A program made the translations under genes and the position numbers. DNA of 63,084 nt, counting the filler, from Rozella allomycis CSF55 (taxonomy: Eukaryota), in the NCBI GenBank assembly GCA_000442015.1. It is 7 parts of 7 records of this genome, joined end to end, with 100 filler letters (N's around TTAATTAATTAA, not from the genome) between each part and the next. Parts side by side here need not be neighbours in the genome. Positions count along the whole stretch, not along the records: positions 1 to 25,316 come from KE561132.1; 6 more parts are not named here. One strand, 5' to 3'. The notes under the pieces were generated by a model. That model did not search any database and was not told the origin of the DNA. It saw only the letters and a program-made list of their open reading frames with translations. This document shows positions 1 through 63,084 of the stretch, piece after piece (the stretch's first letter is position 1; the number at the start of each line of letters is the position of its first letter).

Positions 1-30
1 AAAATATTAAAAGTAAAATACTTTTTCTAA

Positions 31-1819
31 CTATTCAAACTTTATTCCTTGTGCAAGTGGTAAAGCCCCGGAATAATTAATTGTGCAAGTTTGTCTTCGC
101 ATGTATTGTTTCCATGAATCCGAACCAGATTCTCTACCTCCACCTGTCTCTTTTTCACCTCCAAAAGCGCCTCCTATTTCAGCGCCATTAGTTGGAATGT
201 TGCAGTTAACAATACCACAGTCAGAACCCGAAGGACTTATCTATAGAAGCAACTAAAATTACCCCGTCCATTTAAAAACGTTATTCACATTTTGGGTGAA
301 AATTGAACTGCTTAATCCTTGCCCAACTGAATTGTTGTACAAAATCGCTTCGTCAATAGATTTTATTTTGACAGTATGTAATATTGGAACAAAAACTTCA
401 TGTTGAAGAACTTTGGCATTTGAAGGCACCGACGTTATTGTTGGTCGGACATAATTTCCTCCCTCCAGGTTTAAAACTTCATTCCCAAATATAACTTTTC
501 CTCCCTTTCATTTTTACAAGATTTCTGTCTACCTGTGACTTTACATCTTCGATTGTTTTCTTGTATGCCTCTAATGCTTTATTTGAATGAAGAGGCCCAC
601 AAAGAACACCTTCCTCTAGAGGGTTTCCAATCTTAACTTGCTCATAGGCTTTCTTCAATTTAACAATGAATTCATCATAGATATTTTCATGAAGATACTA
701 TTTTCATAAATAATAAATGTTACTAATCTTCTTGTTGTTGTGCAACGTTGACCAGCAGTTCCTACGGCTGCAAACAAAATGGCCCGAACCGCCAAATCAA
801 TATTGGCGTCATCCATGACTATCATAAAATTTGAAATTCAATTTTACCTATTATTGCATTGTTACCTCCCAACTCCAAAAGTGGTCTACCGAACCTTTCT
901 TGAACCATAGTCCCAACTTTTCTTCCAATCTATTAAAGATTTATGAAAATCTATACTGCTGTGCTTCCTGTAAAACTAACAATGTCCACTCTTTTGTCTT
1001 TTGCGATACTTTCTCCGACATCAGCTCCACCACAAACCATAGAACAAAGACTTCCCGGTAAATTATTTTCTTCCAAAACCTTGGCCAGTATTTTGGTTAC
1101 AGCCACAGAACACAAATTAGTCGTTGGTGCCCCTTTCCTTATTAATGCACTTGAAGATTGTTTACCACAAGACAGGGTTTCCACAAATCAAAGAAATTGC
1201 AGAATTCCAGCCATAAACTGCTACTGGAAAATTAAAAGCTGAAATAACACCAAGAATTCCAACCGGATTCCATACTTCCATCATAAAGTGCCCAGGTCCT
1301 ATATTTACAACAATCTTTAAACATACTTTCAGAAGGTATAACTTGACCATTAAGCATTCTGCTTAAACCTACCGCGTAATCACATATATCAATATATTCT
1401 TGGACTTCCCCAATCCCTTCTGGTAAAATCTTGCCCATTTCAAGTGATACTAGAGCACCTAATTCATCTTTCTTTTCATTCAAAGCTTCTCTCATTTGTC
1501 TTACAATTTCCCCTCTTTTTGGTGCGGGTGTTTCTCTCCACATTACCTTACTCTTCATCATTTGATCGATTGTTTGGTTTAGATCATTCAAGGTTCCCTC
1601 TATGGTAGAATATGTTTAGATTACTGTTTTAACGCGACCAATGGGTTGGTTAGTGGCTGGATTGTATGATGTAATCACTTCACCGGATCCGCCCCATCGA
1701 CCGTTGTACACACCAGGATTAACGTCCATTGATAAATTCAGGGCCTTAAAAAGGGATGGGATATCAAATCGCTGAATCCTGTTCGTGTAACCTCGGCTAT
1801 GCGTCCAAAAGAATTTCAT
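31..1819 (-). CDS. ALDH7A1: Aldehyde dehydrogenase family 7 (antiquitin / alpha-aminoadipic semialdehyde dehydrogenase), 8 introns of 26-29 nt
   Basis: Motifs [90 protein letters not shown]; exons joined manually. Confidence 0.95.
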
Positions 1820-1951
1820 TCGTAAAATTCAAAACAACAAACATCAATTTTTGAAAATTGTAATATGGCAGTTTCTAATGAAGGTCACATGTATTAATAA
1901 TTATTGAATAATCAAAACAAATACAAATATGCAACACTATAAAAGAAAAAT

Positions 1952-4085
1952 TTATGAATCTTCTTCTTCCCCTTCATTTTCAGCTTCTTCTGCGGCCTCT
2001 TCTTTTTCTTCTTCTTTGGCTTTCTTCGCTTCCTCAAATGCAGTTTCCTCTTCAAGTGTCGGGTCTATTTGTTCATTAATCTCCAAAGGAAATACGAAAT
2101 TTATTTCTCCAGTTTCTTCATTCTTTTCTTGCTTGATGCCGTATTCTTGATTAACTTCAGGTAGAGAAGGTATTGACCAAGCAGACTCATACTTTAAACC
2201 GTCACCAACATAAATATTGGCAAATTTGTCTCTGTAACCAATATTTATAGCACCAGGCCAACGATTGCTTCTTGCATAAACAACAGAAAATTTCATAGGT
2301 AATCTGTGAGATGCTTGTCTAATTGTCCAGGCTGGCACTCCTGATTCAACGTCTAATTAAAAGCAATAAATATTGATACCTTCATCTTGCTCAATGGTAG
2401 TTAACAAAGCAGGCCCAGTCTCAGGTTCCATGGCTTCCTCCTCTGTTTGTTCCTGTCCTTCCTCTGCTTCCTCATTTTCCTCTTCGTTTCCATCTTCTTC
2501 TTTTGATTCTTTAATTAAAGTTTTAGGATTTATCCAAGACGTTCGTCCCTGTGGCAGTATATAGTTTTGGTGATGAACCCAAGAACTTGGCTGCAATAGC
2601 TCCTCTTGTGATCTCCCTTCATATTCGGCATTCACAACAACGACACTTGAAGAATTATCTAAAAAATTTAGATATTTTTGTTGAGTTACCTTCATTTTCT
2701 TCATTGTCTTCGCTTTGCTCAAAGGAATAATAACCGGCTGGACTAATAACTGTCCCAGCTGAAATTCGGGCTATTTGACATCTCAAATAATCAGCTTCAG
2801 TGCCCTTAAATGGAGGATATGATACGATCTAAATAAACCTAAAGTTTAATCTTCACCTTTTTACTCAGGTCACCAGAAAATTGCTTTTTAATCTTTCTAG
2901 CGGCTTGAATAAGAATTAGGATTGGCATCTGGTAATCTATTCCAAGGTCCAATAGCTAATTATCAAATGAATCAATTCTTACCATTATTGGAAACCCAAT
3001 AAACGTATTTGTTGACTCCTACGGATTCTTCTGCAGGGAGATTTATATTTTGGATGTTTAATTGGGGTTTTGCTTTTGCTAGATTATCAAAAAGAGCGAG
3101 CAATTCTGGATCCTCCACACCTTGTGACAATTCGGCCGAGGAATCTTGCCCGTTTTCTGCAGGCTGTTCTTCTGTTGTTTCAAGGGCAGGAGAATCAGGG
3201 CCAAGTTCAGATTCAATGACATAATAATTAGATTTCAAGCCAAATATCTTCCCAAATAGCCTTACACTTTTCAATTGCTTCTCTTGCGCCAATTGTTTCA
3301 AAGAGAGGATCAACTTAAATGTTTCTTCTTGGCCAAACGAGACCTATCTTATTATATATACTTTTCTACCCCCGCCCATTCAAATAATCTTGCAATCTCA
3401 AGCATGTCAGGCATTTCAGTCTCTATGCCGCTTTCACCATTTTCTAGAGAAGACTAAAAAATGAATCAAGACACTCATACCTGAAGCAACGTTATATTCT
3501 TTTTACAATTCTCTATGACATCACTGGATGGCACCACATCAAAGATTCCCAACGGCTTAGCATCCTTTTCAACGGCAGACTTTTTAGTCTTGACATCCCT
3601 GGACAACAGCTCAAATGTATCTTTTAATGTATTTTTGTAGTCATACCCACACTATTTTCCGGTCTCTGTTCCAAAATGGATGATATACATGCTGCCAAAT
3701 GGTCGTACAAATTTAGGCCTGTAGAATTGGAAGTTTTTTGTAAAAAAGCTTTAGCGTTCGCAAATTTAGGATCCACATTATGTGGTTGGCTAATTTGTTG
3801 TTGCGATGAAACCAATCCACCAATTTTGGTCTGAGAAATAATTGACGGTTCATTAGATATACTTTTTGTTGAACCCATTATGTTTTTAAGAGAACCGCTT
3901 TTTAATTTGTGAAGTGAGCCTTGTCTAGATGCAGTTTTATACGTTTCTGGTTGGTTTTCATTAGTTTCATTGGCGTCCACATTTTGGATTTCAGTTACAG
4001 GGGCAGCTACATCGGAAGCTGGTTCGTTGATTTGATTATTAACAACTTGTTCGTCTTGTGTCGCTACTGGTGTAGGATCTTCCAT
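1952..4085 (-). CDS. RSPH4A: Flagellar radial spoke head protein RSP4/6 family, 7 short introns
   Basis: [61 protein letters not shown]; acidic C-terminus. Confidence 0.9.
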
Positions 4086-4363
4086 TGTTTGTTTACATTT
4101 CTTAAAATTGAGTAATTTGAAATGTATCGGTCAAATCCCATGGCATGGAGTCATGGACTTTATAGTTTGAATGGAAGTATAAATAAATTAACGGAACCAA
4201 CAAAAATTGCATCCAATTTCTATCCATCTGCCTCAATTGTATTATTGTGGTAGTACTGACTGCTAAAATGGTGGAAATTACTTTAAATATGCACCAACAT
4301 CAAAAAATTCACGACAATTCTTTATGAGACAAAAATGAAATTTTGAAACATGTTTTGATTTCC

Positions 4364-7300
4364 ATGTCGTCTAAAAAACAAAGCATTACACCAACACAAT
4401 CAGCGAGAGCAAATTCACAAAAAGTAACTAGTGGCAAAAGACGTTTAACTTCATCAGCTACAAACAATCAGTCGAATGAAAACTCTGCAATATTTCCTGG
4501 CCTTTTAAATTCATATGAAGCGACCATAGAATCATTGATAGATTATAATGCATATTTAATGCCTGAATGGTCTGACGCTGACGTGCAAGGCGAAAAATGG
4601 ATAACTAAGCATGCATACGAAGAGCCAGAACCGTTTACAGAGTTACCTGCGAATTTAAAAAGCCAGATAAGTGGATATAAAAGGATTAACGAATTATTTC
4701 CTGTGAGTGTTAATGAGAGCAATAGTTGCATTGTAACAGCAGCTACTTTATCTGCATCTACGGATGGCGATTCATTTACGACTTGTTTGGAGGTGATTAG
4801 AAATGAAGAAGAAAAGAAAATATCTGGTCAATCTATTTGTAAATTTTTCCAAGTTAATTCGCATCTAATAGTGTCTAATTTTATGAGAACTTTGATGGCC
4901 AAATTGAGTTTGGCTGTTGATTTGTACAAATCTCGTAAATCTGGTGTATTGAATATGGATGATCCAGCTCCTTGGGATGCAATATATCCAAAAGGAAAAG
5001 ATGGGTTACCAATGTATAATGCGAGCGGGAAGTATATAATAAAGCTTTATGATCATGGATGCTGGAGGAAGGTGACAGTTGATGATAAGATGCCGTTTAA
5101 TCAAGAGAATAAATTATTGCTACCCGTAAGTGCGAATGCCAATGAGTATTGGACATTGATTTTGTGTAAAGCCATTTGCAAGGTTGTGTTCGCAGAGTAT
5201 GAAAATTAAGGAGTTATAAATAGCGGAAATCAAAGTGATGTTGATGTTTCGCAACTGATTCATGGATATGTTCCACAAAGTTTGAAATGGACTTTAAAGA
5301 ATAATTTTGATGAAATTGCTTTTCAAAGTCAAAAGGCAACAAGCAAAGCCACATCTGCTGCATCGAGGGATTCTAAAGGCGTAGAGAAGAATGTGAAAAC
5401 GACAGATATGATTTATGTTTTAAGTTGTGATAATGATGAAGTAAATCTTTTATAAATATTGAAAAGACGAATCAAGAGACTATTATGGCTAGAATAACTG
5501 ATGTGAGGTTTATTGAAGATGACCCAACTTTAAAGAAAGAAATTAAAATTAAACCATTCTGTGTTGGAGGCAATTTGAATATTTTAGACAAGATATCTGG
5601 CTTTTATGATAATTTTAATGATTTAACCGGAAATGAGAAGATTGGAAGTGAGATTTGGTTGAGTGTTGACAATGCAATAAAGATTTTCAAGTAATGCGAG
5701 ATTTAAATAGACATTAAGAAATTTGATGGGATTCAATTTAATCAGAAATTACCCTAATGAAAAAAGTCTGAAATTTATTGAAAGTGTTGAAGATATTAAT
5801 GCAAACTTTCCAATTCCTTTTGTTATTTGTAAACTGAAAAATGTAATGTTAGAATAGATTCGGAGAACCCAATTAATATTTTGATTCAAGTTACTTCCTG
5901 TGGAAGATTGAAATATCCAGCTAGTTGTATTTTAGAGGAGTTTGATTGGAAGAGAAATAACCAAAAAAGAATTCAAACAATTCCAATTTGTTTCAATGGA
6001 TTTAATGTTTCTATTCCGTAAACTAGATTTGCCAGTTGAATAAAAGGAATGGAATCCCCATAATCTTAAAGATTGATATACCTTGTGGCTATTTTATAAA
6101 TGTTTGGTCTAAAGATAATTTTATAATTGATGAATTTCCAAACTTTCTTAAACAAAAACAACAAGGGTTTGTAATTGATTCTATAAATAGTTTTCCTGCT
6201 CAGCCATCAAATTCCTTTTTCTATTTTTTCAGGTAACTTGGGATTCTTATTTAAAATAAAGACATAAAATTAATTTGAGTAAAGATGCAACATTTTATGG
6301 CCAACTGTTACTTTCAAATCCATTTTTGAGACATTATTCGTCAATCTCTGTTATAAATTTAGATAATCAAGAGATTATATTTTCAGATTGTTTAAATAAA
6401 AGTTTCATCCTTGAATCAAATAAAGTAATGCTATTGAGAAATGGTTATATATAGAATGGATATCTTTTAAGTGCTTTTTGCAGAACAACTTTAAATTCTA
6501 CACAATCAAAGTATCGATTTATTTTAATTTCAGACAATCAAATAATTCCAGTTGATCAAATTTCAACTTTTCAATTTCAAGCTAATTTTAACACAATAGA
6601 ATTGGATGAAATTTACATTCCAAACAAACATCACACAATCACAAAACAGTTTTTAAAATTAAAAGAAATTTGTGATTGTCAAGCATCCATATTTGTTGGA
6701 TTTTCTCAACAAGTGGAAATGAAATTGTCTTTAATCAAAAATGGAAATATTCTAAAATCCTTTTCAGGCAGGGGTTTTATTTATATACCTTTAATAACTT
6801 TATGGAATGAGCAAGATAATCTAAATGATGATTCAAGGTCTAAAATCTCTCTTTTATTAACTGGAAATGAAAATGATATGATTCATCACGTCTTGATTCC
6901 ATTCAATTCTTCTTATCAAGCCCCAGATTTTATTTCTTTAGTAAACAAGAAGAAAAATACTTCTGGTCTTTCAGCTGACCCAAAAAAGAAAGCGAAAGAT
7001 AAACCAACGGGAAATGAATCACAAAGTTCAAACGAGCAATCAAGCGACCTACCCTGTTTAAAAATAAAGATATTCTATCCAGAAAATATTTCAATTTCAA
7101 TGACAAAAGATACTGAAACTGAAGATAAATACAAACAATTGAAATCTTCTTGGGAATCCGCACAGCCAGGAAGAGCTTTGAAAGCAAAAGAGGCAAGAGA
7201 AAGTTATTTGAAATCACTTTCAAAACATCCATTGAACAAACAAGACTCACGCCAATTATTAGTAAACGAAGAAACATCTCACTCAAATTTCAACTTGGCT

Positions 7301-7750
7301 TCAATAAGAACTATAATTGAAAAAGAACCTTTGGAATTTATGCCACTTAAAAGAAGACACCAGCTTTGGAAGACACTCTCCGCTCCATATGCTATTGATA
7401 ACCTCTCACTTATTAAGAATCAATGGTATTCAGAGAAATCAGACTCAATAACGGAAATTATTGAAAAAAGCAAAGAGAATTTTAAATTGTTTCAAGATAA
7501 TCTATCCCAGTCAAGAAGAGATGAATTTCAATCAAGACTAAACTGGTCTGCTATGCACACTGAACGAATAAACAAAACATTTGAAAATTGGAAAGTTTTA
7601 AAAAATGAAGACAACGCTAGAAGAGAAGAATATAGACAAAATGTAATCAAAGTTTTGCAACAACAAGCCGCCATGAATGTTAATGAAGAAAAACCACAAA
7701 GTGCAAAAAAGGATAAAGGAAATGCGAAAAAATCACCAGTTAAGAAATAA
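4364..7750 (+). CDS. Androglobin-like protein (calpain-like N-terminal domain, coiled-coil C-terminus), about 7 short introns
   Basis: PEWSDADVQGEKW, PWDAIYPK..YNASGKYIIKLY..GCWRKVTVDD, EYWTLILCKAICKV, and C-terminal KSSWESAQPGRALKA resemble ADGB as recalled. Confidence 0.7.
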
Positions 7751-7789
7751 ATGCACTAAATTTGTTAAAATTATTAAATTAATTGAAAT

Positions 7790-8910
7790 TTATCTTTTTT
7801 CATTTGCAAGGGGTATTGATTTAGGCGTTTGAAGGGTAATTTGCGAATAACTATACAACAATCCAGATAGAAATGCTAATTTTCAACTACAAGTAAATTT
7901 ACCTAGTAAAATAGAAAATACACCGCCATTATTAACTTCTTTTTCACTCTTCATAAATAGCATGCCTGATATCGCAACAGGCAACTTATTCAAGGCTCCA
8001 ACCATCGAGTAAGTGGTCGATGCAGTAACTCGCAATGCCCATGCAGTAGAATAACCTTTGTTTAAATACAATGATCGCTACTGATTGCATATGCAGAAAT
8101 GCTACTCAGAATTATCCCCGCCGCTAATTTATCTTTCATTTCTACATATTCTCCATCACCAAAACTGTAAAAACAATTTATAACCTTTACTAGTCTTGCA
8201 TAAACTCATTCCAATTTTCAGTCATCAGAGATAAGAACATAAAAATCGGTGTAGATATTAAATTGTTGTAATACACTGTATCAAAATCTCTGAAATCTAC
8301 ATTTTTTATCTTCTTTTTCATATATAGAACGTAACCAGCAGATGTTAAACAATTTAGCATCATCCATGCAAATCCTCTTGCATTGAATGAAATGTCATTG
8401 TATCCACCAATAATTGAACTTAATACCTATAAATTGGTTTTAATATCAATACCATTAGTGAAAACGAAAATGCCATCAACTTTGTAATTGATCTACCAAA
8501 CATTCTCTGTTCCCCAATAGCCACCAAAATTATAGTCAAATTTTTAAAAATAGTAAACATTGATATTTTCAAGTACTGTATACTAATTACCTTGTAAAAA
8601 TCGTTTTACCTTTTACTCCCAGTGTATATCATTAAAACAAGCATTAATGAAACGGGATACCATTGAATCAAATTCCGCCTTTCCACTTGCCTAAATTTCA
8701 CCCATCCTATCGATCGGCAAAACAGCAGCAAGCAAACACAAATTAAGCTCTATCACCTAAATTGTTTCATTTTACCTGGCAGCCCAGAAGAAAAAAGTTC
8801 AGGTTAAATTTATGAACGGACAACACATATTTGTTAGTTAAAGTCATCATTATCGAAGACATACAATAGGAAAGCAATGCGGCCACAGCTTCCATGCTAT
8901 AGCCTTTCAT
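7790..8910 (-). CDS. VRG4: GDP-mannose transporter (Vrg4/GONST type), 6 short introns
   Basis: [43 protein letters not shown] (GALNK motif). Confidence 0.9.
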
Positions 8911-8944
8911 TGTAAAATACCGAAATTTAAGAGTTTGTAATCAA

Positions 8945-9790
8945 ATGTGGAGTTTATCAACCTTTATCAGAAAATATTCATGCTCAAGTCCTTTGAAATT
9001 ATCAATATCAAAGTTTCCATCGCCTAAAGAGACATCCAAGATTCCCTTTGTATTTGTTCATGGCCTCTTTGGCTCAAAACAAAACTGGAGGTCATTGTGC
9101 CTGGCATTAGCTAGACAGAGCAACGTGACTGTTTATGCTCTTGATTTAAGAAATCACGGAGAATCACCACATTCTGAACACATGGATTATAGTTTAATGT
9201 CTCAAGATATTAAGAACACCGTGGATCAAATGGAGTTGAAAACGCCCTTCAATTTAGTGGGCCATTCTCTTGGAGGAAAAGTTGTAATGCGATATGCTAC
9301 AGACAATCCTCAAGATGTTAACCATCTAGTAGTTGTTGACATTGAGCCAGTATCGTATAAAAATGCTTCTCTACCTTTTGATGACTACCTGGATATTATG
9401 GCTGAATGTGAAAATGCAAATTATAAAAAAAGGAGTTTGGTTGAAGACCATATAGCAAAGTACATAGATAATTTGGAAATCAGGCAATTCCTGATGACAA
9501 ACGCCATTCAGTTTGGTGATGGCACTTGGAAATTCCGATGTAATGTGCCTGTGCTGAAAAAAGAACTCCCAGTGCTATTTGGATATGAGCCCGGGTCATT
9601 GGATTATAGTGGTAGGATAACAGTAGTTGCTGGAAGAAAATCACATTATGTTAAAAATCTTCATTCATTTGAAAAGTATTTCCCAAATGCAGAGATGTCA
9701 TTAATTGCTTTAAATACTGGTCATTGGGTACACGCAGAGAGGCCACAAGAGTTTTTAGAGATTCTTTCAGATATTTCAGATACAAAATAA
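8945..9790 (+). CDS. Alpha/beta hydrolase, ABHD11/YbfF-like, probably mitochondrial; single exon
   Basis: HGLFGSKQNW, DLRNHGES, GHSLGG nucleophile elbow, GHWVHAERP. Confidence 0.88.
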   Translation: MWSLSTFIRKYSCSSPLKLSISKFPSPKETSKIPFVFVHGLFGSKQNWRSLCLALARQSNVTVYALDLRNHGESPHSEHMDYSLMSQDIKNTVDQMELKTPFNLVGHSLGGKVVMRYATDNPQDVNHLVVVDIEPVSYKNASLPFDDYLDIMAECENANYKKRSLVEDHIAKYIDNLEIRQFLMTNAIQFGDGTWKFRCNVPVLKKELPVLFGYEPGSLDYSGRITVVAGRKSHYVKNLHSFEKYFPNAEMSLIALNTGHWVHAERPQEFLEILSDISDTK

Positions 9791-9806
9791 AGCAATTTAT
9801 TACAAT

Positions 9807-11334
9807 CTATATGGTGTTTAATTGTTGCTTAAATGCGTTGATTTGGTCATGAATTGATTTTACCAATGTTTGATATCTCTGTGCATCATATTTTAGTGAT
9901 TCTTCCTTTTCATGTAAGAATTTCAATATTTCTTTGTCTATAATGCTGCTTCGTTAATTAATTGCTAAATGTCTTACTTAATGTTTATGGGTGTATTGTA
10001 ATTGCGAAGTAAATATAATGACACAAAAAGAAAAATAAGGGAAAACACCAAAAAAATACATGAGATGTAGTCTTGACGTCTTGAATTTCTTGTTGAAACA
10101 GAAACAGGCAACTGATTAAGGCTAAAATCCGCGTCAGGGTCTTTACATGATAAATCAACGTTTTTGAAGTAATATCTTTGATAAAATAGTAATATTTGCG
10201 ACATTAGATGCTCTTTTGTAATCAAAATGTGGGTTTACTCTCGATGATCAATTGTTGTGTCTGGTCCAGGTATATTGACACAGAACACCCTTCTTCATTT
10301 GCTTGTAAATCATACATTAGATTTATCCCATAACTTGTAACTCTATCCTCTTTTTCATTGAAAATTCTAATAAAACTTTCAATTATCACGCTATACAATT
10401 AATGATAATTCCCATACTTATCTTTAAGCCTTACCTTATGCCTTTGTTCTTCATAAAGAGAGAGTCTAATAAAAGAATGCGGGTCATCTATTTTATACAC
10501 CCAAGTCCGGGTCAAAAAACCATTCTGATTTTTCCACCAATTGCTAAATTTAAGAACTTTAAATCATAAGTGTTGGTATTGAAATACCTGAAATATGAGA
10601 GCTTTCCAGTATTTTTTTGAACTTTGTGCTATCCCTCCCAAATAACCCGTTCTTTATCGTAAATATTTTTTGAGGATAGGATTCTTTAAATAAGAGTATA
10701 AAGTTTTCGTTTAATAAAAAGTTCCCCGTGTCTTTACTTTTCATTGTAGTTATAATTAGTTTACGCTATAGTGTCCTCCACTTTTCTTAAGGGAGATATC
10801 GTGACATCCTCATCATCGCTAAACAAAGTATCCCCATTTTCATTAGGGGGTGTAATTACTTCGGTTTCCTATTTGAAGCACGTTCCATATTTTACAGTGG
10901 GATGAATGACATTCTTCCACCGAAAAACTATTTGCTCATACGCCATATCACGGTTCAAAAATGATCCCAAGAAATATTTTGTATGAAGGGTAGAAATAAA
11001 TATTGCGTTTGGTATGACAAATGCAGTGTTTCTTTTATGAACTGCTATTATTTCACGAAAGTCTACTATGAACAGACATTTGAAACAATGTTATGTACTT
11101 GAGTGATCCAGCCGATAATGTTGGCGTAAAAACATAAATGATGTTCCGTTATATAAAGTCGACCCTGGATTAATATGTCCTTTTGATAAGCACATACATA
11201 GTCTGTATTAATACTGACCTCAAAATACCTTCAATTAATGCTTCAGTTTCAGGTACTTCCTTAAATAAACTATGGAAATCTTGCTCTCTCTTATTTGACC
11301 CATTCAACGAATTTGAATCAAAAGATTTGCTCAT
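9807..11334 (-). CDS. GRAM-domain membrane protein (Lam/Ysp2/GRAMD1-like), 8 short introns, one of them GT-TG
   Basis: DFHSLFKEVPETEALIEDYVCAYQKDILIQGRLYITEHHLCFYANIIGW, then TAFVIPNAI...TKYFLGSFLNRD; C-terminal TM helix. Confidence 0.85.
11073..11098 (-). other. Non-canonical 26-nt GT-TG intron in the GRAM-domain gene
   Basis: gtacataacattgtttcaaatgtctg; removal gives GWITQFIVDFREIIAVHKR; the AG options give a stop (33 nt) or a frameshift (36 nt). Confidence 0.7.
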
Positions 11335-11403
11335 TTAGTAAATTCCAAATTTTAGACTGGGTGTTCAAAAGTAACCAAGGCGATACATTCCATTCTCAAA
11401 TCG

Positions 11404-11891
11404 ATGAAGGAAAAAATATATTCGCATGTTCCATCTAATCATCCCATATGGCTACACTATCCTGAAATTCGGGTACGTGAAGTGGACCAAAGTGTGCAAC
11501 ACGAAGTATCAAACTCATCCAAATTCCACTATGACCATGAAAGAGTCATTCTAAGGAGTATGTTACCCCAAAACGATTGGAACAAGTTATTAAATAATGA
11601 TATACAAAACATACTACAAAAGGTTGGACCATCAAGAAACTTAACATTAGAAACAAAAAGGTGCCGACACTATGTTCTGTTCTTTTCAAACCCAAGAATT
11701 TTTAAAAAGCATTGAAAACAAGGAAAAAAATATGATATCTGAAGTTGTTAAACGGGATTTCGGGGAGCCAAGTTTGAGGCCATATAGAGATCAATTTAGA
11801 CATGAAGGCGAATTGTAATTTGATAAAAAAAATTTAAAGAAGGCTTTTTTCTGAAGCCATGAATGCAATAAAACATCGAGTCTCCAAATAA
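11404..11891 (+). CDS. Hypothetical protein, 2 short introns
   Basis: ORF extended across short GT-AG introns at about 11623 and 11815; no family recognised. Confidence 0.55.
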
Positions 11892-11899
11892 ATTGTTTA

Positions 11900-12766
11900 C
11901 TAAAGTGATATACATTTTGGGGCAATTAACTTTAACGCATTAAATATTCATTGAAACCTTGTTTAAAAAGCCTGTTTGATGGATATTAAAAAGTATTTCC
12001 TCGCTTTTGTCTCCGTATTCTCCAATTGACACCACAGTTTTATGCCTGCCTTTTTCAGGAATACATGTAAATGGATTTCTTGATTCTAAGACCTTCCATC
12101 CTTTCATACGCAGGCTGTGTTCTATATTGACATCATTCCCAATTAGCAATAAAGGGATTCGCATTAAAGCTCCAGAGGATCCCTTAATGCAACGGAAGTT
12201 TAAGGGGAACACAAAGTCTGTTAATGTTTCAGAGTCAAGAAAATTTATGGAAAATGGAAGTTGCCAGATAATTCCATCGAAACCAAGCGCTACAGAAGTT
12301 CTACAAAGTGACCCAAGATCTCCTAATAATTATCGCAAAGTATATACAAATTACTAGGATCTTTTTCTTGGAGATTTATTCCTTTAAATAAAACCAATCG
12401 TTTTCCGAAGCTTTTTATGGAATCAAAGTATTCATTTTCGCTTAATGTTACATTTCTTGTTTCACTCAAAGCAAATAACAGCTCCGCATTAGAATGTTCT
12501 CCCTGCAAATATTTTAAGACGGTTTGGTCTGCAATTGGAAACGACGGATATTTTTCAATAATGCTTTTCCATAAAATTTCATGTTTCTTTAGTCGTAAAC
12601 ACATAGGACTTACCTTTTGCTTAGTTTTATGTGAAAAATAGAAAACTCCCTTTACGTGCTCACTATTTTCCTTAATGATTTTATATGAATTAAATATAAC
12701 AAAATTGTTTCTCATGAACATTTTAAAACCATTATTGAGGCTTTCGAGGGTTAAAAATTTGTCCAT
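11900..12766 (-). CDS. Divergent SpoU/TrmH-family RNA methyltransferase-like protein
   Basis: QEKDP-RDLGSLCRTSVALG and RCIKGSSGALMRIP resemble SPOUT motif 1; 2 short introns. Confidence 0.6.
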
Positions 12767-12974
12767 GAATTCCTATTTTGGAAAGTTAAAATATCAATTT
12801 AGTCCAGCAACTCAACGATTACTTACAGAAATTTCAGGCTTTATGTAAAAAGCTGAAATCGAATTCCTCGTGTTCATTCCTTTGCGGTAAGGGATAAATA
12901 TTTTATGCTTGATTTCATTTTAAACATTTTATTGAGGTTTAAAAAACAATAAATAAAGTCAAAAAAATGATAAT

Positions 12975-13022
12975 TTCCGCATCGGGGAATCGAACCCCGG
13001 CCTTTGCGGTGAAAGCGCAAAA
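12975..13022 (-). tRNA. tRNA-Glu(TTC), 3' two-thirds; 5' end lost at an assembly N
   Basis: Minus strand reads GCG-CT-TTC-AC-CGC anticodon arm, T-arm CGGGGTTCGATTCCCCG, acceptor 3' strand ATGCGGA. Confidence 0.85.
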
Positions 13023-13096
13023 NTTGTCGTCTTTTTTACTAATTAAAAAAAAATCGATAATTCGCAATTTCTCACGTGATTTCATAATCTGATCTA

Positions 13097-13915
13097 ATGA
13101 TGGTTGATCTTCAGCATTGTACAAATCCATTCAAATGCACGGCTTCACAAAGTCTTGTGTGCGATTATCAGCGAGCCATCAATTATCTGAGCTGTTTCCA
13201 TTCCTCCATCGATAATGCTTATCCAAAGATCGACTCCGACGAACAAAATGGGAAGAAGTCTAAGCAATCAGTGAAGAAACATCGAAAGAAACCAAATATA
13301 AACAGGTTTCACATCAAAAGCTTCTCCGATGTAATGATGCTGAAATGCAAAATAACCAAATGCAAGATAAATACATCCCCATGGAGGACTATTCTTGTAC
13401 CTGATACATTTACTTTTGGACAATTGCATGAATTGCTGATCATTTTGTTTGACTGGGATCCCGATATTAACCATAGGTTTCTTCATGGAGACGACCGAAA
13501 TTCAAAGGCACCCAGTAATAACGAGATCACGAATGATGAAGATCAATCTAAAATAAAGGAACATTTCATTCGCAACAATGTGATGTTTTATGAAATTGAT
13601 GAAAGTAGGGTCAACGTTCTAATCAAGTTGGAAAACAGTAGCATACCAGCCGAACAGGGTGTATTCTACCCAATTGTTTTGAGAGGAAAAGGTGTGATGA
13701 ATTTCGACAATAATGAATATGAAAGTGGCAGAAAAAGTCACAACATGAATCGAATGGATAAGAATAAATTGAATGGTCGAATTAGAAAGCGATTTGGAAA
13801 AAGATATATAAAAACTATATCGGATGATGAAAATGAAGATTCTGAGAATGAGACTGAGATGGATCAATGTTATGAATACTTTGATGTGGATGCATTCATT
13901 AATGATAAAAAATAA
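13097..13915 (+). CDS. Protein with a plasmid pRiA4b ORF-3 (MM3350-like) domain; intronless
   Basis: PWRTILVPDTFTFGQLHELLIILFDWDPDINHRF ... YPIVLRGKG match the family pattern as recalled. Confidence 0.65.
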   Translation: MMVDLQHCTNPFKCTASQSLVCDYQRAINYLSCFHSSIDNAYPKIDSDEQNGKKSKQSVKKHRKKPNINRFHIKSFSDVMMLKCKITKCKINTSPWRTILVPDTFTFGQLHELLIILFDWDPDINHRFLHGDDRNSKAPSNNEITNDEDQSKIKEHFIRNNVMFYEIDESRVNVLIKLENSSIPAEQGVFYPIVLRGKGVMNFDNNEYESGRKSHNMNRMDKNKLNGRIRKRFGKRYIKTISDDENEDSENETEMDQCYEYFDVDAFINDKK

Positions 13916-14035
13916 ATATTATTTAAGGCCTTAATTTAATAATTTCATTTTGTCTCTGTCCTCTGTCATTATTTCACTCATCATTGCTTATCAGCCACAT
14001 TGTTCAGGTTTAATGCAAAACTACAAACTCAGTTN

Positions 14036-14473
14036 CGATGAAAAGAGGGTTAGCGTTCTAATCAAGTTGGAAAACAGTAGCATACCAGCCGAACAGGGTG
14101 TATTCTACCCAATTGTTTTGAGAGGAAAAGGTGTGATGAATTTCGACAATAATGAATATGAAAGTGGCAGAAAAAGTCACAACATGAATCGAATGGATAA
14201 GAATAAATTGAATGGTCGAATTAGAAAGCGATTTGGAAAAAGATATATAAAAACTATATCGGATGATGAAAATGAAGATTCTGAGAATGAGACTGAGATG
14301 GATCAATGTTATGAATACTTTGATGTGGATGCATTCATTAATGATAAAAAATAAATATTATTTAAGGCCATAATTTATGACTCTTTATTCTGTCTCTGTC
14401 CTCTGTCATTATTTCACTCATCACTGCTTATCAGCCACATTGTTCAGGATTAATGCAAAACTACAAACTCAGT
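14036..14473. repeat. Near-identical copy of about 13597-14034 across a single-N join (likely second-haplotype assembly artefact)
   Basis: Sequence repeats immediately after N14035 with a few SNPs and indels. Confidence 0.85.
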
Positions 14474-16732
14474 TGTGAACTCCATGGACATTCGCAGGAT
14501 GTAATATGACTAAAATAGCTGTTATAGATTAAAGCAATATCAGCAGTCAAAGACGTTATATTAACAGCTTCAAGAGATAAGTCGGTTATTTCATGGGACA
14601 TAAGAAACAAGCAGCCATATAAATGCTTTAAAGGACATTCAAATTATGTAAATAGCTTAGCGGTTGTAAATCATGCCGATTTCGGTGGTATAATTTATTT
14701 ATCTTTGTGATAGACTTAATTTTAAGTGGTGGAAGTGATAAAATAGTATACGGTTATTCTGTGGAAGGGATGGAAGAAGAGCCTATAATAACTCTGGTTG
14801 GACATGAGAGTAATGTTTGTTCTATTGATGTTTCAATTAACGGATTAATTGTGACTGGATCGTGGGATAAGTAAGGAACAATAGCAATTTATATTGTAGA
14901 ACAGCCAAAGTATGGAAAGATTTTGTATGTGTAGCGACATTGAAAGGTCATGAACAAGCTGTGTGGGCCGTTAAATTCTACAAGAGTGATATCATTACTG
15001 GTAAATACAAGTTTCAAAGATTATAGCGTCTGCTGATAAAACTATAAAGATTTGGAGAGATGGGAACTGTGTAAGAACAATGACAGGCCATAAGGACTGT
15101 GTTAGAGGATTGGCTATTGATCATAATGGGAATTTGATTTCATGTGGAAATGATGGATTGATATTAGTTTGGGATATTTCAAGTGGAGAAGTTTTGAGAG
15201 AATTATCAGGCCATAATTCTTTTATTTACTCGATTGCTGTTTGTGAAGGAGGTGAATTGGTGTCTGTAGGTGAAGATAGAAGTATAAAGATTTGGTCTGG
15301 TAACTTTCTTTATATGATTACATAAAGATTACGAATGTGTTCAATCAATTGCATATCCAGCATTATCTATTTGGTGTGTTTATCCATTGGAAAATGGAGA
15401 TTTCATCGTTGGTGGAAGTGATTGTATTGCCAGGGTATTTACAAAGTCTATTGAAAGAATTGGCGATGAAGAATTAATAAAAGGATTTGATGAAAAGGTT
15501 TCAAACACCCAATTGCCATCCAACATGATTGGTGATGTGAATAAAGAAAAACTTCAAGGAAAAGAAGGATTAGCAGAAGGAGGAAATAAAATTGGCCAAG
15601 TTAAAATGATCAAAAACGGAAACAACGTTGAAGCCTATCAATGGGATGGAAATGATTGGATTAAAGTTGGAGACGTTGTGGACGCCGTTGGCTCAAACAG
15701 AAAACAACTCTTCAATGGAAAGGAATACGATTATGTTTTTGACGTTGATATTGCTGATGGTGTTGTTTTAAAACTTCCATTCAATGCAAACGAAAATCCC
15801 TACATGGCTGCGCAAAAGTTTATTGAAGACAATGATTTGAGTCAATCGTATCTAGACCAAGTTGCTGATTTCATAATAAAAAATACAAATGGAATTTCCT
15901 TTGATTCCCAAAATTACTCAAACGATCCCCTCACTGGAGGATCAAGGTACATTCCTGGACCACCAAATTCATACAATTCAACTACAACAGTTAAGAAACA
16001 ATTTTCAGCGTCAAAACAATTAAACTTTTTTGAATCTGCAAATTTAGATGGAATCAAAAAGAAAATTCAACAATTCAATTCTGAATTCCTTCATTTAACG
16101 ACAAACGAAGAAAATCAACTTTCTGAAATTTACGAAATGATTGAAAAGAAAAATGCATCAGAATTTAATCAATTCGAATTAATTTATAAGTTTCTCGCTT
16201 TAGATCCTTCAAAAATATTTCCAATAATTGATTTACTCCGATTATTGGCATACTACAATGCAAATATCCCCACTGAAATATATGAAGATGTTTTTGACAT
16301 TGCAAACAGTTCTGACATAAACAGAATGCTGTCTTTAAGGCTAATTGTTAATTCCTTTAAAGGTGACTTATGGACCAATTTCCTTCCTCATGCCAAAAAG
16401 ATAATTTGCTTTTCCCAATCAACGTCAAACAATAATTTAAATCAAGCTATATCCTTTACACTTTTAAAGTAAGATTTTTCACATGATGTTATAAAAGTTA
16501 TTCCATCAATGGCTCTGTTATTCACGCTCCAATGCTACTAGATATTCTTAAATTTATAATCAATACTTTTCAAGTGAACGAAGATTTATTTGTAAATTGT
16601 CTGCAATCTTTGGGCACTCTTATCGATAGAAGGATGGTTGACCGCACAGTTTTAAATGACATAAACTTGTCTAGGATAAGCACTACTTCTAAGATTCAAG
16701 AATTAATATCAGAAATAAAGTTACTTTCGTAA
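14453..16732 (+). CDS. DOA1: Doa1/Ufd3/PLAA (WD40-PFU-PUL), 6 short introns
   Basis: YKLSCELHGHSQD, WD40 repeats, PFU motif GKEYDYVFDVDI..LKLPFNANENPY.AAQKF, DPLTGGSRY. Confidence 0.93.
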
Positions 16733-16801
16733 TTTAATATATTTCCATTTTAACCGTAAGTATTTACATTCAATCTATTTTAATACACGATCTAAGCCAC
16801 G

Positions 16802-18132
16802 ATGAAAACGTACTTGCTTCTCATATTTTTTGCGACTTTAACTCTTGCAGAAATACAACCCCTCAAAGAATGCTTAGCTTCTAACAACATAGAAATTCCT
16901 AATCCCGTTGACGGTCAAATCATTCCTCATCCTTTAGATATCACTGAAGAATTATGGACTGAAATAACAGCAAAATGTGAAAAATCGATTGCTTTATCTG
17001 ATTTTGGAGACCCAGACACCTATTTGTCAACTATAAACCACAAAGTACCAAAGGCTTTAAGAGAAGGACTCATTAGAGTGCTTGAAAATCTATATGAAGA
17101 CAAGGAAGCTTTCCAGCAAAGGGTATCCAATATGTCAAAAAATATATTCAATACATTTATTAGGCAAAGATTAGCAACATCAAAAAGTCTCACGGAGCAA
17201 ATAATCAATGAAGCTGAGCAGTTCATTAATGTAGATTCTGTTCCTTCTGTTATCAATTTATTGCAAGGAACGCTCATGTCAAATAAACCTACCATTNTGA
17301 GCAAATAATCAATGAAGCTGAGCAGTTCATTAACGTAGATTCTGTTCCTTCTGTTATAAATTTATTGCAAGGAACGCTCATGTCAAATAAGCCTACCATT
17401 GGAGCCAATGAAAAGAAGATGTTGATTGAATTGGCAATGAAAGTTGCAAATAAAGACCAAAAGAAAATTTTAAAGGCTATAGAGGGTGAAAAAGTAGATG
17501 AACAACTTCAAACACAGCCAAGTGTGAACGCCGTAGAAGATGAACAAGTAACATCTACAAATGAAAATACACAAACACCGCCAAGCGTGAACGCGGTAGA
17601 AGATGAACAAGTACCTACAAATGAAAATACACATTCTACTCAAAACGTAAATGGCGATGAATCGGGACCTGATGCAAAACCGCCTACTCTGGAACAGAAT
17701 TCTGGAAACGCAGAAGAAAGTAGTGCAACACCACCTCCTGCTAGAGATGATGAACTGGCTGTAAATACACCTCCCGTTCAAAACACTGGAACCGATAATA
17801 CTGGAACTAATGCTGATGTTATTCAAGGTGAGGGGAAAGACAATAATAGCCTAAAACCAAAAAATAAGCCCACTATTAACAAGAAAGATGATGAAAAAAG
17901 TCCGAAATATCAGCCCAAAGATGAGACGAATCAGAAAGAAACCTTGTATATTTGTCATATATGCAAAAACAAACTCATTATTGACAATGTTGAGCCACCC
18001 AAAAATAATATTCATTTGCTTCCTTTCTTTATTGGGGGAGTCGGAGTGGCTGCCATGATGGGTGGTGTATCAGTGTATTATTTAAAGAAAAAGAAATTTG
18101 CATCACTCGCAAATGCAGAAATGAGCATTTAA
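16802..18132 (+). CDS. Secreted single-pass (type I) surface protein with a low-complexity stalk; split by a duplicated overlap at N17298
   Basis: Signal peptide MKTYLLLIFFATLTLA; PSVNAVEDEQV..TNENT twice; TM helix followed by KKKK. Confidence 0.75.
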
Positions 18133-18183
18133 AAAGTCATGTTTCATGTATGTTGCATTTCTCTACAATAAACTCGCATTTTC

Positions 18184-18689
18184 TTATTTTATTATTTCAC
18201 CTTTAGCTTCTTTTTTCAAATCTTCCATAACTTGAGCCCCGTATTTAGCATAAATATCTCGCATTCGATACATCGCTGGTAAATCGTCCCTTAGATCCCA
18301 GACACACCCTACTGAAGTTGGATTCTCGTGATACAGTGACTCCATCACAAATTTTGGCTCTCCCTATTTAGATGAATTCTATATTAATACTGATTGTTGA
18401 TTTACAGACTGATAGAACTTTTTGAAGTTAAGGTCGCAGTATTCTTTGTCCACGTATCCGAATTGGTAGTAATATCTTATTATCCCAATAGGATCTTTAT
18501 ATAACGAATTAATTGATTTTCATTACTATAACACTTTATGGCTTGCTTCAAATAATCCAGTGCACCAATTTTCGCCATATTGTTCGGAGAGTAGCATGAA
18601 ATCGATACATTACTAATTTCCTTTATGTCCGCATCATTTGGTCGTAGTTCACAACTTGAATTTGGATCTTTGTCGGTCATGAAATTCAA
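18184..18689 (-). CDS. Emi1/DUF3128-like small protein, 2 introns
   Basis: Spliced CYNPIGIIRYYYQFG..C and C-terminal VWDLR. Confidence 0.6.
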
Positions 18690-18710
18690 AAAATTTCATA
18701 ATTGTTTGCC

Positions 18711-19123
18711 ATGAACATTAACACGAAAATACAGCACTTTTTTAATGATAAGATTGCTTTTATCATAATAGGAGCTTCAAAAGATCCCTCTAAATACGGT
18801 CATAAAGTATTACAATGGTACAAAAATCAGAGAAAACCAGTTTTTGTTATTCACCCCAAAGAAAACGAAGTTTTGGGTGAGAAATGTTATAGAAGTATCA
18901 ACGAGATTCCAGTATCAGAAAATGAAATGCGTAAACTTGCTATTCACTTTATCACTCCTCCTGCAGTGTCGATCACATATCTCCAGATTGCTCGTGAAAA
19001 AGGCATTGAGTGGTTGTGGTGCCAGCCAGGAAGCGAATCGGCAGAAGTGATTGAAAAAGCAAAAACCCTGTCCCTTAAACTCTTACATTCCGGTCCTTGT
19101 GTGCTACGTGATGCTGACCATGC
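18711..19123 (+). CDS. CoA-binding (YccU-like Rossmann) protein; 3' end at an N join
   Basis: IIGASKDPSKYGHKV, IHPK, ITPPAVS, LWCQPGSE, GPCV. Confidence 0.85.
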
Positions 19124-19678
19124 NGGCTCCTATCAAATCAAATCAAATCAAATACAAATAGTTCCATCAAATACAAGTCAAATAGTTGGCTTAACTATTT
19201 GACTTGCTCGATATTTGCAAATATTTGCAAATAGTTTGCAAATACTTACAAGCCACTGATACTGTTGATACATGTGTTTGAAAACCGTGAAGAGTGCTGA
19301 TGAGACTCACAGTGAAGTTTGTCATGCAAAAGTTGATGTTGCAATTGAAGAAAAAGGTGTTTGCGCTCGAAAAAAACTGTATAGTGAGTGCTTGTAGTAT
19401 CAATTACCATTTCTGAGAATGAGGTCGACACAACGCATTTTACATTATGCAAGGATAAATTCAAATACAACCCGCGTGTAACGTCGAACTTGTTAAAAAT
19501 TTTTAAGACCGAGCACCATAAGGCTTTCCAAAGGTCACAGGAGCAATGCGAAGGAGTTCTAGAGGTACATAGAGTAAGTNTTTTGTTTCAGGGTACTACT
19601 ATGTATAAATCAAAACGATATTTTGAACTTTAGCAATATCTAAAGCTTAAAAATTGACTTTTAGCCTTTAATCATTTA

Positions 19679-20387
19679 ATGACTAAAAAGAACGAGCATT
19701 ATATGGACAAGGTAATAGGTTGTTGAACATTTCAACTCAAGAACCCCAATGTACCTCGAATGCACATATCAAAATATTACGACAAAGATCCAAATGTACA
19801 ACATCGCAGTGGGAAATTTGATTCCTATAAGAATGCAGGTACACAGCTTTTTATCTTTGTAGGTAGTTTTAAGCTTTATTGGCGAACTTTTTACGTATCC
19901 AGCAACTAATTTACCTCCTGATGACGAAATTCCAGTCAAAAATTATGCACCTGTTGAAGATGAAGCAATAATTCCTGAAACTGCGTCGCTACAATTTCAT
20001 CAAACTCCCCAGGATGTTTTTGGAATAAAAACCGTCAATAAAGTTATCCATGAGGTATCTGAACTATCTGAATCGTCTATTCAAAAGCATGAATCTCATA
20101 GCGACCCATATGATCAAAAATCCCTGCAGAGAAATTTAAGGGTTGGACCAAACCTTCTTTATCAGCGTGATTATCAGCCAGATCCATCTGATATACCAGC
20201 AGGCCGACGAGATATTGGAAGCGTTGAAGATGCGAAGAGGTCTTTTCATGAAAAATATGGAAATGACATTTTCGCCGTTGAGATAGAAGGTACTAGCGAA
20301 AAGTATGTTCCTTCAAAAATATATCGGAAGAAAAAAGGTCAATCACATGCTGATTTAACAATTGAGAATGTTCAAAGAGAAGAATAA
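19679..20387 (+). CDS. Hypothetical protein, 2 short introns
   Basis: Continuous frame after removing 30-nt and 28-nt GT-AG introns. Confidence 0.55.
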
Positions 20388-20430
20388 AAATATGTTGAAC
20401 TACCTGATAGTAATCAATCTTTATTGCACT

Positions 20431-21501
20431 CTAATCGAAACACAGCGGGCTAAATATTTTTTCGACAAAAACTTTTGGATAATACTTCATGGCATCAACG
20501 CAAGCTTGTTTGTTTAACGGGAAATGCGGGGACTCCGTTTTGCCCTCAAGATAGAGGCTCTTCACTATTTTCTTAATTTCTTCAAGAGATTCGGGTAATT
20601 TATATGTATTAGGATTTATTCCTTCATCCCAGCCAGCATTGATGTAATCTTCAAAGTTAAACTCTCTGATCTGCTTCCATCCATTGTCGTCATCGCATTC
20701 GTAGTAAGGTTTTTTGTTTTTTCTATCAATTTCACCAAAAGAGTGTTCTGAAGTAAGTTCAGTCCAAAAAACAGCACCCTTATAATTGCAAGCAAGGTCA
20801 GCGTAGGATTTTACTCCAGATCCAATTCTCATGTATTTACCCAATCCCGTTCCTATCCCAAATAAGCCATCTTCTGTTTTCTCAGATTCCTCCACAACCA
20901 TTTTAACAGCAAAAAAGAGAGCTGCTGGAGCTGTCATATTCGTCCTAATCAGCTTATTAAATTTTTCTTTTCCTTTCTCGAAAAAGTCGATTGATGTCTC
21001 AAAAAAGTGTCCTATTTTGTCAGCACCAATGATTGTTTTAACGTTGTCTGTAGTATGGAAGTAAAAGATTGTACCAAATGTCGACGGAGTATTTAAAATT
21101 GGATATGCCAGGGAACTGAAATTGCTGTAAATATGATTTTTTGGAGCTACACGGAATTCGAATGATTTCTTTTGACCAGTATCCGTCGTATAATTTCCAG
21201 ATTTTATTTCTACTTCCATTAAGGACTCAATGGTATCAATAACACCTGCAATCTTTTTATTGCGTACCTCATGCCTGAATGCATCATCTATATCTTTTGC
21301 ATGGCACTTTTTAGTCTTATTAAAACGCATATTAGCTTCATTCAAGGCACGCTTAAAGTATTGTCTAGCAATTGCGTTTAAGCCTTCATTAGCTGGTGGA
21401 TTCTTGAAGAGGTCCATTCTTTGTGATAAAGAGTCTGTTTCACTCCCACTGATATAAATTGTTGAAATCAAAATTGAAAATATTGCCCAGATAAGGTTCA
21501 T
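20431..21501 (-). CDS. Intronless secreted protein of unknown function (possibly bacterial-type family)
   Basis: 356-aa ORF with signal peptide; motifs ETD, IGADKIGHFF, SYADLACNYKG..FW, DYINAGWDEGINPN. Confidence 0.8.
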   Translation of the reverse strand: MNLIWAIFSILISTIYISGSETDSLSQRMDLFKNPPANEGLNAIARQYFKRALNEANMRFNKTKKCHAKDIDDAFRHEVRNKKIAGVIDTIESLMEVEIKSGNYTTDTGQKKSFEFRVAPKNHIYSNFSSLAYPILNTPSTFGTIFYFHTTDNVKTIIGADKIGHFFETSIDFFEKGKEKFNKLIRTNMTAPAALFFAVKMVVEESEKTEDGLFGIGTGLGKYMRIGSGVKSYADLACNYKGAVFWTELTSEHSFGEIDRKNKKPYYECDDDNGWKQIREFNFEDYINAGWDEGINPNTYKLPESLEEIKKIVKSLYLEGKTESPHFPLNKQACVDAMKYYPKVFVEKIFSPLCFD

Positions 21502-21700
21502 TTAGGTATCTATCATAAATGTAACTTTGAGTTGATTAAGTATTTTTTCCATGACGTGAAATGAACCAATCATTGCTTCTCGATATTTTTAGGCTCAAGA
21601 TCTAAGAATATTGGGATCTATTTTTAGAAAAATATTAGCATTTTAAGAAATTTAGGAATAAATTACATAGCTGGTCGACCTAGCCACCTCCCACTGTCTC

Positions 21701-23646
21701 ATGGACAACGACTTCGTACGTTCACCTAGCAGAAATACTATCCACAAAAATATGATAAATTCACCTCTCCCCGAAAAGAAATCACCATATGGTCAAAGAA
21801 GCGTCTTTCCCTTTCTGAAAAACAAATCTGACCTATTCGCTACTGACCGACCAGTGAGTGCTCCTCCAGTGGATTCACCTGCATTAAATTTTGCAAAAAG
21901 TTTCAACAGTGAAGAAATAACGCAAGATCCAAGTTATGCGGCCTTTTTTATGCAAAATAGTAGATCTGATCCTCGTCTTCCAGCTCCAAAATATTCACCA
22001 GGCCAGTCTTGGATGAATTGGAACGCTAAACCAGCATTAGAGGCTATGAACGCACCGAATTGGAATCCAGAAGATGGAGAATTTAAGAAAAAGTCCTTGG
22101 TAGAGTTAATTCAAGAGGATTTTCCAAGGACTCCGTCACCAATTGTTAGCGCACACCTTTCTAAAAAAGGTAGATATCTAAATTTTACATTATATAGCTC
22201 ATGATAGTCCGCTTAGAAATCAAGCTATTGATGATGAAAAGGAGAACGTAGTGCCACAAAAGTTTTTGTCTCCAAAGCCCCGAGATGCGTTTGCCCTTCC
22301 ATCTGCAGTGGATAATGGTAATTGCATGCCACATTTATAATCTAGACTATTTGTCTTCCTGGGACAACTTCTTGTCCGGAACTGAATTGGACGTTACACG
22401 TTCTCAATCAGTTGCTCCTATCCATAAGAGGTCTAATATGTCAGAAATTCAAAGATCCTTTACACCCCTTTTCCCATCAATGCTCTCAAGTGATAATTTG
22501 TTTTCTCCTCCATCAAGAGCAGCTGCCGCAACCCCTCCGCCACCAGGCTTTGGGCGCCCAAAACCTGAAGCTCCTAAAACACCTGGATCTTTACTAGAAG
22601 ATCTAAAGGGGAACAAAAGAAGATTAGAACTCTACGATATTAGAGGTCATGCTATTGAATTCAGCATGGACCAATCTGGGTCAAGGTTTATTCAGCAAAA
22701 ACTTGAAGTAGCAGCTACTGAAGACAAGCAAATATTATTCAATGAACTGTTTCCCCAAGCATTTGGATTGATCACTGACGTCTTTGGCAATTATGTGATA
22801 CAGAAGTTTTTTGAATACGGAAGTGAGAGTCACCGCACTTCACTAGGAAAGATGTTAAAAGGACATGTAATGAACCTCGCTGTTCAGATGTATGGCTGTA
22901 GAGTTATTCAGAAAGCAATAGAATTTTCCCCGAATGAATTGCAAGCGGATTTGTTAAAAGAATTAGATGGTAATATCATGAAATTAGTAAAGGATCAACA
23001 TGGAAATCACGTTATTCAAAAATGCATTGAAAGGGTGTCCCCTGAAAAAATTGATTTTATTTTCAAAGAATTTAATCGCCATGCCGTTAGTCTAGCCACT
23101 CATTCTTATGGCTGCAGAGTCATTCAAAGAATGTTTGAGTTTTGCAATGAAAATCAAACGGATTTGATCTTTATCGAAATTCAACGGGCAGCCATTCAAC
23201 TTTCTTACGATCAATACGGAAACTACGTTATTCAACACATTATCGAAAAGGGGGCGGAGAAAATAAGAAAATCTATTGTTGATAAATTAGCACCGGAATT
23301 TCTGCCTTTCAGCAAGCACAAATTTGCTTCTAACGTGGCTGAAAAATTAGTAATATTCGGGGACGAATCTCAGCAAAGAAAAATTATGAAATTTGTTTAT
23401 GGAAATAATTTTAATATGTAAGTTATAATTATACTTATAAAAATTAGATCTGCACCTCTTTTTCAAATGATGAAGGATCCTTTTGCAAACTACGTTGTCC
23501 AAAAAATGTTGGACTATCTTGTTCCTTCATTAAAATCCGAACTCATTATCAAGATAGAGCCATCATTGGCTACTGTTAGGAAACTCGCCTTTGGAAAACA
23601 CATAGCCAATAAGGTTGAAAGGCTTATTTCTAAACAGAGAATGTAA
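21701..23646 (+). CDS. Pumilio/PUF RNA-binding protein, 3 short introns
   Basis: PUF repeats DQSGSRFIQQKLE, DVFGNYVIQKFFE, QMYGCRVIQKA, DQHGNHVIQK, HSYGCRVIQR, DQYGNYVIQH, HKFASNVAEK, DPFANYVVQK. Confidence 0.95.
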
Positions 23647-23817
23647 ATTTTAATAGTGTACCATAGCAATATCATAATAAACAATAATCAGTGCAATTTG
23701 TTTATATATATTTTATGCGAGAAAACGGTTATCCTTTCAGCTGTCATCTTTTCTTTTTTTAGATTTTTCTGTCATCGTTAGCGTGACCAAATTTATATTG
23801 CGCCACGAAAACGTTTT

Positions 23818-25089
23818 ATGCCCACAGGAGCTACAAAATTTTCTTCTTTTCTCACTCTATTTAATTCTTTGATGGGTGCTGGATTACTTGGAATGCCTTT
23901 AGTTGCCGCAAATTTGGGCATTTTACCATTCACAGTACTCTTGGTTTTGTGTGGTTCATTGGCATTGTTAATGATATACTTTCTTTCCAAAGTTTCTCAA
24001 AATATTCTATACACTCAAAACACGGTAACTTTTTCAGACGTTTCTAAAATTGTCCTTCCTTCATTTCCTCTGGCAATTGATGTTCTTGTAGCTGTGAAAG
24101 GGTTCGGTGTTTCTATAGGATATCTTATTGTTATTGGTTCTCTTGGTCCTCAGATAATGAAAGAATATGTCCCAGAGGAGTCATTTTTGATTTGTCGCTC
24201 ATTCTGGATTGCCACTGCTCTTTTTCTTTTTTGCTTGCCCCTTTCTCTGCCTAAATCTCTATCTTCAATTAGGCATGCATCATTTTTAGCTCTTCTTTCG
24301 ATTTTATATGTCACCTCTTTGATTGTAACGTATTTTTGCCTTCATCATTATGAAAATCCAGAGAAACTACATATAGAATTAGTTCATGATGATATGCATT
24401 TGTTCAAAAATTTGCCAGTATTTATTTTCTCCTTCTCATGTCATCACAATGTATTTAAAATGTATTCGGAGTTGAAGAATTGCAGTCCGAAGATAATGAC
24501 AGGTCTAGGAGCGATAGCTATTTCTTTGGCCTCGATCATTTACTTTATTATAGGAGTCTTGGGTAGTGCAATTACCGGGCCGACTGTAGCTGACGTAATT
24601 TTGAGATCATTGGGAGACCCGTCGTTTTCCATTTACCACACAATGAAAGTACATGATCCAAATGGTGTCTCATTGCTTATTTCAAATATCATGATTGTAT
24701 TCTTGGTAATAACTTGCTTCCCGATGCAAATTCATGCTTGCAGAGATTCTGTGTATTCCATTGTCCATCATTACCGACAGAAACAGGGTTACAGTGTCAA
24801 CTCCAAAAATGGGAAACTTTGTGACAAAAACAAGACACTCTTTTCTCGTATTATCGCTACTGTCTTATCTATTTTATCAATGTGCGTAGCTATTCTCGAA
24901 TCAAGATTTATTTCAATTTTGAGATATGTCGGTGCATTTGCCACAGGACCCATTATTATAGGTCTCCCTTGTCTCTTCTATTACAAAATAATTGCCTCGT
25001 CATCAAAAAGGTGGGCCAAACCGATGAATATACTAAGCGTAACATGTCCAATCGTTATTTTCATCGCAATTTTTGCTACTATTCTTTGA
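23818..25089 (+). CDS. Amino-acid transporter (AAAP / Avt5-7 / SLC38-like), single exon
   Basis: LFNSLMGAGLLGMP, FIFSFSCHHN, about 11 hydrophobic segments. Confidence 0.88.
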   Translation: MPTGATKFSSFLTLFNSLMGAGLLGMPLVAANLGILPFTVLLVLCGSLALLMIYFLSKVSQNILYTQNTVTFSDVSKIVLPSFPLAIDVLVAVKGFGVSIGYLIVIGSLGPQIMKEYVPEESFLICRSFWIATALFLFCLPLSLPKSLSSIRHASFLALLSILYVTSLIVTYFCLHHYENPEKLHIELVHDDMHLFKNLPVFIFSFSCHHNVFKMYSELKNCSPKIMTGLGAIAISLASIIYFIIGVLGSAITGPTVADVILRSLGDPSFSIYHTMKVHDPNGVSLLISNIMIVFLVITCFPMQIHACRDSVYSIVHHYRQKQGYSVNSKNGKLCDKNKTLFSRIIATVLSILSMCVAILESRFISILRYVGAFATGPIIIGLPCLFYYKIIASSSKRWAKPMNILSVTCPIVIFIAIFATIL

Positions 25090-25316
25090 AGATTGTATCC
25101 TTGCTAAGAATAAAATGAAATATATTTAAAAAGATAATTTTAATTGTTTACATTATATCATATATTTTTTTATATTTAAAATAATCTATTTAAAAAATTA
25201 CATAGTATTTCTTGAAAAGATTCGGGAAAATGATTTTAGCTTCTTCCANGATTGTTTACATTATATTACATATGCAATTCTTGAAATAGATTTATTTTTC
25301 TGTTTATGAACGAACG

Positions 25317-25416
25317 NNNNNNNNNNNNNNNNNNNNNNNNNNNNNNNNNNNNNNNNNNNNTTAATTAATTAANNNNNNNNNNNNNNNNNNNNNNNNNNNN
25401 NNNNNNNNNNNNNNNN
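25317..25416. other. Scaffolding gap with TTAATTAATTAA linker (same at about 48418, 54256, 58110, 59720, 61607)
   Basis: N-run, TTAATTAATTAA (stop in all six frames), N-run, repeated identically. Confidence 0.95.
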
Positions 25417-25556
25417 AGGAGGAATCCTTTGTCCGCAACTTTAAGTACTTTTGTGTTTAATTGCCGGTAACAATAGGACTATTAAACAAATAAATTAAGA
25501 GCAATATTCTGAAACGAACTTTATTAATCATCACGTATAACAATTTAATTAATTGA

Positions 25557-28500
25557 TTAATTTCTTTTCAATAATTCTAATTGAGTCAAAATCTCATGAA
25601 AACTTTTTCGTCTAGTGTGATCCGCCGACCATGCATTGATAATTACCTCATTCCAAACACGATACTCGTCATCAATTTTAGGTCTTAACCCTTTTAATTA
25701 ACTTCATAAATGATACCAATAAGCAAATCCCTTATGAATTCTTGAGTATTTTTCAGATTTGCCACATCCCATGCATTCTTTTTGTAAATCAGCTCGTACA
25801 TTAGAATACTAAATGCATAAACATCAACAGGCTTGTTGTCTTCTTTTACAACCGTTTCATGGGACTGCAATCTTCTGATGAGCTATAATATCACAATTTC
25901 ACTATTACCTCAGGACTTGCATATGCAAGGGTAAGACCGGCGGCTGTCGATGTCGACAAGCCAGACACTAGCTTGTCGTGAAGAAAGCTATCAATAACTC
26001 TTGCCAAACCGAAATCTGATACGACACACTCTTCAATTATAAATCCATCGCCTGGAACGCTGTGGACATTCAACAGAATATTGTCTACTAACTATTGGTT
26101 TAATTGCTTACGAGGTTTTAAATCAAAATGTATTACGCTATTAGCATGCAAATATTCCATTCCTTTACAAATGTCTATCAAGATATCAAGACATAAATTG
26201 GCGGTTAAATATTGTGGTTTAGTTCTAATTAATTCGATCAAGGAAACGTTATAGTATTTTAGTATTATAGATGGTGGGCTAAATGTAAATCCAATAAATT
26301 GCGCTATATTTGAATGTTTTAATGAGCTATGTGTCCCAATAGTAATCATTACCTATGCAGAGCAATTTCAGACGATAAATTGGATTTTGCTGCCTCGCTT
26401 TCTTATATTAATCAAAAATAAAATATTACCAGAAAACATTTTAATAGCCACAACGGAGATATTAGCTATGGGCTTGACTAGACGAGCCTTGTACACTTTT
26501 GCAAACCCTCCTTTGCCTATGAGATCTTTGATTTCAATATCATTTTTGATATCAATTTGCAATTGACCAGGTAAACTAATAAGAGATTTAACATCAGTCT
26601 AATATTTAACATGGTATTGTTTTACTATCGTTGTGGAATCTAGAGCATTTGAATGTGGTCTATGATATTCAGGTATTATTAATGGCGTTGGTTTAAGGAG
26701 CCCAATTTTCGGTAAAGCTCTTTGACGACTACTCCTGCTCAATGAAATTCGACTTGGCTGAATTAACCTCGCTTTTGAAATTGATTTGAAAGATATTTTA
26801 GACTTTTTGTTTTTCCTGTGCCTCCAGTAAAAGAATATCAATGCAACTATTATAATGAAAAATAATGATGCTCCAGATGAGATTAGTATAATCGTCAATT
26901 CATTTGTGGCCGGTAATTTTAATGGTTCATTTGAATAGATTGTTGTTGTAGGCAAAGAAGATGTCAGTAAGGAATATGGAACATTCATACTACTAGATTT
27001 ACTTGTTATTAGAGGCGAAACATTCAAAATAGTTGTTAGTAGCAATGGGTCACTTGTGATACTAGATTCGCTGGTGGCGAGAGGAGAAGGAATCAACGTA
27101 GTTGTGAGTAACGATGAATCTCTAGTGATACCAGATTCACTTGCTGTGACAGAAAAAGGAATCAAAGCATCTGTCGTTGCAGTAGAAGTATATTCGGTGA
27201 ATGACGATGGGAACCCCCTCGAATCTGTTGTTGTCATAAGGCTTGAAAAGCTTTGGCTGCTTTGAAAAATACCACTGCTTGAATAAGTGAAACTACTAAA
27301 TGTCTTGGTTGTAGAAATAGTCGTTAATTTGGATGTATTCAAAAGCGTGGTTGTTTGTGTTGATGTAGTTGAGACATTTATGGTACTGGTTGTGGTATAA
27401 GACCTTGAAGATGATACACTGTTGATACTTGAAGTTAAACTTGGAATTGGACCATCACAACCACTAATCAATTTAATAACGTAATATCCAACGCGACAGC
27501 CAGACGGATAAAAGTTGGTAAATTCAATATCGTAGAGGAAGCTTTTAGCAGGCATATGGTCCAAATTAACATGAATAGATGTTGTATTTATGGCAGGCGA
27601 ATTCGTAGCTCTAAAAATCGAAGTGCTGTTTGGCTGCCAATAGCTTATAGCTGATGAACACAAAGTTGAGGATGCGGCTCTTCCTATTTTTATCTGAAAC
27701 GAGCAAGAATCCATAGAGTTGTTGTCCATGATGATGATTAGTTCCGTAAAACTTTCGAATGAAAGATCGCAAGTTGATGAATGGAACTTTGTATAGAAAT
27801 AATTTGAACTGTATCCAAAAAATTCGATGCCGTAACCGAGCCCTTGAAATGATCTTATTACATCCAGTTCGTCAGTCGGCGGATGTAAGAAACTTCTGTA
27901 TCCACCGAGACTATTTAATGTATTATTTTCACCCTTGTCTACAATCAATTCAGATGAGCACATTAGCGGTAACATTGAATCAATCATTCGTTTGTAATNA
28001 TTAGCGGCAACATTGAATCAATCGTTCGTTTGTAGTTCGTTGCATTTAGTAGCAGAATTTCTGATATTGTTATGATACTTCTATATTGTCCAGTATATCT
28101 GAATGAAATCTGATTTAGATTGTTGATTCCAGGCGTGCAAGATAATGGTAAATTGTAATATGATTTCGACAAATCACTGACACTGATATCAACCTGGGAG
28201 TCGGCACCAAATGGCCGCCATGTCTCATCATTATTTAAATCAACTAGAATGTTCATGTACTGGCCATTGGGCAAGAAAAGATCACGATCAAATTTTACCG
28301 CCAATGTCATGTTGCTTGCACAGTCATCATTTGTGTAAGTGTACGGATAAAAAGTAATGTTGAAATACGAAGGATTTTGAGTAGAATTATAAAACGTCAA
28401 AGCCAATGGCATAACCGCGCTTGTTGAAACGGTTGAAGATTTTGTCATATTTTTTGCATAGTTGAATTCTCTCGAGAGCAAGTTTGTGGATGAGGCTTGC

Positions 28501-28571
28501 TGAGCATATTCGTAAAGAGTGCTGTATACTAATTGTATGCCTGAAATGAGCAAGTAGTGAAATTTCGCCAT
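25557..28571 (-). CDS. Receptor-like protein kinase: signal peptide, extracellular domain, Ser/Thr-rich stalk, TM helix, TKL-type kinase; 6 short introns
   Basis: GKGGFAKV, VAIK, HFDLKP, DFGLAR, YASPE, DVYAF; TM IILISSGASLFFIIIVALIFFYW-RHRK; ectodomain split by a duplicated IDSMLPL overlap at N27999. Confidence 0.85.
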
Positions 28572-28835
28572 AGTTACGACATCTAGGACACAATTGACCT
28601 TGAAAATGAAACTTGGTCACATGGATTTTTTCTATTAATTAATTAGAATAAGTTTGTAACTGGCATGAATATTTTTACTAATTGCGCTCACTAAAAATAA
28701 CATATTCAAAAGACAGCTTTGGCAATCGAACATAATGTCATTTCAAAGACTAAATGGTAGCATTTTCATCCAAAAAATTAAATACACGAGAATTTTATCC
28801 GTAAAAGGCAACGAAAATAACAATATTACCAGGGT

Positions 28836-31800
28836 ATGCCACTTTTGAAGCAATTTATATCACCATGCCGCAGAACCTTTAGAAAATTTGCCACGGCATC
28901 ATCGCCAGATAATATATGCAAGCACCCGAACTTTGTGTTGAAGGCAAGCCAGCGTTACAACGAGTACAAGATGACAGCGTATCTGTACGAGCACATCAAG
29001 ACCAAAGCATCGTACATGCATTTAGAAAAGAGCGACACGAACAAATTATTCGCGTAACCATTATACAATATGGTGAAATAGTGTCGGATTTAAGACCTTG
29101 CCAGCGGACAACAAGGGGATTCCGCATATTCTGGAGCATTTAACGTTGTGTGGGTCAGAAAAGTATCCAGTGCGAGATCCGTTTTTCCGGATGCTGCGTC
29201 GATCCTTGTCGAACTATATGAATGCGTGGACGTGTAATGTTGTTGATTTTGTGTGTGATAGTTCCGTATTTTACAATGTATCCGTTTACTACTGAGAATG
29301 AGAGTGATTATAATAATTTGATGAGGATCTATGTGGATGCTGTGTTTCGGCCGCTGCTGAAGCGGGAGGATTTTATGCAGGAGGGGTGGCGGCTGGAGCA
29401 GCGGGATTTGGGGGATGTGGATTCTGAGGTTGAGTTTAAGGGGGTTGTGTTTAATGAGATGAAGGGTGCGTTGGTAATGAGTGATGTTGGGATTGAGTAG
29501 TCTGATTCGAATAGTGTGTTTGAGAATGAGTGGCAGAAGGCGATGTTTGAGGGAAGTAAGTTTGGGGTGAATAGTGGGGGAGATCCGAGTGAAATACTGA
29601 GATTGGGTTATGAGGAATTGGTGAGATTTAGAAATGAGAATTATCATCCGACGAATGCGTATTTTGTTTCGTATGGGGATGTGAATGTTTTGAATGTTAT
29701 GGAGTATCTTGATTCGCAAATTAAAGAGTTTGAAGAAAAGGAAAAGATTGATGAGAGTGGGATTGATGGATTTGAGATTAAGGGAAATGAAACTGTTTAT
29801 ATTGATTGTCCAGTAGATCCAAGTAAGAGTTGTAGATTTGAAGTGAAATAGTTGGAGAAGAAGAGAAACAAGTGAAGATGGTTTTGAGTTTCTATACGAA
29901 TCCAGTGAAAGATTTATATGAGAGTTTTGTGATGAGACTTTTATCGTGTTTGTTATTGAATGGACCAGCATCACCCATGTATAAAAGTTTGATTGAAACA
30001 AATCTTGGAAATGAATATTCACCAATCAATGGATATGATTGCAACACACCGTAAGAAGTTACGTTAAAGTTGATGAAATAGAATTTCAACATTTTCATTT
30101 GGTTTGCAGGGGATTAGTGAAGGCGATGTAGAGAAAGTGAAAGAAATAATTTTTGAAACATTGGAGAAGTCAATGTATGAAGGATTTCCGATGGAAAGAA
30201 TTGAAGCAGCGTTGCATCAAATTGAACTTTCATTGAAACATAAAACATCAAAGTTTGGAATAGGAATTGCTCAATCTTTAATGATGAAATGGATGCATGG
30301 AATAAATCCTTTAGAATCTTTAAATTTAGAACAAGTAAATTTCTTAATCTATTTTTTCAATTTAGATCTTGAATAAATTAAGAGAAGAATTAAAAGATCC
30401 AAATATGTTTAAATCTAGAATATTTAAATATTTTTTCAAAGATCCAAAATTTAAAATTATTATTTCAAAACCAAATAAAAATTATCAAAAAGATTTAGAT
30501 GAAAAAGAATCTAAAATTTTAAATGAATTAATAAAGAAAAATGATAAAAATAAAATATTGAAAGAAGCTTTAAAAGTTAAACAAAGACAAGAAGAAAATG
30601 AAGATGGTAAAGAAATTAAAATCTTTTTTAAAAGAAAATATTTTGCCATGTTTAGAGATTAATGAAATATCAAAAAAGGGAAAAGATTATTCTGTTCTTA
30701 CAAAGTCAATAAATTCAACAAAATTATTCTTGAGAGAAACAGAAACAAATGGGATAAATTATTTCAATGCTATAATCCCCTTTCAAAATCTATCAAAATC
30801 TGATTTATCTTTTATTCCAATTCTATCTTTTGTAATTCAATCATTTCTCATTCATTAAAGATGTTGAGTGATCTTGGTGTCACTACTAAATCAAAAGCTC
30901 AATTTCAACAAGATATTGAACAACACACTGGTGGTATTTCATTCTCTCCTTTTCTATCTCCAAATCTTAATGATTCAAACAAAGCTAACCTTGGATTATC
31001 CATATCTTCCTATGCCTTGGCAAACAACACGAACAAAATGTTCAATCTAATTTCTGAAGCACTAAAATCAACAAACTTTAATGACATTGATCACATAAAA
31101 ACTTTGATAAACTCTGTAACAAGTCTCATATTCATTTCATTAGAATGCTTCAAACGCAATGTCAAGTATTTCCAGCCAGGGTCATTCATACGCCATGCAA
31201 TTTGCCGCCAGTAAATTAACAAAGCCACAAGTAGAAAATATTCAAATATTGTTTAGGCTATTGATGAATTATGGACTGGTCTTTATTATGTTAGATTCTT
31301 AGATATGCTAAAATCAAAATCTATTAAAGAGATATCCGAAACTTTGCATTTTCTTTCATCCTCTTTAATAGCTTTAAAAGATATGCGAATGTTTCTAGTC
31401 ACTCAAGACAAAGAATCAGTTGAATTCAGCATCAATAACTTTGTTTCAGGATTTGGTTCCACTTCTTTTAAAGATTCCGAATCATTTGAGCATACTGCAC
31501 AATCAGGATCACATTCATTCATTCCACTTCCCTTTGGATGTTCGTTTGCCAGTCTCGCTATAAAGGCTGTTCCCTATCTGCATAAAGATGCCATGGCGCT
31601 ATCTGTTTTGGCTAAATTACTCACAAACAAATTTCTGCACAAGGAAATCCGTGAAAAGAATGGCGCGTATGGCGGTGGTGCTTCCTATTCCTCTCTAAAC
31701 GGCATCTTTTCTTTCTACTCTTACAGAGACCCAAATCCACTGAAATCAATTGAAATTTTCAAATCAACAGAAGAATTCGTTAAATCCAAACCATTTGATC

Positions 31801-32116
31801 CAAAGGTACGCTTTATTCTAGTCATTCAAAGGATCTCCATGAAGCGAAACTGGGACTATTCTCTGCAATGGACTCGCCGGTTGATGTGCAATCTGAAGGT
31901 GTTTTGCTGTTTGAGCATGGAATCACTGATGAGATGAGGCAGGAGAGAAGAAATAGACTTTTTGAAATTACGCTTGAAGATGTTTATAGAGTTGCTGGAA
32001 ATGTTCTTGGGTCGTCGGATAGTTCGGCGGTAGTGTTGGGAAAAGATGATCAGGATTCTAAAAGGGAGTTTAGGGATTGGGAGGTGACAGAGTTTAGGGA
32101 TCTCATTGATCAGTGA
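28836..32116 (+). CDS. CYM1: Mitochondrial presequence protease (M16C; Cym1/PITRM1), 11 short introns
   Basis: HILEH zinc motif, [45 protein letters not shown]. Confidence 0.95.
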
Positions 32117-32396
32117 AATTGTTTAGGGAGAATGAAAGATCATCAATTAATAAATCAATAAATTAATAAGTCATAAATTATTTATGTTACAATCTTCATT
32201 TTCAATCCTTTAATGTTAGATCTACTATTGAGAACTATTTTCCTAATGTATTTGTTTATTGCCCAACTGTGTGGCGCATCCGACGTTTTATCCGGTCGTT
32301 ATTCTCTGACAAGCAGAAACTTGTTTCTTTATGGCCATAACCGATCTTAATCTGTTATATGAACTAGTTGCATCGCTTCCCACCATTGCGCAAAGC

Positions 32397-33407
32397 ATGG
32401 AATCAGCAGCTCAAGGTAACCTCACCACTAATATATAACTTTAGAAATCCAAAATTCCAGGGCATCGAACGTATTTGAGCATTCCACGCAAAACAGCCCG
32501 CTAGTACGGCGACGAGGCAGACGGTCGATATCGCATTCACAAAACGCGTCCTACTTGCTGGAAGGAGATGAGGAGATTCCCGGTAGGTCGAGACGGAGGC
32601 GTCGGAACTCGTTTCTGGATGAGGTGGATACTGGTGTGCTGTCGACATCGCTGCCTTTGCCGTCGAGCAGCGCGACTGTGTTCAGATCGCCGTTGAGCCA
32701 GCGGTCGCAGTCGCAGAGATCGAGGAAAGATTCTAGAGGGGAGATGGTGGCGTCTGATGAGGATGGGCAGCAGGGCTCGTCGGCGATGATGGAGCTGGCG
32801 GCAAGTGCTGGTGGATTGAGTCTTGGCAGTGTTACTGTGCGCAGACCTTCAGAAGCGTTTTATGATGTGGAGTCGAGGCTGCGGAAGAGTATTCGCAAGT
32901 ATTTCCATTCTGATATACTGAACTGGATTGAAGATCAAGTTTTGAGGTTCTTGTCGGTGATCCTGCCTGTTGATGCTAGAAATTTTCCAGGATTTGTTTC
33001 TAGGCGAGATGGCACTGGAACAAGAGAGTTTCAGGATATGGATAGCGGAATGTATTGTTCGTGCAGTGTGGGGAGATCAGAAAACGTTAATAGCGCTTTG
33101 ATGTCGCCTAGAACAAGGAAAAATAGAAAAGGGAAGCAGCGAAAATCTTCTAGGGATGATCCTATAGTTGCATGCTTTCAGTCAANGCTTTCAGTCAAGC
33201 GACAATAATTGTAAAATAATCCTTCAAACACTGGTACAGTACTATAATTTGAAGAGTATCACATTTTGTGTATTTTCATATAGTGACCACAAAAGAAAGT
33301 GGTGTATTTATTATATCCATGTCTGAAGNATATCCGAATCTGAAGCTGACAATTTTGTTATTCCTGGAATGTCCTTAAAGCAGTTTATAGAGGATGAACT
33401 AAAATAG
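32397..33407 (+). CDS. R3H-associated/R3H-like domain protein; interrupted by N joins
   Basis: SRRRRRNSFL, SRLRKSIRK, ILQTLVQYYNL; 29-nt and 28-nt introns. Confidence 0.5.
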
Positions 33408-33463
33408 TTAAATCGCTTGTAATAGCACAATAAAATTTTGAATTCATGTAATTTTGATGTTTA

Positions 33464-33754
33464 TTACCCCCATGCTACGGTAATGCAATAATTTATTACA
33501 AGTATTCCTTCTGAGCTGAAACATTTGTATAGATTTCGTAGTGATTCATCAGGTGCTGGCGCAAACGCGCTATTGACGTATAAAAATAGATTATTTCCTC
33601 CTTCAGAACCCAGCTTCAATTGCTTGCGAAGAAAATCGCTTAAAGAGGCGACATCTTGATTGGCATCTACCATGAACTTGTTCTGTTTCAAGATCGGAGT
33701 ACTTCCAACAGCCTTAAACAAGACTACAAATTTATGAACGTCACTCGACATCAT
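33464..33754 (-). CDS. ATG12: Autophagy ubiquitin-like protein Atg12
   Basis: FKAVGSTPILKQ, FLRKQLK, LFLYVNSAFAPAPDE, C-terminal AWG. Confidence 0.95.
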   Translation of the reverse strand: MMSSDVHKFVVLFKAVGSTPILKQNKFMVDANQDVASLSDFLRKQLKLGSEGGNNLFLYVNSAFAPAPDESLRNLYKCFSSEGILVINYCITVAWG

Positions 33755-33852
33755 TACGATATTCCTTTAGCTTTAAAAATTTGGCTTTGGTTTATCGAAA
33801 TTCTATTTTTGGCGTCATTANATTTTTGGTGTCATTAAAACGACTCAGCCAC

Positions 33853-35328
33853 ATGTCGTATCAGCAACCACAGTATGGCAACGCGCCATATGGTCAGCCG
33901 CAAAACTGGCAGCAACCGTATGGACAACCACAACCAAATTACTCGCAACCACAATATAATCCTCCTTATGCCCCTCAAGACCAAAAGGTTCCAGAAGATT
34001 CCAAGAAGCACGGTAGCACTTCCAACGTCAGTGGTAGACCGGTGTACCAAGATTTATGGGCAGCGCTTCTGTATTTGTTTCATTTCGTCGTGTTAATCGG
34101 CCTTGGAGGTTATTGTATCCATGCATTCATAAATCATGCAAGGTTCGGAGATACTTCTTCATCGGGAGGCAATTCACTTCCAGTGCCTGATCATACTTTG
34201 GGGATTTCTATTGCGTCTATGCTTGCTGTCGCTATAGTGTTTACATCGTTCTACACCTATTTGATGTATCGCCACGCTAAAAAGCTGATTTACTTTACTT
34301 TTATCATGAATATTGCTTTTACTGTAGCTTTGGGGGTCCTTTATATTGCGCAAAGGGTGATGAATGGAGCTGTTGTTATGTTCATTATTGCGGGATTACA
34401 GTTGATCTTTTTCTATTTTTCCAGAAATCGTATTCCTTTTGCAGCTCTTGTGTTGGAATCTGTAGTTGGTGTTCTGAAGAGATATCCTGCGATGTTAAAC
34501 GTGCCAATTGTTGTAATGATCGCTACCGTCACTCTGTCGGTGTTTATCGCTTTTGCTATGGTTGGTTCTATGTTCGCCTTTGAAAACGGAGGTTATTCAA
34601 TAATTTTCTTCATCTTTTCTCTCTACTGGACACAGCAAGTTATTGCCAATACTGGTCATGTTACGCTAAGTGGAGTCTATTCAACATTTTACTTTATGGA
34701 AGGAACTGGTCAAGCTATTTCTAATCCTACTGGATCATCCGCTAAACGTGCTTTAACTTATTCTTTTGGTTCTATCTGTTTTGGATCTTTGATTGTCGCA
34801 ATTATTCAATTTTTACGTGAACTTTTACGCCAATCAGCTCGCGATGGATCATTTTTTGGCGCCGTTATGGGATGTTGTCTTGGCTATATTGAATCATTGA
34901 TTGAATATTTTAATCATTATGCGTATGTTCAAGTTGCGATGTATGGAAAACCGTTCTGTGCTGCGGCAAAAGACACTTGGACAATGGTTAAGAGTAGAGG
35001 AGTTGATGCTATTATCAATGATAACTTTGTTGGAACAGCTTTATCTTTTGGCAGTTTGATTTGCGGTGTGCTTTCAGCTGCAGTTGCAGGATTAGTCATC
35101 GCAACTGGAATAACTTCTGATTCTGATTCAGTTAAAATTATTGTCATATTCGTCGTCATTGGTTTATTTGTCGGCCTTGTTATTTTCTCCACCGTAACAA
35201 CTGTTGTTAATTCTGGAACTGCAACAATCTTTGTGTGTCTCGCGGTTGATCCAAACTCACTTCGCCGTAATAATCCAGAACTTTTCGCCAAGTTTGCTGA
35301 AGTTTATCCTGAAGTGAACTTTGCTTAA
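33853..35328 (+). CDS. PNS1: Pns1 / choline-transporter-like (SLC44) membrane protein
   Basis: QP-rich N-terminus, YQDLWA, RIPFA, SFGSICFGSLIVA, YFNHYAYVQVAMYGKPF, IINDN. Confidence 0.92.
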   Translation: MSYQQPQYGNAPYGQPQNWQQPYGQPQPNYSQPQYNPPYAPQDQKVPEDSKKHGSTSNVSGRPVYQDLWAALLYLFHFVVLIGLGGYCIHAFINHARFGDTSSSGGNSLPVPDHTLGISIASMLAVAIVFTSFYTYLMYRHAKKLIYFTFIMNIAFTVALGVLYIAQRVMNGAVVMFIIAGLQLIFFYFSRNRIPFAALVLESVVGVLKRYPAMLNVPIVVMIATVTLSVFIAFAMVGSMFAFENGGYSIIFFIFSLYWTQQVIANTGHVTLSGVYSTFYFMEGTGQAISNPTGSSAKRALTYSFGSICFGSLIVAIIQFLRELLRQSARDGSFFGAVMGCCLGYIESLIEYFNHYAYVQVAMYGKPFCAAAKDTWTMVKSRGVDAIINDNFVGTALSFGSLICGVLSAAVAGLVIATGITSDSDSVKIIVIFVVIGLFVGLVIFSTVTTVVNSGTATIFVCLAVDPNSLRRNNPELFAKFAEVYPEVNFA

Positions 35329-35411
35329 ATAAATTTATAACCCGGTTAAATTTCTTTTAGATTTATTGACAATTATTGACTAGCAGGGGCTGACTATAAT
35401 TACAGCCAAAC

Positions 35412-37952
35412 ATGACTCAAACACTGAATATTAATGTATTTAAATTGGCAGATTCAGATTTTAGATCAGGCACACGTCATAAATTTCTAAATTGTAATTT
35501 TGGAGAGGGCAACAAAACATGCCTTTAGTGACCGTCGTGTGTAATTTAATAGCTTTAATAAAATTTAGACAACAGTTCAGAGAGTAGTTTTGCTGGAAAC
35601 TATTCAATCCGCCTTGAACCAAAGGGCAGTGAGCCAGTTATAATAGATACCGGGTCCAGATTTGTCAAAGATATAGAGCTTAAAAGGTTGTTATATATAA
35701 AAACGATTATAGTGAGTCTGTTTCGGTAAAAATTTGCCACAGGGATAGCGAAATTGTACTTTGTGAATTTGAGGCCTCTATACCTTTTGAAGAAATATTG
35801 GAGATTGAGAGGAATGTAATTGGGTATCTTTGTGTGAAATTCTTTGATGAAATGGCGTCTGCTGGTTCTCCTGACCTGGACGACTCTGCCGAAACACTGT
35901 CAGTGATGAATAGTACGGATATTGCCGCTGTCATATATTTCGAAAGTAATAAGTATTAGATTAGTTTATAGTAATTGAAGCCAAAAATCTGCCAAGAGAA
36001 AAGTCGTTTATAAAGATTGGTTATGACAGTGATCCGTTTGTGGTTATATCATTTGGCAAGCAAACTTATAAAACTAGATTCATTAGACATACACTGAATC
36101 CTGTATGGAATGAAAAGGTTTACATGTAATTGAGGATGGTAATTTAATATTTAGACCTGTTGGGCCAAATGAAATGAATTTTGATGTGAATTTCGCAGTT
36201 TATGACCATGACAAGTTTTCAACGCATGACTATATTGGCAAGGCAGATTTGAATATCAAAGATTTGCCTAAAAATGCTTGGAAAGAATTCATTCTTCCTC
36301 TGCAGCTGAAAAGAAAAGACATCAAGGACCCTTCGTTCATGGTTGTTAAAGGGAGTGTTTGGGCTTATGCGGGTATTAAATATGTTTTGGATATGATAGA
36401 TTTGAAGATAAGATTTTGGACGATTCTTTCAGGGATTTATGATCATGATGAGAATGGAAAGTTGAATAGAATCGAATTAATTTCAATGCTAGAGAGCATA
36501 GGAAGTACTTTGAGCGAAGAAACCATTGAAGATTTGTTTAGCAAGTTTGGGAAAGAAGAAGATGCAGAAGTTCAAGTTGAGGATATTGTTGATTGTTTGG
36601 ATAACATTAGCATATCTGGAAGCATGAAGAATGGAGATTCAGAAAATTTGGTACTCTTAAAGAAATGTCCAACGTGTGGGAAAAAGATGAAAAAGTTTGT
36701 AAAGGATTTTGATATTATCAATCATCTTGTGATATGTTCGAATCAAAACGATTTAAATGAATCGGTTGGGAGATTCGGTAATCTTAATAAATCTATTTTA
36801 AAAGTAATGTCTGGATTTTTAACAGAAGAGCACGCATCAAGGAAGTGGTTCATGTCGATCTTTAAAACTATTTCATTTGGTTCTGTTAAACTTGGAAACA
36901 ACAATGGCAACATTCTCGTTCAAGATAGAAAAGTATTAAGATTATTTCAACTTTAAAGACTGGAAGATTACTAGAAGAGAAAATGCCAACTTACATTAGA
37001 CTAGGAATCAGGTTAATGCATCAAAAGGCTCCCTATAATATAAGTATACTCAATATACTTTAATAAATTAGCATCTAGACTTAAAATGGTTAAAATGTTA
37101 TTGAAAAGGCTTACAATTCAACAAGGAAAAAAGTTTGATGATCCTTCGTCTGTTAAGAGCATCGAGCCTTTCATTAAATATCACAATTTGAATGTCGAAG
37201 AAATTTTGGATCCCATTGAAAGTTTCAAATCTTTCAATGAATTCTTTTATAGAAAAATTAAACCATCTTCAAGAAAATTAGCTTCATCTGATCCAGTAAA
37301 ATTTAAACTCTTCAAATGATAGAAAATTCTTGTTTCAGCAGCTGACAGTAGAACGCTAGTCTTTCCATCAATTTCAACAGCTGTCGATATTTGGATAAAA
37401 GGATCAAAATTTAGCGTCTCTGAATTATTAGAAGAAGCCAATCATCCATTTCTTGAAGGTTCCTTGGTCATTCATAGATTGGCGCCACAGGACTATCATC
37501 GCTTTCATTCCCCTGTTGATGGAAAAGTTAAATCCATCAAGAAGATACCTGGCGNAAGTTAAATCCATCAAGAAGATATCCGGCGATTATTTTACTGTAA
37601 ATCCAATGGCAATCAGGCAGAAATCAGTTAATGTTTACACTGAAAATGTTAGAAACGTCATATACATCGAATCTGAAGCATTTGGATTAGTGGCAATTGT
37701 GGCTGTTGGTGCCATGATGGTTGGATCCATCGTTTGGACTGTTGATATTGACCAAAGCGTTAATAGGTAATTGTGTTTCTCTTATTTCATAGAATGGACG
37801 AGTTGGGATATTTTAAATTTGGAGGTTCAACACTGGTGATACTTTTGCAACAAAATACTGTTTCTTTTGACAATGACTTGATAGAGAATAGCCAAAGGCC
37901 CTTGGAAACATTATTGGCGGTAGGCGACTCTGTAGGAACAAGTTGCAAATAA
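35412..37952 (+). CDS. PSD2: Phosphatidylserine decarboxylase 2 (C2 and EF-hand domains); start uncertain (35412 or 35519); about 10 short introns
   Basis: C2 DPFVVISFG..TLNPVWNE, FNEFFYRK, RLAPQDYHRFH, VGAMMVGSI, FKFGGST autocleavage motif. Confidence 0.93.
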
Positions 37953-37981
37953 ATATTTTATTATCTTTATTATATGATCTT

Positions 37982-38760
37982 CTAGTCCTCATTTTCATCC
38001 TCTGAAAAATCTAATGGAAGGTTTTCGTCATGCACAAAAAGGGAAGGATCAAGTATACCTTGTTCAGCTAATTTAATAACCTTACCGACATCTTGGTCAT
38101 CACCATTATTCACATCCGATGCTATTAAAGTCTTGTCCTTTTCGAACATTTGTCTGCCAGTCAGCTTTCCTTTCATTCTCCTTATTCTCTCCATCTCTTC
38201 CTTGCTCTCCATTCTCTCTTTATCAAACGCAGCCTTCCATTTCGCAAATGTTTCAGCCGTAACAGGAGTTCCATTTTTCTTTTCAGCGTCTGCTAATCCC
38301 TTTAATTCAGGCTCTAATGACAGCTGCTCCATCCTTTCCGCCTCTAGTCTGTCGATTTCATTTCTTTCCTCGACTACGCTGTTGATATGAGATATCAAGG
38401 TAAACAGCATAACCATCCCTCTATTTTGTTCAGCCTGCACTACAATTCACCTTGAATACTTACCATTTCAATGAGTTCCGCTTCCAATTGTGTTGAATCA
38501 AACCCTACATTCAAAAACACTTCAGGAAGATCGGAAGGATATTCTGGGGGTAAAACAAATTCAGCGTATCCTAATTCTTACATTCAAATAACTGTTACGT
38601 TTTTCATCTTCGTCGACGTCGTTTTGGTTTAAGAGGTAAATGCGTAAAGTAGGGGGATTATCGCTGATAACTTTTATCACGAGTGTAGAATATTACTTTT
38701 TAGTTCATCGGGAAAGATTGATAAAAGTACTTCGTATTCTTCAGTCTGCTCGTCATTCAT
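37982..38760 (-). CDS. GIR2: RWD-domain protein Gir2/RWDD1, 3 short introns
   Basis: EQTEEYEVLLSIFPDE, PPEYPS, GMVMLFTL, GTPVTAETFAKW, KLTGRQMFE. Confidence 0.88.
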
Positions 38761-39005
38761 GAAATTTCACAATTACAACTGCGGCTTCTTTTTTAGAATA
38801 GGTTAAAGTCAGGCATGGCTTTAAAAAATTCATAAGGCAATAGTGTGATGAAAAGATCAATAAGGATTAAGAAGAAAATTGACATAATTGGATATTCCCA
38901 ATAGTCATGCATCAGAATTAAGAAGAAAATTGGCATAATTGGATATCGTCATGGTCATGCAACCGTAATCAAGGTCGTGTTGAACGAATACTTAATTATA
39001 AATTA

Positions 39006-39323
39006 ATGTCAACATATAACTACATAAATAAGTTTGTAGCGCCCCGGATTGGTAATAATTATCACAGATTATCAAACCTACCACCTGGGACGCACCTTAC
39101 TCTCGATCCCCTTCAACGAGTTCGGCAATCATTGAAACCTACGCCAACCGCTTTTTTAAGAATCTGCTTCGATACTATCCACAAAGTAAAAAATATTGTT
39201 ACCAAAAACGAAAAAAGAAGACTGATCTTATGGGCAGATATTTTTTATTCCCGAAATACCCTAACATGGATAGACTGTTTGGCGACACAAGTAGATTGGG
39301 AGCCAAAGCGCATAGCTTTATAA
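39006..39323 (+). CDS. Hypothetical ORF
   Basis: 105-aa ATG-initiated ORF only; no family recognised. Confidence 0.3.
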   Translation: MSTYNYINKFVAPRIGNNYHRLSNLPPGTHLTLDPLQRVRQSLKPTPTAFLRICFDTIHKVKNIVTKNEKRRLILWADIFYSRNTLTWIDCLATQVDWEPKRIAL

Positions 39324-39473
39324 GATGATACCCCTCCCATTGATGATGAAATTTTTTTAGAAGTGAGAAGAAAATTTCAAAAAGTCATATAATATTGAAA
39401 CAAGAAATTAAAAATTTAAAGTTAAATGCATTAGAGGTTCCAAAATTTAAACCATATCTGAAGCATCCAACTA

Positions 39474-40988
39474 TTAGCAGACCTTTTGATCTACTCTAGA
39501 ATCTGCCAGCAACATTTTGACAACATCTGCATGACCGTTACGGGAAGCCCATCGAATAGCATAATTGTCATCCGCACTTGGATCTACTCTAGAATCTACC
39601 AGCAACATTTTGACAATATCTGCATGACCGTTATAGGAAGCGCATCGAATAGCAAAGTTGTCATCCGCACTTGGATCTACTCTAGAATCTGCCAGCAACA
39701 TTTTGACAATATCTGCATGACCGTCAAGGGAAGCCCATCGAATGACATAATTGTCATCCGCACTTGGATCTACTCTAGAATCTGCCAGCAACATTTTGAC
39801 AACATCTGCATGACCTTTACGGGAAGCCCAGCGAATAGCATAATTGTCATCCGCACTTGGATCTACTCTATAATCTGCCAGCAACATTTTGACAACATCT
39901 GCATGACCTTTACGGGAAGCCCAGCGAATAGCATAATTGTCATCCGCACTTGGATCTACTCTATAATCTGCCAGCAACATTTTGACAACATCTGCATGAC
40001 CTTTACGGGAAGCCCAGCGAATAGCATAATTGTCATCCGCACTTGGATCTACTCTATAATCTGCCAGCAACATTTTGACAACATCTGCATGACCTTTACG
40101 GGAAGCCCAGCGAATAGCATAATTGTCATCCGCACTTGGATCTACTCTATAATCTGCAAGCAACATTTTGACAACATCTGCATGACCGTTATGGGAAGCC
40201 CAGCAAATAGCATAATTGTCATCGGCTCCTGGATCTACCGTAGAGTTTGCAAGCAAAATTTTAACAATTCCTTTCCGCACGCTATGAGCATTAGAAAAAT
40301 TAAAATTGCCATCAGCATTCGAGTTTGTGTATACGGAAGAAGAAGGTTGAAAACCATTCTCAAAAAGGACAATATTTTGGATTGCATGCATAAGGTCGAA
40401 TTGGCATGAAAATTGAAACGCATAGTTAGCAGCNACATGACCGTTATGGGAAGCCCCGCGAATAGCATAATTGTCATTGGCACCTGGATCTATCGTAGAG
40501 TTTGCAAGCAAAATTTTAACAATTCCTGTCCGGCCGTTATGAGCAATAGCAAAATTAAAATTGCCATCAGCCTTCGAGTTTGTGTATACGGAAGGAGAAG
40601 GTTGATAACCATTCTCAAAACTGACAATATTTTGGATGGCATGCATAAGGTCGAATTGGCATGAAAATTGAAACGCATAGTTAGCAGCTTTTTGAGGCAT
40701 GTTCTTTTGTTTTAGACAATGCAGAAAAAATACGAACCTTTCTCTTTGTTCGTTGTGCATAAGAATATTCCAGCACGAATGTATGGCTAATACTTTCCCG
40801 CACCTCTGCTTGATTAGATATTGAAGTACATAAGGGCATTTCCATGAACAACTTAATTCAGGGGTTTGATGAAGGATGAAGTCGAAGCAAACTGAGCGAA
40901 GCCATATCGAAGTTCTGGAGACTTGTTTCAAATCATCCAGAGTTAAGTGCGACAAAATAAACAGCCAAACCTCGTGTGGAAAATTCAT
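39474..40988 (-). CDS. F-box plus ankyrin-repeat protein; intronless; contains a duplicated haplotype overlap at N40434
   Basis: N-terminal F-box FPHEVWLFILSHLTLDDLKQVSRTS; about 8 repeats of DPSADDNYAIRWASxxGHADVVKMLLADxRV. Confidence 0.9.
   Translation of the reverse strand: MNFPHEVWLFILSHLTLDDLKQVSRTSIWLRSVCFDFILHQTPELSCSWKCPYVLQYLIKQRCGKVLAIHSCWNILMHNEQRERFVFFLHCLKQKNMPQKAANYAFQFSCQFDLMHAIQNIVSFENGYQPSPSVYTNSKADGNFNFAIAHNGRTGIVKILLANSTIDPGANDNYAIRGASHNGHXAANYAFQFSCQFDLMHAIQNIVLFENGFQPSSSVYTNSNADGNFNFSNAHSVRKGIVKILLANSTVDPGADDNYAICWASHNGHADVVKMLLADYRVDPSADDNYAIRWASRKGHADVVKMLLADYRVDPSADDNYAIRWASRKGHADVVKMLLADYRVDPSADDNYAIRWASRKGHADVVKMLLADYRVDPSADDNYAIRWASRKGHADVVKMLLADSRVDPSADDNYVIRWASLDGHADIVKMLLADSRVDPSADDNFAIRCASYNGHADIVKMLLVDSRVDPSADDNYAIRWASRNGHADVVKMLLADSRVDQKVC
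39486..40260. repeat. 102-bp tandem coding repeat (34-aa ankyrin units), about 7.5 copies, several near-identical
   Basis: Period 102; gcaacattttgacaa and cgcacttggatctactcta recur each unit. Confidence 0.95.
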
Positions 40989-41151
40989 ATGAAGTGGTCA
41001 CTGGTCAGTGGCTGAAAATACAACCTCAGAAACCTCATCATATTGAGGTCCATCCTTTACTGTTTTATTTATTGAGCAAAATGCGAAAATTTTGGTTTCC
41101 GTTTATTAAAGACTAAAAACAATAAACAAATACATATACTGACCTATTTAT

Positions 41152-43204
41152 TTACTCACTCGCTTCTGAAAATGAAATCTCCAATTCTTGCTGATCCAAA
41201 TCTTTTTTCAAGCTGCTTATCCCAGATATTTCTTCAAGGATACCTGGATTGTTGAAAATCCTTTCTAAAAATCCAATATTGTCGGATTTAAATTCATTTA
41301 TGATTTTTTCGGAGCAGGCAACGCATTCATTGAATCTTGGCGAAGAAGTTTTTATAAATTCGTAGGTAGAAAGAAATCCTCTGATCTGCTGATATGCGGT
41401 CCCTAAAGTATCTTGGGTGGAATTCGAAACTGATTCCCCAATACTAGTGTCAATTAAAGCATTTCTATACTTGGCCAAGTTTGATTGAACATATGATGTT
41501 AATAATTCTACCGCAGTTCCTGACGCAATCATTGAAATCCCAGGGCGAGTGACTGTGCATTGTTGATCCAGTGTCCTTTTTTGTAAAGACTTTAAACAAA
41601 GGCTTGTATTGTTTACGTTCGTGGGAGCTATTACATCCTGACAGAAGTAACAAGAATTGTTATATTCACGCAAACCATGTCGGATTACTAAGAAGGAATC
41701 AAATCCTATAGCAACACTGATGACAATCTACATTTAGCAAAAATTCGTTGTGTACTTTATTATATAGCCTGCCTAGTAGAGTCGGTAGCCATCTTGACTC
41801 TCTACTATCTGTAAGTAAAAAAATAACATCATGTAAGCTTATCACTTCCATTAACTCAGCCAAATCATTTTTAAAACTAGCTGGATCTCCGATGGAATGA
41901 CCCGGCATGGGTACTGACATCACCATACCTTTACAATCCACATTGGGGTAGATATCTTTTAATCTCTGAGCTGCAACTTCAGCTTTATATTGTCCTCCAT
42001 TTTTACAATCATCAAAAACAAACAATGATTGCCGAACAGGATTAGAAGGTGAGACTACTCCATTGTCAATAAATGTTATGCATTTTATATTCCAGCCCTA
42101 TAGTATTAATATTACAAAATTACAAGTAAGCATCTAGCTACATTGCATCCCAAAGTACCAGCACCAACTAGAAGACATCTCAATGAAGATATCTTTTCCA
42201 AGTCAAGATCCGGTGCTGTCTTCCACTTCATTAATTTTGTATTAAGGTCAACGGCAGTTTCAGCAAGCCAAATAAATAAATTACAAAACATATTACTGGT
42301 CATCGTTCATGAGGTGTCCTAAACTTGTGATATTTGAAGAAAATTGAACACTGAGGCCAATATTCTCAACGTTGGGGACAAGATTTGCTCGAGTTTTAAT
42401 AACCACATTTTTAGATTTTTGAATTCTAAAAATGAGTGCAGTTATGCTTCTGGCTTTATACTTTTGCATTAACATTAATAGTATATTGTGACAATTTTGA
42501 TCGATGTTATTCCCAGTGGTTGAGTCTTTAATGATAAAATACTTAATATGAGCGCATACATTGATTACTGTTTCTTTTGAGCATTCATTCAATTTGCTGA
42601 TTCTCACAAAGCTGTTTGCGATAACAGCCACAGCTTGCAAACCATGATCATTCATGTATGAATAAGCATCGTCAATATTTAAGTAGTCTAAAAGCGTAAA
42701 ATCTATCCGTTGAAACTCCAGATTAAGATCGCCATGAGTAAGGAGGATATGTCCTGTGGTATAATGAAACTTATATTTCTTCAGATCAGCATATGAAACA
42801 AGGAAAAAATTACAGAAATCACCAATTTCAATTTTTTCCCAATGATTATTCGCCAGCATTTCTTTATACACTTCTAATTGTGTCTTAATATATTTGCGAT
42901 AGTCAAAATCGGCATAGTCTTCAAGTGTGTTTTGGTTCATGAGAAGCCCCTGAATCATGCAAAATTGAAGATTAAGGCATTCGTTTTTGAAACATTCGAC
43001 TATAGACGTGGGAGCTTGATGGTCCCGTCCTTGGCAAATTGCTAGAATAGGACGAGCTTTATCATCTAGTTTGAAAACATCTTTCTTTAAATCAACTAGT
43101 CTGAACCAAAAATTTACATCAACTATTGATTTAAACAATTGAAGTTGGACTTTGGTTTCATTCACTTCGATCGCCTTGGCTGTCATTGAAGGCAAATTTT
43201 CCAT
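41152..43204 (-). CDS. ATG7: Autophagy E1-like enzyme Atg7; about 4 short introns, one of them GT-TG
   Basis: [57 protein letters not shown]. Confidence 0.95.
42269..42296 (-). other. Non-canonical 28-nt GT-TG intron in ATG7
   Basis: gtaatatgttttgtaatttatttatttg has no AG; removal gives [14 protein letters not shown]. Confidence 0.75.
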
Positions 43205-43247
43205 GTTTTAAGCTTTAGAACAAAATTCGATTATTAATTTATATTTA

Positions 43248-44453
43248 TTAAATGTTAATCAAAATACGAATGGCAAAAAGAGATTTTGCCAAATTGAAAA
43301 CACTGTCGGCTAAATTTGGCTTGATATCTAACTTTACTTCAACAGGGAAGTGGTCACTGATTCTTGAAATGTCTGCGAGATCTAATTTAAGTTTTTCGCA
43401 AGCATTGTCAGGATGCCAAGGTTTCTTCGTGGATGTTTCAGAGGAGTATATATCACAAGGATAGTAGTATGGTTTAGCGCTATTAGGCACAACAAGTCTC
43501 ATGGCACTAGTTGAGGCAATTATTCTGTCAAAAGCGCAACAGGTGGAAATACTTGTGGTTGTATCTACGGACGTTTCAATCAACCAATGAAGTCTAGTGT
43601 CATGATAAAGTAGCACAGTAAAATTTGAATGATTTACAGTATTGTCATCGCTTCTCTTCTGTTTTACCCTTCTTTTCTTAGGCCTCTCTGAAGCTTCGTC
43701 ATCTCCTGAATATCCGTGATCGTCTTCGTCATAACCAATTGGTGCATGAGCTAAATTCTTTGGTTTCCTGCGAGATCTTCTTTTGGCACGCGAACTTTCA
43801 GAATCTGTAAATACTCCTTCATCTTCAGTGCTGCTGGAATCAGATTTGGGTAAGTGCCAATGTTTCTTTCTAACGTATTGGCAATCAGCGTTGAGGTCTC
43901 CCATGATCATAATGTTAGATTCACCCCACCTTTGTAACACCTCATCATAGACATATTTTAATGAATTAATTTCAAATATAGCTGCCGCTGGTTTCGCATG
44001 CAACCCTATAAATACTACCTTTTCATGACCAAAGCTCATCAATACACAAAATGGCGGCCTTTCAAAGTTTCTTGCCGCTATTCCATCGTATTGCCATTGA
44101 TCTATAAGTACAGCCCTGTCCTTTCTATAAAAATATACGTATTGCTCTTTGGATGAACTTTTCCCGAGATGATCACTAGCAACTAATTCATATCCAGCGG
44201 AAGTCAAGTTATTCACCATTGACAGTAATCTCGATGGGGTACTACCACTAATGTCTCTAATTTCTTGAGCCAAGAACACATCGTATCTTGTTATTATGGT
44301 GGATATTGTCGATGTCACTAAAGAGTCATTAAGCTTTGTCACACCGAAAACATTTAAATTCATAGCACCAAAAGTGAACTCATAACCCGAAGAATGCTGT
44401 ACAAATGCAAGCAGTAGCAACCCTAGCAGTAAAACCAATGTTTGAATTGACAT
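43248..44453 (-). CDS. Secreted DNase I-family endonuclease with a charged insertion; intronless
   Basis: Signal peptide; NLNVFG, QEIRD, KEQYVYFYR, FERPPF, GLHAKP, MGDLNADC, CAFDRII, ISDHFPVEV. Confidence 0.92.
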   Translation of the reverse strand: MSIQTLVLLLGLLLLAFVQHSSGYEFTFGAMNLNVFGVTKLNDSLVTSTISTIITRYDVFLAQEIRDISGSTPSRLLSMVNNLTSAGYELVASDHLGKSSSKEQYVYFYRKDRAVLIDQWQYDGIAARNFERPPFCVLMSFGHEKVVFIGLHAKPAAAIFEINSLKYVYDEVLQRWGESNIMIMGDLNADCQYVRKKHWHLPKSDSSSTEDEGVFTDSESSRAKRRSRRKPKNLAHAPIGYDEDDHGYSGDDEASERPKKRRVKQKRSDDNTVNHSNFTVLLYHDTRLHWLIETSVDTTTSISTCCAFDRIIASTSAMRLVVPNSAKPYYYPCDIYSSETSTKKPWHPDNACEKLKLDLADISRISDHFPVEVKLDIKPNLADSVFNLAKSLFAIRILINI

Positions 44454-44611
44454 TACTATACGTGGCTGAAAAAGTCAATAAAAACACGTGCTTTGAATGG
44501 CTAAAATCAAAACATAAGAATGGAAATAAAAATATTTACATTATTGCGTTTACATGAATCCTACGGTGAATAACTTTTGGAGTTGACAAAGCCACATTTG
44601 TCCAGGGGTTA

Positions 44612-46097
44612 ATGTCAGATTCTTTTTTCGTATCGGAGAAGCGTTCCAGGGAAGAAGATGAAGCTCATGATATTTTTGAAGATGAAGAGTCATTAGATTC
44701 TTTATCTGAAAGTGATGAAGAAAGTAAGGAAACGCCCGCTGAAAAACGTTTGAGATTAGCGAAAGAATATATTGAAAATATGAGAGCTGATATAGGTAAA
44801 AAAATCTTGGAATTTTAAATAGCGGATGACGAAATAGATGCAGCTGAAATAGATAAAGAGTTGATCGCATCGAGAATGTTGAATGCTCAGGTAAATAGTT
44901 ATGATGAATTTGATAGATGGAAGAAGGAGGCCGAATATTTAAATTTATTGCATCAAATTTTGATTTCTCAGATGAATACGTTGAAAATATATCAATCAAG
45001 AAGTTTAGAGGTCATAGACTTGCGGTAACCGCTGTTTGCATTTCTGAAAATGAAAAGTTTTTATTCACAGCTTCCAAAGATTCCAATATAATTAAATGTA
45101 AATGCAATTTTAAAATTTAAATAGGGGATTTAGAGACTGGCAAGAAATTACACACTTTCGGATCTTGCATTCCTCCAAAAAGTAAGAAAGGCAAAGGAAA
45201 AGAATCACTTCCAAATCCAGATGGTCATTTTGATCATATTCTAGCGTTGGCAGTTTCTTCAGATGGGAAATATCTAGCGTCTGCTGGAAAGGATAAACAG
45301 ATTCATATTTGGGATGCTAAAGAAAATAAACATCTAAAATGCTTCAAGCAACACAGAAAGGCAGTTACTGTAATTTTTTTAAATATAACCCCAATAGGGA
45401 TTAGCGTTTAGAAAAGGACACAACCAATTGTATTCATCATCTTTAGACAGAACGATAAAGATTTGGAATATTGATGAACTATCATATGTAGAAACACTCT
45501 TTGGACATCAAGACGGAGTTGTTTCAATTGATTCTTTGTCAAGAGAAAATTGTGTTACTGTTGGATTGAGAGATCGAACTGTTCGTCTTTTCAAAATAAT
45601 CGAGGAATCTCAGTTAGTATTTAGAGCGTCGATCCCACACGGTGGAAGTTTAGATGTTGTGAAAATGTTGGATGAAAATTGTTTCGCATCTGGAAGTGAT
45701 AATGGAACGCTTTGTCTATGGAACATAAACAAAAAGAAACCCACTTTCTCACTTGTTGGGGCCCACAGTCAAGGAATCATTTCATTGGCAACTGTTAAAT
45801 TTAGCGATTTGCTTGTTTCCGGTTCCAGTGACGGATCCATCAAATTTTGGAAATTGATTAGTGACCAAGGAATTGTCAAGAAAGCTGAATTAATCGGTTC
45901 ATTGAGTGTGGTATAGATATTGTCATTTATTTATTTAGGATGGTTATCTTAATTCTCTTTCTTTGAGTTCCTCTGGAAAATTCTTGGGTGTTTCTATTGG
46001 TCAAGAGCCTAGGTTAGGAAGATGGGGCATCAACAAAAATGTTCAAAATTCATGTTTATTAATCGATTTAACCTCTATCATCGTTTCGAAAGAATAA
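44612..46097 (+). CDS. RRP9: U3 snoRNP WD40 protein Rrp9 (U3-55K), 5 short introns
   Basis: ETPAEKRLRLAKEY, LSYVETLFGHQD, IIEESQLVFR, GQEPRLGRW. Confidence 0.93.
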
Positions 46098-46240
46098 AGC
46101 GCATCATTTCTAAATATAGAATTTATTTTTAGCTCATTAATTTGATTGGTACAATTCACGCGGGTTACATGATTGGTTCAAAAAATGTCATTCAAAAGTT
46201 ATAAAAGGCAAGTGATATGAATGTTTCCCAACAAATACCA

Positions 46241-47324
46241 ATGAAAACTTTTCAATTCTTCTTGATGACAACCTATGCCTGCTTATTGACANATGACAAC
46301 CTATGTCTGCTTATTGACAGCAATGGTAATACCAAAAAGACCTGAGTTATACCAAAATATTCGAGTCGCATTTAAAGGAAAGGATACTAAACAAATGTAT
46401 CACGATCTGACCAACAAGGATTCTAAAACATTCAATACTTTCAAAAGCTTGGTAGACGACAATATTGAATCAGCGTCGAATGAAATAGCCAAACATACTT
46501 ATGCCGAAAGAGCTGGTCATTTGATATCATATGGACCGTTAAGAAGATTTGAGAATCAAGACATTGGAAATCTTAAAAGTTTCTTGAGACAACAACAGGA
46601 ACTCAAGTCAATTTTGGAGACCAAAACAGATAATTGGTCATTATCCAGCAAAGACAGAGTAATGAAGGCTCTTGAGTCTGAAATCGAAAAGGCCAACAAG
46701 CTAAATGACCGTTCAATTATGGAAAAGGGAGTTGGTGTTGCAAATATGAAAAAGTTGGAATCAAAATTGATGTCAGGCGATGAACAAGCAATGGACAGGT
46801 ACCTTGGACTGGCTACGAAAATTCATCAAGATGAAAACATTGATTCATTCAACGTTCAAAAGAATATTTATCGCGACCACATCGTCAGAAAACTTCAAAG
46901 ATACCAAAATGATAATGCCAACGAAAGTAAAGTGGAAAAGGCAGAATATTTGAAAAGGCTCACAGAAAAGGAACATCTTGACCCACAGGAATTAGAATAT
47001 CTACGTGCTAATATGAACAAAAGCTTCCTCAAAGCCATTCATGCCGACAAGGTAGTCAGAAGTACTAGCGAGCATGACTTTGATACACAAGTAGACCCCA
47101 TCGATTTGCATTCCCGCCAAGATGCTTTATCAGAAATTTCATCGAAAAAGACAACATCTGAAAATGGTGATCATGATGCACAACAAAAGCCAAAAAAAGA
47201 TCCACAATCACAAATCAAGGATGAGACAAACAAGTCCAAAGGAAAACCCAGTGATTCAACTATATTATTAACAGCTCTTGGTGCAGGTTCTGCAGGAGTA
47301 ACAGCGGGTGTTCTAATTGACTAA
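46241..47324 (+). CDS. Secreted hypothetical protein with hydrophobic C-terminal tail (GPI/TM-like); intronless
   Basis: MKTFQFFLMTTYACLLT signal (duplicated at N46292); C-terminal ILLTALGAGSAGVTAGVLID. Confidence 0.7.
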
Positions 47325-47387
47325 ATATTAATAAAACACTTTTCTTTCAAATCATTTGTTTCACTGCGCGGGTGGTGCTTCGCCACA

Positions 47388-47939
47388 ATGGACCATGAAA
47401 TTAAAATTCTAGAAAAATTACTTAAACGACATCAGCACCAACTGGGAAAATTTTTAGCCTTTAGAAAATTAAATCAGGTATGTCCAACCTGTATAGGAAA
47501 TAAAGATACACTCACTCTTGAAAAAGTACAAATCCACAAATCATAAAGCCATAATAAGGGATAAGGTAGCCGTTTGTTGATTATTTAATAGACTATGAAT
47601 CTGATTTTGGAGTCTGCCATGATAAACAATGCACAAATTCACCAAACACATTTTCTTGCACTTTTTGCAGTTTTTAATGGCATTATTTCTAGACTTTATT
47701 GGCTACTAAAATTAGATGCAAAGAAAGATGAGCCACTAGTATCACCTATTGCGGCAAACGAAGAAATTGGAGGTATGACTTATGTTGCGTCTATAGTAGA
47801 AAAGATTGAGCGTGTGAATACGTGTGTTGAAAAGATTAATATTAAAAAGAAACGAAAAGTTGATTCTGTTGTAATCAACTGTGAATCATCTTCTGAGGAT
47901 GAGATTATCACGTTTTCGTACAAAAAGACAAAGCTATAG
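47388..47939 (+). CDS. Rmp1/NEPRO-like RNase MRP subunit candidate, 2 short introns
   Basis: EIKILEKLLKRHQHQ.. and HFLALFAVFNGIISRL resemble the family as recalled. Confidence 0.5.
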
Positions 47940-48066
47940 TTTAATTTTCATCGCAATTATTTGATTTCTTTCAATTGAAATACTGAAATATATTGGATTG
48001 ATTAGTTTTAGTTTAAATAAAACAATTTTTTTACTACTTCGTTTCTTCCTTTGCCAGCCACATTTT

Positions 48067-48417
48067 ATGGATCCAGAAGAAATCCAAGTTTTAACCGCAA
48101 TATACCCTGAAATCGACTACAACACAGAAACTCTGACNAACCGCAATATACCCTGAAATCGACTACAACACAGAAACTCTGACAATCCCACTGGGAAGAA
48201 TAATCAAATCGCGACTGCCCACGAGTCTATCAGAATCTCTATGCAAGCTCTTTGAGCACCAATTCACATTAAGCATGACAAACGACAGGTTCCAGATAAA
48301 CTGGGCCACGATAACAGTATACGACAGTGCGACGGAATATGTGCCTGCAGAAATCCCACTCTACTATGAATGCAGCAACCATCCAACACTCGTCTTGTCT
48401 CAGGATATGCGTCGTAA
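48067..48417 (+). CDS. Truncated hypothetical protein (RWD-like start)
   Basis: MDPEEIQVLTAIYPE; runs into a gap. Confidence 0.35.
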
Positions 48418-48517
48418 NNNNNNNNNNNNNNNNNNNNNNNNNNNNNNNNNNNNNNNNNNNNTTAATTAATTAANNNNNNNNNNNNNNNNNNNNNNNNNNN
48501 NNNNNNNNNNNNNNNNN

Positions 48518-50183
48518 ATTCCATCCAAAGTAAACAATCTTGGATCATCCCAACCTTTAGATTAATGAAGAAATAAATGATTTACCATTGACTATCTTGT
48601 TTTCAATTAATTTAACAATTTTTCTTTTGGATAAAACTGTGTTTGTGATGTTTAATCTACCAAACTCCCATTGAACAGGCTTGTAGATTTCTAAAGCATC
48701 GCAAAGCCAATAATAATTTTCTCTATTCAAAATGAATTCAGTTGTGCAAAAAGAGTGCGTAATGTTTTCAATAGAGTCACAAATTGGATGAGTGAAATCA
48801 TAAGTTGGATAAATAATCCATTTGTCCCCTGTTCTAACATGTGGCTTCTTCAACACTCTATAAGCCACTAGATCCCACATGTTTGGATTTGGGCTATTCA
48901 TATCCATCTTCATTCTAAGCACTGCCTCCCCTTGTTCATACTCTCCATTCTTCATCTTTTCAAACTCTTTCAAACTCTCTTCCACTGGTCGGTTTCTCCA
49001 GGGTGAATCAAATCTCTTTCCTTTATGATCGTCACCTCCTCTACTCTCTTTAATCTCTTCTTCTGTCATGTGACAAACATACGCTTTATCTTTCTTTATT
49101 AAATCAATTGCATATTCATATAATTGATCAAAATAATCAGATGAATGCGTAACCTTAAATGGCTGGAATCCTAACCATTCAACACTCTCTTTAATTGAAG
49201 TAAAATATTCTTCCTCTTCTGCTTCTGGGTTTGTATCATCATATCTCAAATAACAAATCCCTTCATTCACTCTGGCGTATCTAAAATCAAAGTTAATAGC
49301 CTTGGCATGTCCAATATGAAGAAATCCATTGGGCTCAGGTGGAAATCTGGTAACTACCTTGCCACCAGTTGCTTCCAAATGCGCCCTTCTAATCTCTTCC
49401 TTAATTTGCGGATTCTCGCCTGGCTTATGCAACTGCAAAACTTCTCCTTCAAACTTCCATTCTTCATTACCCCCTGTAGCCACTGGAGTCTCTTGTTCAG
49501 TCTTTACAGGTTTCTCAGCCTTTTGTTTCTATCCCAAATAAACCAATATCCTTACAACTTTTTTAACTTTGACATTATCAGCCTCCGTTCTAGGCCCAAG
49601 CAATTTCTCAATCTCCTCATCAAACACCTTTTTAATAACCTTGCCATCACCCCATTTCATACTAGGCGTTGATCTAATCTCCTTCAATATCACCCCCAAA
49701 TTATAATGATATCTTTCTTCCAACAGTCTCTCCCTATGAGTAAAAACAATATCAGAAACAAGTCTCTTTATTTGCTCCTCGGTAACTTCAATCCCTTACA
49801 TTCAAACAACCCCATCCATTTACCAACTCCAGACGCCTTCTTCAAATCCTCAACATCATACTCCCTATACTGCTTCAAAAAAGCTATAGCGCTGCTGACC
49901 TGCACCTCGCTCTTCAGCATATCCTTGGCTATCCATTCCGCAAGAAACGGAACATGCTCGCTCAACTCTCGCGGCACAGTAGTCGCAAGCAAATGCAACA
50001 ACCCTCCCTTGCTCTTGCTACACCCTCCCTCTACACCAGCCTTTCTCAACAAACTAAACTTGTTACTGATTCAATAGCAGTCTTCAACAATGTTGACAAC
50101 TTGGCATTCTTGGTCAACTCTAGCGCCTTTTTCTCATCTAATCCTATTCCTGTAAATAAACTCGTAAGCTTGTCCAGTGTCAT
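48518..50183 (-). CDS. GLN4: Glutaminyl-tRNA synthetase, 5' part (3' end in gap), 4 short introns
   Basis: [46 protein letters not shown]; eukaryotic N-terminal extension. Confidence 0.95.
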
Positions 50184-50369
50184 GTGACGAAAAAATAACC
50201 CTGGACGTGGGCGCATGACTCGCTAAATATCAGAATTTGGGAAATAGAAAATTTTTTGGTAGAAAGTGGATTTGAAATTACAAAATTGACTAGGTTTAGA
50301 TTTACAAATAATAGATTAAGTGACAATCATATTTATGTATATATTTTTTAAAATTATGACTTTAACATC

Positions 50370-50414
50370 GCGTTAGTGGTTTAGTGGTAAAATTAGCCCC
50401 TGCCACGGGTTAGC
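50370..50414 (+). tRNA. 5' part of tRNA-Gly(GCC), truncated at N (duplicate or haplotype copy)
   Basis: Identical to the first 45 nt of the tRNA at 50539; flanks diverged. Confidence 0.6.
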
Positions 50415-50538
50415 NGAAAAAATTTTGGTTGAAATTGGATTTGAATATAGAAAATTGACTAGGATTAGATTTAAAAATAATAGATTAAGTGACAATCAAA
50501 GTGACAAATATATTTTTAAAAATGAATCCATATACATC

Positions 50539-50609
50539 GCGTTAGTGGTTTAGTGGTAAAATTAGCCCCTGCCACGGGTTAGCCCCGAGTTCGATTCTCG
50601 GCTAACGCA
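50539..50609 (+). tRNA. tRNA-Gly(GCC)
   Basis: Acceptor GCGTTAG/CTAACGC, anticodon loop CT-GCC-AC, T-arm CCGAGTTCGATTCTCGG, downstream T-run. Confidence 0.95.
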
Positions 50610-50762
50610 TCCTTTTGCCATTTACTGACAATATAGTATTCAAATGGGTAAATCTTTTGGTTAACTCGTTTTGAAAAATAATAGAATAAGCTATTTTGAT
50701 AGGAAGTCCTTTGGGTATCTACAATTTCCATAGAACAATGGATTATTTTATTTAGTTAGGAC

Positions 50763-51900
50763 TTAGAGTGGTCCTTTTCTTACAATTGTTTGAATTAGGT
50801 TTAAATATGACTGAACGTACGGCAAAAAGAAATTATCTTTCGATTCTTTAATGTTATTTGCCTCTTCTGCCAATGTTTTAATGTCTATCCACTCTATTTC
50901 AACTTCATGCGACCATTTATCTTCATTCTATAACGTATTCGGTAAAGCCTTACTTGATTTTTCACTTGCGTAAAATCTATGCTACAGAGTGAATCGACTC
51001 GATACATCAATCGGTTCTTTTCCCTGATCTTATGCACTTCCCCATTCTCCTGCAAGAAGCTTGAATCGCCTACATTCTAACTAACTATGCTTATTACATG
51101 GAATCTCTTGATTCACACTAATTCGAATATCCCACTTGTACTNCGTGGTTAAGCATTACTTGATTTTTCACTTGCGTAAAATCTATGCTACAGAGTGAAT
51201 CGACTCGATACATCAATCGGTTCTTTTCCCTGATCTTATGCACTTCCCCATTCTCCTGCAAGAAGCTTGAATCGCCTACATTCTAACTAACTATGCTTGT
51301 TACATGGAATCTCTTGATTCACACTAATTCGAATATCCCACTTGTACTTTGGCATGAAAATATGCAAATCAGCAACCTTCAGTTTCTTTATAGATTGTAT
51401 CACAGCATTCGTCTTTTTATCAAAACTCACTCGGATATTCGCCTTTTTGTAGTACTTGTCCATGCTAATCTGCCGCTGATATGTCAGTCGCCCAGACTCG
51501 CACAGTTTGTTGAGCTTGTTGTTAAGAATTTGGTGATCTCGGTCCCCGATATCTGATCGGAAATGGAACCAGTCACCTGTAACCACTAGATTGGATGAAT
51601 AGATTGTTTATACCGCAGTCGGTTGCTACGTTTGGCTTGATTCTTTGGTGCGTCTTATTGTCAATCAAATGGCCTATTTTCGCTTCTATCTAGATGCAAA
51701 ATAAAATAGTAATTTACCTCGATGTTTTCAATGGTCATAAAGTGGAATAGAAAGTCTGATACAGTTAAAACAAGATCGTTGGTTGGGATGTAATCTTTCA
51801 ATAAAGGGTACAGCACTTTTCGTTTTCCTTGTTTTTTAGGTGATTTTGGGGGCTCTGGTGATAATTCCTCGTCTGTTCTTGCGCGTTTTTTATCATTCAT
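50763..51900 (-). CDS. CET1: Fungal-type mRNA-capping RNA triphosphatase (Cet1/CYTH); duplicated segment at N51143
   Basis: IEIEAKIG (spliced), FRSDI, IRVSFD, IKKLKVADLHI.MP..WDIRISVNQE, HEVEIE. Confidence 0.85.
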
Positions 51901-52096
51901 GGAATTTTAACAAAAGCGAAAATGTACTCTTTAGAATATGAAGTATTTTTAATGAAATGAAATCAATTTATTTTGCTTGTAAGTCTTTTCTCCAAAACTT
52001 GGTTAAATGTCTCTGCCCTGAATCACNGCTTTAGAATATGAAGTTTGTATTTATTTAAATAAAGAAATGAAGTATTTTTAATGAAATGAAATCAAT

Positions 52097-53441
52097 TTAT
52101 TTTGGTTGTAAGTCTTTTCTCCAAAACTTGGTTAAATGTCTCTGCCCTGAATCACACAATATAGTCACAATAGTGTGACCTGGCCCCAACTCTTTTGCAG
52201 CTTTTACAGCACCTACACAATTAATAGCTGATGAGCTGCCAACAAAAAGTCCCTCATTTTTCATTAAAAATCTGGACATTTCAATTGTCTCGTCATCAGT
52301 TATTTTGAATGATTCATCAATAATTGCCTCGGTAAAATTTCTGGTAATCCTGTTGATACCAACCCCTTCAACTATTGTGTCTACTTGATGCCTTTTTCGT
52401 GTCCCTTCAGCTTCCTCTTTAGCAAACATTACTCCAAACTTCACCTTGTTAAATAACCCGCTTCCTGGTGGATCAACAAGAAAAACTTTTACATCTTCTT
52501 TTTTCTCTTTCAGATANATTCCTCTTCAGCAAACATGACTCCAAACTTCACCTTGTTAAATAAGCCGCTTCCCGGTGGATCAACAAGAAAAACTTTTACA
52601 TCTTCTTTTTTCTCTTTCAGATATCTGGATACTCCGGCTATTGTTCCTCCTGTACCTGCCCCAAGAACTAAAGCGTCAATATCTCCTCCACATTGTTCCC
52701 AAATTTCAGGCCCAGTTTCTTCGTAATGCGCATTAAAATTGCTTTCGTTTTCTAAATATATATTTTTAAAATTCTATACCAAATTGATCGACAAAAAATC
52801 CATTCTTTAATTCTCTAGCCTTGTTTTGAGCTCGGCGTACGAACATCTCGTCATCAACAATAGACGCCGGTTTAACTCTCTCTACAATTGCTCCATAAGC
52901 TTCTAAAATATCACTTTTCTCTTTTGCCTGATCACTGGGCATACAAATATACGCCCCATATTTTTTGTAAGCAGCTAACATTGCCAAAGATATCCCAGTG
53001 GATCCAACCGTACCTTCGCATATAGTAGACAGACCTGGTTTTAGTTTTCCTTCNCGCCAAAGATATCCCAGTAGAACCAACCGTACCTTCGCATATAGTA
53101 GACAAACCTGGTTTTAGTTTTCCTTCTCTTTCAGCATCTTCCATGATGCGAAGCGCGATACGGTCCTTAGGTGACCCACCCGGATTCATAAATTCAAGTT
53201 TCGCTAGAATTCTGCAGCCAGTCATTTTTGATAAACTTTGTAGTTCCATAATTGGTGTATTTCCAATCAAAGATGTTATGTCTGGATGAATAAAGTCATT
53301 CAAAGGGCGTAACGATCGATTTTTTGTCCCGTATATTAGCTGTTTAATGCGCAAAAACATTTTTTGAAATCTTTTACTTCTTCCCAGTGTCGTTCCTAGC
53401 ACGAAAAAACTAAAGGCTATCAAGTATGAATTATTTTGCAT
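52097..53441 (-). CDS. Cysteine synthase-like PLP enzyme with N-terminal hydrophobic anchor; duplicated overlaps at Ns
   Basis: [56 protein letters not shown]. Confidence 0.92.
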
Positions 53442-53552
53442 GTGGCGCGTCCATTAAAGCTTGAACCATGAGTGCTTGGTTTTGAAAGAATAAATATAGT
53501 TCTAAGGAAATAGTCTTTTGTAAGTCCAACTCTACGAATTCGAATTTTCACT

Positions 53553-54053
53553 ATGGCTGATTTGCACTTTTTAACTACCGTCTTTGACGTTTTATCCAAG
53601 GCACCAAAGAAATATCCCCTTACAACTGAAAGAATCACAGATTTCACTCCAATTTTTCCTGAGAACCAAACAAAGGACAATGTTGACCAGACAATAGCTT
53701 TTATAAATGTATTTACTGGTGAAAAATTGAAGCAACAAATTCCAAATGATATGAACAAAAGTTTAAAGGATAGTTTTGGATTGAAAAATATTGAATTTGT
53801 GGTTAACGGGGTTGTTGTAAATACCTGGAACGAAGCCAGCTATAATCTAAAGATAAGGAATAGTGATAAGGTTTCGATTATTCCAATGTCTAATTTTTGG
53901 GGTTCTATGCAGGGTAAACACCATGGTACAAACACTGATTCTAACTCTCCATCAACAAGTGCAACAGTAAACTCTTCCAAACGGCACAGGTTCTGGACCG
54001 TTTTGGAAAATGAATTACAAAAGTATTTAAAGTCAGATCAAGTAATTCATTGA
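53553..54053 (+). CDS. Hypothetical protein with a possible beta-grasp/ubiquitin-like segment
   Basis: 166-aa ORF; FVVNGVVV...IRNSDKVSIIP. Confidence 0.5.
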   Translation: MADLHFLTTVFDVLSKAPKKYPLTTERITDFTPIFPENQTKDNVDQTIAFINVFTGEKLKQQIPNDMNKSLKDSFGLKNIEFVVNGVVVNTWNEASYNLKIRNSDKVSIIPMSNFWGSMQGKHHGTNTDSNSPSTSATVNSSKRHRFWTVLENELQKYLKSDQVIH

Positions 54054-54355
54054 TTTATAGAGTTAGTAGGTCCAAAGCATTATGAGGAACGTCGAGTCTG
54101 AATTTAGGTCAATGTCAAAAAATTGAACCAATAAATTTGTTTTATTCATTCAAATTGTCCTTCGTAATCAAATATTTTTTAAATACATCAATTTTAAAGA
54201 TTTAAATGTCAAAAATGTTGAAGCTAAATATAAATAGCCAAGTCTAGAACTTCCTNNNNNNNNNNNNNNNNNNNNNNNNNNNNNNNNNNNNNNNNNNNNT
54301 TAATTAATTAANNNNNNNNNNNNNNNNNNNNNNNNNNNNNNNNNNNNNNNNNNNN

Positions 54356-55095
54356 GCAAGAATCTTGCCGCCACCCGTTGAAAAGATATTTGTAGTTTCA
54401 TTGCAGCAAGGACAAACGTAACCGCTCATATTCTCTATCAGTCCCAAAATTGGCAGTCCAACAGTTTTACAAAAATTGATTTCTTTCCTTACATCATTAA
54501 AAGCAACAACCTTTGTAATCAACAAACTGACTTTACTTGCGGTGTTGTAACCAAAACGGCGCCATCAAGATGACATCCCTGAAGAAATTCTATAACCGAA
54601 ATATGCTCATCGGATGTTCCTTTAACATGAGCAATGAGCATCTTACCTGGCGGTGTATCTATAATCAAATAATCCAATTCTCCCCACACGACATCCGACA
54701 GAAACTGCCTAATCATCGCTATAAACTCAACAAAAAAATCTTACACGTCTTTTTAGGACCCCTCCAAACAACTGACGCGTCCTTTTTGGGCAGCAGAAAC
54801 GCTATAGACATGACAGTCAAGCGACATTCACCGTCAACGTACACTGGCACCCATCTTTGTGATTAAAACGATCATGTTACCCCTGCTCGGACTGCATTAC
54901 ATTCTTTTCGTCGATGCCGAACATTCTGGGGATGCTGGGGCCGCATAGATCAATATCCAAAACGCCAACTTTGAATCCCTTTTGATAGAGACTTAGGGCA
55001 AGTTGGACGGATGTTGTGCTTTTTCCTACACCGCCTTTGCCGCTAAGAACTAGGTGGATGTGTTTTATGTTTGATAGTTTTTGATTTAAATTCAT
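54356..55095 (-). CDS. CFD1: Cytosolic Fe-S scaffold Cfd1/NUBP2, 5' part, 4 short introns
   Basis: [50 protein letters not shown]; no Nbp35 N-terminal Cys motif. Confidence 0.9.
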
Positions 55096-55270
55096 GTGGC
55101 TGGGAGTCCAAGTTGAATTGGTTTGAAAGAACTTATTTGAGCACTTGAACTTTAGAATATGTAGAATATTTATTTATCAGCACTTGCATTTACTAATATT
55201 TAGCCAACTTGTCATTTCTAAATCTACTCAAAAACTTTGTGACTATAAATAGCTCCCATTCATTCCGACG

Positions 55271-57991
55271 ATGTCATTTTACAACATGTATAATGAAGCT
55301 GATCAGAGACAAAAAGAAAAGAAGCAAGCAGACAAGACGTATATGGGAGCTTTGAGACAGCAGCAGGATCAGCTGAGACAGTTAAAAGTAAGTGAGCGCC
55401 GCAAGGACGTTGAAGAGTCTCACAAATTAGTGTTCGGAGACCCTGTAAAACCAAGAGAATCGTTGCCAGACAAGTATAGTACATTTTCGCAAAAGTAAGA
55501 TGAATTTAGATGGTATATTAGTAACCAAAGTGTGAAGACACTGAATAGCCTGAGTGACTATGTGGTGCCAGTGAACAGTTCAGTAGAATCGCGTGTTTCC
55601 ATTCTCGAAGACAAAATGTTCCGAGATGTGATATCGCAAGTGAATCAGAATTCCGAAAAGGCGAATATTCTGTCGCAAAATGTGAATGCATTAGAGCGCG
55701 CTGTGCAGATGAATAATGAGGATTTGAAAGGCCGGATAAACTTTATCAATACTGATGTGCAGCAAAAGATAGCGATGATTGATAAGAATCGGTTGGAGGA
55801 TCATCAAAAGCTGAATCATGTTGTGGAAGAGTGCCAAAAGGCAAAGGAGGGAATAAATTCTTTGAATAATAAAAATGGAGATTTTGTTTCAAAATTGGAT
55901 AAGCAGCAGAAAGAAATATCGGCGATGGGGCAGAAGAGCAATGAGATTGGGATTGTGTTGAAGGAGCATGACTCTTCTATTAATAAGATATCGTCGCTAG
56001 TGACGCAGCAGATTGATTTGTTGTCAAAGAGGATTTCTTTTGTGAATAGCGATGTTGTGGACAAGTTGTCTGTGGAATCTAAATCTAGACAAGCGATTGA
56101 TACTAAATATGAGCAGCAGATAAAAGAAATAAAGGCGAATAATGTGAGGAATTCTGAGGAAGTTTATCATAGAATGGAAATCTTGAAGAATTCATTGCAA
56201 GAAGTAAATCAGAGAATAAAGACTGAAGTTGAAACGAACGCAGTAGCGATTCAATCTAATATTCAAAATTTAGAAGCAAGATCAGAAGATTTGAATAAAT
56301 TTGTGAAAGATAATCTTGTGAAACAATTGAGTGTGATCAAGGAAGAAGTTCAGAATAAAAACCATGAAAATTTGAAGCGAGTTGATGACGTTTATTCGCA
56401 TGTGATGAAAACGTTTGATGGGCAGAAATTAGAGATTCAATCTTTTTTACAAACAAAAGTGAATCAATTTGAATCATTTCAAGAAAACACTTTAAATTCT
56501 GTGAGACTTTTATCAGAGAAACAAAGAAATGCTGAAATGGAAATGAATCACAAAGTTTCATATTTTGAACAGTTGGTGAGAGATGAATCAAACTCTAGAC
56601 AAGCTTCAGAACATCATTTACAAAAAGTTGTTCAAGAAAATAGATCTGTTTTAATTTCAGCAATTGAAGATGTTGACAGAAAAATAATTTCTATTCAAAA
56701 TGAAATTGAATCTAAAATTGAAATTTCTTCTTCTAAACTTCAACTAGAATGGGAAAACAATTTGCAAGTTGAACGACAAAAGACTGACGAGTTAAACAAC
56801 AGATTCATTTCTTTAAGTAGCACAATGAAATCCAAAAATGATGAATTTCATTCAAAGTTTGATAATCTAAATTCATCCATTGATAAGATTGACAAGGAAA
56901 TTTGTTTAACGAAACAAAAGAATGAAACCCTGGCAAAAGATTTATTTCTGAAATTTCAAGAATTGAATCAAACGTCAGAAACTAAAATAAACAACGTTTC
57001 CAATGAAGTAAATAACTTGAAAATTGATTTTAAATCATTGTTGGATCAAAAGATTGGAAATTTAGAAAATTTTTTATCGAACCAATCAGATGAAATCAAC
57101 AAGAGAATTAAAGCTGAAGATTTACAGAAAATTGAAGAATCATTTAATGAAAGACTTGAAGAAGCAAAGAAAGCCATTCAAAACTCCAATGCACAAACAA
57201 GAGAAAAGTTTTCAAAAAAATTCCAAGAACAATTAGAAGAAAATCAGAGAAGAGAAAGAAAATTACTTGAAGAGTTTCACAACATTAAAGATTTATTAAT
57301 GAAACAAGAAGATTTCAATCAACAATCTTTTAAACAACAACAATCATTCAATTCAAAAATTAACTCTGAAATTCTTCAAAGAGCTTCAAAGGAACAAATA
57401 GATCAAATTTCTAAAGTTTTTAATCAAAAAATATTAGATTTAGAAAGTGAATTGAAAATGTTGAAAAAAGAAATTAAAATTAGCAAAAATAGAAATTTAG
57501 ATGATTCATTCATAAAGAATAACGACTATGTTTCTAATGTGAATTATGATACAGAGAGACTGTCTAGATTAAATGGAATTGAACTAGATTTAAATGAAGC
57601 ATTACAAGTTGGAAACAATTATGAATTAGAATCACACTTGGCCGTTATAGTAACTGACAATGAGATTGATAATAACCAACCTAAAAATATTACTGAAGCG
57701 ACTGATAACAATTCAAATAAAATTGATAATAACCAACCCATAAACCTGTCTGAATCAATTGAAAGTCAATCAATAATACAAACTGAAAATCTTTTAAAAG
57801 TAGAATTAAATATTCAGCCAGAAAATCCACCAATAAATTCTACTAATGAAGTTGCTGATAATGCCAACGCTAATGTTTATGAAGCTGTAGATATCGTTAA
57901 TGAAACACTTGATGTTCCCAATGAAACAGTAAATGAAGAAACACACCAACTTGATTCAAATGATATCGTCAACGAAAGCAATAATCAATAA
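55271..57991 (+). CDS. Long coiled-coil protein, one 27-nt intron
   Basis: 819-aa heptad-rich exon joined to upstream 75-aa exon. Confidence 0.8.
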
Positions 57992-58261
57992 AACTACATT
58001 TATTTAAATCTTTTTAAATATTCTAAATAGAAAAATTTTCATATAGTCAATTAATGCTGATTTTTTTCTCGATCTCAATTCTCAACCTAAACTTCAACGA
58101 TCTGGAATGNNNNNNNNNNNNNNNNNNNNNNNNNNNNNNNNNNNNNNNNNNNNTTAATTAATTAANNNNNNNNNNNNNNNNNNNNNNNNNNNNNNNNNNN
58201 NNNNNNNNNCAATATTCCCAATATTTTGTTTTTTTGCGGGGAAATTTCATCATTGATTTTA

Positions 58262-59719
<1,458 letters not shown>

Positions 59720-59819
59720 NNNNNNNNNNNNNNNNNNNNNNNNNNNNNNNNNNNNNNNNNNNNTTAATTAATTAANNNNNNNNNNNNNNNNNNNNNNNNN
59801 NNNNNNNNNNNNNNNNNNN

Positions 59820-61606
59820 CCGGCGTCAGGAAATAGCGAAGGTCCAGTACCTACCCCCACAGTGATTGCTCAGGTCCTGACCTCCGAGCATAAAGACCAA
59901 AACGTTATCTCAGCAGTACATAAACTGTATCCAAAAATGGACTTGAAACCTTCGGATCTCAATAATGTTGAGGAATATCTAGCATTCTTTCGAAAACCAA
60001 TAAGCCCAGCACAAAAAACCAATGAACAAAGTAGTAGTGGTTTCGGTTGAAAAAATGGACTTTCATTTTTTTCAAAAGATATTTTTCCGCCGTTCAAGAT
60101 ATAATATGCCGCCCCTGGAGTCCACGAAAGGTTAATAATTTCCACTGTTGAATCATCGTGCTTTGAAAATTCGAANAAAAGAGTTTCTCTCTCCTTATTG
60201 GAAGTCAGAAAAATACTCCACGATATTCAAAATTCAATACTACCATGGAGACACAGTACCTGAATGCATAGGAAAATTTCAAGACCTTTTGACGGAGAAT
60301 AAATTGCCTTTACTGTACCAGATCCGCAACACAATCTCTTGAAAGAACTCCTCTTCTCAAAGCTCCCNCAATTCCCAAGTTGCTTTGAAACAAAGCTGCT
60401 CAATTTTCTCCTTGGATAATTTGGGATGTTTATTTTTAAGGACTACATAAGGTGTTTCACAAACTTCCTTTCCGAGGGCTTTGAATTCTGAATAGCTTAG
60501 TCTACTTCTATTGAAAGAAAGATCACGCAAAGAATAATAAAAATCAGATAGCCCAACAAATTTAATATCTTCTAAACATCAAGTCTGTGAACATATCTTA
60601 CTCAAATCTTTTAAAGGAGCATGAACACCGTTAAAATAACAAGGTTCGTCCAGGCATTTTTTGGATTTATTAAGCAACTTTTTTACATGATCAGAACANA
60701 GAAGCTCCTGGTAGCCCTGCTAAGAAGAACGTCACAACCTCTTATTATTGCGAATTTCATAAGAACAATCCAAGAGTGAGACACAATACCGAGGATTGTA
60801 GAGCTCGCAAGAGTGGAACAGGAGACAACTCGGGAAAAAAGGAGGGAAAAAAGAGGCCAGAAAGGTTTTTATCAAGAAACTCTGTGATAAGTGTGCACAA
60901 CCTTACGAGAAGGGCCACAATGAAGTGTGTGAAAAGAGAAAGAGGAACAAAGAAACATCATCTAACGTTCATAACAGGAGAATAGATCTCCGTGAAGAAT
61001 TCCCTGAAGAACTCTTGGAAGAAGACGAGATTATCGTACCTGGAACAATCCAATTTAATATGGTTAAAAACTTGAACCCTGTCAAGTTTTTGTACACAGC
61101 CATATCAGTAAATGGGGTTAATCCCCGTGCGGGAATAGATTCCATGAGTAAGCATTCCTTCATTTCTCCAACCATGGTTCACGAACTTTCTATCAAGGTG
61201 AATCCAGTGAAAGGAGTATTACATTTGGCTGAAGGATCATCAACTACGCCAAGGAAAGGAATTACGGAAGAAGTGGATGTCTGTCACGGGGAAAAGACGA
61301 TTAAGCATCGGTTCGAGGTTCTTAACATGGGAGATGATAAAGGCATNATTAAGCATCGGTTCGAGGTTCTTAACATGGGAGATGATAAAGGCATTCTTAT
61401 AAATATCGTCCTAGGATTGGACACAATGTCTAAGCTTGGCATTTTCATTGAAGGACTCAGAGCCCATTTCCCAAATGAAAAGCAGGAGCCTGAGGTAGCA
61501 AAGGAAGAGATTAAAGAGAAGGGATACAATCTTCCTAAACCAAGCCTTCAAGAAACAATCAAATCTTTAGATGAGAATAAATCAAATTCAACCTACTTCG
61601 ATTTTC
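59820..61606 (+). mobile_element. Fragmented LTR retrotransposon (Ty3/gypsy-like) gag-protease region
   Basis: Zn-knuckle-like YCEFHKN..RHNTEDC and CDKC..GH..C; retropepsin-like ISVNG..GIDSMSKHSFIS...IVLGLD; mosaic of short contigs. Confidence 0.65.
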
Positions 61607-61705
61607 NNNNNNNNNNNNNNNNNNNNNNNNNNNNNNNNNNNNNNNNNNNNTTAATTAATTAANNNNNNNNNNNNNNNNNNNNNNNNNNNNNNNNNNNNNN
61701 NNNNN

Positions 61706-63084
61706 NGTTAACGCAGTTGAGAAGTCCAATCCCTTTTCGGGATTTCGAAAATCTATGCCATTTTCCAGCTCTTCGAATCGTTCTAAAATTCAATCTAAGT
61801 TAAGTAAAAATAAAGAAGAATTACTCTACCACAAGAAAGGAAACGACTCTCCCGAAAAGTTTCAACCTTCTCTGGAATCTCATTCGACTTCTGCCAATGA
61901 CTTTAAATGTTCATCTATTTCTCTAAATCGTTTTAAATCTAAATTAAAATCTATATTAGAAGAAGAATTACCTACCAAAGCGGATGAAAACAACTTCCAA
62001 GAGATGAATCATCCTCTCCAACAAACTGGAATCAAAACTTGGACTTCTCCAAGTATTCGCTCATCTTCTATTTTAAAACATGATTCCTTTTCCGATTTAA
62101 CTCAAAAGAGAGGAAACAACTCAATACAATTGTCCCCTCCTCAGCTCAAGCATGCTCCTCTTGCAAAACAGGATTTTCAACCTGTTTCTTCTCTACCGTC
62201 TATAGATCTATTTAATTCTAATATGTTTTACGGAAAAGATTTACCTGTACAGCGAAAGAAAGGAAACAACTCAATGGCCAACAACGAAATTCCTATATAT
62301 GAAGTACCATTTGATCGTCAGCCAGTTGCTTCGAATCTCCACTCTAAAATTAATCAATCCATAGAATTACCTCATGGAGTTTCACCTCCACTAAGTAAAA
62401 ATGATCCAATGTCAAGGGATCTCTTATTCTCAACATGTTCTGATTTTCAGCCTGTTTTTGAAGAAGGCCAATCTAAAATTAGTGAAGCTGTCGTTTTACC
62501 TGCTCAAGATCAGCATACAATAGGAAAAAGAGGAAACAACTCACGAGATCTCTTAATGAGATTCCCGCCTTTTTCTGGTGATTCAAATTTTCAGCCTGTT
62601 TCTCCGAAGTTGGGAAATATTCTAAATCAATCTATTATTTTAAAACGTTTTAACCTACCTGAATTCGAAAAGAAAGGAAACAACTCAAAGGGTATGATTC
62701 CCTTCAATAACCAACTTACAACAAATGTTCTTGCTCCTTCATCTTTGAATTCTATTATGTCTAACTGTATTACGGAAAAAAATTTACCTGGGGAGTCTTC
62801 TGATTGTGTTAGGGAGGGCATTAAGGATGACTCCAGGAATGGAAATTTTCAAAACAAAGATTCCATTAAGGACTCTTTAATTGAAATTCCACTTGAAAAT
62901 AATATTAAATCACTTAAAATGAATAGAAATAATAATATAGATTTATTAAATTGCTTAGAAACTGAGAAGTCACAACCCCCTTTAAACCATATTGAAACAT
63001 TCAATCTTATGAAAGGAAACAACTCATTTAAGCCCTATAACACTAATTTCAATCCGATGTTACCTGATTTTCAGCCTGAGGGAT
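61706..63084 (+). CDS. Open-ended ORF (about 459 codons, absent from the ORF track) with repeated (K/R)(K/R)GNNS and FQPV motifs
   Basis: Frame starting 61706 has no stop to the window end; five GNNS plus one GNDS copy; nucleotide core aggaaacaactca. Confidence 0.65.

What the first reader, a model, noticed from the sequence alone, without database searches (positions are those of the whole stretch)
11073..11098. Second GT-TG intron, with TG apparently chosen over downstream AGs (GRAM-domain gene)
Seen: the 26-nt gtacataacattgtttcaaatgtctg ends in CTG. The next AGs give 33 nt (immediate TAG stop) or 36 nt (frameshift). TG excision gives GWITQFIVDFREIIAVHKRNTA, matching the recalled GRAM pattern GW.T.L.I.F.EI..I.K without gaps. 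Inference: intron length outweighs the AG dinucleotide even with an AG 7 nt downstream, which makes this the sharpest test of a ruler mechanism.
Basis: partly seen in the sequence, partly recalled or inferred. Interest (0 to 1): 0.85.

Follow-up and report, generated by a model that had tools for sequence, protein, structure and literature searches.

The report
Tiny fungal intron ending in TG
A 26-base intron in a Rozella allomycis lipid-transfer-type (GRAM domain) gene appears to end in TG instead of the near-universal AG, and two more genes nearby show the same thing, which suggests that this parasite places its splice cut largely by distance, although no RNA data were available to prove it.

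Summary
The sequence is as described: minus strand 11098..11073 is a 26-nt GT...TG segment. Two DNA contigs from different studies match the window there with no difference. The organism is Rozella allomycis CSF55. It uses the standard code and very small introns: 108 canonical GT..AG introns were modelled in the window, 94 of them 26-29 nt and none 32-45 nt.

Only a 26-nt deletion gives a gap-free GRAM domain. The 12 best of 765 variants are all 26 nt, and GT..TG is the only one of these with a GT donor. The AGs at 33 and 36 nt give early stops.

Two other genes need the same kind of intron: ATG7 (28 nt) and alanine aminotransferase (26 nt). In the aminotransferase, GT..TG is the top variant of 345 with homologs chosen independently of the junction. 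The public annotation is broken at two of the three sites; the ATG7 annotation was not retrieved.

No RNA evidence could be obtained. TG acceptors are known in humans only as alternatives to a nearby AG. My reading is probably real, a new variant of a known kind, and unproven.

The parts
11073..11098 (-). The finding: a 26-nt intron with GTACAT at the 5' end and TCTG at the 3' end, phase 0, between exon 2 and exon 3 of the GRAM-domain gene
   Evidence: Sequence. DNA confirmed by X3 and X7 contigs. Only 26-nt deletions give the best domain scores, and this is the only one with a GT donor. Model A beats model B in 148 of 149 homologs.
9807..11334 (-). GRAM-domain gene, 9 exons and 8 introns, 435 residues plus stop, with a hydrophobic stretch near the C-terminus. 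The other seven introns are GT..AG: 11228-11203 (26 nt), 10895-10869 (27), 10764-10737 (28), 10587-10557 (31), 10417-10391 (27), 10238-10213 (26), 9977-9949 (29)
   Evidence: Spliced ORF. Pfam GRAM on exon 2. The annotated protein P0001 covers only part of it.
11099..11202 (-). Exon 2 (104 nt), the N-terminal half of the GRAM domain (...QGRLYITEHHLCFYANIIGWITQ). It is left out of the public gene model
   Evidence: PF02893, E 5.1e-11, profile positions 18-51 of 112. P0001 reads ...EALIE|VDFREII....
10896..11072 (-). Exon 3 (177 nt), the C-terminal half of the GRAM domain, starting FIVDFREIIAVHK
   Evidence: Columns F82, E/D84, I/V85 and K90 are near-invariant in 142 homolog segments and are matched without a gap.
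11045..11073 (-). Rival canonical intron B (29 nt, GTTCAT...ATAG). It would remove the codons for VDFREIIA
   Evidence: Found by my gene finder. Donor score -4.86, the lowest of 108. HMM score 165.4 against 181.5 bits, rank 336 of 765.
11066..11098 (-). Rival canonical intron D (33 nt, same donor, acceptor TTCATAG). It gives an immediate in-frame TAG. The public model uses the same acceptor with the intron-1 donor (163-nt intron 11228-11066)
   Evidence: No canonical intron of 32-45 nt among 108.
42269..42296 (-). Second GT..TG intron (28 nt, GTAATA...ATTTG) in ATG7, joining the ATG7_N domain to the ThiF/E1 domain. The first AG lies 71 nt from the donor
   Evidence: ATG7_N, E 9e-27, and ThiF. 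The match to yeast ATG7 residues 299-346 starts at the first residue after the TG. N-terminal match.
59285..59310 (+). Third GT..TG intron (26 nt, GTAATC...TTTTG) in alanine aminotransferase. The AGs lie 45, 54 and 71 nt from the donor
   Evidence: The flanking exons abut at residues 297/298 of human GPT2 (3ihj_A) and 299/300 of barley AlaAT (3tcm_A). Top of 345 variants with homologs picked through another exon. The annotated protein P0151 stops exactly here.

Best explanation
The 26 nt at 11098-11073 (minus strand) are a spliceosomal intron of Rozella allomycis whose productive 3' splice site is TG, not AG. Introns in this genome carry information only at the 5' end (GTA, usually GTAA) and at the last four bases (A/T, T/A, A, G), and almost all are 26-31 nt long. 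I infer that the second-step cut is placed mainly by distance from the 5' splice site or from an unrecognised branch site. Within that short reach an AG is taken if there is one. If there is none, a TG at the normal distance can serve, because it keeps the terminal G. In this gene the original CAG has become CTG. The cut at 26 nt gives the full GRAM-domain protein, and the AG 7 nt further on (33 nt) lies outside the usual range and would give a stop. Shown here: the sequence, its confirmation in DNA reads, the length rule, the lack of internal motifs, and the homology demand for a 26-nt excision here and for TG-ending excisions in two other genes. Inferred: that the RNA is really cut at TG, how often, and the distance mechanism.
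For: (1) DNA: X3 and X7 contigs match the window across the site with 0 differences.
(2) With this intron and seven GT..AG introns the gene reads as one 435-residue ORF.
(3) Exon 2 is a significant GRAM match on its own (E 5e-11), so it belongs in the mRNA, and no GT..AG, GC..AG or AT..AC intron joins it to the conserved start of exon 3. The best canonical variant ranks 116 of 765.
(4) The 142 homolog segments have no gap between GW and K. Model A matches F82 (123 of 142), E/D84 (138 of 142) and I/V85 (139 of 142).
(5) Model A scores higher than model B against 148 of 149 homologs, median +12.7 bits.
(6) The donor score of 0.63 and the length score are within the normal range.
(7) Two more genes in the same 63 kb need GT..TG introns of 28 and 26 nt. 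For the aminotransferase the homologs were chosen with a different exon, and GT..TG is rank 1 of 345.
(8) The background frequency of TG is 0.066. Three of three supported non-AG acceptors being TG has a rough, post hoc chance of about 1e-3.
(9) TG is the one non-AG acceptor already validated for U2-type introns in humans (PMC2374985, abstract and section 12 read).
Against: No RNA evidence: no listed run is on record as RNA, and the four runs laid are DNA contigs without joints at introns. Homology fixes the length (26 nt) but not the exact place. Eleven other 26-nt deletions within 7 nt score 179.9-182.1 bits against 181.5. One of them, AC..AG at 11091-11066, has a canonical acceptor and scores 181.9. 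The GRAM homologs were collected with P0001, which already contains VDFREIIA, so they lean towards model A. The acceptor context of this intron is poor: -1.98, in the lowest 5%, with C at -3, seen in 5 of 108. In 101 of 106 canonical introns the AG used is the first one ending at 26 nt or later; that rule would predict the 33-nt cut here. In humans an AG-to-TG mutation activates neighbouring AGs rather than the TG (PMC2374985, section 12). All DNA probably comes from one strain, so a recent inactivating mutation cannot be excluded for this single gene. The ATG7 and aminotransferase sites lie outside the stretch checked against reads, and this assembly does contain indel errors.
Confidence: 0.68

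Rival explanations
1. The gene is spliced at the canonical AG 7 nt downstream (33-nt intron). That gives a stop right after GWITQ, so the locus is a recently inactivated gene (CAG to CTG) or a transcript mostly destroyed as unproductive. Any TG use is minor or absent.
For: GTACAT...TTCATAG has a normal donor and a typical ATAG end. The first AG ending at 26 nt or later is the one used in 101 of 106 canonical introns. Human AG-to-TG mutants use neighbouring AGs (PMC2374985, section 12). The acceptor context at the TG is weak.
Against: The remaining 8 exons and 7 introns are intact and give an open frame of 435 residues. None of 108 canonical introns is 32-45 nt long. Two other conserved genes (ATG7 with its catalytic-cysteine region, and alanine aminotransferase with its SISKG lysine region, both downstream of the intron) have the same TG feature, with the nearest AG 43 and 19 nt away. 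Three independent dead genes in 63 kb, all of the same type, is unlikely.
Confidence: 0.14
2. The real intron is the canonical 29-nt GT..AG segment 11073-11045. The protein reads GWITQVHNIVSNVSVHK, and the resemblance of the removed codons to the GRAM motif is a relic.
For: It keeps the frame open and was chosen by my gene finder when only AG was allowed, and also when non-AG cost 5 nats. Its length of 29 nt and its ATAG end are typical.
Against: Its donor GTTCAT scores -4.86, the lowest of 108; GTT occurs in 2 of 108. The product needs a one-residue gap that 0 of 142 homolog segments have, and it replaces F, E and I at near-invariant columns. Its HMM score is 165.4 against 181.5 bits, rank 336 of 765. 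It scores lower than model A in 148 of 149 comparisons.
Confidence: 0.07
3. The public gene model is right: exon 2 is skipped by a 163-nt GT..AG intron (11228-11066), and the protein lacks the first half of the GRAM domain.
For: This is the deposited annotation (P0001). It is in frame and uses canonical sites.
Against: A 163-nt intron is far outside the range seen here, where the longest credible intron is 31 nt. The skipped segment is a significant GRAM match by itself. The median score against homologs is 51.9 against 134.2 bits. The same model also stops early, at an intron it failed to recognise.
Confidence: 0.03
4. The excised 26 nt are shifted: an AC..AG intron at 11091-11066 (canonical acceptor, non-canonical donor), or another of the equally scoring 26-nt deletions.
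For: HMM score 181.9 bits, as good as GT..TG. It ends in the typical TTCATAG.
Against: The 5' end ACATTG has nothing in common with the GTA(A) donor found in 101 of 108 introns, while a proper GTACAT sits exactly 26 nt upstream of the TG. In the ATG7 and aminotransferase cases no AG is within reach, so only GT..TG explains all three.
Confidence: 0.03
5. Sequencing or assembly error: the true genome has CAG, or an indel nearby.
For: This assembly does have indel errors. For example, an extra base at 2913 created a false GT..GC intron.
Against: Contigs from X3 (word depth about 314) and X7 (about 11), from different studies, are identical to the window across 10355-12900 and 9932-11757, and X1 shows no gap.
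Confidence: 0.02

Closest known systems
TG 3' splice sites of U2-type introns in human genes (Szafranski et al. 2007, PMC2374985; GT-TG in GNAS and TSPYL2, PMC4176328)
   Same: GT donor, TG acceptor, pyrimidine at -3 (C, T, T here). In the GRAM and aminotransferase genes an AG lies within 28 nt downstream (7 and 19 nt).
   Different: [quoted passage not shown] Here TG is the only acceptor that gives the conserved protein. In ATG7 the nearest AG is 43 nt away, beyond the 28-nt human limit. The introns are 26-28 nt, not hundreds of nt. The apparent frequency is 3 in about 111 introns, against 36 genes in the whole human genome.
Very short introns of Microsporidia (about 23-30 nt in Encephalitozoon cuniculi; PMC6349667, passages read)
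   Same: Sister lineage of Rozella with the same size class. That paper notes two putative introns of about 30 nt in the R. allomycis S23 gene that lack the microsporidian motifs.
   Different: Microsporidian short introns are few, 5'-biased, have conserved 5' and branch motifs, and are poorly spliced. Here introns are dense (up to 12 per modelled gene) and have no internal motif. No TG acceptor is mentioned in the passages I read.
Length-constrained tiny introns of ciliates, chlorarachniophyte nucleomorphs and dicyemids (recalled from memory; no paper read here)
   Same: Narrow length peak and little internal sequence information, hence proposals that length itself helps define the intron.
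   Different: Different lineages. As far as I recall these keep GT..AG.
NAGNAG and other tandem acceptors (seen only in titles and abstracts of the listing)
   Same: Two candidate acceptors a few nt apart (TG at 26 nt, AG at 33 and 36 nt).
   Different: The spacing of 7 nt is not a multiple of 3, so only one choice is productive, and the upstream site is not AG.

Membership tests
U2-type GT-AG spliceosomal intron | GT (GU) at the 5' end with the species' donor consensus | tested here: met
   GTACAT. GTA occurs in 101 of 108 canonical introns, and the donor score of 0.63 is within the normal range.
U2-type GT-AG spliceosomal intron | AG at the 3' end | tested here: not met
   It ends in CTG, confirmed in DNA contigs of X3 and X7.
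U2-type GT-AG spliceosomal intron | Length typical of the species | tested here: met
   26 nt; 28 of 108 canonical introns are 26 nt and 94 of 108 are 26-29 nt.
U2-type GT-AG spliceosomal intron | Branch-site motif upstream of the 3' end | tested here: inconclusive
   No position inside 99 canonical introns carries more than 0.13 bit, so there is no motif to test against.
U2-type GT-AG spliceosomal intron | Removal seen in RNA | not testable with these tools
   No RNA holder was listed.
TG alternative 3' splice sites (as defined in PMC2374985) | TG acceptor paired with a GT donor in a U2-like context, pyrimidine at -3 | tested here: met
   C at -3 here, T at -3 in the ATG7 and aminotransferase introns.
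TG alternative 3' splice sites (as defined in PMC2374985) | Always alternative to an AG acceptor within 28 nt | tested here: inconclusive
   AG lies 7 nt (GRAM) and 19 nt (aminotransferase) downstream, but 43 nt in ATG7. Whether the AGs are used cannot be seen without RNA.
U12-type AT-AC or GT-AG intron | AT..AC ends or a U12 donor consensus | tested here: not met
   The best AT..AC variant (29 nt) scores 173.1 bits, rank 116 of 765. The donor is GTACAT. The U12 consensus itself is recalled, not tested.
GRAM domain (Pfam PF02893) | Significant match to the Pfam model | tested here: met
   Exon 2: 42.8 bits, cut-off 23.6, E 5.1e-11, profile positions 18-51 of 112. Exon 3 alone gave no Pfam hit but aligns to 142 homolog segments without a gap.
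Lam/Ysp2/GRAMD1 sterol-transfer proteins (GRAM plus VASt plus C-terminal membrane anchor) | VASt/StART-like domain after the GRAM domain | tested here: inconclusive
   Single exons gave no VASt hit in Pfam. Only 1 of 149 homologs gave a marginal second match (E 7.8e-4). The joined protein could not be given to Pfam.
Lam/Ysp2/GRAMD1 sterol-transfer proteins (GRAM plus VASt plus C-terminal membrane anchor) | C-terminal transmembrane segment | tested here: inconclusive
   A hydrophobic stretch YISCIFLVFSLIFLFVSLYLL is seen in the translation. No predictor was run.

The most novel reading that the evidence does not exclude
Rozella allomycis routinely tolerates TG as the sole, productive 3' splice site in about 2-3% of its introns. 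Its spliceosome places the second cut mainly by a fixed reach of 26-31 nt from the 5' splice site and needs only the terminal G. Current gene models, which allow only AG, are therefore truncated or mis-joined at hundreds of genes genome-wide.
Probability: 0.45. Interest if true: 0.78.

Novelty: new variant of a known kind. Interest (0 to 1): 0.62.

Why it matters
If RNA confirms it, this would be a natural case in which a U2-type spliceosome uses TG as the only productive acceptor. The human survey (PMC2374985) reported that this never occurs.

It would also give a simple system for asking how the 3' splice site is measured out: introns of 26-31 nt with no internal motif, in an organism related to Microsporidia.

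There is a practical side as well. Of the two public gene models I retrieved at these sites, both are wrong: exon skipping plus early stop in the GRAM gene, and truncation in the aminotransferase. In ATG7 a canonical-only gene finder splits the gene in two; the deposited ATG7 model was not retrieved. Comparative work that relies on the Rozella proteome, such as gene-loss inferences on the road to Microsporidia, may therefore be undercounting intact genes.

Tried and rejected
Ciliate reading. My first idea was TAA/TAG as sense codons with Paramecium-like introns or TA-bounded eliminated sequences. I dropped it once the in-frame 'stops' all proved to lie in 26-31 nt GT..AG introns and the organism was named by its own annotated protein.

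RNA evidence. No RNA holder was listed. The four runs laid are DNA contigs.

Whole genome. None is held for this window.

Relatives for an orthologous intron. Two metagenome scans with P0001 and P0151 found none. A protein search with exon 2 plus in-frame flank found no candidate. A protein search with exon 3 found only the organism's own protein.

Relaxed gene finding. It proposed other non-AG acceptors, which I reject:
- GT..GC at 2982-2955 comes from an extra base at 2913 in the window. X1 and X3 contigs lack that base, and without it a normal 27-nt GT..AG intron is in frame.
- GT..TC at 59415-59442 has an in-frame 31-nt GT..AG alternative.
- GT..TT and GT..GA at 53086 and 52551 lie at single Ns flanked by duplicated sequence.
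- GT..AC at 62719, and the TG candidates at 62969, 62658 and 62307, lie in weak, mutually overlapping models with no homology support.

Per-dinucleotide control. The gene finder fills the same problem loci with whatever dinucleotide it is allowed, so it cannot name the acceptor by itself. The exact ends rest on homology.

My 'AG53' variant was a miscount: that 53-nt deletion does not end in AG. One search replaces it.

Gene finder with a flat length prior and no donor model. The output is noisy: 54 introns, with the peak still at 26-29 nt (26 of 54) and many non-GTA calls of odd length.

VASt domain. Not detected on single exons.

Literature. Searches for Rozella with intron, short introns, or RNA-seq/transcriptome, and for GT-TG, found no paper describing non-canonical splicing in Rozella. 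The genome paper (James et al. 2013) is not held, and supplements are closed, so a statement there could have been missed.
Full report
**Observation.** Read on the minus strand, window 11098..11073 is gtacataacattgtttcaaatgtctg: 26 nt, GT at the start, CTG at the end. The next AGs end 33 and 36 nt from the donor, and further ones at 54, 57 and 67 nt. None is in frame with a 26-nt excision. The base call is sound. Laying four public DNA runs on window 1-20000 gave contigs from run X3 (10355-12900) and run X7 (9932-11757), from different samples and studies, with 0 other letters and 0 gaps. An X1 contig (6496-13000) had 0 gaps and 5 other letters whose places were not displayed. All runs behaved as DNA, with no joints at any intron. 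No RNA run was listed.

**Organism and gene.** I first read the in-frame TAA/TAG codons as a ciliate code. That was wrong. Every such 'stop' lies in a 26-31 nt GT..AG segment, and removing eight such segments gives one open frame of 435 residues under the standard code. A protein search with exon 3 returned one hit at 100% identity: a 127-residue 'hypothetical protein / GRAM domain-containing protein' of Rozella allomycis CSF55. Exon 2 alone matches Pfam GRAM (PF02893, 42.8 bits, E 5.1e-11, profile 18-51 of 112). The public model reads ...EALIE|VDFREII.... It jumps from the intron-1 donor to the AG at 11066, a 163-nt intron that skips exon 2, and it then stops at an unrecognised intron. A VASt domain, which would make this a Lam/Ysp2/GRAMD1-type protein, was not detected on single exons. 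Only 1 of 149 homologs gave a marginal second match. I therefore call it a GRAM-domain protein with a hydrophobic C-terminal stretch.

**Introns of this genome.** I wrote a small dynamic-programming gene finder, using codon log-odds trained on 48 long ORFs and explicit introns. With GT..AG only, gene models scoring 15 or more hold 108 introns:

| Length (nt) | 23 | 25 | 26 | 27 | 28 | 29 | 30 | 31 | 46 | 47 |
|---|---|---|---|---|---|---|---|---|---|---|
| Count | 2 | 1 | 28 | 22 | 29 | 15 | 4 | 5 | 1 | 1 |

- The donor is GTA in 101 of 108.
- The acceptor triplet is TAG in 68, AAG in 32, CAG in 5 and GAG in 3.
- The 46-nt case is an artefact (see below), and the 47-nt case lies in a weak C-terminal region.
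The upper limit near 31 nt is therefore not imposed by the model.
- A run with a flat prior over 15-120 nt and no donor model is noisy, but it still peaks at 26-29 nt (26 of 54).
- Inside 99 GTA introns no position carries more than 0.13 bit. Information sits only in GTA(A) and in the last four bases.
- The AG used is the first one ending at 26 nt or later in 101 of 106 introns.

**What is removed at the finding.** Candidates:

| Model | Coordinates | Ends, length | Product |
|---|---|---|---|
| A | 11098-11073 | GT..TG, 26 nt | full GRAM domain |
| C | 11228-11066 | GT..AG, 163 nt | the annotated exon skip |
| D | 11098-11066 | GT..AG, 33 nt | stops at once |
| E | 11098-11063 | GT..AG, 36 nt | stops after 4 codons |

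A full HMMER scan of 1.84 billion representatives with P0001 gave 809 hits, and I kept the best 149.

- Median phmmer scores were A 134.2, B 120.9, C 51.9, D 75.1 and E 76.3 bits. A beat B in 148 of 149 homologs, median +12.7 bits.
- In a MAFFT alignment of 142 homolog GRAM segments there is no gap in any sequence between the invariant GW and the K of the next strand. A fits without a gap and matches F (123 of 142), E/D (138 of 142) and I/V (139 of 142). B needs a gap and has I, S and N at those columns.
- Caveat: the homologs were found with a query that already contains VDFREIIA, so the set leans towards A. The near-invariance of those columns is a family property.
- I then scored all 765 in-frame, stop-free single deletions around the junction against an HMM built from the homologs alone. 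The 12 best are all 26-nt deletions (179.9-182.1 bits).
- GT..TG scores 181.5 and is the only one of the 12 with a GT donor.
- AC..AG at 11091-11066 scores 181.9 and is the only one with an AG acceptor.
- The best canonical-ended variants are AT..AC of 29 nt (173.1 bits, rank 116) and B (165.4 bits, rank 336).

Homology therefore fixes the length at 26 nt and the place to within about 7 nt. The choice of GT..TG within that range rests on the donor: GTACAT scores 0.63, a normal value, while B's GTTCAT scores -4.86, the lowest of 108. The acceptor context of A is weak (-1.98, lowest 5%).

**Two more cases in the same window.**

*ATG7, minus strand.* The ORF 43204-42297 matches Pfam ATG7_N (E 9e-27) and yeast ATG7 residues 14-143. 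It ends in a TAA that overlaps GTAATA. Twenty-eight nt later, after ...ATTTG, the frame that follows matches yeast ATG7 299-346 starting at its first residue (LAETAVDLN against IADQSVDLN; E about 3e-12), and it matches ThiF. The first AG is 71 nt from the donor. The only canonical alternative is a split gene with 1 nt between the stop and an ATG. Homology cannot separate 25, 28 or 31 nt here, because the linker is not conserved.

*Alanine aminotransferase, plus strand.* Intron 59285-59310 is 26 nt, GTAATC...TTTTG. The upstream exon aligns to human GPT2 (3ihj_A) up to residue 295 with two more residues to go, and to barley AlaAT (3tcm_A) up to 299. The downstream exon starts at 298 in the human chain, and by extrapolation at 300 in the barley chain. 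The exons are therefore contiguous.

- Homologs were chosen through a different exon: 87 proteins of 400 aa or more out of the 120 listed.
- With these, the GT..TG deletion is rank 1 of 345 variants (468.9 bits, tied with a one-base shift that gives the same protein).
- The best canonical-ended variant scores 441.1 bits, rank 169.
- AGs lie 45, 54 and 71 nt from the donor, and only the 71-nt one is in frame. It would delete 15 residues.
- The annotated Rozella protein P0151 (284 aa) ends exactly at ...KKVLRS, so it is truncated at this intron.

Both introns have good donor and acceptor-context scores: 1.45 and 2.03 for ATG7, 0.74 and 2.11 for the aminotransferase. They look like ordinary introns in which TAG has become TTG. 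These two sites were not covered by the read check.

**Other non-AG candidates are artefacts or unsupported.**
- The GT..GC 'intron' at 2982-2955 disappears when the extra base at 2913 is removed. X1 and X3 contigs both lack that base (table 4). A normal 27-nt GT..AG intron is then in frame, and the radial-spoke protein reads through.
- GT..TC at 59415 has an in-frame 31-nt AG alternative.
- GT..TT and GT..GA near 53086 and 52551 sit at single Ns flanked by duplicated sequence.
- The rest lie in weak, overlapping models.

After this filter, the non-AG acceptors with homology support are TG in 3 of 3 cases. The background frequency of TG is 0.066, so the chance is roughly 1e-3. This figure is post hoc and approximate.

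**Mechanism.** Shown:
- Introns carry about 10 bits of sequence information, plus a length held to 26-31 nt.
- AG is used when one lies in that range.
- In the three TG introns no AG ends anywhere up to 32 nt from the donor.
- The TG sits at 26, 28 and 26 nt, the modal lengths.

Inferred: the spliceosome reaches only a short, fixed distance for the second step. It prefers AG, but it can use TG, which keeps the terminal G. The idea that this G pairs with the first intron base in the catalytic centre is recalled, not tested. In this gene an ancestral CAG mutated to CTG without loss of the productive product. Whether the AG 7 nt downstream is also used, giving a stop and probably decay, is unknown. 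That would make it a TG-AG tandem of the kind described in humans.

**Comparison with what is known.** Szafranski et al. 2007 (PMC2374985; abstract and section 12 read) validated TG acceptors in 36 human genes. They reported these only as alternatives to an AG within 28 nt, never as sole sites, and found that AG-to-TG mutations activate neighbouring AGs. PMC4176328 (passages read) cites GT-TG in GNAS and TSPYL2. PMC6349667 (passages read) mentions two putative introns of about 30 nt in Rozella S23 that lack microsporidian motifs. PMC8476143 (passages read) gives 2.5 introns per kb for Rozella. None of the papers returned describes non-canonical splicing or a length rule in Rozella. The genome paper is not held, and supplements were closed.

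**Verdict.** It is a new variant of a known kind, and it deserves an RNA test.

Noticed in passing
whole window: Rozella allomycis introns are extremely short and uniform. Of 108 modelled GT..AG introns, 94 are 26-29 nt, 101 of 108 have a GTA donor, 100 of 108 have a TAG or AAG acceptor, and there is no internal motif. I found only a passing mention of '~30 nt' introns in print (PMC6349667).
   Followed up: yes
window 9807-11334 (-), 58384-59719 (+): Public protein models are wrong at TG introns. P0001 (127 aa) skips GRAM exon 2 and stops early. P0151 (284 aa) is an aminotransferase truncated at the TG intron. For ATG7 (41152-43204, minus strand) my AG-only gene finder splits the gene in two; the deposited ATG7 model was not retrieved.
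   Followed up: partly
window 2913 (also 510, 844, 2660, 6038, 19398): The window differs from run contigs by single-base indels. At 2913 both X1 and X3 lack a base, and removing it turns a false GT..GC or 46-nt intron in a radial-spoke-head-like gene into a normal 27-nt GT..AG intron.
   Followed up: yes
window 52097-53441 (-), Ns at 52517 and 53054: In a cysteine-synthase/CBS-like gene, single Ns are flanked by duplicated coding sequence (for example [14 protein letters not shown] twice). This looks like unmerged contig overlaps at scaffold joins.
   Followed up: no
window 25317-25416, 48418-48517, 54256-54355, 58110-58209, 59720-59819, 61607-61706: Six identical N patterns of 44 N, 12 bases, 44 N. 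Their origin is unknown (masking or gap convention). One of them cuts the 3' part of the aminotransferase gene.
   Followed up: no
window 12971-13022 and 19125-19581: A repeated element. Summed word depth jumps to about 830-915 (12674-13340) and to 1220 (18677-19343) in X1 and X3. Several contigs end there with shared loose ends, and single Ns sit at 13023 and 19580.
   Followed up: no
window 13597-14449: An X3 contig skips 439 nt (13596 to 14036), and an X1 contig skips 440 nt (14009 to 14450). This is either a tandem duplication collapsed in the run contigs or an assembly duplication in the window (table 5).
   Followed up: no
window 50539-50609 (+): tRNA-Gly(GCC), the only RNA family hit in the window.
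   Followed up: yes
window 14871-14899, 41755-41728 and 8 other canonical introns: Ten canonical introns of normal length (of the 12 listed; two are the doubtful 46- and 47-nt models) have a TG ending 24-26 nt from the donor, 2 to 6 nt upstream of the AG used (for example ...TTGTAG...ATGTAG). Where the spacing is 3 nt, these could be in-frame TG/AG tandem acceptors worth checking in RNA.
   Followed up: no

What the first reader, a model, noticed from the sequence alone, without database searches (positions are those of the whole stretch)
42269..42296. GT-TG spliceosomal intron in ATG7, one of three non-AG acceptors in conserved genes
Seen: between MNDD-ca and [16 protein letters not shown] lies gtaatatgttttgtaatttatttatttg (28 nt), with an in-frame TAA, a frameshift and no AG. 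GT...TG excision restores the conserved Atg7 M-D-x-x-x-L-A-E-x-x-V-D-L-N spacing. Established: U2 introns almost always end in AG, and TG acceptors are known mainly as rare alternative sites. Inference: three such cases among roughly 110-120 hand-spliced introns, all at modal length and all in otherwise intact genes, suggest a spliceosome that places the 3' site by distance and tolerates UG.
Basis: partly seen in the sequence, partly recalled or inferred. Interest (0 to 1): 0.9.

Follow-up and report, generated by a model that had tools for sequence, protein, structure and literature searches.

The report
Tiny Rozella introns ending in TG
A 28-base intron in the autophagy gene ATG7 of the fungal parasite Rozella really ends in TG instead of the near-universal AG, and a second conserved gene nearby does the same, so this organism's splicing machinery may accept TG, though no RNA data were available to prove it.

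Summary
On the minus strand, 42296..42269 is a 28-nt stretch, GTAAT...ATTTG, between ATG7 exon 1 and exon 2. It carries an in-frame TAA, shifts the frame and contains no AG. Removing exactly these 28 nt gives a gap-free match to 9 of 9 ATG7 homologues. No GT-AG alternative keeps the conserved [15 protein letters not shown] block.

The T at -2 is not an error. DNA contigs of four runs from four studies all carry it. One of them is a diverged haplotype with 26 substitutions in the gene.

I found a second, cleaner case at 59285..59310 (+). It is a 26-nt GTAAT...TTTTG intron in an alanine aminotransferase gene, where the two reading frames do not overlap, so only RNA removal can join them.

The public gene models fail at both sites. 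An intact ATG12 gene, whose product ATG7 activates, lies 8.5 kb away.

No RNA evidence exists, so splicing at UG is inferred, not shown. Best reading (about 0.6): these are genuine ultra-short U2-type introns whose only usable 3' site is UG. Main rival (about 0.27): they are splice-dead or leaky alleles. This would be a new variant of a known kind.

The parts
42297..43204 (-). ATG7 exon 1: ATG at 43204, 302 codons plus the first two bases (CA) of a split codon; the N-terminal domain
   Evidence: Pfam ATG7_N at 9.2e-27. Matches Atg7 N-terminal domain chains in the PDB.
42269..42296 (-). 28-nt GT..TG intron, phase 2: GTAATATGTTTTGTAATTTATTTATTTG. In-frame TAA at 42294..42292, no AG inside.
   Evidence: Gap-free register with 9 of 9 homologues after removal. 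Top PWM score, 7.6. T at -2 (plus-strand A at 42270) unchanged in contigs of runs X1, X2, X3 and X6.
42124..42268 (-). ATG7 exon 2: G completing CAG (Gln), then [16 protein letters not shown]...[14 protein letters not shown]
   Evidence: ThiF at 6.4e-07. Yeast Atg7 alignment.
42098..42123 (-). Intron 2: 26-nt GT-AG, GTAATTTTGTAATATTAATACTATAG
   Evidence: Proteins of other organisms read into an intron at the same position (P0181, P0183).
41756..42097 (-). ATG7 exon 3: [13 protein letters not shown]...RLYNK
   Evidence: ThiF at 8e-17.
41728..41755 (-). Intron 3: 28-nt GT-AG, GTACACAACGAATTTTTGCTAAATGTAG
41152..41727 (-). ATG7 exon 4, with the catalytic-Cys motif [12 protein letters not shown] and the CYFC and CVAC pairs; stop TAA at 41154..41152
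   Evidence: 33-41% identity to 9 homologues, with all 18 invariant columns kept.
59285..59310 (+). Second GT..TG intron: 26 nt, phase 2, GTAATCAATTATATTGAATATTTTTG, in an alanine aminotransferase gene. It joins ...KKVLRS to [19 protein letters not shown]...
   Evidence: The upstream frame closes at TAA 59286..59288. The downstream frame opens only after TGA 59309..59311. PDB sequences run on without a gap: 3ihj 260-297 then 298-331, and 3tcm 262-299 then 300-334. The next AGs give 45 or 54 nt, which is the wrong frame.
33464..33766 (-). Intact ATG12 gene, ending ...VAWG then stop. ATG12 is the ubiquitin-like protein that ATG7 activates; listed here as context.
   Evidence: Pfam APG12 at 2.2e-32, profile positions 1-87 of 87.

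Best explanation
The 28-nt stretch is a genuine ultra-short U2-type spliceosomal intron of the ATG7 gene of Rozella allomycis. The organism is named by the tool for the public protein of this locus. The intron's canonical AG has become UG, most simply by A>T at -2, which turns ...TTATTAG into ...TTATTTG.

In this genome introns are 26-29 nt long, and a yTrAy-like branch motif sits only about 6-12 nt from the 3' end. After branching, the 3' end is therefore held close to the catalytic centre, and the site is fixed mainly by distance. A UG keeps the terminal G. Preceded by a U-run and with no AG competing nearby, it is accepted for exon ligation, probably less efficiently than AG. The product is an mRNA for a full 656-aa Atg7.

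The same applies to the 26-nt GT..TG intron in the alanine aminotransferase gene.

Shown: the DNA sequence, its presence in independent DNA data, the homology register, the lack of any GT-AG solution, and the second case. Inferred: that splicing occurs at UG, and how.
For: 1. Intron anatomy. It has a GTAAT donor and a 28-nt length on the window's mode: 58 of 183 GTA..AG frame-joining candidates fall at 26-29 nt, against 12 of 173 for ..TG ends. Its PWM score of 7.6 exceeds all 58 training introns.

2. Register. Removal restores a gap-free fit to 9 of 9 homologues.

3. No canonical solution. The nearest downstream AGs end at 42226, 42220 and 42216. They give 71, 77 and 81 nt, and all delete [15 protein letters not shown].

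4. Real DNA. Contigs of X1 (depth 5.85), X2 (324), X3 (374) and X6 (55) cross the site unspliced with no change at 42270. Every A>T change tallied per run lies elsewhere.

5. Age of the TG. X6 is a diverged haplotype with 26 substitutions. Its differences at 42268 and 42300 bracket the intron, so the TG predates the haplotype split. The 42268 change makes CAG into CAA, which is synonymous under the GT-TG junction. X6 has 0 indels in the coding parts but 2 in the flanks (codon calls made by hand).

6. Second case. 59285..59310 (+) is GT..TG and 26 nt, and PDB sequences are contiguous across it. There the frames do not overlap, so only RNA removal can join them.

7. Intact partners. The catalytic motifs downstream are kept, and an intact ATG12 gene lies in the same window.

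8. Conserved position. A relative's ORF (P0181/P0185) loses homology exactly at ...IYR|LSESAVDLN. It has R where this gene has W (TGG), as expected if that organism has AG at the same intron position. This is inferred from protein only.

9. Literature. TG is the commonest single-base acceptor variant with RNA support in Drosophila (Table 3 passage).
Against: - No RNA evidence of any kind was available.
- In humans, TG is 'never the sole 3' splice site'. It needs an AG within 28 nt, and AG>TG mutants activate neighbouring AGs rather than the TG (abstract and section 12 of PMC2374985). Here the nearest downstream AG is 43 nt away.
- Between haplotypes I count 18 non-synonymous against 8 synonymous base changes. 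That is not distinguishable from neutral drift.
- Only 5 of the 26 changes lie downstream of the intron.
- Both public gene models avoid these junctions, so the annotators evidently had no transcript support for them either.
Confidence: 0.6

Rival explanations
1. Splice-dead or leaky allele. The AG>TG change abolishes or nearly abolishes correct splicing. Transcripts keep the intron, giving a 303-aa N-terminal fragment that ends at the TAA, or they use the AG 43 nt downstream, giving a 71-nt intron and a frameshift. On this reading ATG7, and likewise the aminotransferase, is a young unitary pseudogene or a strongly down-tuned gene in a reduced obligate parasite.
For: Human AG>TG mutants are not spliced at TG. 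The ratio of 18 non-synonymous to 8 synonymous changes between haplotypes is compatible with neutrality (hand count). No RNA junction is known. The public models do not use the junction.
Against: - Two conserved genes within 17 kb each carry exactly one lesion, of the same kind (A>T at -2), with no stop, frameshift or indel anywhere else.
- The TG predates a haplotype split, yet both haplotypes keep the frame: 0 indels in the coding sequence against 2 in the flanks.
- All catalytic motifs are intact.
- ATG12 is intact nearby.
- Random decay would give a mix of lesion types.
Confidence: 0.27
2. No splicing. The ribosome shifts +1 at CAG-TAA and reads the insert as NMFCNLFIW, a 9-aa insertion. 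Alternatively, ATG7 is made as two separate polypeptides, with the C-terminal one starting at the ATG at 42304.
For: The downstream frame is open back through the insert, as [16 protein letters not shown], and holds two ATGs.
Against: None of 9 homologues has any insertion at this point. The insert looks like an intron in donor, length and composition. In the aminotransferase case the two frames do not overlap, since TAA at 59286 closes one and TGA at 59309 precedes the other. Frameshifting cannot work there, and one mechanism for both cases is simpler.
Confidence: 0.04
3. Sequencing or assembly error, or a rare variant of the assembled sample: the true base at -2 is A.
For: The window is a draft with many single Ns and N-runs. 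One of the DNA runs may be the assembly's own source.
Against: Four runs from four studies show the T, at contig depths of 5.85 to 374, and one of them is a clearly different haplotype. No contig carries an alternative base. Contigs can, however, drop rare variants.
Confidence: 0.02

Closest known systems
TG-AG tandem acceptors of human U2-type introns (Szafranski et al. 2007, PMC2374985; abstract and section 12 read)
   Same: GT donor, TG as the 3' terminal dinucleotide, pyrimidine at -3, U2-type context.
   Different: In humans TG is only ever an alternative to an AG within 28 nt, and is 'never the sole 3' splice site'. Here no AG lies in the intron, and the next one downstream is 43 nt away in ATG7 and 19 nt away but out of frame in the aminotransferase. 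The TG would therefore have to be the only productive site.
Annotated GT-TG introns of Drosophila (FlyBase 'Rule-Benders', PMC4528330; Table 3 passage read) and of Ganoderma lingzhi (PMC11590231; Table 1 passage read)
   Same: GT-TG is the most frequent or among the most frequent single-base acceptor variants, and has RNA-seq support in those species.
   Different: In Drosophila, 22 of 23 have a similar alternative splice nearby. Frequencies are about 0.02-0.03% of introns, against 2 in roughly 60-120 introns here. There is no RNA support here.
Ultra-short introns of Rozellomycota and Microsporidia (Whelan et al. 2019, PMC6349667; passages read)
   Same: That paper notes two putative ~30-nt introns with premature stops in the R. 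allomycis S23 gene. This is the same size class as the 26-29 nt mode seen here.
   Different: The passages I read say nothing about non-AG ends. Short microsporidian introns are reported there as poorly spliced (<20%), which bears on the leaky-allele rival.
Yeast introns with a short branch-to-3' distance (recalled, not from any call)
   Same: As I recall, second-step factors Slu7 and Prp18 become dispensable when the 3' site lies within about 7-12 nt of the branch. That would be positioning by proximity.
   Different: Recalled only. Yeast still requires AG, and UG mutants are, as I recall, strongly impaired in the second step.

Membership tests
U2-type (GT-AG) spliceosomal intron | 5' GT with the genome's donor consensus (GTAA/GTAT) | tested here: met
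   GTAATA. The donor PWM came from 58 introns of this window.
U2-type (GT-AG) spliceosomal intron | Length within the genome's intron length distribution | tested here: met
   28 nt. The mode is 26-29 nt.
U2-type (GT-AG) spliceosomal intron | Branch-site-like motif shortly upstream of the 3' end | tested here: inconclusive
   TGTAAT lies 12 nt from the end, judged by eye. No branch model was built.
U2-type (GT-AG) spliceosomal intron | 3' terminal AG | tested here: not met
   It ends in TG in the window and in four DNA runs.
U2-type (GT-AG) spliceosomal intron | Absent from mature mRNA | not testable with these tools
TG-AG tandem alternative acceptor (Szafranski type) | Partner AG acceptor within 28 nt of the TG | tested here: not met
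   There is no AG inside the intron, and the next downstream AG ends 43 nt away.
U12-type intron | Extended 5' motif (RTATCCTT) and TCCTTAAC-like branch site (motifs recalled) | tested here: not met
   The 5' end is GTAATATG, and no such branch motif is present.
ATG7 (E1-like enzyme of autophagy) | ATG7_N domain plus ThiF adenylation domain, with the GxGxxG motif and catalytic Cys | tested here: met
   Pfam hits. GAGTLGC and [10 protein letters not shown] are present, and 18 of 18 invariant columns are kept.
Programmed +1 ribosomal frameshift | Overlapping frames whose read-through product fits the family | tested here: not met
   The frames overlap in ATG7, but the 9-aa insert is absent from 9 of 9 homologues. 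In the aminotransferase case the frames do not overlap at all.

The most novel reading that the evidence does not exclude
Rozella allomycis uses UG as a constitutive, sole 3' splice site in about 1-3% of its ultra-short introns. That is roughly a hundred times the rate printed for other fungi and animals. The reason would be that, in 26-29-nt introns, the second catalytic step picks the 3' site by its distance from the branch rather than by recognising AG. This would be a natural system in which the 'AG rule' of the major spliceosome is relaxed. It would also mean that public gene models of this lineage are systematically broken at such sites.
Probability: 0.5. Interest if true: 0.75.

Novelty: new variant of a known kind. 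Interest (0 to 1): 0.6.

Why it matters
TG acceptors are documented, but only as rare partners of a nearby AG. Two sole TG acceptors in conserved, otherwise intact genes within 63 kb would make Rozella a natural test case for how the spliceosome chooses the 3' site when the branch-to-3' distance is minimal. It sits at the base of the Microsporidia lineage, whose splicing machinery is reduced.

There is also a practical consequence. The public ATG7 model (545 aa) invents a 343-nt intron that deletes 105 residues. The public aminotransferase model (284 aa) stops inside the TG intron and so loses the PLP-lysine half of the enzyme. Gene inventories of this reference genome, which are used in many studies of fungal origins, may therefore under-call genes at such sites.

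Tried and rejected
**RNA evidence.** No RNA holder was listed by the look-up of sequencing runs. A search for longer proteins with exon 1 found only the public model P0001 (1 hit of 1466 candidates). A search with an aminotransferase exon found only P0061 at 100% identity. No transcript-derived full-length form is therefore on record. The exon-1 ORF itself is not in the protein collection.

- No whole genome is held, so there is no genome-wide acceptor tally and no check of U2AF1, Prp8, Slu7, Prp18 or the snRNAs.
- The Python machine was lost. All later gene-structure work and the codon classification of the X6 differences were done by hand.

**Relatives.** The metagenome scan kept 80 loci, the best at 45% identity, so none is a close relative. 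Their intron positions were not examined.

**Search for further non-AG introns.** In the list, every entry I checked by eye other than the two TG introns was spurious:
- 24025 and 35816 lie inside open frames, as do 36699, 46927 and 59649.
- At 7875 a 27-nt AG intron fits.
- 55166 and 28656 lie upstream of start codons.
- 53596, 38259, 21233 and 31946 are antisense to the coding strand.
- 33441 lies after the ATG12 stop.

- Junctions between long same-strand ORFs at 13915, 17297, 31214, 36956, 12323, 27999 and 52517 were intergenic, GT-AG, or assembly duplications around an N.
- An ALDH 'GT-TG' case that I wrote into note 2 was my own wrong back-translation. The real sequence is a 29-nt GT-AG intron, corrected in note 3.
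- Pattern scans for GTAA..TTG and GTAT..TTG gave chance-level counts: 84 against 79.5 expected, and 78 against 68.

**Other readings rejected.** A TA-bounded excised element (ciliate-type IES) does not fit, because no TA pair at a frame-restoring distance flanks the insert (by eye). Rfam found only a tRNA-Gly in the window.

**Literature.**
- 'Rozella' with 'Atg7': 0 papers.
- 'Rozella', 'short introns' and 'splice': 1 paper.
- 'Rozella' with splice-site and non-canonical terms: no paper holding 'Rozella' among the 10 listed.
I therefore found nothing in print on non-AG introns in Rozella. The original genome paper was not read, and supplements were closed.

Full report
**What is there**

The window is AT-rich, with GC mostly 0.28-0.42. 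It uses the standard genetic code and is packed with genes broken by very short introns.

On the minus strand, 43204..41152 encodes ATG7:
- Exon 1 (43204..42297, 302 codons plus CA) matches Pfam ATG7_N at 9.2e-27.
- The next two exons match ThiF.
- The last exon carries [12 protein letters not shown] and the CYFC and CVAC pairs.

Introns 2 (42123..42098, 26 nt) and 3 (41755..41728, 28 nt) are ordinary GT-AG introns.

Between exon 1 and exon 2 lies GTAATATGTTTTGTAATTTATTTATTTG (42296..42269, 28 nt). Reading through it gives ...HLMNDDQ*YVL*. It contains no AG.

**Is the junction right?**

Homology to solved yeast Atg7 in the downstream frame begins at (W)LAE. In an alignment with nine full-length homologues, all nine show M/I, four residues, then L/I-A..., without any gap. 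Removing the 28 nt gives [15 protein letters not shown] in the same register.

Only GT..TG, or the one-base-shifted TA..GG, gives that mRNA.

Every GT-AG alternative fails:
- The nearest downstream AGs end at 42226, 42220 and 42216. They give 71, 77 and 81 nt, none in frame with the native donor.
- All three remove [15 protein letters not shown], whose columns are nearly invariant.

The public model of this gene is P0001, 545 aa, named by the tool as a Rozella allomycis CSF55 protein. It reads ...[18 protein letters not shown].... That model uses a donor at 42568 and the AG at 42226. The result is a 343-nt 'intron' in a genome whose introns are 26-29 nt, and it deletes 105 residues. The correct product would be 656 aa.

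**Is it intron-like beyond chance?**

Before the script machine was lost, I scanned for GT-start segments that join two open frames.
- For GTA..AG, 58 of 183 candidates fall at 26-29 nt (17, 17, 14, 10).
- For ..TG ends, only 12 of 173 do.
- A position matrix built from 58 GT-AG introns scores the ATG7 stretch at 7.6, ignoring the last two bases. The training median is 4.5 and the maximum 7.1. It is the best of all non-AG candidates.

**Is the T real?**

Fourteen runs were listed, none of them an RNA holder. I laid X1, X2, X3 and X6, which come from four studies and carry two organism labels, on 41000..43400.
- All are DNA: contigs cross all three introns and there are no joints.
- Long contigs cover the site: X1 at depth 5.85, X2 at 324, X3 at 374, X6 at 55.
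- No run shows a change at 42270. The per-run tallies of A>T changes are fully accounted for by other positions.

One of these runs may be the assembly's own source. X6, however, is clearly a different haplotype, with 26 substitutions, all inside ATG7 exons. Two of them, at 42268 and 42300, bracket the intron, so the TG is older than the haplotype split.

Classifying the 26 changes by hand gives:
- 8 synonymous changes, including 42268, where CAG becomes CAA under the GT-TG junction.
- 18 non-synonymous base changes in 16 codons.

That ratio cannot be told apart from neutrality. X6 also has no indel in the coding parts but two in the flanks, at 41064 and 43259. This mildly favours frame preservation.

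**A second case**

While checking the scan's other candidates by eye, I found that the alanine aminotransferase gene on the plus strand has the same feature. The sequence reads ...AAG AAG GTT TTG AGA TC|GTAATCAATTATATTGAATATTTTTG|A ATG GGC TCG....

- The upstream frame closes at TAA 59286..59288.
- The downstream frame opens only after TGA 59309..59311.
- The frames therefore do not overlap, and only removal from the RNA can join them.
- The 26-nt excision (59285..59310) is the only one with a GT donor.
- The next AGs give 45 or 54 nt, which is the wrong frame.

Two solved alanine aminotransferases align without a gap across the junction: 3ihj at 260-297 then 298-331, and 3tcm at 262-299 then 300-334.

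The public model P0061 (284 aa) ends ...KKVLRS. It reads into this intron's TAA and loses the half of the enzyme with the SxSKG lysine.

**Other candidates**

All other candidates that I examined were spurious or canonical. The list is in Tried and rejected. It includes one of my own errors, an ALDH intron that is in fact GT-AG.

My scan missed short exons and unusual donors.

**Context**

- An intact ATG12 gene lies at 33766..33464. It matches Pfam APG12 at 2.2e-32 over the full profile and ends in Gly. The conjugation pathway that needs ATG7 is therefore still encoded.
- Small ORFs of another organism (P0181, P0185) lose ATG7 homology exactly at ...IYR|LSESAVDLN and again at ...ARCLM|. These are the two boundaries of this gene's exon 2.
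- Those ORFs have R where this gene has W (TGG). That is what an AG at the same intron end would give. The inference rests on protein only, because the DNA could not be fetched.

**Compared with what is known**

- In humans, TG acceptors were found in 36 genes. They are 'never the sole 3' splice site', always lie within 28 nt of an AG, and AG>TG mutants activate neighbouring AGs instead of the TG (PMC2374985, abstract and section 12).
- FlyBase lists 23 GT-TG introns, 22 of them with a similar alternative splice (Table 3 passage).
- Ganoderma has 22 among about 92,100 introns (Table 1 passage).
- All minor non-canonical pairs together make up 0.257% in fungi (Table 1 passage).
- Short (~30 nt) putative introns in R. 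allomycis have been noted in print (passage).
- I found nothing in print on non-AG ends in Rozella. The genome paper was not read and supplements were closed.

At the Ganoderma rate, about 120 introns would hold 0.03 GT-TG cases. By my arithmetic, seeing two has a Poisson probability of about 4 in 10,000.

**Verdict**

- The best reading (0.6) is a real intron whose only productive 3' site is UG. It would be tolerated because, in such short introns, the site is set by distance from the branch.
- The main rival (0.27) is that these are splice-dead or leaky alleles. Against it stand two identical, isolated lesions in otherwise intact conserved genes and the age of the ATG7 TG. For it stand the human data and the lack of detectable purifying selection between haplotypes.
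- Frameshifting (0.04) and sequence error (0.02) are unlikely.

One RNA experiment would settle the question.

Noticed in passing
window 42226-42568 (-): The public gene model of ATG7 (P0001, 545 aa) bridges the TG intron with a 343-nt GT-AG 'intron'. This deletes 91 residues of the N-terminal domain plus [14 protein letters not shown]. It is an annotation artefact under every reading.
   Followed up: yes
window 59283-59288 (+): The public alanine aminotransferase model (P0061, 284 aa) ends at ...KKVLRS, inside the second TG intron. The downstream exons, which carry the PLP-lysine motif, are left out of the model.
   Followed up: yes
window 33464-33766 (-): Intact single-exon ATG12 gene (Pfam APG12 at 2.2e-32), 8.5 kb from ATG7.
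   Followed up: yes
window 41000-43400: The population is polymorphic. X6 carries a haplotype with 26 substitutions, all inside ATG7 exons 41957-42812. X2 and X3 hold minor contigs, at about a third of the depth, that share some of these changes (42548-42653, 41957) but not others, which points to recombinant haplotypes. The 3' flank (41000-41153) has a minor form with 9 substitutions and deletions of 4 and 6 nt.
   Followed up: partly
window 17297, 27999, 52517 and the paired 44-N runs (e.g. 25317-25416, 48418-48517, 54256-54355): Single Ns sit inside short local duplications, where repeated 20-30-nt strings flank the N. Pairs of 44-N runs separated by 12 bases recur eight times. These look like draft-assembly or masking artefacts that break ORFs.
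   Followed up: partly
window 16210-16236 (-): GTAAATCAATTATTGGAAATATTTTTG resembles the aminotransferase TG intron (GTAATCAATTATATTGAATATTTTTG), but it lies antisense to a 384-codon ORF. This is probably coincidence.
   Followed up: no
window 39474-40997 (-): Long ORF for an F-box-like N-terminus followed by near-identical ankyrin-type repeats (...ADVVKMLLADYRVDPSADDNYAIRWASRKGH..., several copies), with an N inside.
   Followed up: no
P0062 and P0065: Aminotransferase ORFs of relatives. P0062 (74% identical) breaks off at the position of Rozella's intron 58997-59025. P0065 (71% identical) ends at ...ARKVLKE, the position of the TG intron. The intron positions may therefore be shared with relatives. 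The DNA could not be fetched.
   Followed up: no
window 43248-44474 (-): Intronless 408-codon ORF with a signal-peptide-like start and an Exo_endo_phos domain (5.8e-08), looking like a secreted DNase-I-like nuclease. It lies directly upstream of ATG7.
   Followed up: no
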